Below are positions 1 to 64,000 of a stretch of DNA of 64,000 nt, piece after piece. The stretch is from Lachnospiraceae bacterium (GTDB taxonomy: Bacteria; Bacillota; Clostridia; Lachnospirales; Lachnospiraceae), in assembly GCA_024691425.1 (NCBI GenBank), contig JAILNQ010000125.1, positions 7,736-71,735 of the forward strand. The letters run 5' to 3'. The position numbers and the translations under genes were made by a program. How positions within the stretch are numbered: the stretch's first letter is position 1; each line of letters opens with the position of its first letter. Below the pieces are notes generated by a model that saw nothing but the letters and a program-made list of their open reading frames with translations, was not told the DNA's origin and ran no database searches.

Positions 1-756
1 CTGCACGACAGCATCGATGACCGGATTGATGGCAAGACGGGTTGTCATCCAAATTGTTAAGAAAATGATCAGTGCCTGCATAAAGATCGCAACGTGGACG
101 ACACCCATTTCATGCTTTAGCGAAACGATTGCTGAATCCACTTTTGTTTCTGCCAGCTTATCCACTTCAATCAGGCTTTTCTGCATGCCTGTTCTGATCT
201 TATCCTTCTGCTCGTAGTATTCATCGTTGAGAACAAGTTCGGTTGCGCGTCTTATTTTTTCCGAAGGAGAAAGAGCGGCATCTTCTGCGCTGAGCGTAAC
301 GTCATCAAGCACTTCGGGATAGTCCGTATATCCTTTCGCCTCGACTACAAGACGCATGGCGTAGTATTCCTGCTCCATGAGGTTCACGGAGCTTTCCATG
401 GCTTCCTGAAGCTTGCCAAAGGCCGCATCGGCGCTGCTGTCTATGTCCATTTTCGAGAGAGCTTCTTCACGTCTCTTAGACTCGAAAGCTTCCTCAAAAT
501 ACAGGTTCATGAACCTGATATCACCGTTCAAGGTAAACCGCTGGACCTGCTCGGTAAGATAATCCGATGCATTCATGAGCTCATGGGCGGCTTTCTGAAG
601 ATCCGAATTCTGCTGTGAGGCAGCCGTTATGCGCATGAAGGCATTGGACAGACGGAACGTGGCTATGATCACGGTCCCTGAGAAAATGATGATTATTATA
701 ACGAGCCACAGATGAACTATGCGATGGGATATTCCGTTTTCGCGATTGCCGAACAT
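1..756 (-). CDS. membrane-anchored sensor/signalling protein, N-terminal part (gene runs off the window start)
   Basis: Minus-strand frame is open from ATG (complement of 754-756) to position 1, with GGAGG 4-5 nt upstream. It is absent from the ORF track because it has no stop in the window. Translation MFGNRENGISHRIVHLWLVIIIIIFSGTVIIATF... gives a TM helix, a ~190-aa helical extracytoplasmic region, a second TM (VVHVAIFMQALIIFLTIWM) and a HAMP-like start. The output domain is not visible. Confidence 0.6.
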   Translation of the reverse strand, partial: MFGNRENGISHRIVHLWLVIIIIIFSGTVIIATFRLSNAFMRITAASQQNSDLQKAAHELMNASDYLTEQVQRFTLNGDIRFMNLYFEEAFESKRREEALSKMDIDSSADAAFGKLQEAMESSVNLMEQEYYAMRLVVEAKGYTDYPEVLDDVTLSAEDAALSPSEKIRRATELVLNDEYYEQKDKIRTGMQKSLIEVDKLAETKVDSAIVSLKHEMGVVHVAIFMQALIIFLTIWMTTRLAINPVIDAVVQ

Positions 757-983
757 TTTTCCTCCGATCAGTCTGAATCAATTACAAAAAGCCATTCGCT
801 ATTATATCATGCGGACCGTGAAATGATAACAATAAATTGCAAATGTGACGCCTGCCCTCTCATACAGGCAGTGTATATATTATAATGTCATATGGTTGTG
901 GATTTTTTTACGGAAGAGGCGGATAATGAATATATCGCATACGAAATTGATTCGGACAGAAGGACGCTTTAGGTGAACAAGAT

Positions 984-1898
984 ATGAGTGAGAAGGAAAA
1001 GAAAAAAGACGCATACCTTTTCGGGCAGATTCTCGGGACGCATTCGTTCCTGCTGAGGGACGGTTTCCTCAAACCCGATGAGTATTCAGAGATCAAGGAG
1101 CAGTACTTCCTGCCGGGAGGTGAGACCGGAACGGCGGCGACAGTGCTGGATTCATTAGGCGCATCGGTGATCATCGACGGCACATGGATCGGAACGCAGG
1201 TCGCTCCGATGCTGCGCGGATTCTATGACGGAAAGAATGTCGATCTTTCACCGCTGACTTTCGGTGAAGATAACGGAGTTATGGACTATGTCGTCATACA
1301 CGGGCTTGTGCGCTCGCCGATGGGCAGGTTCAGGACGCTATTCGAGGAAGGAAAGCGATGGTGGAACGTGCCGAAGGAGAGCGATATAGAAGGATGCAGG
1401 GTAGCGGCAATAGACCCGTTCTTCATGGAGGAATCAGAACTTGCCGCTAAAATCTGCGGCCGCCAGGGCATACCGTATGTGACGATCGATGCAAAGCATG
1501 ATTCATATCTTCACAGGCACGCCGCGGTAAATGTCGTATCGAAGGAATGCACGTCGGAACACTATCCTGACATGGCGGCAGAGGACATACTGAAAATCAT
1601 GATGCCGGAGACTGAGGGACTTACGATAATAACCCAGGGCAGCGGTGATATGCTCTATGGAAGAAAAGACGGAATGATACAGAGGATGAAGCCTTTTGAC
1701 GTGGAAGTTAAGAGCACCCTCGGCGCAGGGGATACCTTCAAGGCAGGATGCGTTTATGCTCTGCTTCATGGACTGTCCGATGACGAACTGGTACGTTTCG
1801 CAAGCGCATGCTCCGCGGTTGCGATATCAAGATTCCCGCTTCCGCTGAACCCTCCGAGGCTTGACGAGGTCAGGGGGATAATTGAAAAAGGAAGATGA
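984..1898 (+). CDS. PfkB-family carbohydrate kinase (ribokinase-like)
   Basis: 304-aa ORF with AGGTGA RBS 7 nt upstream. C-terminal GAGDTFKAG signature of PfkB/ribokinase-family kinases. Confidence 0.85.
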   Translation: MSEKEKKKDAYLFGQILGTHSFLLRDGFLKPDEYSEIKEQYFLPGGETGTAATVLDSLGASVIIDGTWIGTQVAPMLRGFYDGKNVDLSPLTFGEDNGVMDYVVIHGLVRSPMGRFRTLFEEGKRWWNVPKESDIEGCRVAAIDPFFMEESELAAKICGRQGIPYVTIDAKHDSYLHRHAAVNVVSKECTSEHYPDMAAEDILKIMMPETEGLTIITQGSGDMLYGRKDGMIQRMKPFDVEVKSTLGAGDTFKAGCVYALLHGLSDDELVRFASACSAVAISRFPLPLNPPRLDEVRGIIEKGR

Positions 1899-2098
1899 AC
1901 GAATTCAGCTCCATCACTTCTAAACCTCTTTCTTACTGATTGCTGACAGGGTAAAACTGTTACATATACACCCGAGAGTGATTAAAATACAGTATCTTTA
2001 TCGTTTCAAGGTATCACAAGAATCTTGTTTATAATATAATATCTTAAGGAAAAATCATACCCGGTACAGTAATCCGGTAATCATAAACGAGGGTTGTC

Positions 2099-2950
2099 AT
2101 GACAGAGCTTGAAGGACTTTCACAGGAACAGAAGAATAAACTTGATGAGCTTAAGACTTATATTGCCAGGCTCGGCTCGCTTGCGGTCGGATTTTCCGGC
2201 GGAGCCGATTCGGCTCTTCTTCTTGCCGTCGCGCACGAAGTGCTGAAAGACCGTGTGATCGCAGTCACTGCAAAGGATGCATCCGTCCCGGAGCGGGAGA
2301 TAGGCGATGCAGTGTCATTCTGTAAAGAGCGCGGCATAAGGCACATCATCATTGCGGTAGATCCGATGAAGAATGAACAGTACAGGAAAAACGGGCCCGA
2401 CAGGTGCTATTTCTGCAAACGCGGGATTTTCGCTGAGATAATGAGGACAGCAAAAGAGAATGGCATATCATTTTCGGCGGAAGGATCAAATATGGATGAC
2501 CTCGGGGACTACAGACCGGGGCTTAAGGCGGTGGAGGAGCTCGGTGTGAAAAGCCCGCTGAGGCACGCCCGGCTCAGCAAATCCGATGTGCGCACTATCT
2601 CTAAGGCCATGGGGCTTCCAACGTGGAGCAAGCCTGCATATGCGTGCCTTGCATCGCGTTTCGTATACGGCGAGGAGATAACGGAAGAAAAGCTCGCTAT
2701 GATAGACAGAGCGGAACAGTTCCTTATCGAAAACGGATTTGCCGAAGAGCGCGTCAGGCTGCACGGTAAGATCGCGAGAATAGAAGTTCCGGAAAAAGAC
2801 ATACCAAGGCTTGCCTCCGATGACATGAGAACAGCGGTGTATGAGAAGTTCAGAGAGATCGGATTTTCTTTCGTGACTCTTGATATGAGGGGATATCGCA
2901 CAGGAAGCATGAATGCGACACTTCCGGGCGGGAACGGGAAAGATATATGA
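2099..2950 (+). CDS. larE: LarE-like ATP-dependent sulfur transferase (PP-loop ATPase, TIGR00268-type)
   Basis: 283 aa. PP-loop GFSGGADSALLL, plus CYFCK and ACLASRF motifs characteristic of LarE homologues. Confidence 0.8.
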   Translation: MTELEGLSQEQKNKLDELKTYIARLGSLAVGFSGGADSALLLAVAHEVLKDRVIAVTAKDASVPEREIGDAVSFCKERGIRHIIIAVDPMKNEQYRKNGPDRCYFCKRGIFAEIMRTAKENGISFSAEGSNMDDLGDYRPGLKAVEELGVKSPLRHARLSKSDVRTISKAMGLPTWSKPAYACLASRFVYGEEITEEKLAMIDRAEQFLIENGFAEERVRLHGKIARIEVPEKDIPRLASDDMRTAVYEKFREIGFSFVTLDMRGYRTGSMNATLPGGNGKDI

Positions 2951-2995
2951 TATAATATTTTTTTATGGAAATCTGTTAAGGGGTAGTTAGCTGAA

Positions 2996-4369
2996 ATGAC
3001 TGCTGCAGAAGAGAAGACAAATAAAAAACTGTTCGAGGAAGCGCCGATACTCAAGGCCGTCATGGCCCTTGAAGTTCCGACGGTCATAAGTCAGCTGATA
3101 ACCGTCGCGTACAACATGGCGGATACGTTCTTCATCGGACAGGTCGGGAATCCTAGGCAGGTGGCGGCGGCTTCGATATGCCTGCCGATTTTCATGCTGC
3201 TGACAGGCATGGCGAATCTTTTCGGAATAGGCGGGGCGAGCCTTATATCGCGTTCGCTCGGAAAGGGCGATCACGGGCATGCTATGAAGGCTTCGGCTTT
3301 CAGCTTATGGACTGCGGGAGTTGTCGCGTTCATATACGGTATGGTCATATATTTCGGCCGGAGCGTCCTGCTTCCGATGGTCGGAGCAGATAAGTCGACA
3401 TACGATTACTGCTGCATGTATATCTTCTGGGTAATAGCGATCGGAGCGGTTCCGACTGTGCTCAGCGCCACGTTCGCGCATCTTGTGCGCGCGGAGGGAT
3501 TTTCGCATCAGGCCAGCTTCGGCATCGCGCTCGGCGGAATCCTGAACATCATCCTCGATCCGATCTTCATTTCGGCATTTGAACTTGATATTGCGGGCGC
3601 GGCAATCGCGACGCTGCTTTCGAACGTGGCATCAGCCGCATACTTCGTCATTCTGATCCGGATAAAGCGCGACAAGATGGTGCTTTCGATGAATCCGCGC
3701 GATTATACGTTAAAGAGCGGGATACCGCTCGAGATCATGCTTGTCGGACTTCCGAGTGCCATCATGAATATTTCCGGAGTCCTTTCTAATGTATTCATGA
3801 ACCGCCTGATGTCCGGCTACGGTAATGAGGCCGTCGCAGGGATAGGCATAGCGAAGAAAGTCGACCTGCTGAACTATGCGGTTGCCACGGGACTTTCACA
3901 GGGCGTGATCCCTCTTATCGGATACAATTACTCAGCGAAGAACTATAAGCGCATGCTGTCGGCCGTTAATACGACTCTCGTTCTGAGCATAGCAGTAGCT
4001 GCTGCAAATACCGTATTTCTTCTGACGGGAGCCGGATTCATTGTACGGGCGTTCATCAATGATCCGCAGACCGTTGAATACGGGAGCCGTTTCCAACGCA
4101 TCATCTGCGTGACGGGCGTGTTCATACCGATAGCAATGGTCATCATCACGATGTTTCAGTCGACAGGAAGGAAGCTGACTCCGCTCGTCCTTTCTGTGCT
4201 GCGAAAGGGGGGAGTGGACATACCGGCGATGTTCATTCTTGAGCGCCTTGTCGGTGTCAACGGGATAGCCTGGGCAACCCCTGTCGCCGATACGATATCC
4301 ATGGCGGTTGCATTACTCTGCTTCATCCCGTTCTGGAAGGAACTTCAGACATATATGGCAGATTCCTAG
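2996..4369 (+). CDS. MATE family efflux transporter
   Basis: 457 aa and about 12 TM segments. Typical MATE N-terminus (LFEEAPILKAVMALEVPTVISQLITVAYNMADTFFIGQ). Confidence 0.85.
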   Translation: MTAAEEKTNKKLFEEAPILKAVMALEVPTVISQLITVAYNMADTFFIGQVGNPRQVAAASICLPIFMLLTGMANLFGIGGASLISRSLGKGDHGHAMKASAFSLWTAGVVAFIYGMVIYFGRSVLLPMVGADKSTYDYCCMYIFWVIAIGAVPTVLSATFAHLVRAEGFSHQASFGIALGGILNIILDPIFISAFELDIAGAAIATLLSNVASAAYFVILIRIKRDKMVLSMNPRDYTLKSGIPLEIMLVGLPSAIMNISGVLSNVFMNRLMSGYGNEAVAGIGIAKKVDLLNYAVATGLSQGVIPLIGYNYSAKNYKRMLSAVNTTLVLSIAVAAANTVFLLTGAGFIVRAFINDPQTVEYGSRFQRIICVTGVFIPIAMVIITMFQSTGRKLTPLVLSVLRKGGVDIPAMFILERLVGVNGIAWATPVADTISMAVALLCFIPFWKELQTYMADS

Positions 4370-4430
4370 AGATGAGCAGGACATATCATTCAGATCCTTA
4401 TCGAAAAATGAGGATGAGTTTTATTGACAT

Positions 4431-5801
4431 ATGAGAAGAATTGCAGATAAAAAAATCCTCAACAGGAAAATATGGGCGATAGCCGTCCCGATCATTTTCC
4501 AGAACCTGATCGATGCTGCCGTTAACAGCGCCGATGTGCTGATGCTCAATCATGTCGGGCAGTCAGCGATAAGCGCCGTGTCTCTGGCCAACAGCATGAT
4601 CGGGATTTTTTTCATGTTCCTGTACGGCATCGGAACCGGAATAGCGATGCTTTCGGCTCAGTATTATGGCAAGGGAGACATTGAGACGATCGAGAAGGTC
4701 GAGGGGATCGGATTTAAATATGCTCTGACTGTTGCGGCCATCGGAGCTGCCGCGGCACTTGCGATACCGAAAATCCTTATGCGGATATATACGAATGACG
4801 AGTCGCTCGTAGCCCTCGGGGCAAAGTATCTGATGTTCATCGCACCCGGACTTATCTTCTGGGCGATAAGCGCTGTTTACATGTCCATATTAAGGTGCAT
4901 CGGCAAGGTTGCTGTCAGCACTGTGCTCGAGGCTATGGCACTCATATCGAACGTGCTGCTGAATGCGGTTTTCATCTTCGGACTATTCGGAGCTCCGAAG
5001 CTCGGGGTGATCGGCGTAGCGATCGCCACTTCGCTGAGCCGTCTGCTGCAGCTGATCGGATGCATTGTTGTATCGGTATTCAGAAAACCCGGAGTCCGGC
5101 TGACATTTTCAACGATGCTGAAAAGATACCGGCTGCTTCAGAAGGATTTCATAAGCATGGCATTGCCGGCCATAGCAAACGATCTCGTGTGGGCAGTGGG
5201 ATTTTCGGCTTACTCGGGGATACTCGGCCATCTAGGAGATGATGCGGTCGCAGCATATTCGATAAACAACGTGGTAAGAAACCTCGGAACAGTGCTCTGC
5301 TACGGTATCGCATCTGCATCAGGAATAATGGTAGGACAGATACTCGGAGAGGGAAACAGGGAAGAAGGAATAGATGCCGGACATGCGTGCCTCAGACTTT
5401 CATTTGTTACGGGAATTCTCGGAGGCCTCATCGTTCTCGTGCTTATTCCGGTAACGATGTCGGCCGTGTCGCTTTCGGATACGGCGCTTGATTATCTTAA
5501 GTTCATGCTTCTGATAGACACTTATTACATAACCGGGACAGCCGTGAACTCGACTCTCATTGCCGGAGTGTTCCGGGCAGGTGGGGACAGCAGATTCGGA
5601 TTCAGGTGCGATCTCATCGACATGTGGGTATATGCCGTTCCTTTAGGACTTATTTCAGCATTTGTTCTGAAGCTTCCGGTCAAATGGGTGTACTTTCTTC
5701 TGTGTACGGATGAATTCGTGAAATGGCCGTGGGTATTCGCGCATTTTTACAGGTATGGATGGGCAAAGAACATTACAAGAGACAGTTCGGAACTTTCATG
5801 A
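4431..5801 (+). CDS. MATE family efflux transporter (second, divergent paralogue)
   Basis: 456 aa polytopic protein. N-terminus IWAIAVPIIFQNLIDAAVNSADVLMLNHVGQ is typical of MATE/NorM-like proteins. Confidence 0.85.
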   Translation: MRRIADKKILNRKIWAIAVPIIFQNLIDAAVNSADVLMLNHVGQSAISAVSLANSMIGIFFMFLYGIGTGIAMLSAQYYGKGDIETIEKVEGIGFKYALTVAAIGAAAALAIPKILMRIYTNDESLVALGAKYLMFIAPGLIFWAISAVYMSILRCIGKVAVSTVLEAMALISNVLLNAVFIFGLFGAPKLGVIGVAIATSLSRLLQLIGCIVVSVFRKPGVRLTFSTMLKRYRLLQKDFISMALPAIANDLVWAVGFSAYSGILGHLGDDAVAAYSINNVVRNLGTVLCYGIASASGIMVGQILGEGNREEGIDAGHACLRLSFVTGILGGLIVLVLIPVTMSAVSLSDTALDYLKFMLLIDTYYITGTAVNSTLIAGVFRAGGDSRFGFRCDLIDMWVYAVPLGLISAFVLKLPVKWVYFLLCTDEFVKWPWVFAHFYRYGWAKNITRDSSELS

Positions 5802-5813
5802 AAGGATTATGAA

Positions 5814-6368
5814 TTGAAAGCGGATAATGAAACATACCGTAAAGTCTATTCAATACTGGATGCCGCATCACCGCTTAAGCATGACTGCGGAAGCCTCTGC
5901 GGCAGCGTATGCTGCAAAGGCGGCTCTGTTCCGGACGAAGAGCTGTACATTTATCTGCTTCCGGGCGAAATGGAATTCCTGAAGGAACAGGGAGCGGATA
6001 TTGAGCTTGTAAGGCGTGAGAGCAGGTTCCATTACCTTCCGCATTCGTGGGGAAAGCATTTCTATACGGCGATCTGCCGCGGCCCCGAAAACTGTCCGCG
6101 ATCTCTGCGCCCGATACAGTGCAGGACTTTTCCGCTCGAGCCTCACATGGAAAGATCAGGCGAGCTGAAAATGATATACTGCGATATCGACCTGCCTTAC
6201 GAATGCCCGCTGATATCGAAGAAAATGGTGCTTGATGAAAAATATGTGTATGCTATTTACGAAGCATGGCATATACTTATCGAAGACGATCTTATAAGAG
6301 ACCTTGTCAGAATGGATTCCGCAGGAAGAAAAAAATACGACGTATACCCGTATATTCATGAATCATGA
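5814..6368 (+). CDS. YkgJ/UPF0153-type cysteine-cluster (putative Zn/Fe-chelating) protein
   Basis: 184 aa with TTG start and AAGGA RBS 6 nt upstream. N-terminal CGSLCGSVCCKG cluster plus downstream CRTFPLEP, as in the CxxCxxCC family. Confidence 0.6.
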   Translation: MKADNETYRKVYSILDAASPLKHDCGSLCGSVCCKGGSVPDEELYIYLLPGEMEFLKEQGADIELVRRESRFHYLPHSWGKHFYTAICRGPENCPRSLRPIQCRTFPLEPHMERSGELKMIYCDIDLPYECPLISKKMVLDEKYVYAIYEAWHILIEDDLIRDLVRMDSAGRKKYDVYPYIHES

Positions 6369-6397
6369 AATATGGGGTAGAGGCTTAAAGAAAATCG

Positions 6398-6406
6398 TGG
6401 TATAAT
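6398..6406 (+). promoter_or_regulatory. extended -10 promoter element (TGgTATAAT) upstream of tRNA-Ala
   Basis: TGG at 6398-6400 is followed directly by TATAAT at 6401-6406. No good -35 element. It lies 45 nt upstream of the tRNA. Confidence 0.4.
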
Positions 6407-6419
6407 TTCTGTCTGTGAT

Positions 6420-6435
6420 GGGGTATTAGCTCAGC
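6420..6435 (+). repeat. 16-nt direct copy of the tRNA-Ala 5' end
   Basis: GGGGTATTAGCTCAGC at 6420-6435 is identical to tRNA positions 1-16 (6451-6466). Confidence 0.9.
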
Positions 6436-6450
6436 AATTTAGATAAATAT

Positions 6451-6523
6451 GGGGTATTAGCTCAGCTGGGAGAGCGCCAGGTTCGCAATCTGGAGGTCAC
6501 GGGTTCGATCCCCGTATGCTCCA
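6451..6523 (+). tRNA. tRNA-Ala (anticodon CGC)
   Basis: 73-nt cloverleaf folded by hand. Acceptor GGGGTAT/ATGCTCC has the G3:U70 Ala identity pair. Anticodon stem CCAGG/TCTGG, loop TTCGCAA. T-arm ACGGG-TTCGATC-CCCGT. CCA is not encoded. Confidence 0.92.
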
Positions 6524-6549
6524 TTTTCTACAAATTTCAAATAATTATC

Positions 6550-6562
6550 TCGAACCCGTGAC
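6550..6562 (-). repeat. 13-nt inverted copy of the tRNA-Ala variable/T-arm segment
   Basis: TCGAACCCGTGAC at 6550-6562 is the exact reverse complement of GTCACGGGTTCGA at 6496-6508. Confidence 0.9.
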
Positions 6563-6585
6563 ATTGGTGCACAGGTTTTGTCTTT

Positions 6586-6601
6586 ATCCCCGTATGCTCC
6601 A
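6586..6601 (+). repeat. 16-nt direct copy of the tRNA-Ala 3' end
   Basis: ATCCCCGTATGCTCCA at 6586-6601 is identical to 6508-6523. It ends 6 nt before the stop of the convergent flavin reductase gene. Confidence 0.9.
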
Positions 6602-6607
6602 CTCCTT

Positions 6608-7183
6608 TCAATTCTTTTTCTTCTTTTTCTCTACCGAGTATCCGAATTTTCCGATCCTCTTTCCCAGACCGAAGTATACGCCGTGAGAGTAAGCTACGAG
6701 CTTCGAATCGTTGAGCTCGAACTTTCCGTTCTCGTCCATGTACTTCTCGTCAATAAGGATCCCGACGACTTCGGCGATGAACATATCATGACTTCCGAGC
6801 TCCTTGATCTCCTTGACTTTGCAGGCGAGGCTCAGGGGACTTTCTGCTATTGCCGGAGCTGACACGCCTTCGATATCGACGGGCGTAAGGTTCATCTTGG
6901 CAAATTTATCAATATCTCTTCCTGACCTGACTCCGCAGTAATCAGTTGCGAATGCAAGATCTTCAGTCACGAGATTGATAACGAATTCGCCTGTTGCGGC
7001 GATGATATCGTGAGAGTGGCGCTCCTTCCTGACGGATATCGATACCATGACAGGATCCGAACATATTGTTCCCGCCCAAGCAACGGTAATAATATTCGGC
7101 CTGCATCCGTTGCCGGCGCAGCTTACCATGACAACGGGCAGGGGATAGAGCATGTTTCCGGGTTTCCAGTTTGCTTTAGACAT
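6608..7183 (-). CDS. flavin reductase-like domain protein
   Basis: 191 aa. LYPLPVVMVSC...RPNIITVAWAGTICSDPVMVSISVRKERHSHDII matches the flavin reductase (FMN-binding split barrel) family pattern. Confidence 0.85.
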   Translation of the reverse strand: MSKANWKPGNMLYPLPVVMVSCAGNGCRPNIITVAWAGTICSDPVMVSISVRKERHSHDIIAATGEFVINLVTEDLAFATDYCGVRSGRDIDKFAKMNLTPVDIEGVSAPAIAESPLSLACKVKEIKELGSHDMFIAEVVGILIDEKYMDENGKFELNDSKLVAYSHGVYFGLGKRIGKFGYSVEKKKKKN

Positions 7184-7316
7184 ATTTTTTCCTTTCGATA
7201 GAAGATTCCGTGATGCTGATTTTCAATATACAGTATAACATAATCGATACTTGCTGCTCTTTTTGTGGTATAATGCCACATAGTTGTGTAAAAACATGGA
7301 ATGATATGAGGTGCTT

Positions 7317-8246
7317 ATGATTTACGATAATGTACTTGAGGCCGTTGGACATACACCGATGATAAGGCTCAACAGGCTTGTGAAACCGGGAAGCGCGGAG
7401 GTTCTCGTCAAGTTCGAGGGAACCAACATAGGCGGTTCCATAAAAACGAGGACCGCGCTGAACATGATAAAAGCGGCAGAGCGTGAAGGACTGATCAATA
7501 AGGATACCGTGATCGTCGAGCCGACGAGCGGCAACCAGGGCATCGGACTTGCACTCGTAGGTGCGGTAAGAGGCTACAGGACCATCATCATAATGCCGGA
7601 TTCCGTGAGCGAGGAGAGGACGAAGATCGTTAAGCATTACGGTGCGGAAGTAATACTGATCCATGATGACGGCGACATCGGCGAGTGCATGGACAAGTGT
7701 CTGAAGACTGCGCTTAAGATGCAGGAAGACGATCCGAACGTGTTCGTTCCGCAGCAGTTCGAAAATCCGAACAATACTATGGCACATAAAAATCATACCG
7801 CGCTCGAGATAATGGAACAGGTCGCAGGGCCTATTCATGGGTTCTGCTCGGGCATAGGAACCGGCGGTACGATAACAGGTATCGGAGAAGTGCTGAAAGC
7901 TCAGTACCCGTTCATAGAGATATGGGCAGTGGAGCCGGAGAATGCGGCCATTCTCGCGGGCGGAAACATAGGGACGCATCTTCAGATGGGAATCGGTGAC
8001 GGCATCATACCCGAGATACTCAATCTGTCCGTGTTCGACGACATATATGTCGTCTCCGACGAAGAGGCGATAGGAACTGCTCAGAGACTGGCAAGAGAAG
8101 AAGGGATACTGTGCGGCATTTCAAGCGGTACGAACGTTGCTGCGGCACTTCGTCTTGCCGACAAACTCGGAAGCGGTAAAACAGTTGTGACGGTGCTTCC
8201 GGATACGGCCGAAAGATATTTTTCTACGCCGCTTTTCGATGAGTGA
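7317..8246 (+). CDS. cysK: cysteine synthase A / O-acetylserine sulfhydrylase family (PLP-dependent)
   Basis: The track ORF begins at GTG 7311. ATG 7317 with GAGGTG RBS is preferred. MIYDNVLEAVGHTPMIRLNRL and the PLP-lysine motif GGSIKTR (canonical G-S-[VI]-K-D-R) are typical of CysK. Confidence 0.9.
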   Translation: MIYDNVLEAVGHTPMIRLNRLVKPGSAEVLVKFEGTNIGGSIKTRTALNMIKAAEREGLINKDTVIVEPTSGNQGIGLALVGAVRGYRTIIIMPDSVSEERTKIVKHYGAEVILIHDDGDIGECMDKCLKTALKMQEDDPNVFVPQQFENPNNTMAHKNHTALEIMEQVAGPIHGFCSGIGTGGTITGIGEVLKAQYPFIEIWAVEPENAAILAGGNIGTHLQMGIGDGIIPEILNLSVFDDIYVVSDEEAIGTAQRLAREEGILCGISSGTNVAAALRLADKLGSGKTVVTVLPDTAERYFSTPLFDE

Positions 8247-8262
8247 GAAACGCTGAACATTC

Positions 8263-8291
8263 TTGAATTTTTCATAAGATTACAGTATAAT
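8263..8291 (+). promoter_or_regulatory. sigma-A-type promoter for the STAS gene
   Basis: TTGAAT (8263-8268), 17-nt spacer, TATAAT (8286-8291). It lies 43 nt upstream of ATG 8334. Confidence 0.55.
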
Positions 8292-8333
8292 GCAGATGTT
8301 GGCAGTTTTATAATATATAAGGGAGAGAAGAAA

Positions 8334-8630
8334 ATGACGATCACCAAAGATAAGAATGCAGATGAGCTTACGATCTCACTTGAAGGAAGACTTGATACGA
8401 CTACGGCTCCGCAGCTCGAGGAAGAGCTTACGGCGTCGCTTGATGATGTCAAGAAGCTTGTGTTCGACTTCTCAAAGCTCGAATACATTTCTTCAGCAGG
8501 ACTCAGGGTTCTTCTTGCAGGCCAGAAGCGCATGAACAAACAGGGCAGCATGGTTGTCAAGAATGTAGCTGACGAGATCAAAGAGATATTTGAAGTCACC
8601 GGGTTCACGGAGATTCTCAACATTGAATGA
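8334..8630 (+). CDS. STAS-domain anti-sigma-factor antagonist (SpoIIAA/RsbV-like)
   Basis: 98 aa with GGGAGAG RBS. EYISSAGLRVL contains the conserved phosphorylatable Ser context of SpoIIAA/RsbV-type STAS proteins. Confidence 0.9.
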   Translation: MTITKDKNADELTISLEGRLDTTTAPQLEEELTASLDDVKKLVFDFSKLEYISSAGLRVLLAGQKRMNKQGSMVVKNVADEIKEIFEVTGFTEILNIE

Positions 8631-8663
8631 TAACGGACATTTGTGTTCCGGGATGAAAACACT

Positions 8664-8698
8664 GGGAGGTTAACCAAAAGGATGGCCTCCCGTTTTTT
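8664..8698 (+). terminator. intrinsic terminator/attenuator between the STAS and kinase genes
   Basis: GGGAGGTTAACC-AAAA-GGATGGCCTCCC forms an imperfect 12-bp stem (two G:U pairs, one mismatch). It is followed by TTTTTT at 8693-8698. Confidence 0.6.
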
Positions 8699-8727
8699 CT
8701 ATGATTGGATTTTTGAAAGGAAATGAT

Positions 8728-9141
8728 ATGAAACGGTTGGAGACGGATGCCGTCAGAGAAAATCTCAGCGAGATCCTCGCGTTCATTGACAGCGAGCTGG
8801 AGAATGCGGATTGCCCGCTAAAGGTGATGTACCTGATCGATATCGCAGCCGAAGAGATTTTCGTGAACATAGCCAGTTACGCATACGGACCTGAAGGAGG
8901 AAAGGCGGCGATCGAGATCGAGCTCGAGGATGAGCCGAAGACGGCAGTCATCACGTTCAGGGACAGCGGAATCCCATATAATCCCCTTGAAAAAGAGGAC
9001 CCTGACATCACGCTTTCGGCAGAGGAGAGGCAGATAGGCGGCCTCGGTATTTTCATGGTCAAAAAGAGCATGGATTCTGTCATCTACGATCACAGTGACG
9101 GCCAGAACGTTCTGACCATCCGCAAGGTGCTGGAAGGGTGA
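8728..9141 (+). CDS. anti-sigma regulatory factor-like Ser/Thr protein kinase (RsbW/SpoIIAB-type HATPase)
   Basis: ATG 8728 follows GAAAGGAAA. The track start 8701 would lie inside the terminator U-tract. Bergerat-fold boxes are present: AAEEIFVNIASYA (N box), RDSGIPYNP (G1), GGLGIFMVKK (G2). Confidence 0.85.
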   Translation: MKRLETDAVRENLSEILAFIDSELENADCPLKVMYLIDIAAEEIFVNIASYAYGPEGGKAAIEIELEDEPKTAVITFRDSGIPYNPLEKEDPDITLSAEERQIGGLGIFMVKKSMDSVIYDHSDGQNVLTIRKVLEG

Positions 9142-9146
9142 GCTGA

Positions 9147-10304
9147 ATGATTCTTTCGTCGAAAATGAACCGGTTCGGAGTGGAGGTATTCACCGGACTT
9201 GATATAAAAAGAAAAGAGCTCGAGGAGCGCGGAAGGCGCGTGTATAACTTAAGCATCGGGACGCCTGACATTGAGCCTCCGGAAGAGGTGAGGGCTGCTC
9301 TTAATGAAGCTTCGAAAGAACCCGGGGCATGGAAATACGCTCTTTATGACCTTCCTGAAATGACGGAAGCCGTGATTTCGCATTATAAGAAAAGGTTTTC
9401 AGTCAGCCTTACTCCGGAGCTTGTTACGAGCTGCAGCGGAACGCAGACGGCTCTTTTGCATGTTTTTCTCGCACTGTGCGATCCAGGGGATACCGTGCTT
9501 CTGCCGGATCCCGGCTATCCAGGCTTTCTTGCCGCGGCGTACATTGCGCAGGTTTGCATACAGTATTATCCCCTTGTAAAAGAAAACGGCTTCGTACCGG
9601 ATCTTTCATCGATTCCGGAGGATGTTGCAAAGGCCGCGAAGATGATCGTTGTCAATCTGCCGTCCAATCCGCTCGGAACGACAGCACCTTCCGGCTTTTA
9701 TGATGAGCTTGCCGAATGGGCAAGAAAATATGATGTTTTTGTTGTCTCCGACAACCCATACAGGGATATGGTATTTGACGGTGCAAAAGGAGAGAGTTTT
9801 CTTGAGGCCGAAGGCGCAACGGATGTCGGGATCGAACTGTTCTCACTGTCAAAGACATACTGCATAACCGGAGCCAGGATAGGATTTGTTGCCGGCAATC
9901 AGAAGGCAATAGATGCTGTCAGGACGATCCGCGAGCACATAGATTTCGGAATGTTCATACCGCTCCAGAGGGCTGCCGTTGCGGCGCTGTCGCTTCCGCT
10001 TTCGTATGCCGAGAATATCTGCTCCATCTATGAGGAACGAAGGGACGTGTTCTGCGGCGGACTTCGCAGCGCAGGATGGGATGTTGCCGATCCGAAGGGA
10101 GCGTTCTTCGTATGGTGCCCGATTCCGGAAGGATTTTCTAGCTCCATGGAATTTTGTGATGTTCTTCTTGAAAAGACGGGAATACTGTGCACGCCCGGTC
10201 CGGCATTCGGTTCGGGCGGTGAGGGCTATGTCAGATTCGCGCTCGTTGATGACAAGGAGATTCTTGCCGAGGCGGCATATGCGATAAAGGAAAGCGGGTT
10301 ATGA
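9147..10304 (+). CDS. class I/II pyridoxal-phosphate-dependent aminotransferase
   Basis: 385 aa. YNLSIGTPDIEPPEEV, NPLGT and the PLP-lysine context SLSKTYCITGARIGF. Confidence 0.85.
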   Translation: MILSSKMNRFGVEVFTGLDIKRKELEERGRRVYNLSIGTPDIEPPEEVRAALNEASKEPGAWKYALYDLPEMTEAVISHYKKRFSVSLTPELVTSCSGTQTALLHVFLALCDPGDTVLLPDPGYPGFLAAAYIAQVCIQYYPLVKENGFVPDLSSIPEDVAKAAKMIVVNLPSNPLGTTAPSGFYDELAEWARKYDVFVVSDNPYRDMVFDGAKGESFLEAEGATDVGIELFSLSKTYCITGARIGFVAGNQKAIDAVRTIREHIDFGMFIPLQRAAVAALSLPLSYAENICSIYEERRDVFCGGLRSAGWDVADPKGAFFVWCPIPEGFSSSMEFCDVLLEKTGILCTPGPAFGSGGEGYVRFALVDDKEILAEAAYAIKESGL

Positions 10305-10305
10305 T

Positions 10306-11271
10306 ATGAGGATCGTGCTTTTCGCATACCAAACAACACCGCACATAGATGAGTGGAAAAAGGCATTTTCTGCCAATGGCGTACCATTTGATATCGCCTA
10401 TGATGCTTCGGATGATAATGATATTGTAAATGCCTGCAAAGACGCGGATGTCGCGGTGACTCTCATAACACCCTTCCGGAGGGAAGTTCTTGGCCGGATT
10501 AAAAGCGTTAAGCGTATCGTGATCGCAGCGATGGGCTGTGACTGTGTTGATGTCAAAGCGGCGGAAAAGCTCGGCATAGAGGTATTGAACATACCTGATT
10601 ATGCCGTCGAGGAGGTCGCCGTTCATCAGATGGCGCTTATGCTCGCGAGCCTCCGCCATATAAACATATACTCTGATTACATAAAAGCCGGCAAGTGGAC
10701 GGATCCGGACTTCGCACTCGATTTTCCGGTCCACAGGCTTTCGGGTCTGACATACGGGCTCATAGGATTCGGACGCATAGCGAAAAAAGTCTGCACTTAT
10801 CTTCATGCGTTCGGAATGAAAGTCATTGCTTATGATCCTTATGTTCCGGCTGAGGAGATTACGATCAGCAAAGCGCAGCCGGCAACCCTCGATGAGGTTT
10901 TAAGCTCCAGCGACGTGATCTCGCCGAACCTTCCTCTGACCGCGGAGAGCAGGCATATGATCGGCCGCAGGCAGTTCGATGCAATGAAGCCCGGCGTTGT
11001 CATAGTGAACACCGGAAGAGGAGCGGTCATCGATCACGAGGCGCTCTGTGAAGCGATCGGTTCAGGAAAAGTTTCGGCTTTTGCCTGCGATGTTTTTGAG
11101 AATGAACCTTTCAATGACATGACTAGCCCGCTTATGAAGTCTGACAGATGCATCATGACGCCGCATATCGCTTACCTGTCGGAAGAATCAATGAGCGAGC
11201 TTATATCTAAAACCGTATCGGCGGCCCTTTACGGATCTGAAGATGCTGAAAACGCAAAGGAGAGACCATGA
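10306..11271 (+). CDS. D-isomer-specific 2-hydroxyacid dehydrogenase family, NAD-binding
   Basis: 321 aa. Rossmann motif GLIGFGRIAKKV, then NTGRGAVID and MTPHIAY typical of the family. The start is 1 nt after the upstream stop. Confidence 0.85.
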   Translation: MRIVLFAYQTTPHIDEWKKAFSANGVPFDIAYDASDDNDIVNACKDADVAVTLITPFRREVLGRIKSVKRIVIAAMGCDCVDVKAAEKLGIEVLNIPDYAVEEVAVHQMALMLASLRHINIYSDYIKAGKWTDPDFALDFPVHRLSGLTYGLIGFGRIAKKVCTYLHAFGMKVIAYDPYVPAEEITISKAQPATLDEVLSSSDVISPNLPLTAESRHMIGRRQFDAMKPGVVIVNTGRGAVIDHEALCEAIGSGKVSAFACDVFENEPFNDMTSPLMKSDRCIMTPHIAYLSEESMSELISKTVSAALYGSEDAENAKERP

Positions 11272-13052
11272 ACAAAAACAACAATTCACTGGCCACAAAA
11301 TTCATCAAGATATTCATTTTCTTCATCCTGGTCACGATAATCATAACCGCTGCCGCGACTTACATAACGCAGAACAGGATCTACTATAACCAGAACATGG
11401 AACTGCTCGCGAAAGTAAACACTTTCATAGGCGGAGAGATGAATGAGGACATTGATGAGTTTGCCGCTCTCCAGGAATATTTTGATGCTCATTCGTCGGA
11501 GATGCTGATACCGTATGAGTATTCGGAACTTCTGGATGATTACTTCCTTGAGTTCAGATCCGCGTTCAAGAAAAATTATCCGGACAGCGTTTTCGGAAAA
11601 GATGTCAGATATGATCAGCTCGATGATGAAACGGCCGCTCTTTACTTCAGGTATCTGTATCTTAAGTATCTGATACTTTTTGATGACATCAGGGATGAGT
11701 TCAAGCTTGATTATGCATATTACATTTATCCTACGGGTGACAAGTACACGATGTGCTTCATGTTCGACGGTCCCCGTGATGAGAAAGTCGTGGACGGCCA
11801 GTCATATCTCGATCTCGGCATCACGAGCTATCAGGAACCTTCCATACATGAGAACCTCTGGGCAGCTTACAATTCAGGCATGCCGGCGGAGAGAATGGAT
11901 GCATACGACAATGAATACGGCCACGTCTACAGCTATCCGACTCCGGTAAAATACGGTGATAAAGTTCTCGGCGTGATACTGACTGACATCAATTACAGCT
12001 ACGTCAACGGATCGATAAGAAACACGGCGATCGCGCTCGTCGGACTGTACGTTGTAGTTCTCGGCATATGTTCCGCGGCCATCATCGTTTATGTGAGGAA
12101 GACGATGCTGAAGCGCATAACCGTGCTCGAGGGGCATGTTCAGCAGTACGCAAGGGAAAAGGATCCTGCGATCGCCGACAGGATAAAGACGGATGATAAA
12201 GATGAGGATGAGATAACGTCCCTGTCGATGGAATTCTCGAAAATGATCACCCGCCTTCACGAATATATGGATAACCTGACTGCAGTCACTGCAGAGAAGG
12301 AAAGGATAGGAGCGGAGCTCAGCATCGCCACGGAGATCCAGGCATCGATGCTTCCGAGGATCTTCCCGCCGTTCCCTGAAAGAAAGGATTTCACTCTGTT
12401 TGCGTCAATGGATCCCGCTAAAGAGGTAGGCGGAGATTTCTATGATTTCTTCATGCTCGATGATGACCATTTAGCTCTTGTCATGGCGGATGTTTCCGGA
12501 AAAGGTGTTCCTGCGTCGCTCTTCATGGCGATATCGAAAGTCATGATAAAGGATAATTCATACTCCTGCAGCTCACCGGCTGAAACGCTGTACCACGTCA
12601 ATAATCAGCTCTGCGGCGAAAATGATGCGGCGCTTTTCGTGACCGTATGGCTCGGAATTGTTGAGCTTTCAACCGGAATTGTTACATATTCGGACGCAGG
12701 CCATGAGTATCCTGTGATCCTGAAAAAATCAGGCGAAACCGAGATCATAAAGCCGGAAAAGAAGAAACCTCCCGTTGCGACTATGGAGGATATCACATAC
12801 ATCGACTGTACCCTCAAGCTCGAAAAGGGAGATACGCTATTCCTTTACACGGACGGCGTCCCCGAAGCCACCAACTCAGACAACGAGCTTTACGATATGT
12901 CAAGGCTTGTCGCAGTACTTGCAAAAAGCGCGGGGGCATCGCCTACGGAGCTTCTTCCTAAGGTCAGGGCGGACGTGGATGCGTTCGTCGGAGACGCGGT
13001 TCAGTTCGATGATCTTACGATGCTCGCCTTCAGACTGGAAGAGCAGTCATGA
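11268..13052 (+). CDS. membrane-bound HAMP-domain PP2C phosphatase (SpoIIE/RsbU family)
   Basis: 594 aa with ATGA overlap on the upstream gene. TM, ~220-aa extracytoplasmic region, TM, HAMP-like linker, then PPM motifs GGDFYDF, MADVSGKGVPASLFMA, LYTDGVPEA and FDDLTMLAF. Confidence 0.9.
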   Translation: MNKNNNSLATKFIKIFIFFILVTIIITAAATYITQNRIYYNQNMELLAKVNTFIGGEMNEDIDEFAALQEYFDAHSSEMLIPYEYSELLDDYFLEFRSAFKKNYPDSVFGKDVRYDQLDDETAALYFRYLYLKYLILFDDIRDEFKLDYAYYIYPTGDKYTMCFMFDGPRDEKVVDGQSYLDLGITSYQEPSIHENLWAAYNSGMPAERMDAYDNEYGHVYSYPTPVKYGDKVLGVILTDINYSYVNGSIRNTAIALVGLYVVVLGICSAAIIVYVRKTMLKRITVLEGHVQQYAREKDPAIADRIKTDDKDEDEITSLSMEFSKMITRLHEYMDNLTAVTAEKERIGAELSIATEIQASMLPRIFPPFPERKDFTLFASMDPAKEVGGDFYDFFMLDDDHLALVMADVSGKGVPASLFMAISKVMIKDNSYSCSSPAETLYHVNNQLCGENDAALFVTVWLGIVELSTGIVTYSDAGHEYPVILKKSGETEIIKPEKKKPPVATMEDITYIDCTLKLEKGDTLFLYTDGVPEATNSDNELYDMSRLVAVLAKSAGASPTELLPKVRADVDAFVGDAVQFDDLTMLAFRLEEQS

Positions 13053-14494
13053 AAGACATCATAAAAACATGCAGAAGCTGCAATACGACAGTCGACAGGA
13101 TGATGTCATCCGATATGACATTGGACGGATGGCTTGAACATGAGATCGGGAAACTGAAAGGGAACTGCAGGATCGCGCATGTCCTGAAAAAAGATGATCT
13201 CATAGATGAATGCTGCAGCTATATAGGTGCGCGTCTGTCTGATGAGGCGGCGCATATGGTCGGCTCTGTCATGGAAAGCGGGATTTTCTATACGGCCGAT
13301 CATCTCGGCGGGCTGTATTCGGCGCAGTCGTTCCAGGGAGACCTGCTCTACGCGAGGCTTCTTAAGAAACTGCATGGCGACCTGCCGTGTGTTCCCATGG
13401 TTTCGTTCGGTCTTGTTCCGATAAACAGCTCTACATATGCAAGAGGCCTGATCGCGTATTCGAGAACTGATGAGGCGGAGCATATCCCGCTTCTTCCGAA
13501 GATGCCGACGAATGCGGCGGCTTCGCTCTCGGACGCGTTCACATCTCTGATGGCAAGGAGCACGAAAGATAAAGCGCTTGCAAGGGTAAAAAGCTATCTC
13601 GTAAAAAAGAAGATCCGTGAGGTCATGGAAAACCTCTATCAGAGCGACGGGGTGCTGTCGCAGAAAAGATTCGCCGATCAGGTGCTCTTCCTCGGAGAAG
13701 GATTATATGAAAGGCTTTGCCCAACGATATGCCAGGGGAATTTCTGGCATATGGAAGCGGAAAGTATTTTCGCTTCGCTGTTCATGAAGGATTATTCCGA
13801 ACGCGGAGGTTTCATCCGGGACTTTCTGCTCGATCCGAAGACGGTCAGAGCGCTCAATGAAATTGCAGATGATGAGGGAAGAAAACTATCCGGACTGATC
13901 TTCAGGGGATGCAGCGACAGAAGGTGTTTTGCTCTGAATCTTGATGAGGACGGGAAACTGCGGGGCACGGATGTTAACGCTAAAAGCTACGAGTTCAGCA
14001 TGTCGGAAGATGAGCTGGGTGATGCGATAAAGTCGAGGCAGGTACTGCCGCACGTTTATCTGTCGTGGCTCCTTTCTAGTTATCTGCGAGGGTTCACATG
14101 GTTCGGCGGGATACTCCAGTCCGTCTATCTTCAGGACTGGAACAAAAGAACATGTGAAATGATGGAATCGCTCGGGTATGAGGACATAGCGAACCCCCGG
14201 AGGGACTTTGATGATTCGGGGTACTTGAGCGGACCGATATACATGCTTTTTGATACAGGGGATGGAGCAGTAAATGCAGGGCCTTTTGAGCTCATGGCTA
14301 AACCGATCACGCCCGAAAGATACAACGCACTGTTTGAAACCGACATGAAGTCTGCCCATGAAATGGGCTGCTTTGAATTCTACAACGACATCGCTGCGGC
14401 AGCTGAGAAAGGAGATAACTGGTATGAAAGGATCGCGGCATACGCAAAGGAACACTATAGCGCATACACGCTTCAGAACCTTCAGGACGCTTAG
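13049..14494 (+). CDS. hypothetical cytoplasmic protein (481 aa), no family recognised
   Basis: Long ORF with ATGA overlap on the PP2C gene and protein-like composition. No TM segment or signal peptide. I recognise no motif. Confidence 0.75.
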   Translation: MKDIIKTCRSCNTTVDRMMSSDMTLDGWLEHEIGKLKGNCRIAHVLKKDDLIDECCSYIGARLSDEAAHMVGSVMESGIFYTADHLGGLYSAQSFQGDLLYARLLKKLHGDLPCVPMVSFGLVPINSSTYARGLIAYSRTDEAEHIPLLPKMPTNAAASLSDAFTSLMARSTKDKALARVKSYLVKKKIREVMENLYQSDGVLSQKRFADQVLFLGEGLYERLCPTICQGNFWHMEAESIFASLFMKDYSERGGFIRDFLLDPKTVRALNEIADDEGRKLSGLIFRGCSDRRCFALNLDEDGKLRGTDVNAKSYEFSMSEDELGDAIKSRQVLPHVYLSWLLSSYLRGFTWFGGILQSVYLQDWNKRTCEMMESLGYEDIANPRRDFDDSGYLSGPIYMLFDTGDGAVNAGPFELMAKPITPERYNALFETDMKSAHEMGCFEFYNDIAAAAEKGDNWYERIAAYAKEHYSAYTLQNLQDA

Positions 14495-15626
14495 CGCAGC
14501 AATGATCGTTCTCGCCATGTTCCTTTCAGGATGCTCGGGAAGGAACGAGGTCGTCATAGACGTCGCAGGTCAGGATTATGAGTTTGAAACCGAACCTGTT
14601 GCACGTCCTGACGGTGAGCCGTTCAGGATCGCGTTCATGGATCTCGGGCCGCCGATCGAAAGCTCATATCTGTGCCTGAAAGGATTCGTTGAAGGCCTCC
14701 AGACGCTCGGATACATAAACGAAAGTATTGATTTTTCCGAAGCTCCGGCGGAATTCTTCGCATACTATGATTTTGTTCTGTCACATGATCTCGGAAAGTA
14801 TGTTTCATTTGATGATGAACCGTACATGATAGGAGTAGGTGATGATGAACGGATAAAAGAGACGCTTGTTTCTGAAAGTGAGTCTGGAGCTCTCGACATA
14901 GTCGTTGGTACGGGAACCGATCCGGGAATTTTCCTGAAGGAACTTGATCTTGAGATTCCTTTTCTCATATGTCTTGCGACCGATCCGGTTGCCTCAGGGA
15001 TAATAGATTCGGCGGAGGATACGGGCGATGACGATATATGGGCACTTGTCGAGCCGAATCCTTACAAGAGGCAGTTCGAGGGTTATCAGAAGATGCTCGG
15101 TTTCGACCGCATCGCTATGATGACCGTGAACGGAATGGATACGATTACCGGCAACCCTCTTTACCGTGAAAAGGCCGGAGAGCTCGGAGTTAAGATCGAT
15201 GAGATCAACTTCTCCGAGGAGGAATCACTTGAAGAAGACTATTACGATCAGATGTATGAAAGTTTAAAAAATGCTGATCTTTCAGAAGATGATGCGATTC
15301 TTTTCGCGTACGGGACGATGGATGACGCAAGCGCTCCTGAGCTTTCCGGATATGCGGCCGAAAAGGGCATTCCGTCCCTTATCGGTGATGGTGATTCGAT
15401 AAGTGAAATGGGCGGCATGATGTGCCTTTCATGTTTCGACTACGAGGGGTACGGCAATTATGCCTCGATGGTTGCGAGCAATGTCTTCCATGGACAGAAG
15501 GCCGGGAAGCAGCCGTGCATCTACACTAGCTCGCCGCATGTTGTTCTTAACATGACGACGGCGAAAAACACAGGATTCGTAACAGGATTCGATCTGTTGA
15601 GAGGCGTTGACAGGATATACAGATAG
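14424..15626 (+). CDS. lipoprotein, ABC-type substrate-binding-protein-like (PF04392-like fold family)
   Basis: ATG 14424 has AAGGAG 8 nt upstream. Lipobox AMFLSGC follows a basic N-region. ATDPVASGII resembles the [AV]TDPV motif of the ABC_sub_bind family. ATG 14502 is an alternative start. Confidence 0.75.
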   Translation: MKGSRHTQRNTIAHTRFRTFRTLSAAMIVLAMFLSGCSGRNEVVIDVAGQDYEFETEPVARPDGEPFRIAFMDLGPPIESSYLCLKGFVEGLQTLGYINESIDFSEAPAEFFAYYDFVLSHDLGKYVSFDDEPYMIGVGDDERIKETLVSESESGALDIVVGTGTDPGIFLKELDLEIPFLICLATDPVASGIIDSAEDTGDDDIWALVEPNPYKRQFEGYQKMLGFDRIAMMTVNGMDTITGNPLYREKAGELGVKIDEINFSEEESLEEDYYDQMYESLKNADLSEDDAILFAYGTMDDASAPELSGYAAEKGIPSLIGDGDSISEMGGMMCLSCFDYEGYGNYASMVASNVFHGQKAGKQPCIYTSSPHVVLNMTTAKNTGFVTGFDLLRGVDRIYR

Positions 15627-15635
15627 GGACAGAAA

Positions 15636-17861
15636 ATGAAAGCATTTTTCCGTGAATACTACATCATACTCATAATCACCGCATTGTCTGCCGTGGCGCT
15701 GTGTGCGCTGAGCTACCTTACGGTTCTCGATTATTCCTATTCCAATGAGGAGCAGTATATAATAACGTGCAACGAAACTGCGGTGGAGGAAATCGAAACG
15801 TCGCTCCAGTACGGCAAAAGACTGTCGAATTATTACGGAATCGGCCAGGTTCTGCAAAGAAGCCGGGAGCTTATTAGCGACGGCGGAATGGATTCCATCG
15901 TTGTCGTAGAGGATGCGGACGGCAATGTCATTGCTACCACGAAGGATGAGGACCATTTCGTCATACCGCTTTCCGAATACGGAACAGTCCGGCAGGATAT
16001 CCTTGACGGCGATAAGACAGCAGGAGTCCTGACTACTTATTATTCCAAGAAGAACGTTGTTTCTTCGCTTGCTCCCTCGGCAAGGCGCTCGACGTTCGGG
16101 AGCATAGGAATACTCGCACTTCTTATCATCGTTCTGGTTACCGTTGGCGTTAAGAAAAACTGGCAGGCGAACAGGATAGTTTTCGCCGCAGTTGCTGCCA
16201 TAGTACTCCAGGGTATATTCCTTACTGCCGTTTACGAGCAGGAGTTCGTAAGAGCATCCGAGAAGAGCATTAAAGGTGTTGCTTCGTATATCGGTGCATC
16301 AATAGACGGCGTGCTCGAAAAGGGCGTTGAGATGGATGAGATAGCGGATCTCGGAGACTATCTCGAGAAGAAGAAGCAGGAAAATGATTTCATAAAAGAC
16401 ATTTACATTGAGCGTACCGAAAAGGTTGTTGATGATGACGACCTGTTCGTTGCCGAGATAGAAAACACGGATTCAAGCCTTGTACTGTCATGCCGGATAG
16501 CTGACGGCTATATAAGGAAGAACGTCATCAACATGGTGCTGATGTTCGTTGCGACGATAATACTTGCGGTCATCGTGCTCAAAGAATCGCTTCCCCTTTC
16601 AGATATGATCGCGTTCAGGAAGAGCGGCGAGTTCGAAAAGCCTGTAAAGGATCAGTACGATAACGTAGCAAGAGCAATACGGTACGGAAATTTCCTGTCG
16701 CTGACTTTTGAATATATGTGTCTTTCGTTCTCGGCTCTGCAGATAAAGGAATGGAACCAGGGGGCATGGGGACTTTCACCTGTCATGGCGGCGGCCCTTT
16801 CGATATCGATATGCTCCATAGCGGATATCGCGGGAATGATCGCTATGCCTGCCGTCAGCAAGAAGATGAACACGCGACTTCTCATGATAGTATCAGCGGT
16901 TGTGATCGCTGTATCGAATCTGTCATGCTTCTTTACAGGCTCGACAGTGGTCATTATCGTGATGAGATTCTTTGCGGGTGCGGGTGCAGCAGGCACTAAG
17001 CAGGTAAGAAATGAGGTCATAACAAAAGGCTGCGGCAATGAGGAGCAGCGCAACAGCAATCTCACTGCAAGCAATATGGGAGTCATAGGAGGACTGCTGT
17101 GCGGCCTCGGCCTCGGGGGCGTCGTGGCCGGAGTTTTCGGATATCAGGCTACGTTCCTTGTGGCAGGAGTCGGACATCTTCTCTACCTCCTTTTCGAATA
17201 TGCATGCATCCCTTGGAAACTCATAGCAGAGCATGCTTCGGTAACTTCTTCGGAAGGTCCGGGAAGGCATCCTCTGAAAAGGATCGGCGCTGTCATTTCA
17301 TCTTTCTCGGTATGGCGCACTCTGATAACTATAGTAGTACCGCAGTATTTTCTCATAATGATAATCGTATGCCTGATTCCCGGACGTATACAGTCGCTCG
17401 AACTTCCCGGCGTAGTTCTGACGTATGCGAACCTTCTTAACGGAATCATAGGGCTTTATGTCGGAGAGATCGTTTACAGCAAGCTCCGTGGCAGAATAAA
17501 GAATGATCTGAAGATACAGGCCATCGTTCTGGCGGCGGGTGCCGTTTCGCTCATGATGCTCGACATACCGTTTGCTTTTTCGCTGCTCATCCTTATTTCG
17601 GCGAGCATAGCAGGCCTTCTCGACGGAGTAGGCACTCCGGTATCAACCGATCTGTTCATGAAGATTCCGGCTATAAATGAACACTTGAACGGCACCGAAA
17701 GCCTCATGGTCTATTCGGTCATTGGAAGCGCAGTCATGGCCATTGCTCCTTTTATCCTCGAACTGTGCGAGAAGAGCATGATCTGGATGTTTTCCGTCGG
17801 AGGCGTGTTCCTTCTGCTGTCAGCCGTGCTTTTTGCTGAGAAGGGAAGTGCGGAGTCTTGA
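15636..17861 (+). CDS. polytopic membrane protein: N-terminal sensor-like module fused to a 12-TM MFS-like domain
   Basis: 741 aa. TM1, ~125-aa extracytoplasmic segment, two TMs, ~100-aa acidic soluble segment, one TM, then 6+6 TM helices with a central loop and the MFS-like motif MRFFAGAGAAG. Confidence 0.8.
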   Translation: MKAFFREYYIILIITALSAVALCALSYLTVLDYSYSNEEQYIITCNETAVEEIETSLQYGKRLSNYYGIGQVLQRSRELISDGGMDSIVVVEDADGNVIATTKDEDHFVIPLSEYGTVRQDILDGDKTAGVLTTYYSKKNVVSSLAPSARRSTFGSIGILALLIIVLVTVGVKKNWQANRIVFAAVAAIVLQGIFLTAVYEQEFVRASEKSIKGVASYIGASIDGVLEKGVEMDEIADLGDYLEKKKQENDFIKDIYIERTEKVVDDDDLFVAEIENTDSSLVLSCRIADGYIRKNVINMVLMFVATIILAVIVLKESLPLSDMIAFRKSGEFEKPVKDQYDNVARAIRYGNFLSLTFEYMCLSFSALQIKEWNQGAWGLSPVMAAALSISICSIADIAGMIAMPAVSKKMNTRLLMIVSAVVIAVSNLSCFFTGSTVVIIVMRFFAGAGAAGTKQVRNEVITKGCGNEEQRNSNLTASNMGVIGGLLCGLGLGGVVAGVFGYQATFLVAGVGHLLYLLFEYACIPWKLIAEHASVTSSEGPGRHPLKRIGAVISSFSVWRTLITIVVPQYFLIMIIVCLIPGRIQSLELPGVVLTYANLLNGIIGLYVGEIVYSKLRGRIKNDLKIQAIVLAAGAVSLMMLDIPFAFSLLILISASIAGLLDGVGTPVSTDLFMKIPAINEHLNGTESLMVYSVIGSAVMAIAPFILELCEKSMIWMFSVGGVFLLLSAVLFAEKGSAES

Positions 17862-20203
17862 CTCTAAAAGATCTTTCCATAGAAAAATATGCTGTTATAG
17901 AAAGCGTCGGAGGAGACGGGCCCCTTCGGCAGCACCTTCTTGATATGGGAGTCCTTCCCGGCGCGTATTTAAAGATCATGAAATACGCTCCGATGGGCGA
18001 CCCGATGGAGATAGAGATACACGGATATGAACTCACGCTCCGGCTTTCAGAGGCAGAACATATAATTGTCCGAGAAGTTCCGGAAGGTTTTTCGCCGTCT
18101 GATGACTTTTCTCCGCAACGAACGTCATCTTCTGATCATCCGGGCCTTGGAGAGAGCGGAAAATTCCATCCTAAAGGAACCGGAAATCCGCTGCCGGACG
18201 GCGAGCTTCTGACTTTTGCCCTCGTAGGGAATCAGAACAGCGGAAAGACAACGCTTTTTAACGCACTTACCGGAGCCAACCAGCATGTCGGCAATTTCCC
18301 GGGTGTCACAGTTGACAGGAAGGACGGTCAGATAAAGGGGCATCCTGATACGCTCATCACCGATCTTCCCGGCATCTACTCAATGTCCCCGTATTCCAGT
18401 GAAGAGATAGTCTCGCGTCATTTCGTCCTGGATGAAAAACCGAAAGCGATCATCAACATAGTCGACGTAACGAACATAGAACGCAACCTCTATCTTACGC
18501 TGCAGCTGCTTGAGATGGATACTCCGGTCGTGGTGGCGCTCAACATGATGGATGAGCTCACGTCGAACGGCGGTATGGTCGATGTCAACAGAATGGAGGA
18601 TATGCTGGGCGCCCCTGTGGTACCGATTTCGGCGTCAAAGCATGAAGGAATAGAAGAGCTCGTAAGCCATGCCCTTCATATCGCTAAATACCAGGAAAAA
18701 CCGCTTCTGCGCGATTTCTGTGACGACAGCGAGGGAGGAGGCGCGGTCCACAGGAGCATTCACGCCGTAAGGCATCTGATCGATGACCATGCCGCAGAGA
18801 AGAAAATCCCTGCGAAATTCGCAGCATCCAAGGTCATCGAAGGCGACAAGGGGATCATTTCCCGCCTTGAGCTGGATCAGAATGAGATAGAGACGATGGA
18901 GCATATAGTGCTCCAGATGGAGAAGGAACGCGGACTCGACCGCAGCGCGGCCATTGCTGACATGAGGTTTTCATATATCGCAAAGGTATGTGCCGCTGCT
19001 ATAAAGAAACCGCGTGAGAGCAAGGAGAGGATACGGAGCGAGAAAGTCGACCGGATCCTTACGGGAAAGTACACTGCGATCCCGGTATTCATAGTGATAA
19101 TGGGACTTGTGTTCATTCTGACGTTCAATGTCATAGGCGCTTTTCTGCAGGAACTTCTCGCCGCAGGTATCAAGGCGCTCTCTGACATAGTCATGCATTT
19201 TATGACGGCAGCAGGCGTGAACCCCACATTGCAGAGCCTTGTTATAGACGGGACTTTCACGGGCGTCGGGAGCGTGCTGAGCTTCCTGCCGATAATAGTT
19301 ACGATGTTCTTCTTCCTCTCGCTTCTTGAGGACAGCGGATACATTGCAAGAGTCGCGTTCGTGATGGACAAGCTTTTAAGGAAGATCGGGCTTTCCGGAC
19401 GTAGCATAGTTCCGATGCTGATCGGATTCGGCTGTACTGTTCCGGCCGTAATGGCTACGAGAACTCTTCCTAGTGAGCGCGACAGAAGAATGACGATATT
19501 GCTCACCCCGTTCATGAGCTGTTCGGCAAAACTTCCTATATACGCGTTCTTCGTGAGCGCTTTCTTCCCGGGTAAAGGCGGACTTATCATTACCGCGATC
19601 TACGTCATCGGCATAGCGATCGGAATAATAATAGCGAAAATCTACCGCGGCACGATGTTCCGTGGAGATGCGGTTCCTTTCATCATGGAACTTCCGAACT
19701 ACAGGATGCCTCGCGCCATAAACGTAGCAAGGCTCCTTTGGGAGAAGGCGAAGGATTTTCTGCAGAGGGCTTTCTCGGTCATACTCATAGCCACGATCGT
19801 TGTATGGCTTTTAAAGAGCTTCGATCTTCACCTGAATCTCGTAGCTGATTCAAAGGACAGCATTCTTGCGGCGGTTGCCGGATTCATAGCGCCCCTTATG
19901 AGGCCTCTCGGGCTAGGCGACTGGAGGATATGCATATCGTTGATCACAGGGATACTGGCGAAAGAGAGCGTTGTATCTTCGATGGGGATACTTTTCGGTG
20001 ACAGTGTTTCGTCATTCCTGACGCCTGTATCAGCGGCATCCCTTCTCGTGTTCTCGCTGCTTTATACGCCATGCATTGCTGCCATTGCTTCGGTAAGACG
20101 CGAAATGGGAAAAAGATGGGCAGTTACCGTTGCGTTATGGCAGTGCATGGTTGCCTGGATCGCCGCATTCCTTGTCCGCCTTCTCGGATCGCTGTTCTTA
20201 TAA
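17858..20203 (+). CDS. feoB: ferrous iron transporter, FeoA-FeoB fusion
   Basis: 781 aa with TTG start overlapping the upstream stop (TTGA). N-terminal FeoA SH3-like domain (GAYLKIMKYAPMGDPMEIEIHGYELTLR). FeoB G-domain (FALVGNQNSGKTTLFNALTG, DLPGIYS) and polytopic permease. Confidence 0.9.
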   Translation: MTLKDLSIEKYAVIESVGGDGPLRQHLLDMGVLPGAYLKIMKYAPMGDPMEIEIHGYELTLRLSEAEHIIVREVPEGFSPSDDFSPQRTSSSDHPGLGESGKFHPKGTGNPLPDGELLTFALVGNQNSGKTTLFNALTGANQHVGNFPGVTVDRKDGQIKGHPDTLITDLPGIYSMSPYSSEEIVSRHFVLDEKPKAIINIVDVTNIERNLYLTLQLLEMDTPVVVALNMMDELTSNGGMVDVNRMEDMLGAPVVPISASKHEGIEELVSHALHIAKYQEKPLLRDFCDDSEGGGAVHRSIHAVRHLIDDHAAEKKIPAKFAASKVIEGDKGIISRLELDQNEIETMEHIVLQMEKERGLDRSAAIADMRFSYIAKVCAAAIKKPRESKERIRSEKVDRILTGKYTAIPVFIVIMGLVFILTFNVIGAFLQELLAAGIKALSDIVMHFMTAAGVNPTLQSLVIDGTFTGVGSVLSFLPIIVTMFFFLSLLEDSGYIARVAFVMDKLLRKIGLSGRSIVPMLIGFGCTVPAVMATRTLPSERDRRMTILLTPFMSCSAKLPIYAFFVSAFFPGKGGLIITAIYVIGIAIGIIIAKIYRGTMFRGDAVPFIMELPNYRMPRAINVARLLWEKAKDFLQRAFSVILIATIVVWLLKSFDLHLNLVADSKDSILAAVAGFIAPLMRPLGLGDWRICISLITGILAKESVVSSMGILFGDSVSSFLTPVSAASLLVFSLLYTPCIAAIASVRREMGKRWAVTVALWQCMVAWIAAFLVRLLGSLFL

Positions 20204-20266
20204 AAAGCATGCGGAATATCCGGTAAATATCATAACCCTTGAATGCATCTGAAAGAGACTTGATAA

Positions 20267-20872
20267 ATGGAAGATAAAGGAACAGAATATAATAAAAAGG
20301 ATCCGCTCGAGTGGGAAGAAGTTTCAACGGAGCATATCGTAAGCGATGAATGGATCGATATAAGAAGGTCGTCATACCGTTTTCCCGACGGAAATGTTTT
20401 TGAACCTTTCTACACATACAGCCGCAAGGATTTTTCTGTCGTAGCGGCCACCGATGAGAACGGCGATTACATATGCGTCAGACAGTACCGCCAGGGTGTA
20501 AGGAAAGTAACGACCGAATTCCCTGCGGGCGGCATTGAACGTAATGACGGCAAGCAGTACGGAGCAGGATATGCATCGAGAGAAGATGCGCTTCTTGCGG
20601 CAAAGCGCGAGCTTGCAGAGGAAACCGGGTACGAATCGGATGACTGGTCGTACATGCTTACCATTCCTGAAAACGCGACGATAGCCGACAATTATGCATA
20701 CATATTCCGTGCAAGGAACTGCCGCAGGGTTTCGGGGCAGAAGCTTGATGATACGGAATTCTTAAACGTTACGAAGCACTCGGCAGCCGAGCTCGAAAAG
20801 CTGATCGCGGACGGTGACTTCCCGCAGGCCATACACATCATGGCTCTGCTCATGTCGCAAAGAGAACAGTGA
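20267..20872 (+). CDS. NUDIX hydrolase (ADP-ribose pyrophosphatase-like)
   Basis: 201 aa. Nudix box core REDALLAAKRELAEETGY. Confidence 0.85.
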   Translation: MEDKGTEYNKKDPLEWEEVSTEHIVSDEWIDIRRSSYRFPDGNVFEPFYTYSRKDFSVVAATDENGDYICVRQYRQGVRKVTTEFPAGGIERNDGKQYGAGYASREDALLAAKRELAEETGYESDDWSYMLTIPENATIADNYAYIFRARNCRRVSGQKLDDTEFLNVTKHSAAELEKLIADGDFPQAIHIMALLMSQREQ

Positions 20873-20937
20873 ATGTCAATAATTCATGACCGGTGCCGAT
20901 ATAATATAGGACAGAAATATTCTGTATACGAAAAGAG

Positions 20938-21525
20938 ATGGAAATCAGAATGAACAGAACAGAAACGGCTGAAAAGAATAACAGAGGTCTTTCGCTTATC
21001 GAGCTGATCATCGTGATCGCTATCATGGCGGTACTTGTCGGAGTACTCTCGCCGATGTTCGTGAAATACGTTGACAGTTCCAGAAAGGCCAAGGACGTAT
21101 ATACGGCCGATCAGATAGCGAAGGCGGTAAATGTTGCTTTTATTGAGCATCCCGAGGCATATGATGCTTTCAAGGACTGGAAGTCTAACAGTTCAAATAT
21201 AAAAAGATCGGTTTCGGTAATGGAAGGCGGCGTTCAGAATACTTATAACGTATATCTGGTCGCTTCTAGCGGAACTCAGGGTACAAACGGTGTTTCAAAC
21301 TGCTTTAATGGGAGCACAAATGAGTTCAGGACAGAAGGAGGCCGTGTGCTTGAAGGTAACGGGAAATACGGATTTTATGGAGTGATAAACAGGCAGCTGG
21401 GGCTCAGCACTACAGAAATGAACAGTGAGATCATTCCCAAATTCAATCAAAGGAGAGAGGGAGCCGGCATTGATAAGAATGGAACCATGGTCGCTTTGCC
21501 GAGGTTGACCGTTGGAGAATCGTAA
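20938..21525 (+). CDS. prepilin-type N-terminal cleavage/methylation domain protein (type IV pilin/pseudopilin-like), possibly frameshifted
   Basis: Class III signal ...NNRG/LSLIELIIVIAIMAVLVG with Glu at +5. An adjacent frame stays open to 21635 (see findings). Confidence 0.75.
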   Translation: MEIRMNRTETAEKNNRGLSLIELIIVIAIMAVLVGVLSPMFVKYVDSSRKAKDVYTADQIAKAVNVAFIEHPEAYDAFKDWKSNSSNIKRSVSVMEGGVQNTYNVYLVASSGTQGTNGVSNCFNGSTNEFRTEGGRVLEGNGKYGFYGVINRQLGLSTTEMNSEIIPKFNQRREGAGIDKNGTMVALPRLTVGES

Positions 21526-21669
21526 AACGTGTTGATAACGGCATGATGGAAATATGGGCTGCACAGCCGAATCCATGGGGCGGATACCCGATCTACCGCG
21601 TCTGGCCCGAGCCCGACGACATATACAAGAATTAGCAGATAATGACATATTGACACATAAATGACAGCT

Positions 21670-21705
21670 AACGCTCCGGGAATTCCCGGAGCGTTGTTTG
21701 ATTTG
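21670..21705 (+). terminator. intrinsic terminator after the pilin locus
   Basis: Perfect palindrome AACGCTCCGGG-AATT-CCCGGAGCGTT (21670-21695) followed by a T-rich GTTTGATTTG. Confidence 0.7.
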
Positions 21706-21787
21706 AAAATAAGACAGTTATATAGTAAAATATAAACTCGATTTATTATGCGCATTACGCGGGAACATTACACGGAGGTACGCATAT

Positions 21788-23104
21788 TTGAAGAAGAGAG
21801 ACAGCATAGATACATCAGGTTACTCTGAGCTTATTCTTGAGAATGACAGCATTCCGCCGGAATACTATGAGAGATTCGATGTAAAGAGAGGGCTTCGCGA
21901 CCTTAACGGTAAAGGAGTCCTTGCCGGACTTACGAATATTTCCAATATTATCGCAAGGGATCCTGACGGAAATCCGTGCGAAGGACAGCTCTGGTACAGG
22001 GGCTACCGTGTTGAGGAACTTATAAAGAAATACAGGAACACCCCTTTCGGATATGAGAATCTTGCATATCTGCTTCTGTTCGGAGATCTTGCGAGCAAAA
22101 AGGAATCCGATGATTTCATCATGACTCTTGCTGATGCGAGAGAGCTTCCTTCCAATTTCACGAAGGATGTCATAATGAAGGCTCCGACAAGGGATCTGAT
22201 GAATTCGATGACGAGGTCGATACTCACGCTTGCATCTTATGACCGAAATGCCGCGGAAACTTCGATTGAGAACGTTGTTTCCCAGTGCATGCAGCTCATT
22301 GCTGTGTTCCCGATGCTCGCCGTGTACAGCTATCATGCGTACAATCACTACGAGAATCTTGACAGCATGTACATTCACCGCCCGCTTCCTGAGCTCTCGA
22401 CGTCGCAGAACATTCTCAATCTTCTGAGACCTGATTCGAAGTTCACCGTTACCGAGGCGAAGGCGCTAGACGTTGCGCTGATGCTTCATATGGAGCACGG
22501 CGGCGGAAACAATTCGAGTTTCACGACGAGAGTCGTTACTTCATCAGGCTCCGACACGTATGCGACGATAGCGGCCGCGATGTGCTCGCTGAAAGGCCCT
22601 AGGCACGGCGGTGCGAACATTAAGGTCATGGAGATGATGGACAACATCAGGGACAACGTTAAAGATGTTGACGATAACGACGAGATCAAAGCTTATCTTG
22701 CGAAAATCCTCGCGGGAAAGGCTTTCGACCGCCAGGGACTCATATACGGAATGGGACATGCGGTATATTCGATGTCGGATCCGAGGGAAGTGATCTTCAA
22801 GAAGTATGTAGTGCAGCTTTCCGAGGAGAAGAACAGGACCGAGGACATGAAGCTCTATCAGAAGGTCGAAGAGCTCGCGCCCGAAGTCATCGCCGAGAAA
22901 CGCAAGATCTATAAAGGTGTTTCTCCGAATGTCGACTTTTACAGCGGATTTGCTTACGACATGATGAACATACCGAGGGAGCTATTCACTCCGATCTTCG
23001 CGGTAGCGCGTGTGGCCGGATGGAGCGCTCATAGGATAGAGGAGCTCGTTAGCGGGACCAAGATCGTAAGGCCCGCATATAAGAGCATTATGAAAAAACA
23101 CTGA
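21788..23104 (+). CDS. citrate synthase (citrate/2-methylcitrate synthase family)
   Basis: 438 aa with TTG start and GGAGG 8 nt upstream. GMGHAVYSMSDPRE corresponds to the catalytic G-x-G-H-x-V-Y...DPR motif. Also LHMEHGGGNNS. Confidence 0.9.
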   Translation: MKKRDSIDTSGYSELILENDSIPPEYYERFDVKRGLRDLNGKGVLAGLTNISNIIARDPDGNPCEGQLWYRGYRVEELIKKYRNTPFGYENLAYLLLFGDLASKKESDDFIMTLADARELPSNFTKDVIMKAPTRDLMNSMTRSILTLASYDRNAAETSIENVVSQCMQLIAVFPMLAVYSYHAYNHYENLDSMYIHRPLPELSTSQNILNLLRPDSKFTVTEAKALDVALMLHMEHGGGNNSSFTTRVVTSSGSDTYATIAAAMCSLKGPRHGGANIKVMEMMDNIRDNVKDVDDNDEIKAYLAKILAGKAFDRQGLIYGMGHAVYSMSDPREVIFKKYVVQLSEEKNRTEDMKLYQKVEELAPEVIAEKRKIYKGVSPNVDFYSGFAYDMMNIPRELFTPIFAVARVAGWSAHRIEELVSGTKIVRPAYKSIMKKH

Positions 23105-23120
23105 TGAAGCGGGAGAAGTG

Positions 23121-23933
23121 ATGATCCAGGACATTGCCCCGAGCAAGCTTGACAACAGATTCAGGAAATGTGAACCAAAAGCGAAAGATCCTGTTCTTGT
23201 GTTTGATCCTGAAGGCAGGATACTTGCGGATACGCGAAGCGGAGAACTCAGATTTACTGGTCTATCTGCAGCAGGTGAAGATATCAGATTTCTGTTTTCT
23301 GTTGATGACAGGAATTATTTTCTTTCCATGAAACCTGCAGGAATTGTTCCCGCGGGTTATGAGTATATGTCGATCCGTCAGATCCGCGATATGTGCGGAG
23401 GAAAAGAGCTCTTTGCGGCATTTACCGCATATCACCTCTGGAAATGGTATGATGCCAGCAGATACTGCGGACGCTGCGGCGCTGTGATGGAAGTGGATGA
23501 GAAGGAGCGCGCCATGCGTTGCGCATGCGGAAACATCGTGTATCCACGCATCAATCCGGCAGTCATTGTCGGAGTGACGAACGGCGACAGTCTTCTGATC
23601 ACCCGCTATAGAAAAGGGTATGCGCATAACGCTCTCGTGGCAGGATTTTCCGAGATAGGGGAAACGCTTGAGGAAACAGTGGCCAGAGAAGTCATGGAAG
23701 AGGCAGGGATAAAGGTGGAAAATATCAGGTATTATAAGTCTCAGCCGTGGGGAATGGCGCAGGATCTGCTCGCAGGTTTTTTCTGCGACGTATGCGGAGA
23801 CGATACGATAAAGATGGATGATGATGAGCTTAAATACGCGGCATGGACGAGGCGCGGGGACATAGAGCTTCAACCGAACAACTTAAGTCTCACGAACGAG
23901 ATGATGAGAATGTTCAAGGAAAAAAGGATATAA
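23121..23933 (+). CDS. nudC: NAD(+) diphosphatase (NADH pyrophosphatase, NudC type)
   Basis: Zinc ribbon CGRCG...CACG followed by Nudix box GFSEIGETLEETVAREVMEEAGI and the SQPW motif typical of NudC. Confidence 0.85.
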   Translation: MIQDIAPSKLDNRFRKCEPKAKDPVLVFDPEGRILADTRSGELRFTGLSAAGEDIRFLFSVDDRNYFLSMKPAGIVPAGYEYMSIRQIRDMCGGKELFAAFTAYHLWKWYDASRYCGRCGAVMEVDEKERAMRCACGNIVYPRINPAVIVGVTNGDSLLITRYRKGYAHNALVAGFSEIGETLEETVAREVMEEAGIKVENIRYYKSQPWGMAQDLLAGFFCDVCGDDTIKMDDDELKYAAWTRRGDIELQPNNLSLTNEMMRMFKEKRI

Positions 23934-23936
23934 GAG

Positions 23937-24506
23937 ATGATAGACACAAAAGCTATTGAAGAGCATATACGCGGGATAATAACTGCGCTCGGAGACGACC
24001 CGGACCGCCCGGGGCTTGTTGATACGCCGAAGCGTGTCGCGAGGATGTATTCTGAAGTCTTCGAGGGGATGAACTATACGAATCACGAGATCGCCAAGAT
24101 GTTCGACAGGACTTTCGATGACGATATAGACACTTCCAAAGAGAAGATAGTCGTGATGAAGGACATTTCGCTTTTCTCGTACTGCGAGCACCATATTGCG
24201 CTCATGTACGACATGCGTGCGAATGTTGCCTACATACCTAACGGAAAAGTGATAGGACTTTCAAAGATCGTCCGCGTGTGCGAGATGGTCTGCAAGAGGC
24301 TTCAGCTTCAGGAGAGGATAGGCCAGGATATCGCGGATATCATTACCGAGATCACCGGAAGCGAGGACGTTGCAGTGACGATAGAAGGATGCCATAGCTG
24401 CGTTACTGCCAGAGGGATCAAAAATCATAACACCAAGACATATACTGCCGAGCTGCGCGGAAGGTTCAGAACCGAACCGGCGCTTGCAGAGCAGCTTAGG
24501 TTCTGA
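23937..24506 (+). CDS. folE: GTP cyclohydrolase I
   Basis: 189 aa. [24 protein letters not shown] and HSCVTARG are classic FolE motifs. Confidence 0.92.
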
Positions 24507-24529
24507 TTTTTGCGGAATAGAGGAAAGAA

Positions 24530-25399
24530 ATGCCGAAGAAAAAAAGAAAATGGGGGGACCGCAAGGAAGGAGTCAGGGTAAGAGGGCTCGACCCTTTCAA
24601 CCAGTTCATCCCTTATATAATGCCTACCCGCATGGAAGCGGCCAATCTTTATTCGGAAAGCTTCAATATCAATGAGGTTGACAGGCTTCTTCAGAAGCTC
24701 CGCAGGGATGGGTGCAAGGGAATCGGTCTGATGCACTTTGTCGCTGCTGCATATGTGAGGACGCTTTCGAAGTATCCGAACATCAACCGGTTCATAGCCG
24801 GACGCAGAGTCTATCAGAGAAATGCCATAGAAATGACGATGGTCGTCAAGCGCGAGATGTCGATAGAAGGCGAGGAGACGACGATCAAGATATGTTTCGA
24901 TCCGTCCGATTCGATCGTCGATGTCTATCATAAGATGAAAGAGCAGATCGAGAGCATAAAGAATTCACCGGAGAGCAACAACACCGAACAGGTGGCGGAG
25001 TTCTTCTGCAGGATGCCCCGTCTGATATTCAGGTTTGCGATAATGCTCGTCAGGATCGCGGATTATCTGGATCTCATACCGAGATCGGTGCTTGCGGCAA
25101 GCCCGTTCCACGCTACAGCGATGATAACGAACACCGGATCGCTCGGGATAGGCCCGGTGAACCATCACCTGTACAATATCGGGACGCTTCCCGTGTTCAT
25201 AGCCATAGGGACAAAAAGAATCGCATACGAGCTCGACAGCCATGGGAACGCGGTAAGTAACAGATATGCCGATCTCAAGTTCACGATCGACGAGAGGATC
25301 GCCGACGGATATTATTTCGCTTCATTCCTGAAAGAATACAGGAGGCTTTTTTCTAAGCCGGAACTGCTTCTCGTACCGGAAGCGGCCGAGGCTGAATAA
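24530..25399 (+). CDS. stand-alone 2-oxoacid dehydrogenase E2 / CAT-like acyltransferase catalytic-domain protein
   Basis: 289 aa. The C-terminal FTIDERIADGYYFASFL aligns with the E2 catalytic DHRxxDG motif. No lipoyl or subunit-binding domains. Confidence 0.7.
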   Translation: MPKKKRKWGDRKEGVRVRGLDPFNQFIPYIMPTRMEAANLYSESFNINEVDRLLQKLRRDGCKGIGLMHFVAAAYVRTLSKYPNINRFIAGRRVYQRNAIEMTMVVKREMSIEGEETTIKICFDPSDSIVDVYHKMKEQIESIKNSPESNNTEQVAEFFCRMPRLIFRFAIMLVRIADYLDLIPRSVLAASPFHATAMITNTGSLGIGPVNHHLYNIGTLPVFIAIGTKRIAYELDSHGNAVSNRYADLKFTIDERIADGYYFASFLKEYRRLFSKPELLLVPEAAEAE

Positions 25400-25427
25400 T
25401 GGATTTTCAAAGAAAAGGAGAATGATT

Positions 25428-25727
25428 ATGGTTAAACATGTGATACTCTGGGTGCTCAAGGATTATCCGGAAGATGAGAAGAAGAAGATAAAACAGGGGA
25501 TCAAGGAAGGACTTGAAGGCCTCAAGGGGAAAATCCCAGGACTTGTGGATATAAAGGTGAACACTGAGCCTCTTGCAAGCTCAAGCTGCGATGTCATGCT
25601 CGATTCAACGTTCGAGGATGAGGCGGCACTGAAAGGCTACTCGAAGCATCCTGAGCATGTTGCCGTTGCGGACACAAAGGTAAGGCCTTTTACGCAGACG
25701 AGAACGTGCATGGACTATGAGGTCTGA
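25428..25727 (+). CDS. Dabb (stress-responsive alpha/beta-barrel) family protein
   Basis: ATG 25428 lies 8 nt after AAAGGAG. About 99 aa starting MVKHVILWVLKD. Size and pattern are typical of Dabb domains. Confidence 0.75.
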   Translation: MVKHVILWVLKDYPEDEKKKIKQGIKEGLEGLKGKIPGLVDIKVNTEPLASSSCDVMLDSTFEDEAALKGYSKHPEHVAVADTKVRPFTQTRTCMDYEV

Positions 25728-25752
25728 TGCCTGATCATTTCGGAGGTTTGAT

Positions 25753-27123
25753 ATGGACTATGATGTGATAATAATCGGGGCAGGCCCCGGAGGTATTTAC
25801 TCGGCGTATGAGCTGAAGAAATCAAGACCTGACCTGAAGGTTGCGATTTTCGAGGCAGGAGCGGAACTTACGAAAAGACGCTGCCCTATAGACGGGGAGA
25901 AGATCAAGAACTGCATAGGCTGCAAGTCGTGTTCGATCATGAGCGGCTTCGGCGGAGCAGGTGCTTTCTCCGACGGAAAATACAACATCACCAACGATTT
26001 CGGCGGCACGCTCTACGAGCATATCGGAAGAACGAAGGCGATAGAGCTCATGCAGTATGTCGACAAGATAAACGTTGAGAACGGCGGCGGCGGATGCAAG
26101 CTCTATTCAACTGCGGGCACGAGCCTTAAAAAGACGTGCATGCAGAACAAGCTGAAGCTTCTCGAGGCATCGGTCAGGCATCTTGGCACGGACATAAACT
26201 ATGTCGTTCTTGAGAATCTGTATAACTATCTGAAAGATACCGTTGAATTCTTCTTCATGACTGCAGTTAAAAGCATGGAGGTCATAGAAGGCGGATATAA
26301 GATAATCCATGACGGCGGAAGCGCGACATGCAGACAGTGCATAGTTTCCGTCGGACGCAGCGGCAGCAAATGGATGGAGAGCGTGTGTGAAAAGCTCAGC
26401 ATACCGGCTAAGAGCAACCGTGTCGATATCGGCGTAAGGGTTGAGCTGCCTGCAGTGATCTTCTCGCATCTGACTGACGAGCTCTATGAGAGCAAGATAG
26501 TGTACCGCACGGAGAAATTCGAGGATAATGTTCGTACATTCTGCATGAATCCTCACGGAATCGTCGTCACGGAGAACACGAACGGAATAATCACAGTCAA
26601 CGGCCACAGCTATGAGGCAAAGGACAAGCAGACGGAGAACACGAACTTCGCGCTCCTTGTCGCGAAGCATTTCTCAGAGCCGTTCAAGGATTCGAACGGA
26701 TACGGCGAGAGCATAGCAAGACTGTCGAACATGCTCGGCGGCGGTGTCATAGTGCAGCGCTTCGGAGACCTCATGAGAGGAAGAAGAAGCAATGAAAAGA
26801 GGATCGCCGAAGGGATGGTGCAGCCTACGCTGAACGCTACGCCCGGCGACCTGAGCCTTGTCCTGCCGAAGAGGATTCTCGACGGGATAATGGAGATGAT
26901 ACATGCACTCGATAAGATAGCGCCCGGAACGGCGAATGATGATACGCTCCTTTACGGCGTCGAAGTCAAGTTCTACAACATGGAAGTAAAGGTGGACGAA
27001 AATCTCGAGACCGAATATCCGGGACTGTACATAATAGGTGACGGAAGCGGAGTCACCCATTCACTTTCACACGCATCGGCAAGCGGAGTATTCGTAGCAA
27101 AGAGAATTGCCGGACAGTTATGA
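25753..27123 (+). CDS. FAD-dependent oxidoreductase (COG2509-like uncharacterised FAD protein)
   Basis: 456 aa. N-terminal dinucleotide fold YDVIIIGAGPGGIYSAYEL. C-terminal GLYIIGDGSG. Confidence 0.8.
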   Translation: MDYDVIIIGAGPGGIYSAYELKKSRPDLKVAIFEAGAELTKRRCPIDGEKIKNCIGCKSCSIMSGFGGAGAFSDGKYNITNDFGGTLYEHIGRTKAIELMQYVDKINVENGGGGCKLYSTAGTSLKKTCMQNKLKLLEASVRHLGTDINYVVLENLYNYLKDTVEFFFMTAVKSMEVIEGGYKIIHDGGSATCRQCIVSVGRSGSKWMESVCEKLSIPAKSNRVDIGVRVELPAVIFSHLTDELYESKIVYRTEKFEDNVRTFCMNPHGIVVTENTNGIITVNGHSYEAKDKQTENTNFALLVAKHFSEPFKDSNGYGESIARLSNMLGGGVIVQRFGDLMRGRRSNEKRIAEGMVQPTLNATPGDLSLVLPKRILDGIMEMIHALDKIAPGTANDDTLLYGVEVKFYNMEVKVDENLETEYPGLYIIGDGSGVTHSLSHASASGVFVAKRIAGQL

Positions 27124-27127
27124 TGCC

Positions 27128-28462
27128 ATGAATGTTTGTCTTCTTAACGATTCATTTCCGCCTGTAATAGACGGTGTTGCAAACACGGTGAAGAATTACG
27201 CCGATATACTTCAGGGTGACGGACTTGCCGATGTGCTCGTCGGAACCCCGAAGTATCCAGGAGCCGATTACGACCGGTATCCGTACAAGGTTGTGCCGTA
27301 CAAGAGCTTTGACACAACGCGTATCGTAAACGGATACAGGGCGGGCAATCCTTTTGTCATAAAAGAGCTCATCGATATGGAGGATTTTGCTCCGGACATA
27401 ATCCATTCACATTGCCCGGCAGTGTCCAATGTGCTCGCCAGAGCGCTCCGGACAAGGCTTGAGGCCCCTATCGTTTTTACTTACCATACAAAATTCGATG
27501 TGGATATCGCAAAAGCCTTAAAGACCGATTTTCTCCGTAAGGAGACGGTCCGCGCGCTCGTCTCGAACATCGAGGCATGCGATGAGGTGTGGACAGTGAG
27601 TCACGGCGCGGGCGAAAATCTGCGCTCTCTCGGCTATGAAGGCGAGTACAGGGTTGTCAGCAACGGTGTGGATTTCCCGAAGGGAAAGGTCGATGAAAAA
27701 ACCGTGCATGAAACCGTGCGCGACTATGACCTTCCGGACGGAGTGCCTGTTTTTCTGTTCGTCGGAAGGATCATGAAATACAAAGGACTTCCTCTTATCA
27801 TAGATGCGCTTTCAATGCTTGCGGCTGACGGGACGGATTTTAGGATGGTATTCGTCGGAGGCGGCCCGGATCTTGATGAGATAAAAGATATGGCCGAAAA
27901 AGCCGGGATATACAGCCCCTCCGACTCTAGCAGATGCATATTCACCGGCCCCGTATACGACAGGCTTAAGCTCAGAGCATGGAATACGAGGGCAGATCTG
28001 TTCCTGTTCCCCTCGACCTATGACACGAACGGAATAGTAGTAAGGGAGGCCGCCGCGTGCGGTCTTGCGAGCGTTCTCATAAAGGACAGCTGCGCCGCTG
28101 AAGGAATAACGCATGACCGTAACGGATTCATCATAGACGAGACGCCGGAAAGCATGCACGCGCTTCTTCTTGAGCTTTCAGGAAAAATAGATCATATGAG
28201 CTCTGTCGGAGATAATGCCATGGATGAAATATACATTTCATGGACGGACAGCGTGCATGAAGCTTATGAGCGCTATAACGTGATCATAGACAACAAACGC
28301 GCAGGCCTGTACAACACTAAGCGACACAAACTTGCGGGAACGGTCATCGAGTTCACGGATGACGTCATCTATGAGCTGCGGGAGCTTTTCAAGATCCCCG
28401 TCAGGTTGTTCGACGACATGCGCGATAACGTTGAGGATTTCTTTTACGGAGGCAGGTCATGA
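27128..28462 (+). CDS. GT4-family glycosyltransferase (glycolipid-synthase-like)
   Basis: ATG 27128 comes just after the upstream stop. N-terminus MNVCLLNDSFPPVIDGVANTV resembles GT4 glucosyl-diacylglycerol synthases. C-terminal region contains ...NGIVVREAAACG. Confidence 0.8.
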   Translation: MNVCLLNDSFPPVIDGVANTVKNYADILQGDGLADVLVGTPKYPGADYDRYPYKVVPYKSFDTTRIVNGYRAGNPFVIKELIDMEDFAPDIIHSHCPAVSNVLARALRTRLEAPIVFTYHTKFDVDIAKALKTDFLRKETVRALVSNIEACDEVWTVSHGAGENLRSLGYEGEYRVVSNGVDFPKGKVDEKTVHETVRDYDLPDGVPVFLFVGRIMKYKGLPLIIDALSMLAADGTDFRMVFVGGGPDLDEIKDMAEKAGIYSPSDSSRCIFTGPVYDRLKLRAWNTRADLFLFPSTYDTNGIVVREAAACGLASVLIKDSCAAEGITHDRNGFIIDETPESMHALLLELSGKIDHMSSVGDNAMDEIYISWTDSVHEAYERYNVIIDNKRAGLYNTKRHKLAGTVIEFTDDVIYELRELFKIPVRLFDDMRDNVEDFFYGGRS

Positions 28463-30105
28463 AAGACTGGTACAAGAAGATGTCTTTTTACCAGATATGG
28501 GTAAGAAGCTTTTATGATGGCAACGGCGACGGGATAGGAGATCTGTACGGCGTGTACGAGAAGCTCGAGTACATAAAAAGCCTCGGCGTAGACGGAATAT
28601 GGTTCTCTCCGATATATCCTTCCCCTAATGCCGATTACGGCTATGACATATCGGATTACAAGAATATACATCCCGAATACGGCGATCTTGCACAGTTTCG
28701 GAAAGTGCTCGATAAGGCGCATGAGTTAGGACTTAAGGTGATAATGGACCTCGTCGTCAATCATACGTCCGACGAGCATGAGTGGTTCAAAGAAAGCAGG
28801 AAGAGCAGGAACAATCCCTACAGCGATTATTACATATGGCGTGATGCGAAGCACGGGAAGCTCCCGAACAACTGGGACAGCCTTTTCGAAGGCAAAGCAT
28901 GGGAATATGTGCCCGAGCGGGATCAGTATTATCTGCATCTTTTCGCGAAGAAACAGCCCGACCTTAACATGGACAACCCGAAGGTGCGCGAGGAAGTGAA
29001 ATCGATCATGCGTTTCTGGCTCGAGATGGGAGTCGACGGGTTCAGGGAGGATGTCATCAACTTCATTTCAAAGGCGGAAGGTCTTCCGAACGGCTATCCG
29101 TTCATCCCGATGGCGAACGGGATGCGTCACTACAAGGACGGTCCGCATATATACGAGTATCTTACGGAATTCCGCAAAGTCGCCGAGGAATATGACTGCT
29201 TCCTTCTCGGCGAGGGGCCGATGACTACAACGAAATCGGCGCTCAAGTATCTTTCGGGGAAAGAGAAGACGCTCGACCTCATGTTCCATTTCGAGCACAT
29301 GATGGCGGACTGCTTCATGACCGAGTACATGCACAGGCCTTTTAAGCTCACGAAGCTAAAGAAGGCGTTCTCGAAGTGGCAGTACGAGCTCGAGGGCAAG
29401 GCATGGAATACTCTCTACCTCGAAAATCATGATCATCCGCGCATAATAAGCCGCTACGGCGATGACAAGCGATTCCACCGCGAGAGCGGGACGATGCTCG
29501 CCGTGTGCTATCTGTTCCAGCAGGGAACCCCGTTCATCTATCAGGGACAGGAGATAGGGATGACGAACATAAAGCTGTCATCGATAGAGCAGTACGTTGA
29601 TGTTTCGTCGAAGACCAACTATCACAGGTTCCATACGAAGGATCCGATCGAGAAGAGGATGGAGCGTATATACCGCTCGAGCCGCGACAGTGCCCGCACG
29701 CCGATGCAGTGGGACCGTTCGGAGAATGCAGGATTCACTAAAGGAAGGCCGTGGTTCTACGTCAATCCGAATTACAGAAGGATCAACGTGAAGGCCGAAG
29801 AGGCGGATGAGTACAGCATACTGAATTTCTACAGGAAATGCCTGAAGTTCAGAAAGCATAATGAAGCTGCTCTCTGGGGAACCTACAGGGAATATTTTAA
29901 ACTGAATAACTACCTATATATATATGAAAGAAGTTATAAAGGAAAGAAGATTCTCGTAGTATGTTCGTTTGCTGACCGGGACATTTTGTGGAAGCTTCCG
30001 AGTCAATTCGCTGGCCGGAAGGGTAAACTTGTCCTGTGCAATTATCCTGTGCATACCGTCCGCACCCTTCAGCCGTACGAGGCAAGGGTATACGTCATAA
30101 GCTGA
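28459..30105 (+). CDS. GH13 alpha-glucosidase (oligo-1,6-glucosidase / trehalose-6-phosphate hydrolase-like)
   Basis: 548 aa with ATGA overlap on the GT4 gene. FYQIWVRSFYDGNGDGIGDL, DLVVNHTSDEH, GFREDVINF and YLENHDHPR are GH13 conserved regions I-IV. Confidence 0.9.
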   Translation: MKDWYKKMSFYQIWVRSFYDGNGDGIGDLYGVYEKLEYIKSLGVDGIWFSPIYPSPNADYGYDISDYKNIHPEYGDLAQFRKVLDKAHELGLKVIMDLVVNHTSDEHEWFKESRKSRNNPYSDYYIWRDAKHGKLPNNWDSLFEGKAWEYVPERDQYYLHLFAKKQPDLNMDNPKVREEVKSIMRFWLEMGVDGFREDVINFISKAEGLPNGYPFIPMANGMRHYKDGPHIYEYLTEFRKVAEEYDCFLLGEGPMTTTKSALKYLSGKEKTLDLMFHFEHMMADCFMTEYMHRPFKLTKLKKAFSKWQYELEGKAWNTLYLENHDHPRIISRYGDDKRFHRESGTMLAVCYLFQQGTPFIYQGQEIGMTNIKLSSIEQYVDVSSKTNYHRFHTKDPIEKRMERIYRSSRDSARTPMQWDRSENAGFTKGRPWFYVNPNYRRINVKAEEADEYSILNFYRKCLKFRKHNEAALWGTYREYFKLNNYLYIYERSYKGKKILVVCSFADRDILWKLPSQFAGRKGKLVLCNYPVHTVRTLQPYEARVYVIS

Positions 30106-30663
30106 TCAGAGATTTTCGGCCCTTCTGCCGACGATCTTCAGGACGATGAATGCGTACACGCTTCCGACTAAAGCAGCGAACAGCTGGACGAGTGAGAAGG
30201 AGAACTGCAGTGCTGCTAGTTTCCCCATCATTGCTTCGGGCAGCATGTTCGGAAGAATGATGAGCGAAATAACGATTCCCATGAACGCTGACTTGGCGAC
30301 GCTGCCGGTCAGCATGGAAAGGGGAAGCATGAAACCGTTCAATCTGCCCATGCCGTCCTTCTTGCCAAGAAGAGCGACTGCGGCCGCTAATATTGCATTG
30401 CCTGCCATTATGCAGGGTACAACGATCGGAATCGTCTGATGGACCGGATTAGGAGATATGAAATATGCGGCGACGGGGGTTATGATCGAAAGTATCACGC
30501 CCCAGATAAGCCCGCACAGGTAAGTGTCGATAATTATGCATGCGTTCACGATGGCTCCTGTTATGAATATCACGAATACGCTGCCCGCTCCTTTAACAAC
30601 CATGCTTATCATTGCGATAGCGAGGAGCATTGCTGAATAAGTCAGCTTCCTTAAGTCTTTCAT
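30106..30663 (-). CDS. small polytopic membrane protein, ECF-transporter S-component-like
   Basis: 185 aa and 5-6 TM segments. The N-terminus MKDLRKLTYSAMLLAIAMISM resembles ECF S components. The substrate cannot be assigned. Confidence 0.55.
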   Translation of the reverse strand: MKDLRKLTYSAMLLAIAMISMVVKGAGSVFVIFITGAIVNACIIIDTYLCGLIWGVILSIITPVAAYFISPNPVHQTIPIVVPCIMAGNAILAAAVALLGKKDGMGRLNGFMLPLSMLTGSVAKSAFMGIVISLIILPNMLPEAMMGKLAALQFSFSLVQLFAALVGSVYAFIVLKIVGRRAENL

Positions 30664-30709
30664 CTGTTATTACCCTTTCTGAATTGATAATAAAATATCA
30701 TTCGACTAG

Positions 30710-30737
30710 ATTATAGTACATTGTTAGCGATAATCAA
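30710..30737 (-). promoter_or_regulatory. sigma-A-type promoter for the minus-strand membrane protein gene
   Basis: On the minus strand: TTGATT (comp. 30732-30737), 16 nt, TATAAT (comp. 30710-30715). The leader is only ~45 nt. Confidence 0.5.
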
Positions 30738-30826
30738 CAGCCTTTTCGGAAACCGTCATATTACGTATGGAATTTTCGGGTGCGATATTGTAAAATGAAA
30801 CCGATTCAAAATACAGGGGATAGGAC

Positions 30827-31696
30827 ATGATCTACATTATGTACAATCCGCTGGCGGGTAACAGCACATGCGAGGAAACGTGCAGGTCCGTCGGCGATAT
30901 TTTCAGCTTTGACGAGAAACGCTATATCGATCTTCTTTCGATAGATGACCTTGAGGAGTTCATCAGGATGATGAAACCCGAGGATCAGATAATCATATGC
31001 GGTGGAGACGGAACGCTCAATTATCTGATCAATTCCATCAATACGGCAGAACTCGAGCAGGATATATTCTATTATCCCGGTGGCAGCGGAAATGATTTTT
31101 ACCATGATGTTGATGAAGAGGGAACAAACGGCGTTTACAGGATCAACATGTACTTAAAATGCATCCCGACGGTCAAGGTCAAGGGCATGGAGAAGCTTTT
31201 CATCAACGGCATCGGCTTCGGAATAGACGGCTACTGCTGCGAGGAAGGCGATAAGAAGAGAGTGGTGCACCCCGGAAAGAGAGTCAATTATTCGATCATT
31301 GCTCTCAAAGGCCTTGCATATGATTTCAAGCGCGTGAACGCGAAAGTCACTGTTGACGGCGTTACGAAGGAATTCAAGGATGTCTGGATGGCGCCGACGA
31401 TGAACGGAAGGTTCTACGGAGGCGGCATGATGTGCGCGCCGAACCAGGACCGCATGAACGAGGACGGACTTGTATCCGTATTAGTTGTTCATACGAAATT
31501 CAGGCTCCTGCTACTTATGGCTTTTGCATCGGTTTTCAAGGGGAAGCACGTCAAATACACGAAGCTTGTTACTGAAATGTTCGGCAGCGACGTGAAGGTC
31601 GAGTTCGACAGACCGACAGCACTTCAGATAGACGGAGAGACCGTCACTGACGTTACGGAGTACGAGGTTCACAAGGATAAAAAAATAATCTGTTAA
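30827..31696 (+). CDS. diacylglycerol/lipid kinase family protein (YegS/BmrU-like)
   Basis: 289 aa. CGGDGTLNYLIN matches the DAGK catalytic-domain GGDGT motif. Confidence 0.85.
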   Translation: MIYIMYNPLAGNSTCEETCRSVGDIFSFDEKRYIDLLSIDDLEEFIRMMKPEDQIIICGGDGTLNYLINSINTAELEQDIFYYPGGSGNDFYHDVDEEGTNGVYRINMYLKCIPTVKVKGMEKLFINGIGFGIDGYCCEEGDKKRVVHPGKRVNYSIIALKGLAYDFKRVNAKVTVDGVTKEFKDVWMAPTMNGRFYGGGMMCAPNQDRMNEDGLVSVLVVHTKFRLLLLMAFASVFKGKHVKYTKLVTEMFGSDVKVEFDRPTALQIDGETVTDVTEYEVHKDKKIIC

Positions 31697-31740
31697 CATA
31701 AATAATAATTGTTGACATAACATAATATTAGCGTTACATT

Positions 31741-31769
31741 AAATGGTGTGGGCATTTCACACCATTTTT
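31741..31769 (+). terminator. intrinsic terminator
   Basis: AAATGGTGTG-GGCATTT-CACACCATTT, a 10-bp stem followed by a U-tract. Confidence 0.75.
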
Positions 31770-31813
31770 GCGTACTGTAAATTTTGTATCGGGAGAGAAA
31801 AGGGAGAAAAAAC

Positions 31814-34813
31814 ATGAAGGGATTAATCAAATTACTGGCAGGGTTATTCACGGCAGCAGTCTGCATGGCATCATTCAATATTGATGTATCTGCAGGAACG
31901 GGAATTTATGTAGGAAAGGACGCGAGCGCCGAAGGAACAACGCTCATCGGTGTTTCCGTTGAAGGGAATGTAGGCGAATCATGCGTTCCGGTGATAATCG
32001 AAAAAGGAGTCCTCAAAGAAGGAGACACGATAGATTCGTCGAACGGGTTCAGCTATACGCTGCCCGAGGACAGTGCAAGAGTAGTACTCGAGCGCATGAT
32101 GACATATACGGATTACGGTGACTGGAACTGCTGCGCATCCAATGAATACGGTGTTTCAGTTGCGGCTATAATCACTACGGGCGCAAGCATTGACGCACAG
32201 CTTGCGGATCCTTTTGTTTCCGAAGGAGTCAGCGAGGAGAAACTCGCTCAGATACTGGCCTCTACGTCAAAATCCGCTAAAGAAGCAGCTGAGCTTCTCT
32301 GCTCTCTGATCGATGAGAACGGTGCGGAATCGGCAGAGATAGTGCTCATCGCCGATCCTGAAGAAGCTTGGGCAGTTGAAAACTTCACCGGTCATCAGTA
32401 TGTAGCAAAGAAGCTGCCGGCTGACTGCATTGCAACGTTCGGAAGCGAGCCTATTTTCGCAAATGCGGATCCTGATGATGCGGATACCATCTGCTCAGAA
32501 GGACTTTTCTCACTCCCTGAAGAAAACGGTTTCGCCGTTTATGAAGGTGACGATACTCTCGACCTGATACTTACATATAACGAAGAGAACGATTATTCAA
32601 AAGAAGATCATTTAAGAGGATGGGTAGGACATGATCTGTTCGCACCTTCCGAGGAGCTTGCATATGATGCCGCTAAGGGATATGACGTGTTCTTTGTTCC
32701 CGACGAGGCAGTAAGCATAGCTGAAGCGTTCGATTTCTTCAGAAACAGATTTGAAGGTACGGATTACGATCTTTCAGATGAAGAGAATATGACATCATAT
32801 ATGGGGATCAACAATCAGTTCGTGTCTTCGGCCGATATCATTCAGGTATTTGATGGAGTTCCGGCCGAGATGTCCACGGTTATCTGGACGACACCTGCAA
32901 ACCCGACGGCATCTCCGTTCGTTCCGGTTCCTGTAATAACAGGACAGATTCCGGAAAGCTATGGCACGGATGTTACAGAAGACGCATATGCTGACGGCAT
33001 ACTCCAGTTTGAATTCGCTAAGCTCAACAATACAGTAATACAGAGAAGAGAAGCATACGGAAGATCGATCAGAGAGTACTGGGAAGGCATGGAAGCGCTC
33101 AGCGCGGCCGATGTTGCTAACCTCATGACCGGCGCATGGAAGGATGATTTCGAAGCATCACCTGAAAAGGCAGCTGAGGAAGCAAGCAGCTATGTTGAAA
33201 GTATCGTTTCAGGTGCAGGCGAAAACTGCGACAGGCTTTCTGATGAACTCGAATGGTATCTGTTCAAGAACGGAATAGTGATGGAATCTGTTCCGGATGA
33301 ACAGCTCGCTCCTTTCGAGTGCTCATTTGATGCGATCGCTTATGCTAACATGAGTGGATGGGATGCAACGGTTGAAGATAATCTTTTTACGGCCGAAAAG
33401 GACGGGAAGAAGATAGAAGTAGTACTTGACGGTGATGACAAGGGAACGGTTACATTCACAGGATTTGACGCCGAGAAGCTCGTAGAAGACTTCATGGCGG
33501 GCAAAGCTCCTGAATTCGATGATGTAGCAGAAACTGAAGAAGAACCTGAAGAGGTTGAAGAGACCGCCGAAACAGATGAAGCTGCTAAGGAGCCTGAAGC
33601 AGAAGATTCGGAAGCTGAGAGCGAAGATACAGAAGCTGCAGAAGAAGTTTCAGAAGAGCAGGCAGATGAGGAGGTTGTAAAGGCTGCAGCTGAAAAGCTT
33701 GAAGTTGACACGATCGCCGAACTCGGCAACTATTTCGCAGAGAAGATTTCATCAGTTCCTAGGGACGGATGGAGTGAAAACGAGATCGCCAGAGAAATAA
33801 ATGATATTTCGATCGGTGTTGTTGATATCATTAACAGGAATTTCAACATGGATCCTAATGAGCTCATTACAATGGATACGGCTCAGCTCGAAAAGAAGGG
33901 CAACGAGGTCGCATCCAACATAATCTCAGATCCTGCTCTCAATGAGCTCGGAGAGAAGATGGTGCTCGCAGGAATGGATCTTACGGGACTTACAGAGAAG
34001 TATTTCGCATCGCTCTATGAAGATGTGAGCGCTGATGTTGTATCAGGCAGGATCAACCAGCAGGGCGTAGAGAAGATCCTCATGGAAGCAGAGGCCAATA
34101 TCGAAGGCATTGCCAGGATATATCTCGAAGGACTCGAGGGAGCGTTCTCTGAAGTATTCGATACGGAGCTTACGGAAGAAGATATTACCGAACTTCTCAC
34201 TGATATAGGTGATGCGGCTGAGGTACTTGATGAATACGGTGTTATCGATCTCGACAGTTTAGGTCTCAAAGGACTTGAGCTCGAAGACCTTACGGAAGCT
34301 GACATCAATGTAGTTCTTACGCTCAACGGTCTTGATGAAGACGTTATCAACGGTCTTTCAGACCTTCTCGGTGTCGATGTAAGAACAATGCTCGACGGAT
34401 ACATGGACATGATCAATTCTTCAAATTCTAACATTAAGATCGTTGAAGAAAATCATGAAACTCCTGCCGCTGATTCGGCTCCCGATGAGGAAGTCATGAC
34501 TCTTATAGAACTTGAGGAAGAGCTTTCTGAGGATGACATAGTCATTCCTCAGGAGGTTATCGACCTGCTCAATGAGGCGATCTACGGTACGGCAAACCCG
34601 GATGAGGCAACGATCGCAGCAGTTGAAGCAGAGGTTGATGCGGCTTCTGCCGAGGAAAACGTTACGGCCGACGCAACGGATGCAGCTCCGGCAGATGCTC
34701 CCATAGCAGATGACACATCTGCCGATGATGCGTTCAGCGTAAGCATCGGCGGAGTGCTTCAGAACGGAGAACAGGTTCTCCTTCCCATTTACATGCTCAA
34801 GTATTTCAGCTGA
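31814..34813 (+). CDS. secreted C69 (dipeptidase)-like protein with a long acidic C-terminal extension
   Basis: ATG 31814 follows AGGGAGA. Sec signal MKGLIKLLAGLFTAAVCMASFNIDVSA. GTGIYVGKDASAEGTTLIG resembles the N-terminus of mature C69 peptidases. The C-terminal ~480 aa is extremely Asp/Glu-rich. Confidence 0.7.
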   Translation: MKGLIKLLAGLFTAAVCMASFNIDVSAGTGIYVGKDASAEGTTLIGVSVEGNVGESCVPVIIEKGVLKEGDTIDSSNGFSYTLPEDSARVVLERMMTYTDYGDWNCCASNEYGVSVAAIITTGASIDAQLADPFVSEGVSEEKLAQILASTSKSAKEAAELLCSLIDENGAESAEIVLIADPEEAWAVENFTGHQYVAKKLPADCIATFGSEPIFANADPDDADTICSEGLFSLPEENGFAVYEGDDTLDLILTYNEENDYSKEDHLRGWVGHDLFAPSEELAYDAAKGYDVFFVPDEAVSIAEAFDFFRNRFEGTDYDLSDEENMTSYMGINNQFVSSADIIQVFDGVPAEMSTVIWTTPANPTASPFVPVPVITGQIPESYGTDVTEDAYADGILQFEFAKLNNTVIQRREAYGRSIREYWEGMEALSAADVANLMTGAWKDDFEASPEKAAEEASSYVESIVSGAGENCDRLSDELEWYLFKNGIVMESVPDEQLAPFECSFDAIAYANMSGWDATVEDNLFTAEKDGKKIEVVLDGDDKGTVTFTGFDAEKLVEDFMAGKAPEFDDVAETEEEPEEVEETAETDEAAKEPEAEDSEAESEDTEAAEEVSEEQADEEVVKAAAEKLEVDTIAELGNYFAEKISSVPRDGWSENEIAREINDISIGVVDIINRNFNMDPNELITMDTAQLEKKGNEVASNIISDPALNELGEKMVLAGMDLTGLTEKYFASLYEDVSADVVSGRINQQGVEKILMEAEANIEGIARIYLEGLEGAFSEVFDTELTEEDITELLTDIGDAAEVLDEYGVIDLDSLGLKGLELEDLTEADINVVLTLNGLDEDVINGLSDLLGVDVRTMLDGYMDMINSSNSNIKIVEENHETPAADSAPDEEVMTLIELEEELSEDDIVIPQEVIDLLNEAIYGTANPDEATIAAVEAEVDAASAEENVTADATDAAPADAPIADDTSADDAFSVSIGGVLQNGEQVLLPIYMLKYFS

Positions 34814-34848
34814 CGGACAGATTGCAGGGACAGTTTTTAATATTCTGC

Positions 34849-34877
34849 TTGCTTTTTTGTTCCGATTCGTATAATAT
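34849..34877 (+). promoter_or_regulatory. candidate promoter for tRNA-Glu
   Basis: -35 TTGCTT (34849-34854). Two overlapping -10 candidates: TATAAT (34870-34875, 15-nt spacer) and TAATAT (34872-34877, 17-nt spacer). Confidence 0.45.
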
Positions 34878-34887
34878 GGTCAAGTAC

Positions 34888-34959
34888 GGCTCGTTGGTCA
34901 AGCGGTTAAGACGCCGCCCTCTCACGGCGGAAACAGGGGTTCGATTCCCCTACGAGCTG
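34888..34959 (+). tRNA. tRNA-Glu (anticodon CTC)
   Basis: 72-nt hand-folded cloverleaf. Anticodon stem CCGCC/GGCGG with loop CTCTCAC. 4-nt variable loop. T-arm AGGGG-TTCGATT-CCCCT. The core is nearly identical to the E. coli tRNA-Glu core. G1:U71 wobble pair. CCA is not encoded. Confidence 0.9.
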
Positions 34960-34979
34960 CTTACTTACTGTATGATCTG

Positions 34980-35014
34980 CCTCAGGGATTGCGATGCAAG
35001 CCTTGAGGTTTTTT
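34980..35014 (+). terminator. intrinsic terminator after tRNA-Glu
   Basis: CCTCAGGG...CCTTGAGG forms an 8-bp stem (one G:U pair) followed by TTTTTT at 35009-35014. Confidence 0.7.
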
Positions 35015-35034
35015 GAAATAGAGGATATTGGTAA

Positions 35035-35754
35035 ATGCTCAGTTTAGTTGATGTAAAGCTCGATCTTGAAACAAAGGACAACCTGATAAACGGTGTTTCT
35101 CTCGATATAATGCCCGGGAAACTGACCGTGATAACAGGTCCTAACGGAGGCGGAAAGACAAGCCTGGCAAAGCTTATAGCAGGCCTGTATGTGCCGACGT
35201 CAGGGAAAATACTGCTCGACGGTGAGGACATATCGCATCTGTCAGTTACAGACAGGGCAAAGAAGGGTATAGCATATGCATTCCAGCAGCCTGTGAGCTT
35301 CAAAGGCATCACGGTGCGTGAACTTCTTGAGATCGCCTCTGGAAATGAAATGTCTGAGATGAAGATGTGCAGGATACTTGAGAAAGTCGGCCTGTGCGCC
35401 AGGGAGTACATGGACCGCGAAATGGATTCTCATCTTTCCGGCGGAGAGATGAAGAGGATAGAGATCGCAACCGTCCTTTCCCGTCCTGCCAAGTACATAG
35501 TATTTGATGAGCCTGAGGCCGGAATAGACCTCTGGAGCTTCACCAGCCTCATAGATGCGTTTGAGACGCTGAAAAAGGATGAGGACAGGGCGCTCCTGAT
35601 AATATCCCATCAGGAGAGGATACTGCAGATAGCGGACTATATAGCGGTCATAAAGGACGGCCTGATAACACAGAGCGGAACGAAGGACGAAGTGCTTCCA
35701 GAGCTTATGGATGGCAGCAGGGGATACTGCCCCAAAGGGAAAGAGATATTCTGA
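35035..35754 (+). CDS. sufC: SufC-like Fe-S cluster assembly ABC ATPase
   Basis: 239 aa. Walker A GPNGGGKTS, signature LSGGEMKRIEIATVL (SufC-type LSGGExKR), Walker B YIVFDEPEAGID. Confidence 0.8.
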   Translation: MLSLVDVKLDLETKDNLINGVSLDIMPGKLTVITGPNGGGKTSLAKLIAGLYVPTSGKILLDGEDISHLSVTDRAKKGIAYAFQQPVSFKGITVRELLEIASGNEMSEMKMCRILEKVGLCAREYMDREMDSHLSGGEMKRIEIATVLSRPAKYIVFDEPEAGIDLWSFTSLIDAFETLKKDEDRALLIISHQERILQIADYIAVIKDGLITQSGTKDEVLPELMDGSRGYCPKGKEIF

Positions 35755-35756
35755 AT

Positions 35757-36683
35757 ATGGAACTCAATGGCATAACTGAAAAGATCTTAAAAGAAATAAC
35801 AGACTGGGACGGCATATTTTCCGGGGCTTATTCGCTCCGCGAGAACGGTGAGTGCATAAGCTTTCAGAACAGCGACCATATACGCATAGTCAAGAAAGAA
35901 GACAAGCCCGGAATAGACATATACATTTCGGAAAAGGCATCTGGCGAGACCGTGTACATTCCGGCGTGTGTTACGAAAAGCGACGTAAAAGACCTTGTCT
36001 ACAATGATTTTCACGTTCAGAGCGGTGCCGATGTGATCATTGTCGCGGGATGCGGTGTTCATACCGACGGTGAGGAAGGCTCGAACCACAACGGTATACA
36101 CAGATTTTTCCTCGAGGCCGGGTCGCATGCCGTCTATAAGGAAAAACACATAGGGTTCGGAGAAGGCAGCGGGAAACGTATCATAGATCCGGTAACCTAT
36201 GCCGAGATCGGCGACGGAGCCGTTCTTGAAATGGAAACTCTCCAGCTCGGCGGAGTCGACTCGACCGTAAGGGATACAAAGGCGGTCCTGTCAAAAGATG
36301 CTAAGCTCATAATACATGAGAGCATACTGACCGACGGGGAGGAAACTGCCGAAACGAAGTTTGCAGTCGACCTTGACGGTGAGGATTCAAGCGTCGATCT
36401 TGTGTCAAGAAGCGTTGCAAGGGGCAATTCCGTGCAGGAATACAGCTCGGTAATAAACGGCAAGGTGCGCTGCACCGGACATTCCGAGTGCGATGCCATA
36501 CTGTCGGAAAACGGCAGGGTAAATGCCGCTCCGGCGCTCAACGCCTCATCGACTGATGCGAGCCTCATACATGAAGCCGCTATAGGCAAGATCGCAGGTG
36601 AACAGATCATAAAGCTGATGACTTTAGGTCTTACTGAAGAAGAGGCCGAAGAGAAGATAATAGCAGGTTTTTTGGGAGCGTAG
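35757..36683 (+). CDS. SufB/SufD-family Fe-S assembly scaffold protein (short form)
   Basis: 308 aa. The C-terminal IHEAAIGKIAGEQIIKLMTLGLTEEEAEEKIIAGF is the conserved SufB/D beta-helix end motif. Confidence 0.8.
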   Translation: MELNGITEKILKEITDWDGIFSGAYSLRENGECISFQNSDHIRIVKKEDKPGIDIYISEKASGETVYIPACVTKSDVKDLVYNDFHVQSGADVIIVAGCGVHTDGEEGSNHNGIHRFFLEAGSHAVYKEKHIGFGEGSGKRIIDPVTYAEIGDGAVLEMETLQLGGVDSTVRDTKAVLSKDAKLIIHESILTDGEETAETKFAVDLDGEDSSVDLVSRSVARGNSVQEYSSVINGKVRCTGHSECDAILSENGRVNAAPALNASSTDASLIHEAAIGKIAGEQIIKLMTLGLTEEEAEEKIIAGFLGA

Positions 36684-36688
36684 AATAA

Positions 36689-38977
36689 GTGGCAGACGGC
36701 GAGATTACTGAACTGATACTTGATGATGGCGCCTTTACTGCTCTGCAGGAGCACCAGAGTCCCGAACAGCTCTATGATGAGCTTATTTCGCGTGTCAGAA
36801 AATACCACCCGTCAGATGACATATCACTCATAGAAAAGGCCTATAATCTGGCATATATGGCTCATAAGGACCAGCTCCGCAAATCAGGCGAGCCATACAT
36901 TATCCACCCGCTTTCTGTAGCCATAATACTCGCAGAGCTTCAGCTCGACAAAGAATCGATAGCATCGGGAATGCTTCATGATGTCGTAGAAGATACGATA
37001 ATCACCGATGAACAGCTGCGGAATCAGTTCGGGAACAGCGTCGCCATTATCGTTGACGGCGTTACCAAGCTCGAGAAAATCCAGTATAACGGCGATAAGC
37101 TCGAATATCAGGCGGAGAACCTGCGCAAGATGTTCCTGGCCATGGCGAAGGACATAAGGGTAATAATGGTCAAACTCGCCGACAGGCTCCATAACATGAG
37201 GACGCTGCAGTATCAGCCGCCCGAGCGCCAGATAGAGATAGCAAGGGAGACGATGGATATTTATGCGCCTCTCGCGCAGCGCCTCGGTATTTCGAAGATG
37301 AAGGTCGAACTTGACGACCTGTCGCTCAAATACCTTGAACCCGAAGTTTATTACGACCTTGCAGATAAGATAAACATCCGCAGATCAGAACGCGAGAAGT
37401 ATGTGTCAGAGATCGTAGAGGATGTCAAGAAGCATATAAAGAATGCAGGGATAGAGGCAACTTTTGACGGGCGCGTCAAGCATTTCATGTCGATCTACCG
37501 CAAAATGCTCAATCAGGACAAGACGCTCGACCAGATATACGATCTTTTCGCAGTCAGGATCATCGTCAACACGATCCCGGACTGTTATGCGGCTTTAGGC
37601 GTCATCCATGAGATGTATAAGCCCATTCCCGGGCGTTTTAAGGACTATATAGCCATGCCCAAGCCGAATATGTACCAGAGCCTGCATACGACGCTTATCG
37701 GCCCTTCAGGGCGTCCTTTCGAGATACAGATCAGAACGTATGAGATGCACAGGACCGCGGAGTACGGAATCGCGGCGCACTGGAAGTACAAGGAGAACTC
37801 TGACGGCAAGCGGGTTGAGGAATCTGAAGCCGAGAAGATGAGCTGGCTGCGCCAGATTCTCGACTGGCAGGTCAACCTGTCGGATAACAAGGAATTCCTA
37901 AATACGCTGAAATCGGACCTGGAGCTCTATTCCGATACCGTATACTGTTTCACCCCTACAGGTGACGTCAAAACGCTCCCTGCGGGCTCAAATCCGATAG
38001 ATTTCGCATATGCCATACATTCGGCCGTCGGAAACAAGATGATAGGCGCGAGAGTCAACGGTCAGCTTGCAACTATCAACTACAAGATCCAGAACGGCGA
38101 CCGCATAGAGATAATAACGAGCCAGAATTCAAGAGGCCCGAGCCGCGACTGGCTCAATCTCGTCAAATCCAATCAGGCCAAAACAAAGATAAATCAGTGG
38201 TTCAAGAACGAGCTCAAGGAAGACAACATCCAGAAGGGCAAGGAGCTTCTGCTCGCGTTCTGCAAGGCGAACTCAGTCGACCCTGCGAAAATCATGATTC
38301 CGCAGTACATGAACGCCATACTTTCCAAGTACGGATTCAGGGACTGGGATGCCGTGCAGGCCGCGGTCGGACACGGAGGCCTGCGTGAGGGCCAGATAAT
38401 CAACAGGATGAAGGAGCTCTACGAGAGGGATCATCCGCATATCATCTCCGATGAGGAGCTCATCGAGGATGTCAATGAATCGGGAATGCATAAGAAGCTC
38501 ACCGTCAAGAAGAGCGGCGGAGTAGCGCTTCAAGGCACCGATGACCTCGCGGTCAGGTTCAGCAAATGCTGCAATCCGATCCCGGGCGATGAGATAGTAG
38601 GATATATCACAAGAGGCCGCGGAGTGTCCATACACAGGACCGACTGCGTCAACGTCATATCTCTTCCTGAGGACGAGAGGGCAAGGCTCATCGAGGCTGA
38701 ATGGGAACAGGATGTCATATCATCGGAGAACAATGAGAAGTTCGAGACGGGAATACGCATATTTGCGGAGGATAGGAACGGGCTGCTGGTTGATATAACG
38801 AGATGCCTTACGGAAAGAGGTGTCGGGATACTGAACATGAACGTGCGCACGAGCAAACAGGGCACGGCGACGATCACGCTTTCATTCTCAACCTCCGGAA
38901 AGGATGAACTTAAGGATGTAGCGGGCAAGCTGAACACTATCCCCGGAATTATCGACATAGAAAGGATTTCAGGCTGA
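36689..38977 (+). CDS. relA: bifunctional (p)ppGpp synthetase/hydrolase (RelA/SpoT homologue, Rel)
   Basis: 762 aa with GTG start. HD hydrolase (HPLSVA...MLHDVVEDT), synthetase (YRKM...DLFAVRIIV...YIAMPKPNMYQSLHTT), TGS and ACT regions. Confidence 0.93.
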   Translation: MADGEITELILDDGAFTALQEHQSPEQLYDELISRVRKYHPSDDISLIEKAYNLAYMAHKDQLRKSGEPYIIHPLSVAIILAELQLDKESIASGMLHDVVEDTIITDEQLRNQFGNSVAIIVDGVTKLEKIQYNGDKLEYQAENLRKMFLAMAKDIRVIMVKLADRLHNMRTLQYQPPERQIEIARETMDIYAPLAQRLGISKMKVELDDLSLKYLEPEVYYDLADKINIRRSEREKYVSEIVEDVKKHIKNAGIEATFDGRVKHFMSIYRKMLNQDKTLDQIYDLFAVRIIVNTIPDCYAALGVIHEMYKPIPGRFKDYIAMPKPNMYQSLHTTLIGPSGRPFEIQIRTYEMHRTAEYGIAAHWKYKENSDGKRVEESEAEKMSWLRQILDWQVNLSDNKEFLNTLKSDLELYSDTVYCFTPTGDVKTLPAGSNPIDFAYAIHSAVGNKMIGARVNGQLATINYKIQNGDRIEIITSQNSRGPSRDWLNLVKSNQAKTKINQWFKNELKEDNIQKGKELLLAFCKANSVDPAKIMIPQYMNAILSKYGFRDWDAVQAAVGHGGLREGQIINRMKELYERDHPHIISDEELIEDVNESGMHKKLTVKKSGGVALQGTDDLAVRFSKCCNPIPGDEIVGYITRGRGVSIHRTDCVNVISLPEDERARLIEAEWEQDVISSENNEKFETGIRIFAEDRNGLLVDITRCLTERGVGILNMNVRTSKQGTATITLSFSTSGKDELKDVAGKLNTIPGIIDIERISG

Positions 38978-39603
38978 TGGGAGAACTCAAGGTAGGAAGA
39001 ATGGTCCTCGGCATGGTCGAGACGAACTGCTATTTCGTATATGATGACAAAACAAGGGATGCCATAGTCATAGACCCGGCAAAAAACGGCCTATATGATA
39101 AGCTCAGCGCTAACGGGCTGAATGTCTGCGCTATACTTCTGACGCACGGTCATTTCGACCATATAATGGGCGTTCATGAGCTGTCTGAAAAATCAGGCGC
39201 GAAGGTTTATGCTCTCGAGGCAGAGGATGAACTGTGCCGCAATTCCTATCTCAACGCGTCCGATCAGATCGGAAAGCCTTATACCGTTGAAGCGGACGAG
39301 CTTCTTTATGACGGTGATGAGATAGAGATCGCAGGAATAAAGATAAAAGTCTATGCAACTCCCGGCCATACGCTCGGAAGCTGCTGCTATTATATCGAGA
39401 GCGTCAAGTGGCTGTTCAGCGGAGATACGCTTTTTGCCGGCTCAATAGGCAGAAGCGACCTTCCGACCGGAAACGGCAGGCAGATAATGATAAGCGTGCA
39501 GCAACTGGTGGATACGTTCGATGCTGATGTGAAAGTATATCCGGGACACGGCGATATAACGACCATCGGTGAGGAAAAGGCGCACAATCCCTTCGTTTCG
39601 TAG
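38977..39603 (+). CDS. MBL-fold metallo-hydrolase (glyoxalase II-like)
   Basis: 208 aa. LLTHGHFDH motif, TPGHTLGS and YPGHG. The start overlaps the relA stop by 1 nt. Confidence 0.85.
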   Translation: MGELKVGRMVLGMVETNCYFVYDDKTRDAIVIDPAKNGLYDKLSANGLNVCAILLTHGHFDHIMGVHELSEKSGAKVYALEAEDELCRNSYLNASDQIGKPYTVEADELLYDGDEIEIAGIKIKVYATPGHTLGSCCYYIESVKWLFSGDTLFAGSIGRSDLPTGNGRQIMISVQQLVDTFDADVKVYPGHGDITTIGEEKAHNPFVS

Positions 39604-39611
39604 GTGATGTT

Positions 39612-41018
39612 ATGAAGGTCAGTCTTAACGACAGCAGCTTTTCCTATGACGTGCATTCGCTCGTGAAGGCATTCTATCCAGATGAGGATGTCAGCGTTTC
39701 TGCTGAAGATGGCGGATTTATAACGGTTGATGTTTACGGGTCAGCGGCAGAAGTTACGGCCGGATCTATAAAGCATACAGGTCAGCTTGCTGACCCCAAA
39801 AGACCGGAAATGAAAAACCTCTTAAAAAGGACGCTGTACGGCGCTCTTTTGGAGCTGACCGGGAAGGATCTGCCATGGGGAACGATGACAGGGATCAGGC
39901 CTGTCAAGGTTCCGATGAAGCTCATCAGGGAAGGTGCGGATGATGAACGCATTTTCTCTTACATGAAAAGCGTCTATCTGTGCTCTGATGAGAAGATAAG
40001 GCTGGCTATGCAGATCGCCCACAGGGAATCCGGTATTATCGACAGCCTCAATCCCGGCGGATTCTGTCTTTACATAGGAATTCCGTTCTGTCCGACGACA
40101 TGCATGTACTGCTCGTTCACTTCCTATCCGATAGCATCATGGGCTGACCGGACGGGAGAATACCTCAGTGCACTGCGCCGTGAGCTTGATTTCTTTTCCG
40201 GGCATTTTGCTGGAAGGCGCGCGGATGCGGTCTATATCGGCGGCGGCACTCCGACAACCCTTTCGCCTGACGAGCTTTCATGGCTCATGGGATATATCAG
40301 GGACAGCTTCGATCTTTCTGCTGTAAAGGAATTTACTGTGGAAGCCGGAAGGCCGGACAGCATAACCGATGAAAAGCTTGCCGCTATCCGTGAAGGCGGC
40401 GCCGACAGGATATCGATAAATCCTCAGACAATGAATGAGGAGACGCTTCGGATCATCGGCAGGAGACACACAACGGAAGATACGGTTACCGCATTTGAAA
40501 AAGCAAGGCGTGCGGGTTTTTCGAACATAAATATGGACATCATCTTAGGGCTCCCGGGCGAGGATGAAAAAATGCTCGCAAATACGCTGAAAAGCGTTAA
40601 AGATCTCGGCCCTGACAGCCTCACGGTACATTCGATGGCGATAAAGCGCGCCGCGCACATGCATGATTATCTGCGAAAAGCCGGTATCAGCTCGGTGAAC
40701 ACGCCGGAAATGATGCATATGGCGGATGAATGCGCCGCCTCTATGGGTATGTCCCCGTATTATCTGTACAGGCAGAAGAACATGTCCGGCAATTTCGAAA
40801 ATGTCGGATATGCCCTGTCCGGGTGCTTCGGGATCTATAACATAGCGATCATGGAAGAGGTGTGCGACATAGCGGCAGCGGGCGCGGGAACGATTTCAAA
40901 ACGCGTATTTTCCGGTGACCGTATAGAAAGATGCGACAGCGTCAAGGACGTTGATCTTTATATATCAAGAATCGATGAGATGATCGAGAGAAAGAAAAAA
41001 CTTTTCAAAGGGGAATGA
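39612..41018 (+). CDS. hemZ: radical SAM coproporphyrinogen-dehydrogenase-like protein (HemZ type)
   Basis: 468 aa. Radical SAM cluster CPTTCMYCSF preceded by a ~150-aa HemZ-like N-domain. HemN-family core (GGGTPT). Confidence 0.75.
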   Translation: MKVSLNDSSFSYDVHSLVKAFYPDEDVSVSAEDGGFITVDVYGSAAEVTAGSIKHTGQLADPKRPEMKNLLKRTLYGALLELTGKDLPWGTMTGIRPVKVPMKLIREGADDERIFSYMKSVYLCSDEKIRLAMQIAHRESGIIDSLNPGGFCLYIGIPFCPTTCMYCSFTSYPIASWADRTGEYLSALRRELDFFSGHFAGRRADAVYIGGGTPTTLSPDELSWLMGYIRDSFDLSAVKEFTVEAGRPDSITDEKLAAIREGGADRISINPQTMNEETLRIIGRRHTTEDTVTAFEKARRAGFSNINMDIILGLPGEDEKMLANTLKSVKDLGPDSLTVHSMAIKRAAHMHDYLRKAGISSVNTPEMMHMADECAASMGMSPYYLYRQKNMSGNFENVGYALSGCFGIYNIAIMEEVCDIAAAGAGTISKRVFSGDRIERCDSVKDVDLYISRIDEMIERKKKLFKGE

Positions 41019-42289
41019 CAATGGCAATGACTAAAAAACCCGTTACGGGAATGAAGGATATACTTCCGGAAGAGATGCGCATAAGGGACTATGTCACCGG
41101 ACTCGTCAAGCAGACATACACGGCTTTCGGTTTCACTCCTATCGAAACACCTGCCGTCGAGCATATAGAGAATCTCCTCAGCAAACAGGGAGGAGAGAAT
41201 GAAAAGCTCATTTTCAAGATCATGAAGAGGGGCGAAAAGCTTTCGCTTACCGCCGATTCAACGGAAGAGGATCTTTCGGATTCAGGGCTTAGGTACGACC
41301 TGACGCTTCCGCTTTCAAGATTTTACGCATGTCATGCATCAGAGCTTCCTATGCCTTTCAAGGCTCTGCAGATAGGCCCCGTATGGCGTGCCGACAGGCC
41401 GCAGAAAGGCCGTTTCCGTCAGTTCGTGCAGTGCGACATAGATATTCTCGGTGATCCGACATCGCTTGCGGAGACGGAGCTTATCACGGCAACGACGACT
41501 CTTCTCGGCAAGCTTGATTTCAAAAACTTCACGGTCAGGATCAACGACAGAAGAATACTGAAGGCCATGGCCAGCTACAGCGGTTTTTCGGAGGATGACT
41601 ATGAGAGCGTGTTCATCATTCTCGATAAGATGGACAAGATCGGGCTTAGCGGCGTTAAAGAAGAGCTTACAGCGCACGGATTTTCTGCATCGAGCGTTGA
41701 TAAATACACGGAACTTTTCGCATCGGGAAACGGGGATGTATCGTATCTTTCCTCTCTTGCTGAAAAGCTCGGAGATAGCCTTCCTGAAGGGTGCGCCGAA
41801 GAGCTCTCCGGAATCATCAGCAGCGTTGAGAAGGTAAAAAATGTTGATTTTTCGATAATTTTTGACCCGACTTTAGTCCGCGGGATGTCTTATTATACGG
41901 GAACGATTTTCGAGATAACGATGGATGAGTTCGGATCGAGCGTTGCCGGCGGCGGAAGATATGATGAGATGATCGGAAGATTTACCGGCAATAAAGTGTG
42001 CGCATGCGGATTCTCGATAGGCTTTGAGAGGATAATAACCATACTTCTTGACAAGGGCTTTACGGTTCCCGGAGGCTCAGAAAAGTATGCATTCCTCATA
42101 GAGAAGGGAGCCGGCCCAGAGTTTACGGCATCTGTCATGGAAGAAGCCGCAAAGCTCCGTGCCGAGGGCAAGAGCGTGCTCGTATCGATGATGAACAAAA
42201 ACAAGAAATTCCAGAAGGAACAACTTGAAAAAGAAGGCTATATTTCGGATAATATAAAGGAATTTTATCATTCTGACTTTAAAAACTGA
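41015..42289 (+). CDS. hisS: histidine--tRNA ligase
   Basis: 424 aa with ATGA overlap on hemZ. Class II motifs GMKDILPEE, RYDLTLPLSRF, FRQFVQCDIDILG and GGGRYD, plus a C-terminal anticodon-binding domain. Confidence 0.88.
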   Translation: MTMAMTKKPVTGMKDILPEEMRIRDYVTGLVKQTYTAFGFTPIETPAVEHIENLLSKQGGENEKLIFKIMKRGEKLSLTADSTEEDLSDSGLRYDLTLPLSRFYACHASELPMPFKALQIGPVWRADRPQKGRFRQFVQCDIDILGDPTSLAETELITATTTLLGKLDFKNFTVRINDRRILKAMASYSGFSEDDYESVFIILDKMDKIGLSGVKEELTAHGFSASSVDKYTELFASGNGDVSYLSSLAEKLGDSLPEGCAEELSGIISSVEKVKNVDFSIIFDPTLVRGMSYYTGTIFEITMDEFGSSVAGGGRYDEMIGRFTGNKVCACGFSIGFERIITILLDKGFTVPGGSEKYAFLIEKGAGPEFTASVMEEAAKLRAEGKSVLVSMMNKNKKFQKEQLEKEGYISDNIKEFYHSDFKN

Positions 42290-42317
42290 CGTGGCTACTG
42301 ATTAGGCGGAGGAATGT

Positions 42318-43889
42318 ATGAAATACTGTAAGATCTGCGGAACGCTGCTCGAAGATACGCATGAGCACTGCATCAGATGCGGTGCGGACATGACAATTGA
42401 AGAAAACGTTTCCATGTATCCTATAGAGGTCATGGAGACCATGGAAGAGGAGAACAAGCGCAAGAAAGCGACAGGAAAAATACTCGCCATGATCATTGCG
42501 CTCGTTGTCGTTCTCGTCGGTCTCATTCTGTTCTTCCTGTACGGACTTGATTCATCGGGTATCGATCTTCTGTCGGGAATGAATGCTCAGACAGATATGG
42601 GTTATGAGGAAGATTTCGAGTCTGAGGATTTTGTTGAAGAAGAGATGGAGCCTGAAGAGGCTGAGGAGCCGGCCGAGACTCCGACGCCCGAACCGAAGAA
42701 GAACAAGGCTGTAAAGGATGACAAGGGATTTTATTATGATTACGTAGTAGAGACCGATGATGCCGGCAATCCGGTATTTACGGCTCTCATCCCCGAGGAT
42801 CTTACCGAGCGTGAGTTCTACAAGGATTACGAAGGCTACTGCGACCGCTATCCGTTCACGGTGAACTTCACCGCTTCAACGAAGGAGAATGACGTCAGGT
42901 TCACATACCTTTCTCCGAGGAAGCTCTGGTACAAGATCAGCGACAGCGGCAGGAGCAGAAGCGATGAGAGAGATCTTACGAACTACATGAGCTACTGCAG
43001 ATATGACGGTGCGAGAAGCTATCTTGAGCCGCTTCTTTCGCAGAGCTATCCGGGAGCTAAGTTCGAGATCAAGAACGAATATGATGTTTCCCCCGAGGCA
43101 GTTGCAAAGCTTGAGGACTTCGCGAACGCTAAGAAGAAGGAGCTTTCCGGAAGCATAGGAGACTACGCGCGTATCGGTGAAGGTACGACATATGCGAACA
43201 TGAACTGCGAATGCTCCGCAAAAGTTTACGAGTATGAGATCACGCTGAAGGACAAGGACATGCTGTTCTGCAGATACTTCATCCCTTCAATGGCCCATAC
43301 GCTCGCATATGCGTGCACGTCGCCTAATGACAAGGGTGAAGTGACTGAGTGGTACAATTTCGCCATCATCTGCTTTGAAACGGGAAATGAGGACGAATTC
43401 GACGATTATGAGGAGGCTTTCGATCTCTTCGTTGCGAATGCGCTTCCTACGGACATGTTCATGTACATAAATGAGAGCTACTCCAAGGAGATACTGAGCG
43501 CGATATCAGCCGGAAAATCCCCGGATCCGCTCGACGATGCTCATCTTAAAAAGTACGGCAGCGCCTTTACGCCGTCGACGAAGCTTGATGATTTCGACAC
43601 GAAAGTCATGGATATTTTAAGGTCCGCAAAGAACACATGCTTTTCGAATGCGGATGCGGCCGTATATACATCTGACAGCATTAAATGCGCATACTATGAT
43701 AAAGCTAAGGGCAAGGTGTTCATTTCGCCCGATGCCGATGAATATCCCGGCGATTCCTTTGAGGAGCTGACGGCGGCCGGTTCTCCGTCAGATGCGGCAG
43801 GTGATGAGCCGGCAGAACCCGAAGCCGAAGAAGCACCTATGGAACCCGAAGAGGAAGTTCCTGAGGAGCCGGCAGGCGGGATAATTTGA
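42318..43889 (+). CDS. zinc-ribbon membrane protein of unknown function (N-in single-pass, large extracytoplasmic domain, acidic tail)
   Basis: 523 aa. MKYCKICG...CIRCG zinc ribbon, one TM (ILAMIIALVVVLVGLILFFLYGL), an acidic linker, a ~350-aa domain, and an E/P-rich C-terminus. Confidence 0.75.
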   Translation: MKYCKICGTLLEDTHEHCIRCGADMTIEENVSMYPIEVMETMEEENKRKKATGKILAMIIALVVVLVGLILFFLYGLDSSGIDLLSGMNAQTDMGYEEDFESEDFVEEEMEPEEAEEPAETPTPEPKKNKAVKDDKGFYYDYVVETDDAGNPVFTALIPEDLTEREFYKDYEGYCDRYPFTVNFTASTKENDVRFTYLSPRKLWYKISDSGRSRSDERDLTNYMSYCRYDGARSYLEPLLSQSYPGAKFEIKNEYDVSPEAVAKLEDFANAKKKELSGSIGDYARIGEGTTYANMNCECSAKVYEYEITLKDKDMLFCRYFIPSMAHTLAYACTSPNDKGEVTEWYNFAIICFETGNEDEFDDYEEAFDLFVANALPTDMFMYINESYSKEILSAISAGKSPDPLDDAHLKKYGSAFTPSTKLDDFDTKVMDILRSAKNTCFSNADAAVYTSDSIKCAYYDKAKGKVFISPDADEYPGDSFEELTAAGSPSDAAGDEPAEPEAEEAPMEPEEEVPEEPAGGII

Positions 43890-43904
43890 TCACTGGAGGA
43901 AGTT

Positions 43905-45008
43905 ATGGCAGATTATGAAGAAATAATGAATGCGCAGAAAGCCGATACCATGAAGGCTACGGACAGAAAATGTCCGCAGTGCGGTGCGGTCATGGATTTC
44001 GATCCTTCGACCGGAGGGCTTTTCTGCCAGTATTGCGGATACCGCGAAGAAATAAAGGCTGAGAATACGGAAGGCGAAACCTCAGCGAGCGAGCTTGATT
44101 TCGAATCGGCAGAGTTCACGGGCAACTGTGACTGGGGAGTGGCTCAGAAGACTGTCACGTGTAAGTCGTGCGGAGCCGTTTCGGTATACGACGTGCTCAC
44201 GGTGGCCAATGAATGTCCTTACTGCGGATCGAACCAGGTAATGGAGGCAAATGATGTAAAGACCATAGCTCCCGGCGGAGTAGTGCCGTTTAAGGTTACG
44301 GCGGCACAGGCAGGGGACAAGTTCACGAAATGGCTCAAGAATAAATGGTTCGCGCCAAGAGCGGCCAAGCAGAGCGCAAAAGCGGACAGCTTCAAGGGCA
44401 TCTATCTTCCTTATTGGACATTCGATACCGACACTTATACGGAATACACGGCCGAATACGGTATCGACCGCACGGAAGGGAGCGGTGATAAGCAGAGGAC
44501 CGTCACCGACTGGCACAGGACAAGAGGCACTCATACGGAATTCATCGATGACCAGCTGGTTGCCGGAACCGGAGATCAGAACATACAGATGCTGAGAACG
44601 GTCGAGCCGTTCGACACTAAAGATAATAAAGCATACAAGCCCGAATATCTCGCAGGTTTTCTTGCAGAGAGATATTCAGTCGGTCTTAAGGACGCGTGGG
44701 AGCGCGCCAAGGAATTCATCAAGAACAGGCTTAGATCTGCAATAGAAAGCGAAGTCATGAGAAACAACAATGCGGATCATGTAAGAAGCTACAAGGGTCA
44801 GACAACGTTTTCGAACGTTACGTACAAATACCTGCTTCTTCCGGTATGGCTCTCATGTTTTAAGTACAAGGATAAGACATATCAGTTCGTTGTTAACGGG
44901 CAGTCGGGCAAGGTCGGCGGCAAATATCCGATCTCGCCGTGGAGGGTGGCTCTGGCAATATTGATAGCCATAGTGATAATCGCGTTCCTGTATATGATCA
45001 CGCAGTAA
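43905..45008 (+). CDS. double zinc-ribbon, C-terminally tail-anchored protein of unknown function
   Basis: 367 aa. CPQCG...CQYCG and CKSCG...CPYCG ribbons, and a C-terminal TM (VALAILIAIVIIAFLYMI). Confidence 0.75.
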   Translation: MADYEEIMNAQKADTMKATDRKCPQCGAVMDFDPSTGGLFCQYCGYREEIKAENTEGETSASELDFESAEFTGNCDWGVAQKTVTCKSCGAVSVYDVLTVANECPYCGSNQVMEANDVKTIAPGGVVPFKVTAAQAGDKFTKWLKNKWFAPRAAKQSAKADSFKGIYLPYWTFDTDTYTEYTAEYGIDRTEGSGDKQRTVTDWHRTRGTHTEFIDDQLVAGTGDQNIQMLRTVEPFDTKDNKAYKPEYLAGFLAERYSVGLKDAWERAKEFIKNRLRSAIESEVMRNNNADHVRSYKGQTTFSNVTYKYLLLPVWLSCFKYKDKTYQFVVNGQSGKVGGKYPISPWRVALAILIAIVIIAFLYMITQ

Positions 45009-45017
45009 AAATTCTTC

Positions 45018-45046
45018 TTTTCAAAGAATTGGCGTTATGTTATAAT
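45018..45046 (+). promoter_or_regulatory. candidate extended -10 promoter for scfA
   Basis: TGtTATAAT at 45038-45046, with a weak -35 TTTTCA (45018-45023) at 17-nt spacing. Confidence 0.5.
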
Positions 45047-45094
45047 TTGTCACGATTTGATTTCAAAAAGGTGCAATGCCGGGAAGGATAGTTT

Positions 45095-45238
45095 ATGAAG
45101 CACATTAAAACATTACAGACTCGCAATATCAGGAAGTCCATCAAAAAGGGCGGATGCGGCGAATGCCAGACATCCTGCCAGAGCGCATGCAAGACTTCAT
45201 GCACTGTAGGCAATCAGAGCTGCGAAAAGGCAAAATAA
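45095..45238 (+). CDS. scfA: SCIFF (six cysteines in forty-five residues) ranthipeptide precursor
   Basis: 47-aa ORF missed by the track (below its size cutoff). MKHIKTLQTRNIRKSIKKGGCGECQTSCQSACKTSCTVGNQSCEKAK matches the highly conserved SCIFF consensus. GGAAGGA RBS. It lies directly upstream of its radical SAM maturase. Confidence 0.93.
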   Translation: MKHIKTLQTRNIRKSIKKGGCGECQTSCQSACKTSCTVGNQSCEKAK

Positions 45239-45322
45239 GAAGAATTACCATATCGGTTTTTCAAGGAAAAGCTCTTAAAGGGGCTTTTTCTAATGTATGT
45301 GCTATGCAGATAGGAGAGACAG

Positions 45323-46738
45323 TTGGTCCATCAGTATATGAACAACGGCTATAACATCGTCATGGACGTTGAGAGCGGAAGCGTTCACGTCGTCGACCGT
45401 ATCGCCTATGACGTCATCGCCGTTCTTAATGAGTATTCCGGTACGGCATCATTGAGCGTTCCGGAAGGAGATGGAGTTAAGGCCGTCCCTTACGAGGAAG
45501 TTAAGGAACTTCTCATAAAAAAACTTCCATCATACAAAGAGAGCGAGATAAACGAGGCTTATGAAGAGATCGCCGAGCTTATCGGCGAAGAGGTCCTGTT
45601 CTCTGAAGACATTTACAAAGATGCGATCGCAGAGCATGAAAACCGTGAGGACGTCGTAAAGGCCCTGTGCCTGCACGTCGCCCATGACTGCAACCTTGCG
45701 TGTACATACTGCTTCGCGGGCAAGGGCGAATATCACGGCAAGCGTGAGCTCATGAGCTTTGAGACAGGAAAGAAGGCTCTTGATTTTCTCGTTAAGGCTT
45801 CAAAAGGACGCAGAAACCTTGAGGTTGATTTCTTCGGCGGTGAGCCGCTCATGAACTTCGAGGTTGTAAAGCAGCTTGTTGCTTACGGAAGATCGATCGA
45901 GAAAGAGGCCGGCAAGAATTTCCGTTTCACACTTACGACGAACGGAATCCTGCTTGATGATGAGATACTTGAGTTCGCCAATAAGGAAATGGGCAATCTC
46001 GTCCTTTCGATCGACGGGCGGAAGGAAGTAAACGACAGGATGCGCCCGAGGCTCGGCGGGCAGGGGAGCTATGATGAGATAGTTCCCAAGTTCATGAAAG
46101 CGGCCAAGTCGCGCGATCAGATGAATTATTACGTGCGCGGCACCTATACGGCCAACAACCTTGATTTTTCCGAAGATGTGAAGCATCTTGCCGAACTCGG
46201 ATTTGAGCAGATCTCGGTTGAACCGGTTGTTGCTCCTAAGACGGAGAGCTATGCGATAAAAGAAGAGGATGTCGAAGGCTTGTGCAGAGAGTATGATATC
46301 CTCGCGAAGTATGTTCTTGACAGAAAAAAAGAAGGAAAACCGTTCAATTTCTTCCATTTTATGATAGACTTATCGGGCGGGCCCTGCGCATACAAGAGGC
46401 TTTCCGGGTGCGGATCAGGAACGGAATACCTTGCTGTTGCGCCGAACGGAGACCTTTATCCGTGCCATCAGTTCGTCGGAATGAGCGATTTTCTCATGGG
46501 GAACGTTGATACGGGAGTAACCGCTTTCGGACTGCGTGATAAGTTCAGGAAGATCAGTGTTTATTCGAAGGAAGAATGCCGGGCGTGTTTTGCAAAATTC
46601 CATTGCAGCGGCGGATGCGCCGCGAACGCGTACAACTTCACCGGCGATATTAACGGAGTTTATCCGATAGGCTGTAAACTGCAGAAAAAGCGTGTTGAAT
46701 GCGCTATCATGATAAAAGCGGCAGAGGCTGATCAATAA
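45323..46738 (+). CDS. scfB: SCIFF thioether-forming radical SAM/SPASM maturase
   Basis: 471 aa with TTG start after AGGAGA. MVHQYMNNGYNIVMDVESGSVHVVD N-terminus, radical SAM CNLACTYC, and a C-terminal SPASM Cys clusters (CAYKRLSGCG, CHQF, CRACFAKFHCSGGC). Confidence 0.92.
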   Translation: MVHQYMNNGYNIVMDVESGSVHVVDRIAYDVIAVLNEYSGTASLSVPEGDGVKAVPYEEVKELLIKKLPSYKESEINEAYEEIAELIGEEVLFSEDIYKDAIAEHENREDVVKALCLHVAHDCNLACTYCFAGKGEYHGKRELMSFETGKKALDFLVKASKGRRNLEVDFFGGEPLMNFEVVKQLVAYGRSIEKEAGKNFRFTLTTNGILLDDEILEFANKEMGNLVLSIDGRKEVNDRMRPRLGGQGSYDEIVPKFMKAAKSRDQMNYYVRGTYTANNLDFSEDVKHLAELGFEQISVEPVVAPKTESYAIKEEDVEGLCREYDILAKYVLDRKKEGKPFNFFHFMIDLSGGPCAYKRLSGCGSGTEYLAVAPNGDLYPCHQFVGMSDFLMGNVDTGVTAFGLRDKFRKISVYSKEECRACFAKFHCSGGCAANAYNFTGDINGVYPIGCKLQKKRVECAIMIKAAEADQ

Positions 46739-46765
46739 TAACAGGTTTGAAAGGAAACAAAAGCA

Positions 46766-48985
46766 ATGAAGAAACGGAATGCGATCATAGCGCTTGCGGC
46801 GGTTCTGCTCCTGATAGCGGGATTCGGCTACTCGGTGCTCAACGGACTCGGAGTGGACAAGGTCGGCTCCGCGAAAGGCATCAAGCTCGGACTTGACCTT
46901 GCGGGCGGTGTCAGCATCACATATCAGGCGGTTGGAGAGGAATCTCCCTCGGCAGAGGATATGGATGACACGGTTTACAAGCTTCAGCAGAGGGTTGAGG
47001 GATATTCGACCGAGGCACTCGTTTACAAGGAAGGCTCGGACAGAGTCAACATCGAGATCCCCGGACTTTCGGATGCGAATGCGGTCCTTGAGGAGCTCGG
47101 TAAGCCGGGAAGCCTCTATTTCATCAACCATATTGATTCACAGGGAAATGAGAACTATGATGCAGCAGGCAATCTCACCAAGAGCATCGATGAGCTCATA
47201 GCGGACGGTTCGGTAGTCCTTACCGGAACGAATGTCGTAGAAGCCCGCGCAGGCTCAACAAAGGATGAGATGGGTTCTACGGAATATGTCGTAGAGCTCA
47301 CGCTTGACGAAGAGGGCACGAAGAAGTTCGCTGATGCGACGACAATCGCAGCTCTGACGCAGGATACGATAATGATATATTATGACGGTCATGCAGCTTC
47401 GATACCGGTCGTTAAGACGGCGATCACGGGCGGTATGGCACAGATTTCCGGACAGAGAACTCCTGAAGAGGCAGAACAGCTTGCATCCACGATAAGAATC
47501 GGTGGACTCAAACTTGAGCTTGAAGAACTCCGTTCGAACGTTGTCGGTGCTCAGCTCGGTACTGAAGCTATCAACAGATCGTTAAAAGCTGGACTCATCG
47601 GATTTGCGATCATCGTTGTTTTCATGTGCGCGGTATACTTCATACCCGGACTTGCATCATCGATAGCGCTCGTCCTGTACTGTCTCGTTACAGTGTTCTG
47701 TCTGAATTTCTTCGACATGACGCTCACGCTCCCCGGTATCGCAGGTATCGTCCTGTCGATCGGTATGGCAGTCGATGCGAACGTTATCACCTTCGCGAGA
47801 ATACGTGAGGAGATAGCGCTCGGAAAATCAGTCCGCTCGGCTATTGACGAAGGTTACAAAAAAGCACTTTCGGCTATCATAGACGGTAACGTAACGACAC
47901 TTATCGCGGCATTTGTTCTCGGAGTTATCGGAACCGGTTCGATAAAGGGCTTCGCTCAGACGCTCGCTCTCGGTATCGTCGTATCGATGATCACGGCTCT
48001 GTTCGTGACAAAGCTGATATTAAGATCGTTCTATGCTCTCGGATTCCAGGATGAGAAGTGGTACGGCAGGGCAAAAGAACGCAAGAAGATAGATTTCCTT
48101 TCAAAGAAGACAATATTCATCATAGTTTCAGCAGGTGTGATAGTCATCGGTATCATCACGATGATCGTAAATTCGGCAATGGGAAAACATGCGCTCAACT
48201 TCAGTCTTGAGTTCCTCGGCGGTACATCAACGAACGTTACGTTCAATGAGGATATGGCACTTGCCGACATAGATGCGAAGGTTGTTCCTTCGATCGAGAA
48301 GATCACGGGTGATGCTAACGTCCAGGTCCAGAAGGTTACAGGTTCTAACGAAGTCATCTTCAAGACAAGGGCTCTTACCGTACAGGAAAGAGAAGCGTTC
48401 AACGAGGCAATGGAGACCGAGTTCTCTGTTCCGGCCGATAAGATCGTTGCGGAGACGATAAGCTCCACGATCTCATCAGAAATGTCAAGGGATGCGATAA
48501 TCGCGATATTAGTTGCTACGGTTCTCATGCTCATATACATCTGGTTCAGGTTCAAGGATGTGCGTTTCGGCGCAAGCTCCGTTATCTGCCTTCTGCATGA
48601 CGTCCTCGTCGTAGTCACGTTCTATTCGCTTGCTAGAATAACGGTAGGCTCAACGTTCGTAGCATGCATGCTCACGATCGTCGGTTACTCGATCAATGCG
48701 ACGATCGTTATATTCGACAGAATACGTGAGAAACTCAATACAACGAAGGATGCTCTTGAGACGATAGTAAATGATGCCGTGAATCAGACGCTTTCACGAA
48801 GCCTGTTCACATCGCTGACGACTTTCGTCATGGTTGCGGTGCTCTACATCCTCGGAGTAAGCTCAGTCAAGGAATTCGCGCTTCCGCTCATGATCGGTAT
48901 CATCTGCGGAACATACTCTTCGGTATGCCTTGCGAGCGCAATATGGTACATACTCCGCACCAAGATAGCATCTAAGAATGCTTAA
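46766..48985 (+). CDS. secDF: protein translocase subunit SecDF (fused)
   Basis: 739 aa. SecD periplasmic domain (GLDLAGGVSITYQ), then two 6-TM RND-like bundles (SecD part, then SecF part FLGGTS...). Confidence 0.92.
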   Translation: MKKRNAIIALAAVLLLIAGFGYSVLNGLGVDKVGSAKGIKLGLDLAGGVSITYQAVGEESPSAEDMDDTVYKLQQRVEGYSTEALVYKEGSDRVNIEIPGLSDANAVLEELGKPGSLYFINHIDSQGNENYDAAGNLTKSIDELIADGSVVLTGTNVVEARAGSTKDEMGSTEYVVELTLDEEGTKKFADATTIAALTQDTIMIYYDGHAASIPVVKTAITGGMAQISGQRTPEEAEQLASTIRIGGLKLELEELRSNVVGAQLGTEAINRSLKAGLIGFAIIVVFMCAVYFIPGLASSIALVLYCLVTVFCLNFFDMTLTLPGIAGIVLSIGMAVDANVITFARIREEIALGKSVRSAIDEGYKKALSAIIDGNVTTLIAAFVLGVIGTGSIKGFAQTLALGIVVSMITALFVTKLILRSFYALGFQDEKWYGRAKERKKIDFLSKKTIFIIVSAGVIVIGIITMIVNSAMGKHALNFSLEFLGGTSTNVTFNEDMALADIDAKVVPSIEKITGDANVQVQKVTGSNEVIFKTRALTVQEREAFNEAMETEFSVPADKIVAETISSTISSEMSRDAIIAILVATVLMLIYIWFRFKDVRFGASSVICLLHDVLVVVTFYSLARITVGSTFVACMLTIVGYSINATIVIFDRIREKLNTTKDALETIVNDAVNQTLSRSLFTSLTTFVMVAVLYILGVSSVKEFALPLMIGIICGTYSSVCLASAIWYILRTKIASKNA

Positions 48986-49002
48986 GACGGCAAATGCACA
49001 TG

Positions 49003-49028
49003 AAAGGGGCAGATTCTGCCCCTTTTTT
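49003..49028 (+). terminator. intrinsic terminator after secDF
   Basis: AAGGGGCAG-ATT-CTGCCCCTT followed by TTTT. Confidence 0.8.
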
Positions 49029-49042
49029 ATGTTTATGGTATA

Positions 49043-50803
49043 ATGGCACATATGAGTAAGAAATGGGTTGTAACAGCAAAAAAAGCAGATTTTGACCGTA
49101 TAGCGCAGGAGTTTTCCATAAGTCCGTACCTCGCACGCATCATCAGGAACAGGGATGCGGTTACTGATGAGCAGATAAGCATGTATCTTTGTGCGGATAT
49201 CTCGATGATGCATGATCCGGCGCTTCTTAAGGACATGGAAGAGGCTGCGTCGGTACTTTCCGATGCCATCGAGGCTCAGATTCCTATCAGGATCGTCGGG
49301 GACTATGACATCGACGGCGTATGCGCATCTTATATACTGAAGAAGGGAATCGCGGCCGCCGGCGGTATGGCCGATGTGCGCCTTCCCGAGAGGATGAAGG
49401 ACGGCTACGGTATCAATGAGAACATCATAAGACAGGCTGATGAAGACGGGATCGAGCTCATCATAACGTGCGACAACGGGATCGCCGCCGCAGACGAGAT
49501 AGGACTTGCCTCATCTCTTGGAATGAGCGCTATAGTAACGGATCATCACGAAGTTCCATATGAGGAAAAGGACGGAAAGAAACAGTACCGCATTCCGTTT
49601 GCCGATGCGGTGATCGATCCTAAGAGGCCTGATGATGATTATCCGTTCGAGGGGATATGCGGCGGCATGGTCGCATATAAGCTCATATCATACCTGTATA
49701 ACAGCACGGATATAGGTGAGACGGTAGAAGGAAAGGACAAGCTTTTAGAGGAGTTCCTCTCGTTTGCCGCGTTTGCCACGGTCGGAGATCTCATGGAGCT
49801 TGTCGATGAGAACCGCGTTGCCGTAAAACGCGGACTTGAAATACTGAAGAAGACTGAAAACAAGGGCATGAGGGCTCTCATGGAAGCGACTGGGACTGAT
49901 CCTGAATCTCTTTCGGCATATCACATCGGTTTTGTTTTAGGGCCGTGCATAAACGCAACGGGACGGCTTGAGACGGCTGATGCGGCGCTAGAGCTGTTCT
50001 TCGAGGATTCATATGAAAAAGCCCTCGAGGCGGCAAGAGAATTGGTCAAGATAAACATTAGCCGCAGAAACCTTACGGATGCGTTCACGAACAAAGCCAT
50101 CGCGATGGTAGAAGAAAAGTACAGCGATGACAAGGTGCTTGTCGTATACATGCCCGATTGCCATCAGAGCATAGCCGGGATAGTTGCCGGGAAACTGAAG
50201 GAGAAGTTCTATAAGCCTTCGATCGTCCTGACTGATGATACGGACGGAAACATCAAGGGAAGTGCGAGATCCATAGAAGCGTATTCCATGTACGATGAGC
50301 TTAACAAGGTCAGGGAGCTTTTTGTGAAGTTCGGCGGCCATAAGATGGCGGCAGGGCTTTCAATGCCTGCGGGAACTGCCGACGAGCTGAGACGGCGCCT
50401 CAATGACAGCTGTGCATTAACTGATGATGACATGATAGAAAAGATGCGCATCGACATACCGCTTCCTATCGGCTATGTCAGCGATGAGTTCGTTTCCGAG
50501 CTCGATAAGCTCGAGCCTTTCGGGATTGCCAATCCGAAGCCGCTCTTTGCCGAAAAAAACGTGAAGATAAAGAGCATTGAACTGGCCGGAACTGACAGAA
50601 AAGTGCTCAGGATGAGGCTTGAGGGCCCGGGCCGGGACGGGAATTATAAGTCATTGCCCGCAGTGATCTTCAACGATGCTGAAAAAGCCTATGAAGATCT
50701 TAAGGATAAGGAAACCGTTTCGATTCTGTACCAGGCCGGATTCAATGTTTACAAGGGTACGAAGAGCGTGCAGCTCGTCATAAAGGATTACATTATCCCC
50801 TGA
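49043..50803 (+). CDS. recJ: single-stranded-DNA-specific exonuclease RecJ
   Basis: 586 aa. DHH motifs (VGDYDIDGV, ITCDNG, VTDHHEV) and DHHA1 (GGHKMAAG). The start may instead be ATG 49052 (see findings). Confidence 0.9.
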   Translation: MAHMSKKWVVTAKKADFDRIAQEFSISPYLARIIRNRDAVTDEQISMYLCADISMMHDPALLKDMEEAASVLSDAIEAQIPIRIVGDYDIDGVCASYILKKGIAAAGGMADVRLPERMKDGYGINENIIRQADEDGIELIITCDNGIAAADEIGLASSLGMSAIVTDHHEVPYEEKDGKKQYRIPFADAVIDPKRPDDDYPFEGICGGMVAYKLISYLYNSTDIGETVEGKDKLLEEFLSFAAFATVGDLMELVDENRVAVKRGLEILKKTENKGMRALMEATGTDPESLSAYHIGFVLGPCINATGRLETADAALELFFEDSYEKALEAARELVKINISRRNLTDAFTNKAIAMVEEKYSDDKVLVVYMPDCHQSIAGIVAGKLKEKFYKPSIVLTDDTDGNIKGSARSIEAYSMYDELNKVRELFVKFGGHKMAAGLSMPAGTADELRRRLNDSCALTDDDMIEKMRIDIPLPIGYVSDEFVSELDKLEPFGIANPKPLFAEKNVKIKSIELAGTDRKVLRMRLEGPGRDGNYKSLPAVIFNDAEKAYEDLKDKETVSILYQAGFNVYKGTKSVQLVIKDYIIP

Positions 50804-50996
50804 ACAGATGTAAAAACTGACAGAAAATGAGTAAGGCCTCCGGGGGCGGAGACCTTACCATCTTATGAGGGGGAGATAGTGAGTGTTCATCAACTATCTG
50901 ATTACATGATATTAGGTAATTGTGTTCAATCTGTGATTAAACGGTGAATTATTTCCCGATATTGTTCACAATTGCCGGAAGGACTTGGAAACTGCT

Positions 50997-52493
50997 ATGA
51001 AAACACTTAAGGAACTGTGCAGGGATTTTGAATATGAGGTTCTGTCGGGTACGATGGAAGGGACCTATACGGAATTCGTGACCGACAACAGAAAGCTTGT
51101 CAGGGGCTGCGTATACGTCTGCATAAAGGGCGCAAATTTTGACGGGCATTCGTGCGTTTCTCAGGCCATAGAGGCCGGCGCTCAGCTGATCGTCGTGGAA
51201 AGGCCGCTTGAAGAGCTTGATATCAAGGACGGTACCGGCGGCAGTACGATCATAAGGACAGTGTCCACGAGGGCTGCCATGGCGCATATTTCGTGCGCGC
51301 ATTATGACTATCCCGCCAACAGGCTTTTCACGATAGGGATCACGGGCACTAAGGGAAAGACAACGACTACCTATCTGATAAAATCGATACTTGAGCAGGC
51401 GGGCAGGAAAGTCGGGCTCATCGGCACGATCGAAACGATAATCGGCGATGTGCACACTCCGGCGCTCAATACTACGCCCGATTCACCGGTGCTCCAGAAA
51501 CTTCTTCGCGACATAGCGGACGGGGGATGCGATACCGTTGTGATGGAAGTCAGCAGCCAGGGTCTCATGCTCCACAGGACGCTCGGGATCAATTTCGACA
51601 TCGGCATCTTCACGAATATCGAGCCTGACCATATAGGCCCGAACGAACATACGGATTTCGAACAGTACCTGTCCTGCAAAGCCATGCTGTTCAGACAGTG
51701 CAGGATAGGGATAATAAACGGAGATGACGAGCACGCGGGTGCAATACTTTCCGGCGCGACATGCAGGGCATTGACGTACGGAACGAAGCCGGGCCTTGAC
51801 TATACAGCCGAAAACATCAGATACATCGGGCACGGATCGCATCTCGGAATGGAATTTTCAGTAAACGGGCGCGCGAACTATCCTGTCAGGATCAACATGC
51901 CTGGCATGTTCTCGGTATATAACGGGCTCTGCGCCGTAGCGGTCTGCGACAGCATGGGAATAGATGAGGAGAAGGTAAAGGCCGCGCTTCCCAAAGGACA
52001 TGTGAAGGGCAGGATCGAGCCGGTGAAGGTGAGCAGTGATTTTACGCTCCTTATCGACTATGCACATAATGCGATGGCGCTCGAAAGCCTTCTTACGACG
52101 CTCCGTAAGTACGATCCCGGAAGGCTCGTGTGTCTTTTCGGGTGCGGAGGCAACAGGTCGAGGGACAGGAGGTTCGAGATGGGAGAAGTCTCAGGACGGC
52201 TCGCGGATCTATCGGTCATAACATCAGATAACCCGAGGAACGAGGATCCGCTTGCTATTATCGAGGACATAAAGACAGGAATAAGCAGGACGGACGGACA
52301 ATACGTTGAGATCCCGGACCGCAAGGAAGCAATAAGATACTGCATAGTAAACGGCAGACCGGGCGATATCATAGTGCTCGCAGGCAAAGGCCACGAGGAT
52401 TATCAGGAGATATGCGGCAAGAAATACCCGATGGACGAAAGGGTTCTCATTGCCGAAATACTCGCCGAAGAGGGCATGAGGGCGCCTTCTTGA
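50997..52493 (+). CDS. murE: UDP-N-acetylmuramoyl-L-alanyl-D-glutamate--2,6-diaminopimelate ligase
   Basis: The track ORF begins at TTG 50985. In-frame ATG 50997 is preferred. GITGTKGKTTT P-loop, DYAHN, GCGGNRSRDRR (the DNPR-type m-DAP motif context is present as SDNPRNE). Confidence 0.9.
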   Translation: MKTLKELCRDFEYEVLSGTMEGTYTEFVTDNRKLVRGCVYVCIKGANFDGHSCVSQAIEAGAQLIVVERPLEELDIKDGTGGSTIIRTVSTRAAMAHISCAHYDYPANRLFTIGITGTKGKTTTTYLIKSILEQAGRKVGLIGTIETIIGDVHTPALNTTPDSPVLQKLLRDIADGGCDTVVMEVSSQGLMLHRTLGINFDIGIFTNIEPDHIGPNEHTDFEQYLSCKAMLFRQCRIGIINGDDEHAGAILSGATCRALTYGTKPGLDYTAENIRYIGHGSHLGMEFSVNGRANYPVRINMPGMFSVYNGLCAVAVCDSMGIDEEKVKAALPKGHVKGRIEPVKVSSDFTLLIDYAHNAMALESLLTTLRKYDPGRLVCLFGCGGNRSRDRRFEMGEVSGRLADLSVITSDNPRNEDPLAIIEDIKTGISRTDGQYVEIPDRKEAIRYCIVNGRPGDIIVLAGKGHEDYQEICGKKYPMDERVLIAEILAEEGMRAPS

Positions 52494-52559
52494 TTATATG
52501 GCGTGTTTCTGATATCATTAACCCACTTACTTGAAAGATGAGGTGAAACATCCCCTATC

Positions 52560-53873
52560 ATGGACCCTGACAGTCGATCTATAGTCATCGTTATCATATT
52601 ATTCATAGCGTCCGCGTACTTCGCGCTTACAGAGACCGCGATCGCATCAGTTTCCCGCAGCCGCATAAAGGTCAGGCTCGACAAGGGAGACGTGCGGGCC
52701 AAAAAGGTCATGTATGTGCTCGAGAATTTCGAGGACGCGATCACGACACTTCTCATATGCACAAATGCCGCCCACATCGCAGCAGCTTCCGCTGTAACGG
52801 TCGCTGTAACGAGAAGATGGGGCATAAGCTTCGTGACGGCATCAACTTTCATCATGACTATCGCCATGTTCTTCCTCGGCGAGATGCTTCCAAAGAGCGT
52901 CGGAAAGAAGCTTTCCGAAAAATCAAGCCTTGTCTGCTCAGGGCTTCTTGTTGTGCTCATGAAGATTCTTACCCCCCTGACTTTCATACTCTCGGGCATC
53001 GGGAAGATCACGCTTAAGCTCGCCGGCTCTGGTGACGAGGTATCCGTTACCGAGGACGAGCTCTATGACATAATCGAGGACATGACGGAAGACGGGTCAC
53101 TCGACGAGGAGAGGAGCGAGCTCATATCATCCGCGCTCTCGTTCGGGGACCTCACGGTGAGCTCGATAATGACGCCGAGAGTCGATGTTGAAGGAATAGA
53201 TGTCAACATGCCGAAGGAGAAGATACTCGAAAATCTTCTCGGGCAGAATCATAGCCGTCTCATCGTTTATGACGGCACGATCGACAACGTGGTCGGTGTG
53301 CTGCAGCTGAGACGGTTCCTCAAATCATACATATCGCGAAAGAGCATCCCGAGCATAAAGCGGATGACCGACAAAGTGTATTTCGCCCATCAGAGCATGC
53401 CTATAGACGAACTGTTCGACAACATGACTCAGAACAAGTTCAATATCGCCGTCGTTCTCGACGGCTTCGGAGGCACGCTCGGGATCGTCACGATCGAGGA
53501 CATCATAGAAGAGATAGTCGGCGAGATATGGGACGAGGATGACGAGATCAAGGAACCTATCGTCAATCTGTCAGAAGATACCGTGATCGCGAGCTGCGAT
53601 GAGACCGTGGAGTCTGTGTTCGAAGCGGTCGGTTACGAGGAAAAGGACGATGCCGCAGAGGAGAGGTTCAAGAACCTTCTTCTGTGCGATTTCATATTCG
53701 AAAAGCTCGGAGCAGTGCCTGCGAAGGGAGATTCGTTTGAATACAACAATCTTCGCATTTCTGTTGAGGAAGCGGACCATAACAGAGTCCTTACCGCGAA
53801 GATCGTACGCATGAGTGAATCTTCCGGCGGAACTGATACGTCTTCATCCGAGGAAACGGAGGTGAAGTCATGA
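52560..53873 (+). CDS. CNNM/HlyC-CorC family transporter (DUF21-CBS pair-CorC_HlyC)
   Basis: 437 aa. N-terminal 4-TM DUF21 (FALTETAIASVS), CBS pair, and a C-terminal CorC_HlyC domain. Confidence 0.88.
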   Translation: MDPDSRSIVIVIILFIASAYFALTETAIASVSRSRIKVRLDKGDVRAKKVMYVLENFEDAITTLLICTNAAHIAAASAVTVAVTRRWGISFVTASTFIMTIAMFFLGEMLPKSVGKKLSEKSSLVCSGLLVVLMKILTPLTFILSGIGKITLKLAGSGDEVSVTEDELYDIIEDMTEDGSLDEERSELISSALSFGDLTVSSIMTPRVDVEGIDVNMPKEKILENLLGQNHSRLIVYDGTIDNVVGVLQLRRFLKSYISRKSIPSIKRMTDKVYFAHQSMPIDELFDNMTQNKFNIAVVLDGFGGTLGIVTIEDIIEEIVGEIWDEDDEIKEPIVNLSEDTVIASCDETVESVFEAVGYEEKDDAAEERFKNLLLCDFIFEKLGAVPAKGDSFEYNNLRISVEEADHNRVLTAKIVRMSESSGGTDTSSSEETEVKS

Positions 53874-55141
53874 CCGGCATAGTGATCATCGGGATAGGCA
53901 TAATACTGTGCATCGTCCTCTCAGGCGTATTCTCTGCATCCGAGATGGCTATAAGCTCCTGCAATACCGTAAGGATGGAGAACGAGGCCGAGGACGGCGA
54001 TAAAAGGGCCAGGAGGGTGCTTGCGCTCAATAAGGATTACGACAACACGCTCTCGACGGTCCTTCTTACGAACAACCTTGTGAATATAGCCGCCTCTTCA
54101 TTGAGTACGGTTTACATAATATTGCTGACGGGAAGTGATGACCTGAACTGGCTGATAACGGCCATAGTGACTGTTCTCATCATAATCTTCGGTGAGACCG
54201 TACCTAAGATCATCAGCAAGAAGCATGCGAATTCCCTGTCAAAGGGGATGTCGCTTTTTGTCAGGTCGCTCTGCATCATCCTCTGGCCCGTCAACTTCCT
54301 CGTTGTCTCACTGGTCGGCCTGATCACGAAACCGCTCGGGAAGAATGAGAAGACCGATGATGATGAGGTTGTGGAAGAGCTTCAGGCGATAATCGAGACT
54401 GCAGAAGACGAAGGCGTGATAGATGCCGACCGTTCGGAAATAGTTGCTGCGGCGATCGATTTTTCCGAAGTGTCCGCATCCGATGTCATGACGGCAAGGG
54501 TCGATATCGAAGCTATCGATATAGAAGATCCGATCGGCAGGATAATAAAGCAGGTTTCAAGGTCGCGTAAGAGCCGTTTCCCGGTTTACGAGGGCAGCAT
54601 AGACAACATTATAGGAGTCATGCACCTGAACCCGTTCTTAAAGGCCGTAGCTTCAGGAGCGGATCCCGACATAAGATCGATAATGAACGAGCCGTGCTAT
54701 GTATATAAGACTGCAAAGCTTCCTCACGTACTTGACGTGCTGAAAGATGCAAGGCAGCATCTCGCGATAGTCACGGACGAATACAGCGGGACAGACGGAA
54801 TTGTAACGATGGAGGATGTGCTCGAGGAGATCGTCGGGGACATCTGGGACGACAATGACGAGATAGAGGAAGAAGTCATCGAATCCGACAAAGGCGAGCT
54901 GATCGTTGACGGAGACATGCCGATAGGCGATTTTCTCGAGAGGCTCGGAATAGATGAGGATGATTTTGACTATGAGAGCATAACCGCCGGCGGATGGGCC
55001 ATAGAGTTCATGGGAGACTTCCCGAAGGAAGGCGATTCCTTTGATTACGGCAATTACCATATTGCCGTTACGGAGGCGGGAGAGCGAAGGGTCGGAAGGC
55101 TTTTGGTCACGCAGCTGCAGCAGGCGGAAGATGAGAAGTAA
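53870..55141 (+). CDS. CNNM/HlyC-CorC family transporter (paralogue)
   Basis: 423 aa with ATGA overlap on the previous gene and the same domain order (FSASEMAISS..., CBS pair, CorC_HlyC). Confidence 0.88.
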   Translation: MTGIVIIGIGIILCIVLSGVFSASEMAISSCNTVRMENEAEDGDKRARRVLALNKDYDNTLSTVLLTNNLVNIAASSLSTVYIILLTGSDDLNWLITAIVTVLIIIFGETVPKIISKKHANSLSKGMSLFVRSLCIILWPVNFLVVSLVGLITKPLGKNEKTDDDEVVEELQAIIETAEDEGVIDADRSEIVAAAIDFSEVSASDVMTARVDIEAIDIEDPIGRIIKQVSRSRKSRFPVYEGSIDNIIGVMHLNPFLKAVASGADPDIRSIMNEPCYVYKTAKLPHVLDVLKDARQHLAIVTDEYSGTDGIVTMEDVLEEIVGDIWDDNDEIEEEVIESDKGELIVDGDMPIGDFLERLGIDEDDFDYESITAGGWAIEFMGDFPKEGDSFDYGNYHIAVTEAGERRVGRLLVTQLQQAEDEK

Positions 55142-55168
55142 AAGATACGGAAAAATGCTTGATAATGC

Positions 55169-55197
55169 TTGCAAACAGACGTAACTTGTGGTAAATT
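55169..55197 (+). promoter_or_regulatory. sigma-A-type promoter of the rpsB-tsf operon
   Basis: TTGCAA (55169-55174), 17 nt, TGgTAAATT (extended -10, 55189-55197). Confidence 0.6.
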
Positions 55198-55304
55198 CAA
55201 TGAGTTGCAAAATAATCACGCATGCGGATGGACTGCAGGTGCCCGATGCTCTAGGGTCGCAGGATAGGGAAGCATGCGGAAGCTTAAACCAGGAGGAAAG
55301 ACAA

Positions 55305-56084
55305 ATGAGCGTTATTTCGATGAAACAGTTACTCGAAGCAGGTGTGCATTTCGGACACCAGACAAGAAGATGGAACCCTAAGATGGCTCCGTACATCTAC
55401 ATGGAGAGAAACGGTATCTATATCATTGATCTCCAGAAGTCAGTCGGAATGGTCGACGATGCATATAATGCAGTATCCGAGATCGTATCAAACGGCGGAA
55501 CAATTCTTTTCGTAGGCACGAAGAAGCAGGCACAGGATGCGGTTCAGACCGAGGCAGAGCGCTGCGGAATGTACTATGTCAATGAGAGATGGCTCGGCGG
55601 CATGCTTACGAACTTCAAGACGATTCAGTCACGTATCAAGAGACTCAAGGATATCGAGAGGATGAGCCAGGACGGCACATTCGATGTTCTTCCGAAGAAG
55701 GAAGTCATCGGCATCCGCAAGGAATGGGAAAAGCTCGAGAGGAACCTCGGCGGCATCAAGAACATGAAGAAGATTCCCGATGCTATTTTCGTGGTTGATC
55801 CGAAGAAGGAGCATATCTGCGTTCAGGAAGCTCATTCACTCGGCATTACGCTTATCGGCATTGCTGATACGAACTGCGATCCCGAAGAGCTTGATTACGT
55901 TATCCCCGGAAATGATGACGCTATAAGAGCCGTTAAGCTCATCGTATCGAAGATGGCGGATGCAGTCATCGAGGCTAACCAGGGCGCTACAGGTGAAGAG
56001 AGCGCAGAAGGCACCGATACGGCTGATGCTTCAATGGACGAAGAAGTAACGGCAGAAGCAGCGGAAGCCGCAACAGAAGAGTGA
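55305..56084 (+). CDS. rpsB: 30S ribosomal protein S2
   Basis: ATG 55305 follows [33 protein letters not shown] is the canonical S2 N-terminus. The track's 5' extension from 55188 is leader sequence. Confidence 0.95.
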
Positions 56085-56130
56085 TGAACGTCAGCATTTG
56101 ATTTTCAGTTATCAACAGGAGGATACGATA

Positions 56131-57222
56131 ATGGCAGATATAACAGCAGCAATGGTGAAAGAGTTACGTGAGATGACCGGTGCCGGCATGATGGACTGCA
56201 AGAAGGCACTCGGCGAGACAGACGGCGATATGGACGCAGCAGTGGAGTTCCTGAGAAAATCAGGTGCCGCTAAAGCTGAAAAGAAAGCAAGCCGTATTGC
56301 AGCAGAAGGCATTTGCCGTGTTGCAATGGTTGAGAATAAAAAGGCAGTCGTTGTAGAAGTCAATTCAGAGACAGACTTCGTAGCAAAGAACGAAGTATTC
56401 CAGGAATTCGTTCAGTCAGTAGCAGATACCGCGCTCGTTTCAGGACTTGCAGGCGGCGCAAACGGAGAGGATGTTGAGACGCTCCTTGACAAAGACGGAC
56501 TCCGTGATGTTGTTGTCGAGAAGACGGCAAAGATCGGTGAGAAGCTTTCAGTAAGAAGGTTCATAAGAGTTGAAGGCGACTGCGTTGTTTCTTACCTTCA
56601 CGGCGGCGGCAGGATCGGCGTTCTCGTTTCCGCTAAGTGTGCAGAAGTTACTGATGCAGTCAAAGAAGCTCTTCAGAATATCGCTATGCAGGTTGCTGCA
56701 ATGAGTCCTGAATATCTCAGGGAGTCAGATATTTCTGAAGCTGAAAGAGCAAAGATGCTCGAGATCACGACAGACAGCGCTCTCAATGATCCCGCATCGC
56801 TTCCGAAGCCTATTCTTCAGAAGCTCATCGACAAGGCTGTTGCAGACAAGAAGTGGAGCGATGAGGATATCGCGATCTATGAGGAAAAGAAGAGCAACAT
56901 GAACTTCCTCTTCAACTTCCTTTCAACTGAAGCAAAGAATGCTCTCGTTGAGCTTGCTCTCGCAGATAAGGCTGACATCGTAGGCGATAAGATCTTCGAA
57001 GGTCTTGTAAAGGGACGTATCTCTAAGAGAGAAAAGGAAGTAGTCCTGCTCAATCAGGTATACGTAAGGGCTGAGGACGGCAAGCAGTCTGTTGCTAAGT
57101 ACATCGAATCAGTCGACAAGAACCTTGAGATCGAGAAGTTCGTCCGTTTCGAGGTCGGTGAAGGAATGGAGAAGAAGAACGAGGACTTCGCAGCTGAAGT
57201 TGCCGCTCAGATGAACGCGTAA
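56131..57222 (+). CDS. tsf: translation elongation factor Ts
   Basis: ATG 56131 follows AGGAGG. MADITAAMVKELREMTGAGMMDCKKAL is the canonical EF-Ts UBA-like N-terminus. Confidence 0.93.
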   Translation: MADITAAMVKELREMTGAGMMDCKKALGETDGDMDAAVEFLRKSGAAKAEKKASRIAAEGICRVAMVENKKAVVVEVNSETDFVAKNEVFQEFVQSVADTALVSGLAGGANGEDVETLLDKDGLRDVVVEKTAKIGEKLSVRRFIRVEGDCVVSYLHGGGRIGVLVSAKCAEVTDAVKEALQNIAMQVAAMSPEYLRESDISEAERAKMLEITTDSALNDPASLPKPILQKLIDKAVADKKWSDEDIAIYEEKKSNMNFLFNFLSTEAKNALVELALADKADIVGDKIFEGLVKGRISKREKEVVLLNQVYVRAEDGKQSVAKYIESVDKNLEIEKFVRFEVGEGMEKKNEDFAAEVAAQMNA

Positions 57223-57255
57223 GAACTGCCGGCGTATTGAATGGGAGGATCTGAA

Positions 57256-58449
57256 ATGGCTGAAAGAAGAGTTGGAACAGTTTCAAGAGGAATAAGATGT
57301 CCCATCATCAGAGAAGGCGACGATCTTATACAGATAGTAACTGACAGCGTCATTGAGGCAGCACAGATAGAGGGCTTTGAGCTCCATGACCGTGATGTCA
57401 TCTCTATGACGGAGTCGATAGTAGCCAGAAGTCAGGGCAATTACTGCACGGTCAACGATATAGCGGCCGATGTCAAGAACAAGCTCGGCGGCGACACGGT
57501 AGGTGTAATTTTCCCGATACTTTCAAGGAACCGTTTCGCGATATGTTTAAAGGGCATAGCGATGGGATGCAAGAAGATCGTCCTTATGCTCTCATATCCT
57601 TCGGATGAGGTAGGAAACGAACTTGTAAGCATTGACAAGGTAGATGAAGCAGGGATCAATCCGTACAGCGATGTACTGACGCTTGCAAGATACCGTGAGC
57701 TCTTCGGATATACGAAACATGAATTCACGGGCGTTGATTATGTTGAGTACTACAGCGACATAATCAAGGAAGAAGGCTGTGATGTCGAGATCATATTCGC
57801 GAACCAGGCGAAAGCGATACTCGATTATACGAAGAACGTGATCAACTGCGATATTCATACGCGCGCAAGGACAAAGAGAATACTTAAGGCAGCAGGCGCT
57901 GAGAGAGTATTCGGACTTGACGAGATAATGAACGCACCGGTAGACGGCAGCGGCTACAACGAGAAGTACGGACTGCTCGGCTCGAACAAGGCGACTGAAG
58001 GACAGGTAAAGCTTTTCCCGAGAGACTGCCATGACATAGTCGAAGGCGTTCAGAAAGTCATTCTCGAGCGAACCGGAAAGCATGTGGAAGTCATGGTATA
58101 CGGTGACGGAGCGTTCAAGGATCCCAAAGGAAAAATATGGGAGCTTGCAGATCCCGTTGTTTCACCTGCTTTCACGAAGGGGCTCATCGGCACTCCTAAC
58201 GAAGTTAAGATCAAGTATCTTGCTGACAACGATTTTGCTTCGCTTTCAGGAGAAGAGCTGAAAGAAGCGATCTCAAAGAGCATCAAGGAAAAAGATTCAA
58301 ATCTCGTAGGCAAGATGGTCAGCGAGGGAACGACTCCCAGACAGCTGACCGACCTTATCGGATCTCTGTGTGACCTTACATCAGGTTCAGGAGACAAGGG
58401 AACTCCGGTAGTGCTCGTTCAGGGATATTTCGACAACTACACGAACTGA
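57256..58449 (+). CDS. CofE-like (F420-0:gamma-glutamyl ligase family, PF01996-like) protein
   Basis: ATG 57256 follows GGGAGGA. About 397 aa. The N-terminal region ([11 protein letters not shown]...[16 protein letters not shown]) resembles the CofE-family fold pattern. Assigned from memory only. Confidence 0.65.
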
Positions 58450-58470
58450 ATATCACATAGCATGATTAAG

Positions 58471-58507
58471 AAGAAGGATCTGCGCATGCCGCATATCCTT
58501 CTTTTTT
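58471..58507 (+). terminator. strong intrinsic terminator ending the rpsB-tsf-cofE-like unit
   Basis: AAGAAGGAT...ATCCTTCTT forms a perfect 9-bp stem plus 4 inner base pairs. It is followed by TTTT. Confidence 0.8.
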
Positions 58508-58515
58508 CATTCTGA

Positions 58516-58543
58516 TTGTACTGCATTGATATTATGCTATAAT
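58516..58543 (+). promoter_or_regulatory. candidate sigma-A promoter for the GH115 gene
   Basis: TTGTAC (58516-58521), 16 nt, TATAAT (58538-58543). Confidence 0.5.
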
Positions 58544-58568
58544 TACACAAAAAGGAAAAATATAAGCC

Positions 58569-61466
58569 ATGGGATTCGTATTTTCGGAAACTAACATTCG
58601 TGAAAATCAGATAGTGTTCATATATGAGGAATGCGCATATTCCGGCGTGCGCAAGATAGCCGGTAAGGTGCGCGAGGATGTCGAGCGGGTATTTTCGGCA
58701 AAGCCTATGGGAGTCGAGTACGAAAACTTCGCGGACACCGCGGCATTTTATTCATATCCTGTTTTCTTCGGTACTGTTGGAAATAGCGCGATCCTTGATG
58801 AGCTTGCAAAGGATCATGTCATCAATCTTTTCGATATAGCGGGAGAGCGTGAAGTATATTCCTTCAATGTCGTCGACAATCTCGAGTTTCGAGGGTTCAG
58901 ATTCGAGTCGGCGATCATTATTGCGGGGTCTGACAAGCGCGGAACGATATACGGACTTTTCAGGCTTTCCGAAATGCTCGGGGTGTCACCGTTCGTCGAC
59001 TGGCTCGATATCAGGCCGCTGAAGCGGACGGAGCAGACGCTTTTTGCCGAGGATTCTTTCATTTCAAAAACCCCGTCAGTAAAATACAGAGGATTATTCA
59101 TCAATGACGAATGGCCCGCGTTCGGGAACTTCTGCATGCACAACTTCGGCGGGTTCAACGCGAAGATGTATTCGCACGTATTTGAGCTTCTTCTGCGCCT
59201 TAAGGGAAATTATCTCTGGCCTGCGATGTGGTCCGCGGTTTTTTATGAGGACGGGCCTGGCGAGGCGAGCGCGGCGCTCGCGGATGAGCTCGGAGTCGTC
59301 ATGGGCACATCCCATCATGAGCCGTGCCTTAGGCAGGGGGAAGAGTACAGCCATGTGCGCGGCCCCGGCTCCGTATACGGTGATGACTGGAACTTCATAA
59401 CGAACAGGGAAGGGATCACGAAGTTCTGGGAAGACTCATTAGAGAAAAGATGCGTGTATGAGAACGTCATAACCGTCGGAATGCGCGGCGAGGCGGATAC
59501 CGCGATAATGGATGCAGGACTTGCCGAGAATATCGCACTGCTGCGCGATGTGCTGGAAGTACAGAACCGCCTGATAAAAGAGAAGACAGGCAAAAACCTT
59601 GAAGATGTGCCGAGGCTTTTCGCTCTCTACAAAGAGGTAGAGCCGTTCTATTACGGTGATGAGAAAGTTAAAGGGCTTGCCGGAGATCCGGCTCTCGACG
59701 GAGTCACGATACTTCTGTGCGATGACAACTACGGGAACTTGAGAACCGTACCGTCTGAAGAGGACCGTTCGAGAAGCGGAGGATACGGCATGTACTACCA
59801 CCTTGACTATCACGGGCTGCCGGTTTCTTATGAATGGTTCAATACATCATATCTTCCGAAGATATGGGAGCAGATGACCACGGCTTATGACTGCGGCATA
59901 AGGGAGCTCTGGGTCGTAAACGTCGGCGACATATTCACAAATGAATATCCCCTCGCTTATTTCCTCGATCTTGCATATGACTTTGACAGATGGGGTACAT
60001 CCGAGAAAAACAGCGCAGAGAAATACACTAAGGAATTTGTTGGTAGAAACCTTGCGGCTCTGTCAGGAAAAGACGAAGATGCGGCATCTGAGCTTCTCCT
60101 CGGATATACGAGGATCACTCACATGAGAAGGACCGAGGCGATGAACGATGAGGTCTATGCACCTTTCGCTTTCGGTGAGAGCGCAAATCTCCTCGGAATG
60201 ACCGATGAGCTCATGAAGATGTCAGAGAAGATATACCGCAGGCTTGACGACGAGGCTTCGTTCGCTTTCTATGAACTCGTGCATCTGCCGCTTACTGCCG
60301 GACTGAACGTACAGAAGCTATGGCTCCTTACCGGCCTTAACCATGCATATGCGCGGATGGGTTCTTCTGCCGCGAACGCTCTGGCAGAGGATATACACGC
60401 ATGCCTGAAGAAAGACAGGAAGCTTGTCGAGAAGCTCCATTCGGCACATAAGGGAAGATGGTACGGCATGGGTCTGTCCGAGCATATCGGATTTCGGAAC
60501 TGGTGCTGCGAGGAGTGCAGCTATCCGATCGTGCATACTCTGGAAATGCCGAAAACCCCCCGCCTTATCGTTACCGTCTCGTCTACAGGAGAGCATACCG
60601 AAGGCGGATTCTGGTCGGGCAAAAAGCTTACGATGCCCGATGCGCTCGATCCGCAGATATGCGGAGGATTCATAGAACTCAGCACTGCTTCATCGGAAAA
60701 GGTTCCGTACAGTATTTCATGCGATGATAAATTCATAGATGTAAGCGCGCCCGGAAAGAGCATAAAACCCGGCCTGCCGGTCAGGATATTCATTTTCGCC
60801 GACAGAATGAAGATGGGTGATGAAGAACATGCCATAGGAACTGTCACTGTAACGGCCGGGGATCAGAGCATAGATATACTCGTTCCGGTTTACAATCCGG
60901 AGATATCAGAGCCGGAGAATACGTACATATACTGCGGGGACGGCGGATACATGGAATACATTTCCATGAGCGCCTCGCATTTTGCCGAGAAGACAGATAC
61001 GCAGGCCGGGGCTTATGAGATCATAAGAAGATACGGTATATGCGACGCCGTGAAGGCTTATCCTCAGGACGCTTTTTTCACTCCTGATGAGGCGCCTTCA
61101 GTCGTATACAGGTTCGTGCTCAAGAAAGCCGGAAAGTACAATGTCAGGTTTTATAGCGCACCGGCGAATCCTCACCGCGCGGACGGAAAGCTTGAGTTTG
61201 CCGTATCATCGGGACCGGGTGATCTGAAGAGGGTGAACACGATCCCCGACGGATTCGAGATCCGCGACAGGAACAGGCTCTGGGAGCAGGGCGTTCTCGA
61301 TAACATGCGCCGTACGGATGTTTTGATGGATTTTGCGGAGGGTGCGAATGAGCTCCGCATACAGGCGGTCTCGCCGGGGTTTGTCCTTGAAAAGATCGTT
61401 ATAACTCCGGCCGGATATGATATGCCTTATTCATATTTAGGTCCGGCGGAAAGTTTTCATTCATAG
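58569..61466 (+). CDS. GH115-family alpha-glucuronidase-like glycoside hydrolase (no signal peptide)
   Basis: 965 aa. YRGLFINDEWPAFGNF and MGTSHHEPC match GH115 motifs I remember. The size fits the family. Confidence 0.78.
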   Translation: MGFVFSETNIRENQIVFIYEECAYSGVRKIAGKVREDVERVFSAKPMGVEYENFADTAAFYSYPVFFGTVGNSAILDELAKDHVINLFDIAGEREVYSFNVVDNLEFRGFRFESAIIIAGSDKRGTIYGLFRLSEMLGVSPFVDWLDIRPLKRTEQTLFAEDSFISKTPSVKYRGLFINDEWPAFGNFCMHNFGGFNAKMYSHVFELLLRLKGNYLWPAMWSAVFYEDGPGEASAALADELGVVMGTSHHEPCLRQGEEYSHVRGPGSVYGDDWNFITNREGITKFWEDSLEKRCVYENVITVGMRGEADTAIMDAGLAENIALLRDVLEVQNRLIKEKTGKNLEDVPRLFALYKEVEPFYYGDEKVKGLAGDPALDGVTILLCDDNYGNLRTVPSEEDRSRSGGYGMYYHLDYHGLPVSYEWFNTSYLPKIWEQMTTAYDCGIRELWVVNVGDIFTNEYPLAYFLDLAYDFDRWGTSEKNSAEKYTKEFVGRNLAALSGKDEDAASELLLGYTRITHMRRTEAMNDEVYAPFAFGESANLLGMTDELMKMSEKIYRRLDDEASFAFYELVHLPLTAGLNVQKLWLLTGLNHAYARMGSSAANALAEDIHACLKKDRKLVEKLHSAHKGRWYGMGLSEHIGFRNWCCEECSYPIVHTLEMPKTPRLIVTVSSTGEHTEGGFWSGKKLTMPDALDPQICGGFIELSTASSEKVPYSISCDDKFIDVSAPGKSIKPGLPVRIFIFADRMKMGDEEHAIGTVTVTAGDQSIDILVPVYNPEISEPENTYIYCGDGGYMEYISMSASHFAEKTDTQAGAYEIIRRYGICDAVKAYPQDAFFTPDEAPSVVYRFVLKKAGKYNVRFYSAPANPHRADGKLEFAVSSGPGDLKRVNTIPDGFEIRDRNRLWEQGVLDNMRRTDVLMDFAEGANELRIQAVSPGFVLEKIVITPAGYDMPYSYLGPAESFHS

Positions 61467-61478
61467 GAGAGAAAAGTT

Positions 61479-63080
61479 ATGTCAACCATTAAATTTGCAA
61501 GGATTTTTGCCGACGGCGCAGTGCTGCAGCGCCGCAAGCCGATCCATATATGGGGATTTTCAGATGAGGAAAATGTCACGGTAACGCTCGGCGAACGCTC
61601 AGCTGAGTGCAAGGCAGCAGACGGCAGATTCGATGCGGTATTTCCTGCATGCGAAAAAGGCGGACCGTTCACGCTCACTGCAGATGACGGAAAAGGGAAT
61701 AAAGCCGTAAGCTCTGACATAATGATAGGAGATGTTGTGCTCATAAGCGGGCAGTCGAACATGGAATTCCCGATGGAAAGGGTAAAGGAGACGTATCCGC
61801 ATGAATGGGACGAACCGAAGGATAAGCTGATAAGGACATTCAAGGTCACTGAGAACGGAGTGTTCGGAAAAGATATTCCCGATGTTGAGACGGGACAGTG
61901 GAACATCTTGTCGGGGCAGACAATAGATGATTTTTCCGCAGTCGGATACTTTACGGCAAAGCATATGCGCATTGCCGATGATGCGGCCGTAGGAATCGTG
62001 GACGTTACGCTCGGAGGTGCTCCGATCGAGGCGTTCATGAGCGAGGAGATGCTTTTGGGATATGAGCCGGCGCTTGCGGAAGCGGAAAAGTTCGCGGATG
62101 ATGAATACAGGCTCGGCATACTTGCGTCAAATGAGAAGGATGCCCTGGACTGGCATGCGGATCTTGACAGAAATGATGAAGGGTTAAGGAACGGATGGCA
62201 GGACGGCGCTGAAATACTCAGAAACGGCAGGGACATTATGCTTCCCGATTTCTTCTCGGACACTGAGCTTGACGGTTACACAGGAAGCGTCTGGATCGCG
62301 AAAAACTTCACGGTGCAAAAAGAAATGGCCGGTAAACCGGCAACGGTATGGTTCGGTACGCTCGTGGACTTTGATTTCTGTTACATAAACGGGACAATGG
62401 TAGGCAACACGGAATACACATATCCGCCGAGAAGATATAAGGTTCCGGAAGGGCTCATAACCGAAGGCGAGAACACCATAGTCCTCAGGATAGGGATAGA
62501 AAAGGGATTCGGAAGGGTCACTCCGGGTAAGATATACGGTATTGTCTTCGGAGACTGCGTGCGCACCTCTGACGGATTCTATGAAGGGGCAGAAGGCGCG
62601 GATCATATCGAGTACCTGTCCGGAATATGGAAGTATCTCAAAGGCAGAGAATGCTCACCTTCGCCGGAAATGGTATTCGTGAACTGGAAGCCGACGGCGC
62701 TGTATCATGGAATGCTCGCGCCGCTTGCAGGATTTTCAGTCAGGGCGTTCGCATTCTATCAGGGCGAGAGCAACTGCCCGAGAAATCATGAATATGCCGA
62801 TCTGACGAAGAGGTTCATAAACGGGCTCAGAAAACTGTGGGATGATGACATTCCTTATATATGCGTACAGCTTCCGGAATTCAATGCGAGAATGGAGGAA
62901 GTGTCGTTCGACGGCGGAAAGGCATGGAGAGGCCTTATGGCCGCACAGGAGTCATGCAAAGGCTTCCCTGGATTCTATCTTGTGAGATCTTACGGGACGG
63001 GAGAGCTCAACGACCTGCATCCGCAGCGCAAGGAGCCTATAGGTGAGTCCATAGCGAAAATCATTGCGTCGATAGGTTAG
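61479..63080 (+). CDS. sialate O-acetylesterase (SASA)-family carbohydrate esterase (no signal peptide)
   Basis: 533 aa with AGGAGAG RBS. GDVVLISGQSNMEFPM is the family's GQSNM nucleophile motif. Also FAFYQGESN. Confidence 0.8.
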   Translation: MSTIKFARIFADGAVLQRRKPIHIWGFSDEENVTVTLGERSAECKAADGRFDAVFPACEKGGPFTLTADDGKGNKAVSSDIMIGDVVLISGQSNMEFPMERVKETYPHEWDEPKDKLIRTFKVTENGVFGKDIPDVETGQWNILSGQTIDDFSAVGYFTAKHMRIADDAAVGIVDVTLGGAPIEAFMSEEMLLGYEPALAEAEKFADDEYRLGILASNEKDALDWHADLDRNDEGLRNGWQDGAEILRNGRDIMLPDFFSDTELDGYTGSVWIAKNFTVQKEMAGKPATVWFGTLVDFDFCYINGTMVGNTEYTYPPRRYKVPEGLITEGENTIVLRIGIEKGFGRVTPGKIYGIVFGDCVRTSDGFYEGAEGADHIEYLSGIWKYLKGRECSPSPEMVFVNWKPTALYHGMLAPLAGFSVRAFAFYQGESNCPRNHEYADLTKRFINGLRKLWDDDIPYICVQLPEFNARMEEVSFDGGKAWRGLMAAQESCKGFPGFYLVRSYGTGELNDLHPQRKEPIGESIAKIIASIG

Positions 63081-63087
63081 TGCTTAA

Positions 63088-64000
63088 ATGGACAGGATCA
63101 GGAAATGGATCGCGAGCAGAAAGAGCAAGCCGGCAGCATGGCCGAAAAATATGGCCGTGCTGTATTTACTGTGCATAATCGTTCCGCTTGTTGCAACGGA
63201 TGCGATTTTCTTTGCCCTGCTCATCAATTCGGGAAGGGTCGATCTTGAGTTCTCATATGAGAAGGCAGCGGGCAACATGGCGTTCAGCTTCGGCAATGTT
63301 CTTGAGAAGGCGTCGAACATCGCGATGAACATAACGAAGAATGACGAGTTCCATGATTTCCTTGAAAAGGATTACGAGGGAGGTCTGGATTTCTATGAGG
63401 CATACAACGATGCTACCAATGACAAATTCTTAAAAGCCCTTTGCTCGATAAACAGCGCTACATATGAAATATACACGGATAATCCGACTATAATAAACGG
63501 CGGCGGCATCTACAGCCTTGAGAGGGCAAGAGGGCTCAAGTGGTATGAGGATTACGTTGCTTCGGGGCAGGAGACATATGTCAGATTTTATTTTGACAGG
63601 GATTCCGGACCGATAACCAAACCGAGCCGAAAGCTTCTGTTCATAAGCCGTATGGGCAACTATCCGAGGGGACGTTATGAAAAGATTTGTCGCATAGTCA
63701 TTGATTACGGAACATTCTCGAGGAGCATGGAATCGGTTGCCGGCGGCGAGGACGGCTATATCGCCGATGAAAGCCGTGCGTGCGTTTTCACGGGCGGCTA
63801 TAACAACATCTATGATGATTTTACGGAAACATATGACATAAGGGGACATGTAGGCTATAGCAGGGACTATGTGTATTACGGAACACCGTTTACGATAAAC
63901 ATATTCGAGAGAGCGGATTCAGGCCCCGGGGTCATAAGGAAGAACTGGCCGATCTTTCTCATCATGCTGGCGATAAATGCCGTATTCCCGATTTTCTTCG
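63088..64000 (+). CDS. YesM-like sensor histidine kinase, N-terminal sensor part (runs off the window end)
   Basis: Open frame from ATG 63088 to the window edge. It is not in the track because it has no stop. TM (MAVLYLLCIIVPLVATDAIFFALL), a ~250-aa extracytoplasmic region, and a second TM (WPIFLIMLAINAVFPIFF). This architecture and context are typical of polysaccharide-locus kinases. Confidence 0.7.
   Translation, partial: MDRIRKWIASRKSKPAAWPKNMAVLYLLCIIVPLVATDAIFFALLINSGRVDLEFSYEKAAGNMAFSFGNVLEKASNIAMNITKNDEFHDFLEKDYEGGLDFYEAYNDATNDKFLKALCSINSATYEIYTDNPTIINGGGIYSLERARGLKWYEDYVASGQETYVRFYFDRDSGPITKPSRKLLFISRMGNYPRGRYEKICRIVIDYGTFSRSMESVAGGEDGYIADESRACVFTGGYNNIYDDFTETYDIRGHVGYSRDYVYYGTPFTINIFERADSGPGVIRKNWPIFLIMLAINAVFPIFF

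Follow-up and report, generated by a model that had tools for sequence, protein, structure and literature searches.

In the characterized RsbW–SigB and SpoIIAB–SigF partner switches, the gene for the sigma factor comes after the gene for the kinase, and in B. subtilis both RsbU and RsbP converge on RsbV. The Pseudomonas systems SiaABCD and HsbR/HsbA/HsbD have a diguanylate cyclase as their output. Partner switches with non-sigma outputs have already been described for SypA, BtrV, RbaV, SiaABC, and HsbA (PMC8256260, PMC7647112, PMC6482189), and in those switches the substrate of kinase and phosphatase is a STAS or STAS-like protein (PMC7647112, PMC6482189, PMC8256260, PMC3999984). The switch reported here, which has no sigma gene nearby, is one more case of an already known kind; the new part of the locus is a widely conserved, undescribed gene module anchored by a 481-residue protein, U481.

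We analyzed a 64-kb window (the whole stretch of rumen Lachnospiraceae DNA under study, 64,000 nucleotides), in which an ORF list placed nine plus-strand ORFs head to tail between 8334 and 20203, from a STAS gene through a fused FeoAB gene. We give a probability of roughly 0.55 to a composite reading, in which this locus combines a common partner-switch pair with a new ligase/transporter/sensor module and an unrelated iron transporter. A preliminary description of the same DNA had counted ten genes; their contiguity is confirmed, and the number falls to nine because FeoA and FeoB are fused in a single 781-aa ORF. The gene order and gene assignments given there were each backed by Pfam and NCBIfam matches, and its junctions (+5, +1, −4, −4, −71 or +7, +9, and −4) all agreed with our re-measurement, to which we add the 70–97 nt gap between the STAS and kinase genes that its list lacked. 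A cysK gene neighbors the cluster both in the window and in its closest relative, locus L006.

The STAS gene had also been credited with its own promoter. A sigma-70-type promoter-like site (TTGAAT-17 nt-TATAAT; 8263–8291, plus strand) does lie upstream of it and received the top score in a 15-kb scan (7000–22000), but the total number of consensus promoter matches in the scanned region equaled chance expectation, and the support for this promoter is therefore conservation, the −10 element and its flanks being invariant in L006. Between the STAS and kinase genes, RNA folding revealed an intrinsic-terminator-like hairpin (GGGAGG...CCTCCC followed by T6; 8664–8698, plus strand; −28 kcal/mol, z −2.15), whose stem and T-run are kept in L006, where a terminator scan classed it as canonical with 8 pairs, 6 GC. 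Judging from these features, the hairpin is probably an attenuator, i.e. a leaky terminator after STAS, and given a terminator in this position, STAS could be an independent transcription unit. The distance from the T-run to the ribosome-binding site of the kinase gene is too short for any promoter.

The full triad of STAS protein, RsbW-like kinase, and membrane PP2C proposed earlier is present, as judged by Pfam families, the Ser motif, the GHKL boxes, and the PPM motifs. The STAS gene (8334–8630, plus strand) encodes a single-domain, 98-aa protein of the anti-sigma-antagonist type (PF01740, E 1.5e-16; TIGR00377, E 5.9e-20, 71 bits, above the cut-off of 53) with a candidate phosphorylatable Ser in YISSAGL (motif DFSKLEYISSAGLRVLL, readable in the translation). 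The RsbW/SpoIIAB-like serine kinase of the HATPase_c_2 family (8728–9141, plus strand; PF13581, E 1.4e-21) is 137 aa long when read from the ATG at 8728, which has the ribosome-binding site AAAGGAAA upstream; an alternative ORF opens at 8701, and we chose 8728 as the more likely start because homologues are 135–138 aa and because of the alignment with L006. Its translation contains the GHKL boxes N (EEIFVNIASY), G1 (DSGIPYN, with Pro in place of the second Gly), and G2 (GGLGIF), and its matches to the RsbW and SpoIIAB equivalog models of NCBIfam are far below the cut-offs (26 bits vs 145).

The membrane sensor phosphatase (11268–13052, plus strand; PF07228, E 2e-45) is predicted to consist of a TM helix (12–30), a 224-aa extracytoplasmic part (31–254), a second TM helix (255–273), a HAMP-like linker, and a SpoIIE-type PP2C domain (398–590) with the complete PPM motif set (GGDFYD, DVSGKG, AGH, TDG, and FDDLT). 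Its earlier designation as a HAMP-PP2C protein is correct for the catalytic domain; for HAMP there was no Pfam match, and weak profile evidence, the sole support, suggests a HAMP-like linker instead. Profile comparison detected no Cache domain in the extracytoplasmic part. The catalytic domain is 55–58% identical to those of generic dCache_1-HAMP-SpoIIE proteins, and the NCBIfam SiaA model matched this phosphatase at only 66 bits (cut-off 700).

No sigma-70-family gene had been seen in the 64 kb, and this holds: a domain search of the ~48 real-looking ORFs of the window detected no sigma-70-family domain, and a regular expression for sigma region 2 gave zero matches over all six frames. The aminotransferase gene that follows the kinase gene had further been described as taking the place of the sigma gene. 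We see no special meaning in this position, because the closest kinases, 62–67% identical to the window kinase, elsewhere adjoin dCache_1-HAMP-SpoIIE (PP2C) or STAS genes, never an aminotransferase gene, and have no sigma gene within 6–8 kb in five independent contexts. In this kinase clade, the lack of an adjacent sigma gene appears from such neighborhoods to be the norm. The window STAS protein is 60–66% identical to STAS proteins that adjoin related kinases, and the STAS protein and kinase together make up a clostridial partner-switch pair of a generic type that gut and rumen Clostridia commonly carry. What the kinase clade controls is worth asking because its members number in the thousands (>7,900 homologues in our search).

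One answer would be a canonical switch, in which STAS, kinase, and PP2C control a sigma factor encoded elsewhere and the module supplies one of several sensory inputs. The kinase does match the RsbW and SpoIIAB models, though under their cut-offs, and the pairing of differing sensor PP2Cs with near-identical kinase types is reminiscent of RsbU and RsbP converging on RsbV. However, no sigma gene was found within 6–8 kb in six contexts, the window included, and the kinase is both shorter than those of the model systems and far from the equivalog score. We regard a remote sigma factor as a possibility to be taken seriously without being the expected outcome, and a non-sigma target as slightly more likely. 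One candidate target is a c-di-GMP enzyme, on the analogy of the histidine-kinase modules described below.

U481 (13049–14494, plus strand) belongs to no sequence family that we could find: there were zero matches in Pfam, NCBIfam, or the PDB, the last tried with three profiles, and a Pfam search (PF10079 included) with 38 members of the U481 family returned no match at E values up to 10. Its AF2 model has a pLDDT of 93, and the only significant fold match in Foldseek was BshC (4wbd; E 8.6e-7, probability 1.0, 420 aligned columns), a likeness that is structural only, with TM 0.44–0.48 and 11% identity; class I aminoacyl-tRNA synthetases made up a weak tail of fold matches. A TADHLGG motif, invariant at T, A, H, and the first G, follows strand 79–83. 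On the strength of the model, we assign U481 to an undescribed enzyme family with a predicted BshC-like (class I aminoacyl-tRNA-synthetase-like) Rossmann-like fold, and we infer that it may be an ATP-dependent ligase acting on an amino or hydroxy acid in the D configuration. In a profile search, the family came to 878 representative clusters (50% identity), and it ranges over Lachnospiraceae, Peptococcaceae, Nitratidesulfovibrio, Streptomyces, and marine and sediment bacteria. Alanine racemase–U481 fusion proteins of 838–898 aa exist, the D. vulgaris plasmid pDV carries an SBP–MFS–U481 trio (SBP, solute-binding protein), and a Streptomyces homologue overlaps a plain MFS gene, with no SBP, in a biosynthetic-looking cluster.

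In the window, the lipoprotein SBP gene follows U481 (14424–15626, plus strand; PF04392, ABC_sub_bind, E 1.8e-7; lipobox LSGC); its end is at 15626 and its start is ambiguous between 14358, 14424, and 14502. The SBP is rightly called an orphan, as no ABC permease or ATPase occurs in 8263–20203 or among the annotated neighbors of related loci, and the nearest ABC ATPase gene of the window, at 35035, precedes a SufBD gene. Many related loci have two SBP paralogues. PF04392 SBPs with known structure bind amino acids, and SBPs can stimulate signal-transduction receptors (PMC10443332). The adjacent 741-aa protein (15636–17861, plus strand; PF07690, E 1.5e-17) is, as had been suggested, a membrane chimera: topology prediction places four extra N-terminal TM helices around two predicted extracytoplasmic stretches (29–153 and 200–296), ahead of MFS_1 at 355–704. 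This N-terminal region is kept across the wider family (hhalign 99.7%, E 8e-26).

To count companions of U481 in the wider family, we used 29 related loci, each flanked by 5 kb or more on either side. The MFS chimera accompanied U481 in 28/29, an SBP in 27/29, a membrane sensor in 26/29, and all three in 25/29. A stereo-inverting enzyme was found in at least 19 of the 29 complete loci, in the form of an alanine racemase (at several positions in the module), a DAP-epimerase-fold protein (in marine and sediment loci), or an aminotransferase plus a dehydrogenase. In rumen Lachnospiraceae loci of sufficient length, the PP2C, U481, SBP, and MFS chimera genes are co-linear, some in rearranged orders, and their products are 25–77% identical. 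Gene neighborhoods thus point to a conserved module of five functions, namely a stereo-inverting enzyme, U481, a chimeric MFS protein, one or two orphan PF04392 SBPs, and a membrane sensor, and the window carries all five of this provisional module. No described system that combines these genes turned up, in line with the initial impression.

The two metabolic genes next to the kinase encode a class I/II PLP aminotransferase (9147–10304, plus strand; PF00155, E 2e-58), which by NCBIfam matches and nearest PDB relatives resembles LL-DAP, aspartate, or alanine aminotransferases and scores under every equivalog cut-off, and a D-isomer-specific 2-hydroxyacid dehydrogenase (10306–11271, plus strand; PF02826, E 2.1e-56; PF00389; nearest PDB relatives). 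This pair is kept with the module only in the window, in L006, and in Oribacterium (L005), where the order is aminotransferase-dehydrogenase-PP2C-U481-SBP-MFS, with no kinase or STAS gene. Within the module, the pair appears interchangeable with racemases, and because it fills the slot that a racemase or DAP-epimerase-fold protein has in related modules, we assign it to the U481 module rather than to the targets of the kinase.

The sensor is the part of the module that would meet the switch. A PP2C gene adjoins U481 in all rumen loci where that flank exists, except L011. Firmicutes modules have a PP2C as their sensor, those of other phyla a dCache histidine kinase, and the PP2C of one locus (L080) has a dCache-HAMP region in common with the histidine kinases (E 4e-30) and a catalytic domain in common with the window PP2C (E 2e-54). 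Genes for RR-GGDEF-EAL, EAL, or single-domain receiver proteins occur in loci of the histidine-kinase type. In most modules of the PP2C type, neither a STAS nor a kinase gene lies within 8–10 kb, which weighs against the composite reading; a kinase gene adjoins the module in 3/29 loci and a STAS gene in 1/29, STAS adjacency being confined to the window and L006. A second, distant clade (L014 and L015) has a kinase gene, without STAS, embedded inside the module; on the tentative circuit reading given below, kinase and PP2C in that clade may directly target one of the module's proteins.

FeoAB, a fused FeoA-FeoB ferrous iron transporter of 781 aa (17858–20203, plus strand; TIGR00437, E 3.4e-178, 594 bits, cut-off 316; PF04023, PF02421, PF07670, and PF07664 also match), is contiguous with the MFS chimera gene through a TTGA overlap. 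L006, syntenic to either side of this position, lacks it, as do the remaining related loci (0/29), and by this comparison FeoAB appears to be a lineage-specific insertion with no conserved link to the module. The counts for FeoAB, kinase, and STAS, together with the conserved terminator behind STAS in the window and L006, do not bear out the idea of ten genes forming one conserved unit. The proposal of a non-sigma partner switch whose output lies in the cluster survives in part: the triad and the lack of a sigma gene in the window stand, and the aminotransferase-dehydrogenase pair and FeoAB are not supported as outputs, the former being module enzymes and the latter unconserved.

Under the composite reading, the lipoprotein SBP and the extracytoplasmic domains would read an extracellular amino-acid-type ligand, which may be the exported product of the module itself. 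The PP2C would then remove the phosphate from phosphorylated STAS, unphosphorylated STAS would capture the kinase, and either a partner of the kinase would be set free or STAS would act on a target directly. The target of the switch would itself be encoded outside this locus.

Beyond this outline, a self-signaling or metallophore-like circuit is conceivable, and we put it forward tentatively: a D-amino or D-2-hydroxy acid from the racemase, or from the aminotransferase and dehydrogenase, would be ligated by U481 to an acceptor, the MFS protein would export the product, the SBPs and the Cache-type histidine-kinase or PP2C sensors would re-read it, and the response would come from c-di-GMP signaling or, in Firmicutes, from a partner switch that has no sigma gene beside it. 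Almost equally doubtful is the reverse direction of flow, in which the MFS protein, as a secondary importer dependent on the SBP, receives from it a nutrient of the D-amino-acid type or a compound derived from peptidoglycan. Conversion to an L-amino acid would then fall to the racemase, or to the dehydrogenase and aminotransferase, processing or conjugation to U481, and the sensor would adjust behavior to availability. The amino-acid ligands of PF04392 SBPs of known structure (PMC10443332), the frequent pairs of SBP paralogues, and the reversibility of the enzymes fit such uptake or salvage, as do an aspartate:alanine-exchanger-family permease adjoining the module in L016 and the extra extracytoplasmic stretches of the MFS protein, which on the predicted topology could dock an SBP. 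However, a ligase-like enzyme has no obvious catabolic role, and the Streptomyces homologue, with its plain MFS partner and no SBP, sits in biosynthetic-looking surroundings. We also know of no described SBP-dependent MFS transporter.

A chance juxtaposition, with the STAS-kinase pair and the module as unrelated neighbors and the PP2C acting on some other substrate, is improbable. The terminator behind STAS, the scarcity of STAS and kinase genes at module loci, and the greater likeness of the window kinase to generic kinases (62–64% identity) than to the kinases inside the L014 and L015 modules (42–45%) are all consistent with it; against it stand the 5-nt kinase-aminotransferase junction, the lack of promoter room ahead of the kinase gene, the kinases inside the module in the second clade, and the membership of the module PP2C in the same catalytic family as the phosphatases paired with these kinases. 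Least credible is the original model of ten genes as one non-sigma switch, in which the kinase releases a cluster protein and the output is metabolism, MFS transport, and Fe2+ uptake, since the tight junctions from kinase through FeoAB, the sigma-free window, and the 5-nt kinase-aminotransferase arrangement kept in L006 are outweighed by the absence of FeoAB from every related locus, the Oribacterium order without kinase or STAS, the different neighbors of the closest kinases, and the exchange of aminotransferase and dehydrogenase for racemases.

For the composite locus, the more valuable result is the module to which the phosphatase belongs, with its U481 family of ~880 clusters, racemase fusions, and near-constant MFS, SBP, and sensor company. 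Should the module turn out to make or sense a compound derived from a D-amino acid, it would represent a new branch of D-amino-acid biology and of SBP-dependent signaling. It is accessible in cultured strains, namely Oribacterium sp. WCC10, Lachnospiraceae bacterium KH1P17, and D. vulgaris Hildenborough.

Several described systems resemble parts of this locus. Staphylopine (Cnt) loci bring together a DAP-epimerase-fold racemase, biosynthetic enzymes, an MFS exporter, and a recapture SBP; the gene kinds are similar by analogy only, no nicotianamine-synthase-like, opine-dehydrogenase, or ABC importer gene occurs among annotated module neighbors, and the FeoAB gene next door in the window is not conserved in that position. 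SBP-dependent sensors (LuxP-LuxQ and TorT-TorS) and SBP-dependent secondary transporters (TRAP and TTT) likewise place an orphan binding protein beside a membrane sensor or secondary transporter without ABC components, whereas the PF04392 family, the extended MFS partner, and the PP2C output seen here are not known from any described system. BshC, the cysteine-adding enzyme of bacillithiol synthesis, has the proposed role of linking an amino acid with an acceptor; to our knowledge, no in vitro reconstitution of its ligase chemistry has been reported. U481 has a predicted BshC-like fold and does not match the sequence model of the BshC family, PF10079, no bshA or bshB gene (glycosyltransferase, deacetylase) occurs among its Pfam-annotated neighbors, and unlike BshC it keeps company with racemases, MFS chimeras, SBPs, and sensors, with cysteine metabolism represented only by cysK in the window and L006.

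Among partner switches, RsbU/RsbV/RsbW-SigB and SpoIIE/SpoIIAA/SpoIIAB-SigF of Bacillus have in common with the window a Ser-bearing STAS protein, a small HATPase_c_2 kinase, and a SpoIIE/RsbU-type PP2C with PPM motifs. They differ in having a sigma gene after the kinase gene, which neither the window nor five related contexts have; moreover, the window STAS and kinase fall far under the equivalog cut-offs, its phosphatase is a membrane-bound sensor whose extracytoplasmic domain spans 224 aa, and two metabolic genes separate kinase from phosphatase. The RsbU-RsbV1/V2-RsbW switch of Chlamydia trachomatis is closer, as a TM PP2C with a periplasmic sensor and HAMP-like linker feeds a STAS/kinase pair that has no adjoining alternative sigma gene (PMC8256260). 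The housekeeping sigma factor is its reported target, TCA-cycle intermediates are the reported ligands of its sensor, and unlike the window it has no ligase, MFS, or SBP module. SiaABCD and HsbR/HsbA/HsbD of Pseudomonas, SypE/SypA of Vibrio fischeri, BtrU/V/W of Bordetella, and RbaV/W/Y of Rhodobacter likewise have outputs other than a neighboring sigma factor. None of these five systems is linked to a BshC-fold enzyme, racemase, chimeric MFS protein, or PF04392 SBP, and the diguanylate-cyclase output of the Pseudomonas switches resembles the c-di-GMP enzymes found in U481 modules of the histidine-kinase type.

Pfam and NCBIfam searches confirmed the identities of the nine + strand ORFs at 8263–20203, and the junction distances between them matched those in the preliminary description. 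The first ORF encodes a STAS protein (8334–8630; PF01740) and the second an RsbW/SpoIIAB-like HATPase_c_2 kinase, with an ORF that opens at 8701; translation from the ATG at 8728, which has AAAGGAAA ahead of it, yields a protein of 137 aa, a length typical for its homologues. These are followed by a class I/II aminotransferase (9147–10304), a D-2-hydroxyacid dehydrogenase (10306–11271), a membrane SpoIIE-type PP2C phosphatase (11268–13052), a 481-aa protein without a family that we call U481 (13049–14494), a PF04392 lipoprotein solute-binding protein (SBP; end at 15626, start ambiguous), a 741-aa MFS chimera with MFS_1 at residues 355–704 and an additional N-terminal region (15636–17861), and FeoA and FeoB in one fused ORF (17858–20203). 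The reported lack of a sigma-70-family gene in the window also held, as no such domain was found in ~48 real-looking ORFs and a region-2 motif search was empty. For the aminotransferase and dehydrogenase, every equivalog score was under its cut-off and the nearest PDB relatives were generic, giving no substrate assignment for either enzyme. An Rfam search of the cluster found no riboswitch or other RNA.

The best promoter-like site in the region lies at 8263–8291 on the + strand, in a scan whose overall site count was no higher than in shuffled sequence; its −10 element is kept in the closest relative, L006. The gap between the STAS and kinase genes contains a feature missing from the preliminary description, a + strand hairpin (GGGAGG...CCTCCC) followed by six T residues (8664–8698), and L006 has a textbook intrinsic terminator at the same site. 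Because the distance from the T-run to the kinase ribosome-binding site is too short for a promoter, the genes 3′ of the hairpin are most simply transcribed by read-through, which would leave STAS more abundant than the kinase. The sole strong canonical terminator near the cluster (21669–21696; 12 pairs, 8 GC) follows a gene for a 195-aa protein with a type IV pilin N-methylation motif, gene and terminator together covering 20938–21696. Directly 5′ of the STAS/kinase pair is cysK (7311–8246); at L103 (4526–6411), an otherwise differing context, a threonine synthase gene is directly upstream and extends 4 nt into the start of the kinase gene, placing a PALP-fold enzyme gene in this position in both. 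Across the whole window, the only Rfam/ARAGORN matches were tRNA-Ala(CGC) (6450–6524) and tRNA-Glu(CUC) (34888–34960). ORFs of 523 aa (42318–43889) and 184 aa (5814–6368) had no Pfam match, the latter being kept in L006 at 61% identity. Residues 17–395 of a 402-aa protein (57241–58449) match the 218-position PF01996 model (F420-0:gamma-glutamyl ligase), which implies a large insertion; tandem gene pairs, two MatE efflux and two CNNM/CBS/CorC, occupy 2996–5801 and 52560–55141.

The partner switch proved to have many relatives, with more than 7,900 kinase homologues at E <1e-10. Kinases 62–67% identical to that of the window came from Lachnospiraceae and Ruminococcus and were encoded in the contexts kinase-dCache_1-HAMP-SpoIIE, STAS-kinase-dCache_1-HAMP-SpoIIE, kinase-STAS, kinase-SpoIIE, and SpoIIE-kinase-X-STAS, none of which had a sigma gene within 6–8 kb of the kinase. 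The window STAS protein was 60–66% identical to the STAS proteins of these contexts, and the PP2C catalytic domain was 55–58% identical to their phosphatases. Judged by these sequence comparisons, the window triad of STAS, kinase, and PP2C is an ordinary representative of a large family of clostridial partner switches in which no sigma gene lies near the kinase gene, because its closest kinases share this lack and its STAS and PP2C resemble the proteins of the same contexts. A further triad, again without a nearby sigma gene, is attached to a biosynthetic locus at L106 (1–9450), where a large NRPS gene precedes genes for SpoIIE (597 aa), the kinase, a 209-aa uncharacterised protein, and STAS.

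A neighbourhood comparison anchored on U481 defined a rumen family of 13 distinct loci with 25–77% identity, and PP2C, U481, the SBP, and the MFS chimera occurred together in every rumen locus long enough to judge. Gene order varied, for example Alr-U481-SBP-MFS-PP2C at L010 and PP2C-Alr-MFS-kinase-U481-SBP at L015, where Alr is alanine racemase. Alr is the fifth member in Lachnospiraceae bacterium KH1P17, L008, L010, L014, L015, and L017, and the aminotransferase and dehydrogenase pair takes this place in the window, L006, and Oribacterium sp. WCC10. The two cultured strains, KH1P17 (GCA_900168235.1) and WCC10 (GCA_900113415.1), were found among the relatives of the window U481 together with rumen and gut MAGs; the window protein itself was 100% identical to a hypothetical protein from a Lachnospiraceae MAG. 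L006 also derives from a Lachnospiraceae MAG, and its U481 was 67% identical to that of the window. The two loci are syntenic on both flanks, from the MatE genes and cysK to the NUDIX gene, the pilin-like gene, citrate synthase, and GTP cyclohydrolase.

In this comparison, the ten-gene cluster of the preliminary description did not form one conserved unit. L006 has no FeoAB between its MFS and NUDIX genes, and none was found in the other related loci. FeoAB, which had been proposed to belong to the system, is by gene neighbourhood an insertion/deletion difference that lies outside it. Within the module family, the window and L006 are the only loci with an adjacent STAS gene, and these two, L014, and L015 the only ones with an adjacent kinase gene; a relaxed jackhmmer search of 98 loci for STAS/kinase genes was positive only for L006, L014, and L015. 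At L014 (14087–14509) and L015 (9534–9956), the RsbW-like kinase gene is part of the module and overlaps the terminal part of the MFS-chimera gene, with no STAS gene within 8–10 kb. In the simplest model, the STAS-kinase pair that receives the input of a module PP2C is usually encoded at another locus, and in the window lineage it lies directly upstream. The observations in the preliminary description stood with corrections and its interpretation in part. In L014 and L015, two distant loci, genes for a ~585-aa protein whose C-terminal domain is Ntox11 ('novel toxin 11') and for a ~280-aa GNAT acetyltransferase are directly upstream of the module PP2C (L014 3074–5760; L015 1409–4017).

A metagenome scan added 80 loci from marine, sediment, and human-gut samples. 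Among 29 complete loci, defined by at least 5 kb on both sides and including rumen loci, the MFS chimera was present in 28, the SBP in 27, a membrane sensor in 26, and all three in 25. The stereo-inverting enzyme was a 399-aa DAP-epimerase-fold protein in environmental loci and a divergent alanine-racemase-fold protein in gut loci. As sensor, environmental loci encoded a dCache_2-HAMP histidine kinase, frequently in hybrid form with Hpt, and human-gut loci a dCache-HAMP-PP2C protein. The sensor half of one gut PP2C (L080) matched the histidine kinases (blastp E 4e-30), and its catalytic half matched the window PP2C (E 2e-54). In the window PP2C, hhalign did not detect dCache_2 in the extracytoplasmic domain and aligned only TM2 and the HAMP region (61% probability). 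Rumen and environmental MFS chimeras have homologous N-terminal regions (hhalign 99.7%, E 8e-26), and neither blastp nor hhalign matched this region to the sensor domains; a single-sequence AlphaFold2 model of the chimera had a pLDDT of 39.6, too low to use. A search with the wide alignment returned almost solely the narrow family (word index) and one new locus, L018, which is visible on one side and has only aminoacyl-tRNA synthetase neighbours.

Annotated records contained U481 homologues on two plasmids, all labelled hypothetical. Plasmid pDV of D. vulgaris Hildenborough (L108, record 192334–198416; DVU_RS16635–16645) encodes an SBP, a 1012-aa MFS protein, and a 594-aa U481 homologue; this trio adjoins a gene for a CesT-type type III secretion chaperone, and the organism is amenable to genetics. 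On a plasmid of Streptomyces sp. NBC_01420 (L109, record 191398–203097), the U481 homologue overlaps an MFS gene in a biosynthetic-looking cluster with cupin, methyltransferase, SDR, amidinotransferase, Zn-dehydrogenase, ATP-grasp, and FemAB-like genes.

When 1.84 billion representative proteins were searched with a profile, 878 clusters of the U481 family were recovered. Searches with U481 and two family profiles against Pfam, NCBIfam, and PDB gave no consistent match, and sampled family members had no Pfam domains besides fused N-terminal ones. Several proteins of 838–898 aa carry Alr at the N terminus and U481 at the C terminus, and a second kind of fusion, the 731-aa ENA metagenome protein P0136, has a SAM-dependent methyltransferase N-terminal to its U481 domain. 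An AlphaFold2 model from a 22-sequence alignment (pLDDT 93, pTM 0.92) had one significant Foldseek match in PDB, B. subtilis BshC (4wbd; E 8.6e-7, probability 1.0; 420 columns, TM 0.44–0.48, 11% identity), and class I aminoacyl-tRNA synthetases appeared only in the non-significant tail. Membership in the BshC family failed in the Pfam and PDB sequence searches; as modelled, U481 is BshC-like in fold and is not a BshC. A T-A-(D/N)-H-(L/H)-G motif follows the strand at residues 79–83 and precedes a helix; its T, A, H, and first G do not vary in the narrow family, and H85 is also fully conserved in the wide family. We take this position to be where the HIGH motif sits in class I synthetase-like nucleotide-binding folds. 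Three enzymes without homology to one another, each of which makes or interconverts a D-configured alpha-substituted acid, fill one slot of the module, and racemase-U481 fusions exist. We infer from this that an acid of this kind is the substrate of U481. Its chemistry would probably be ATP-dependent activation and ligation of this acid.

Beside the observed gene content, conservation, domain identities, fusion proteins, U481 fold, and terminator conserved in L006, we place a proposed flow of signal. The lipoprotein SBP would bind an extracellular amino-acid-type ligand; L-Trp, L-Tyr, and L-Phe are ligands of structurally characterised PF04392 proteins (PMC10443332). The signal would reach the PP2C, the MFS chimera, or both through their extracytoplasmic domains, STAS-P would be dephosphorylated by the PP2C, STAS would sequester the kinase, and a target not encoded here would be released or bound. 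Genes for RR-GGDEF-EAL, EAL, or single-domain receiver proteins were found in histidine-kinase-type loci, and c-di-GMP enzymes are the likely output of these modules. GGDEF/EAL genes also recur close to PP2C-type modules and generic triads, and SiaABC and HsbA are partner switches that control biofilm formation with an output other than a neighbouring sigma factor (PMC7647112, PMC6482189). Because of the c-di-GMP link, the recurring GGDEF/EAL genes, and this precedent, a non-sigma target appears slightly preferable to a remote sigma factor. For the transporter, the close coupling of MFS and U481 and the gene context in Streptomyces point towards biosynthesis and possible export of a U481 product by the MFS protein. 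Uptake of a precursor by the MFS protein is allowed by the SBPs and the reversible enzymes. Links to metal through FeoAB, a neighbour not kept even in L006, and to cysteine through cysK, kept at most in this closest relative, were set aside.

Literature searches by gene combination, BshC-like proteins, and D. vulgaris accession numbers found no described system matching the module. The partner-switch part of the cluster works like RsbU/V/W, but the window lacks the adjacent sigma gene of that system; the Chlamydia RsbU system, with a membrane PP2C and a periplasmic sensor, is closest in architecture (PMC8256260). SBP-dependent sensors and SBP-dependent secondary transporters resemble the module by analogy only, as do metallophore loci, where genes for a racemase and a biosynthetic enzyme lie together with those for an MFS exporter and an SBP. 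The missing sigma gene adds little, as this is common in the kinase clade, and the main value lies in a module that is conserved and undescribed and in the new enzyme family that it contains. The U481 module is a strong lead and may prove to go beyond a variant of the known partner switches.
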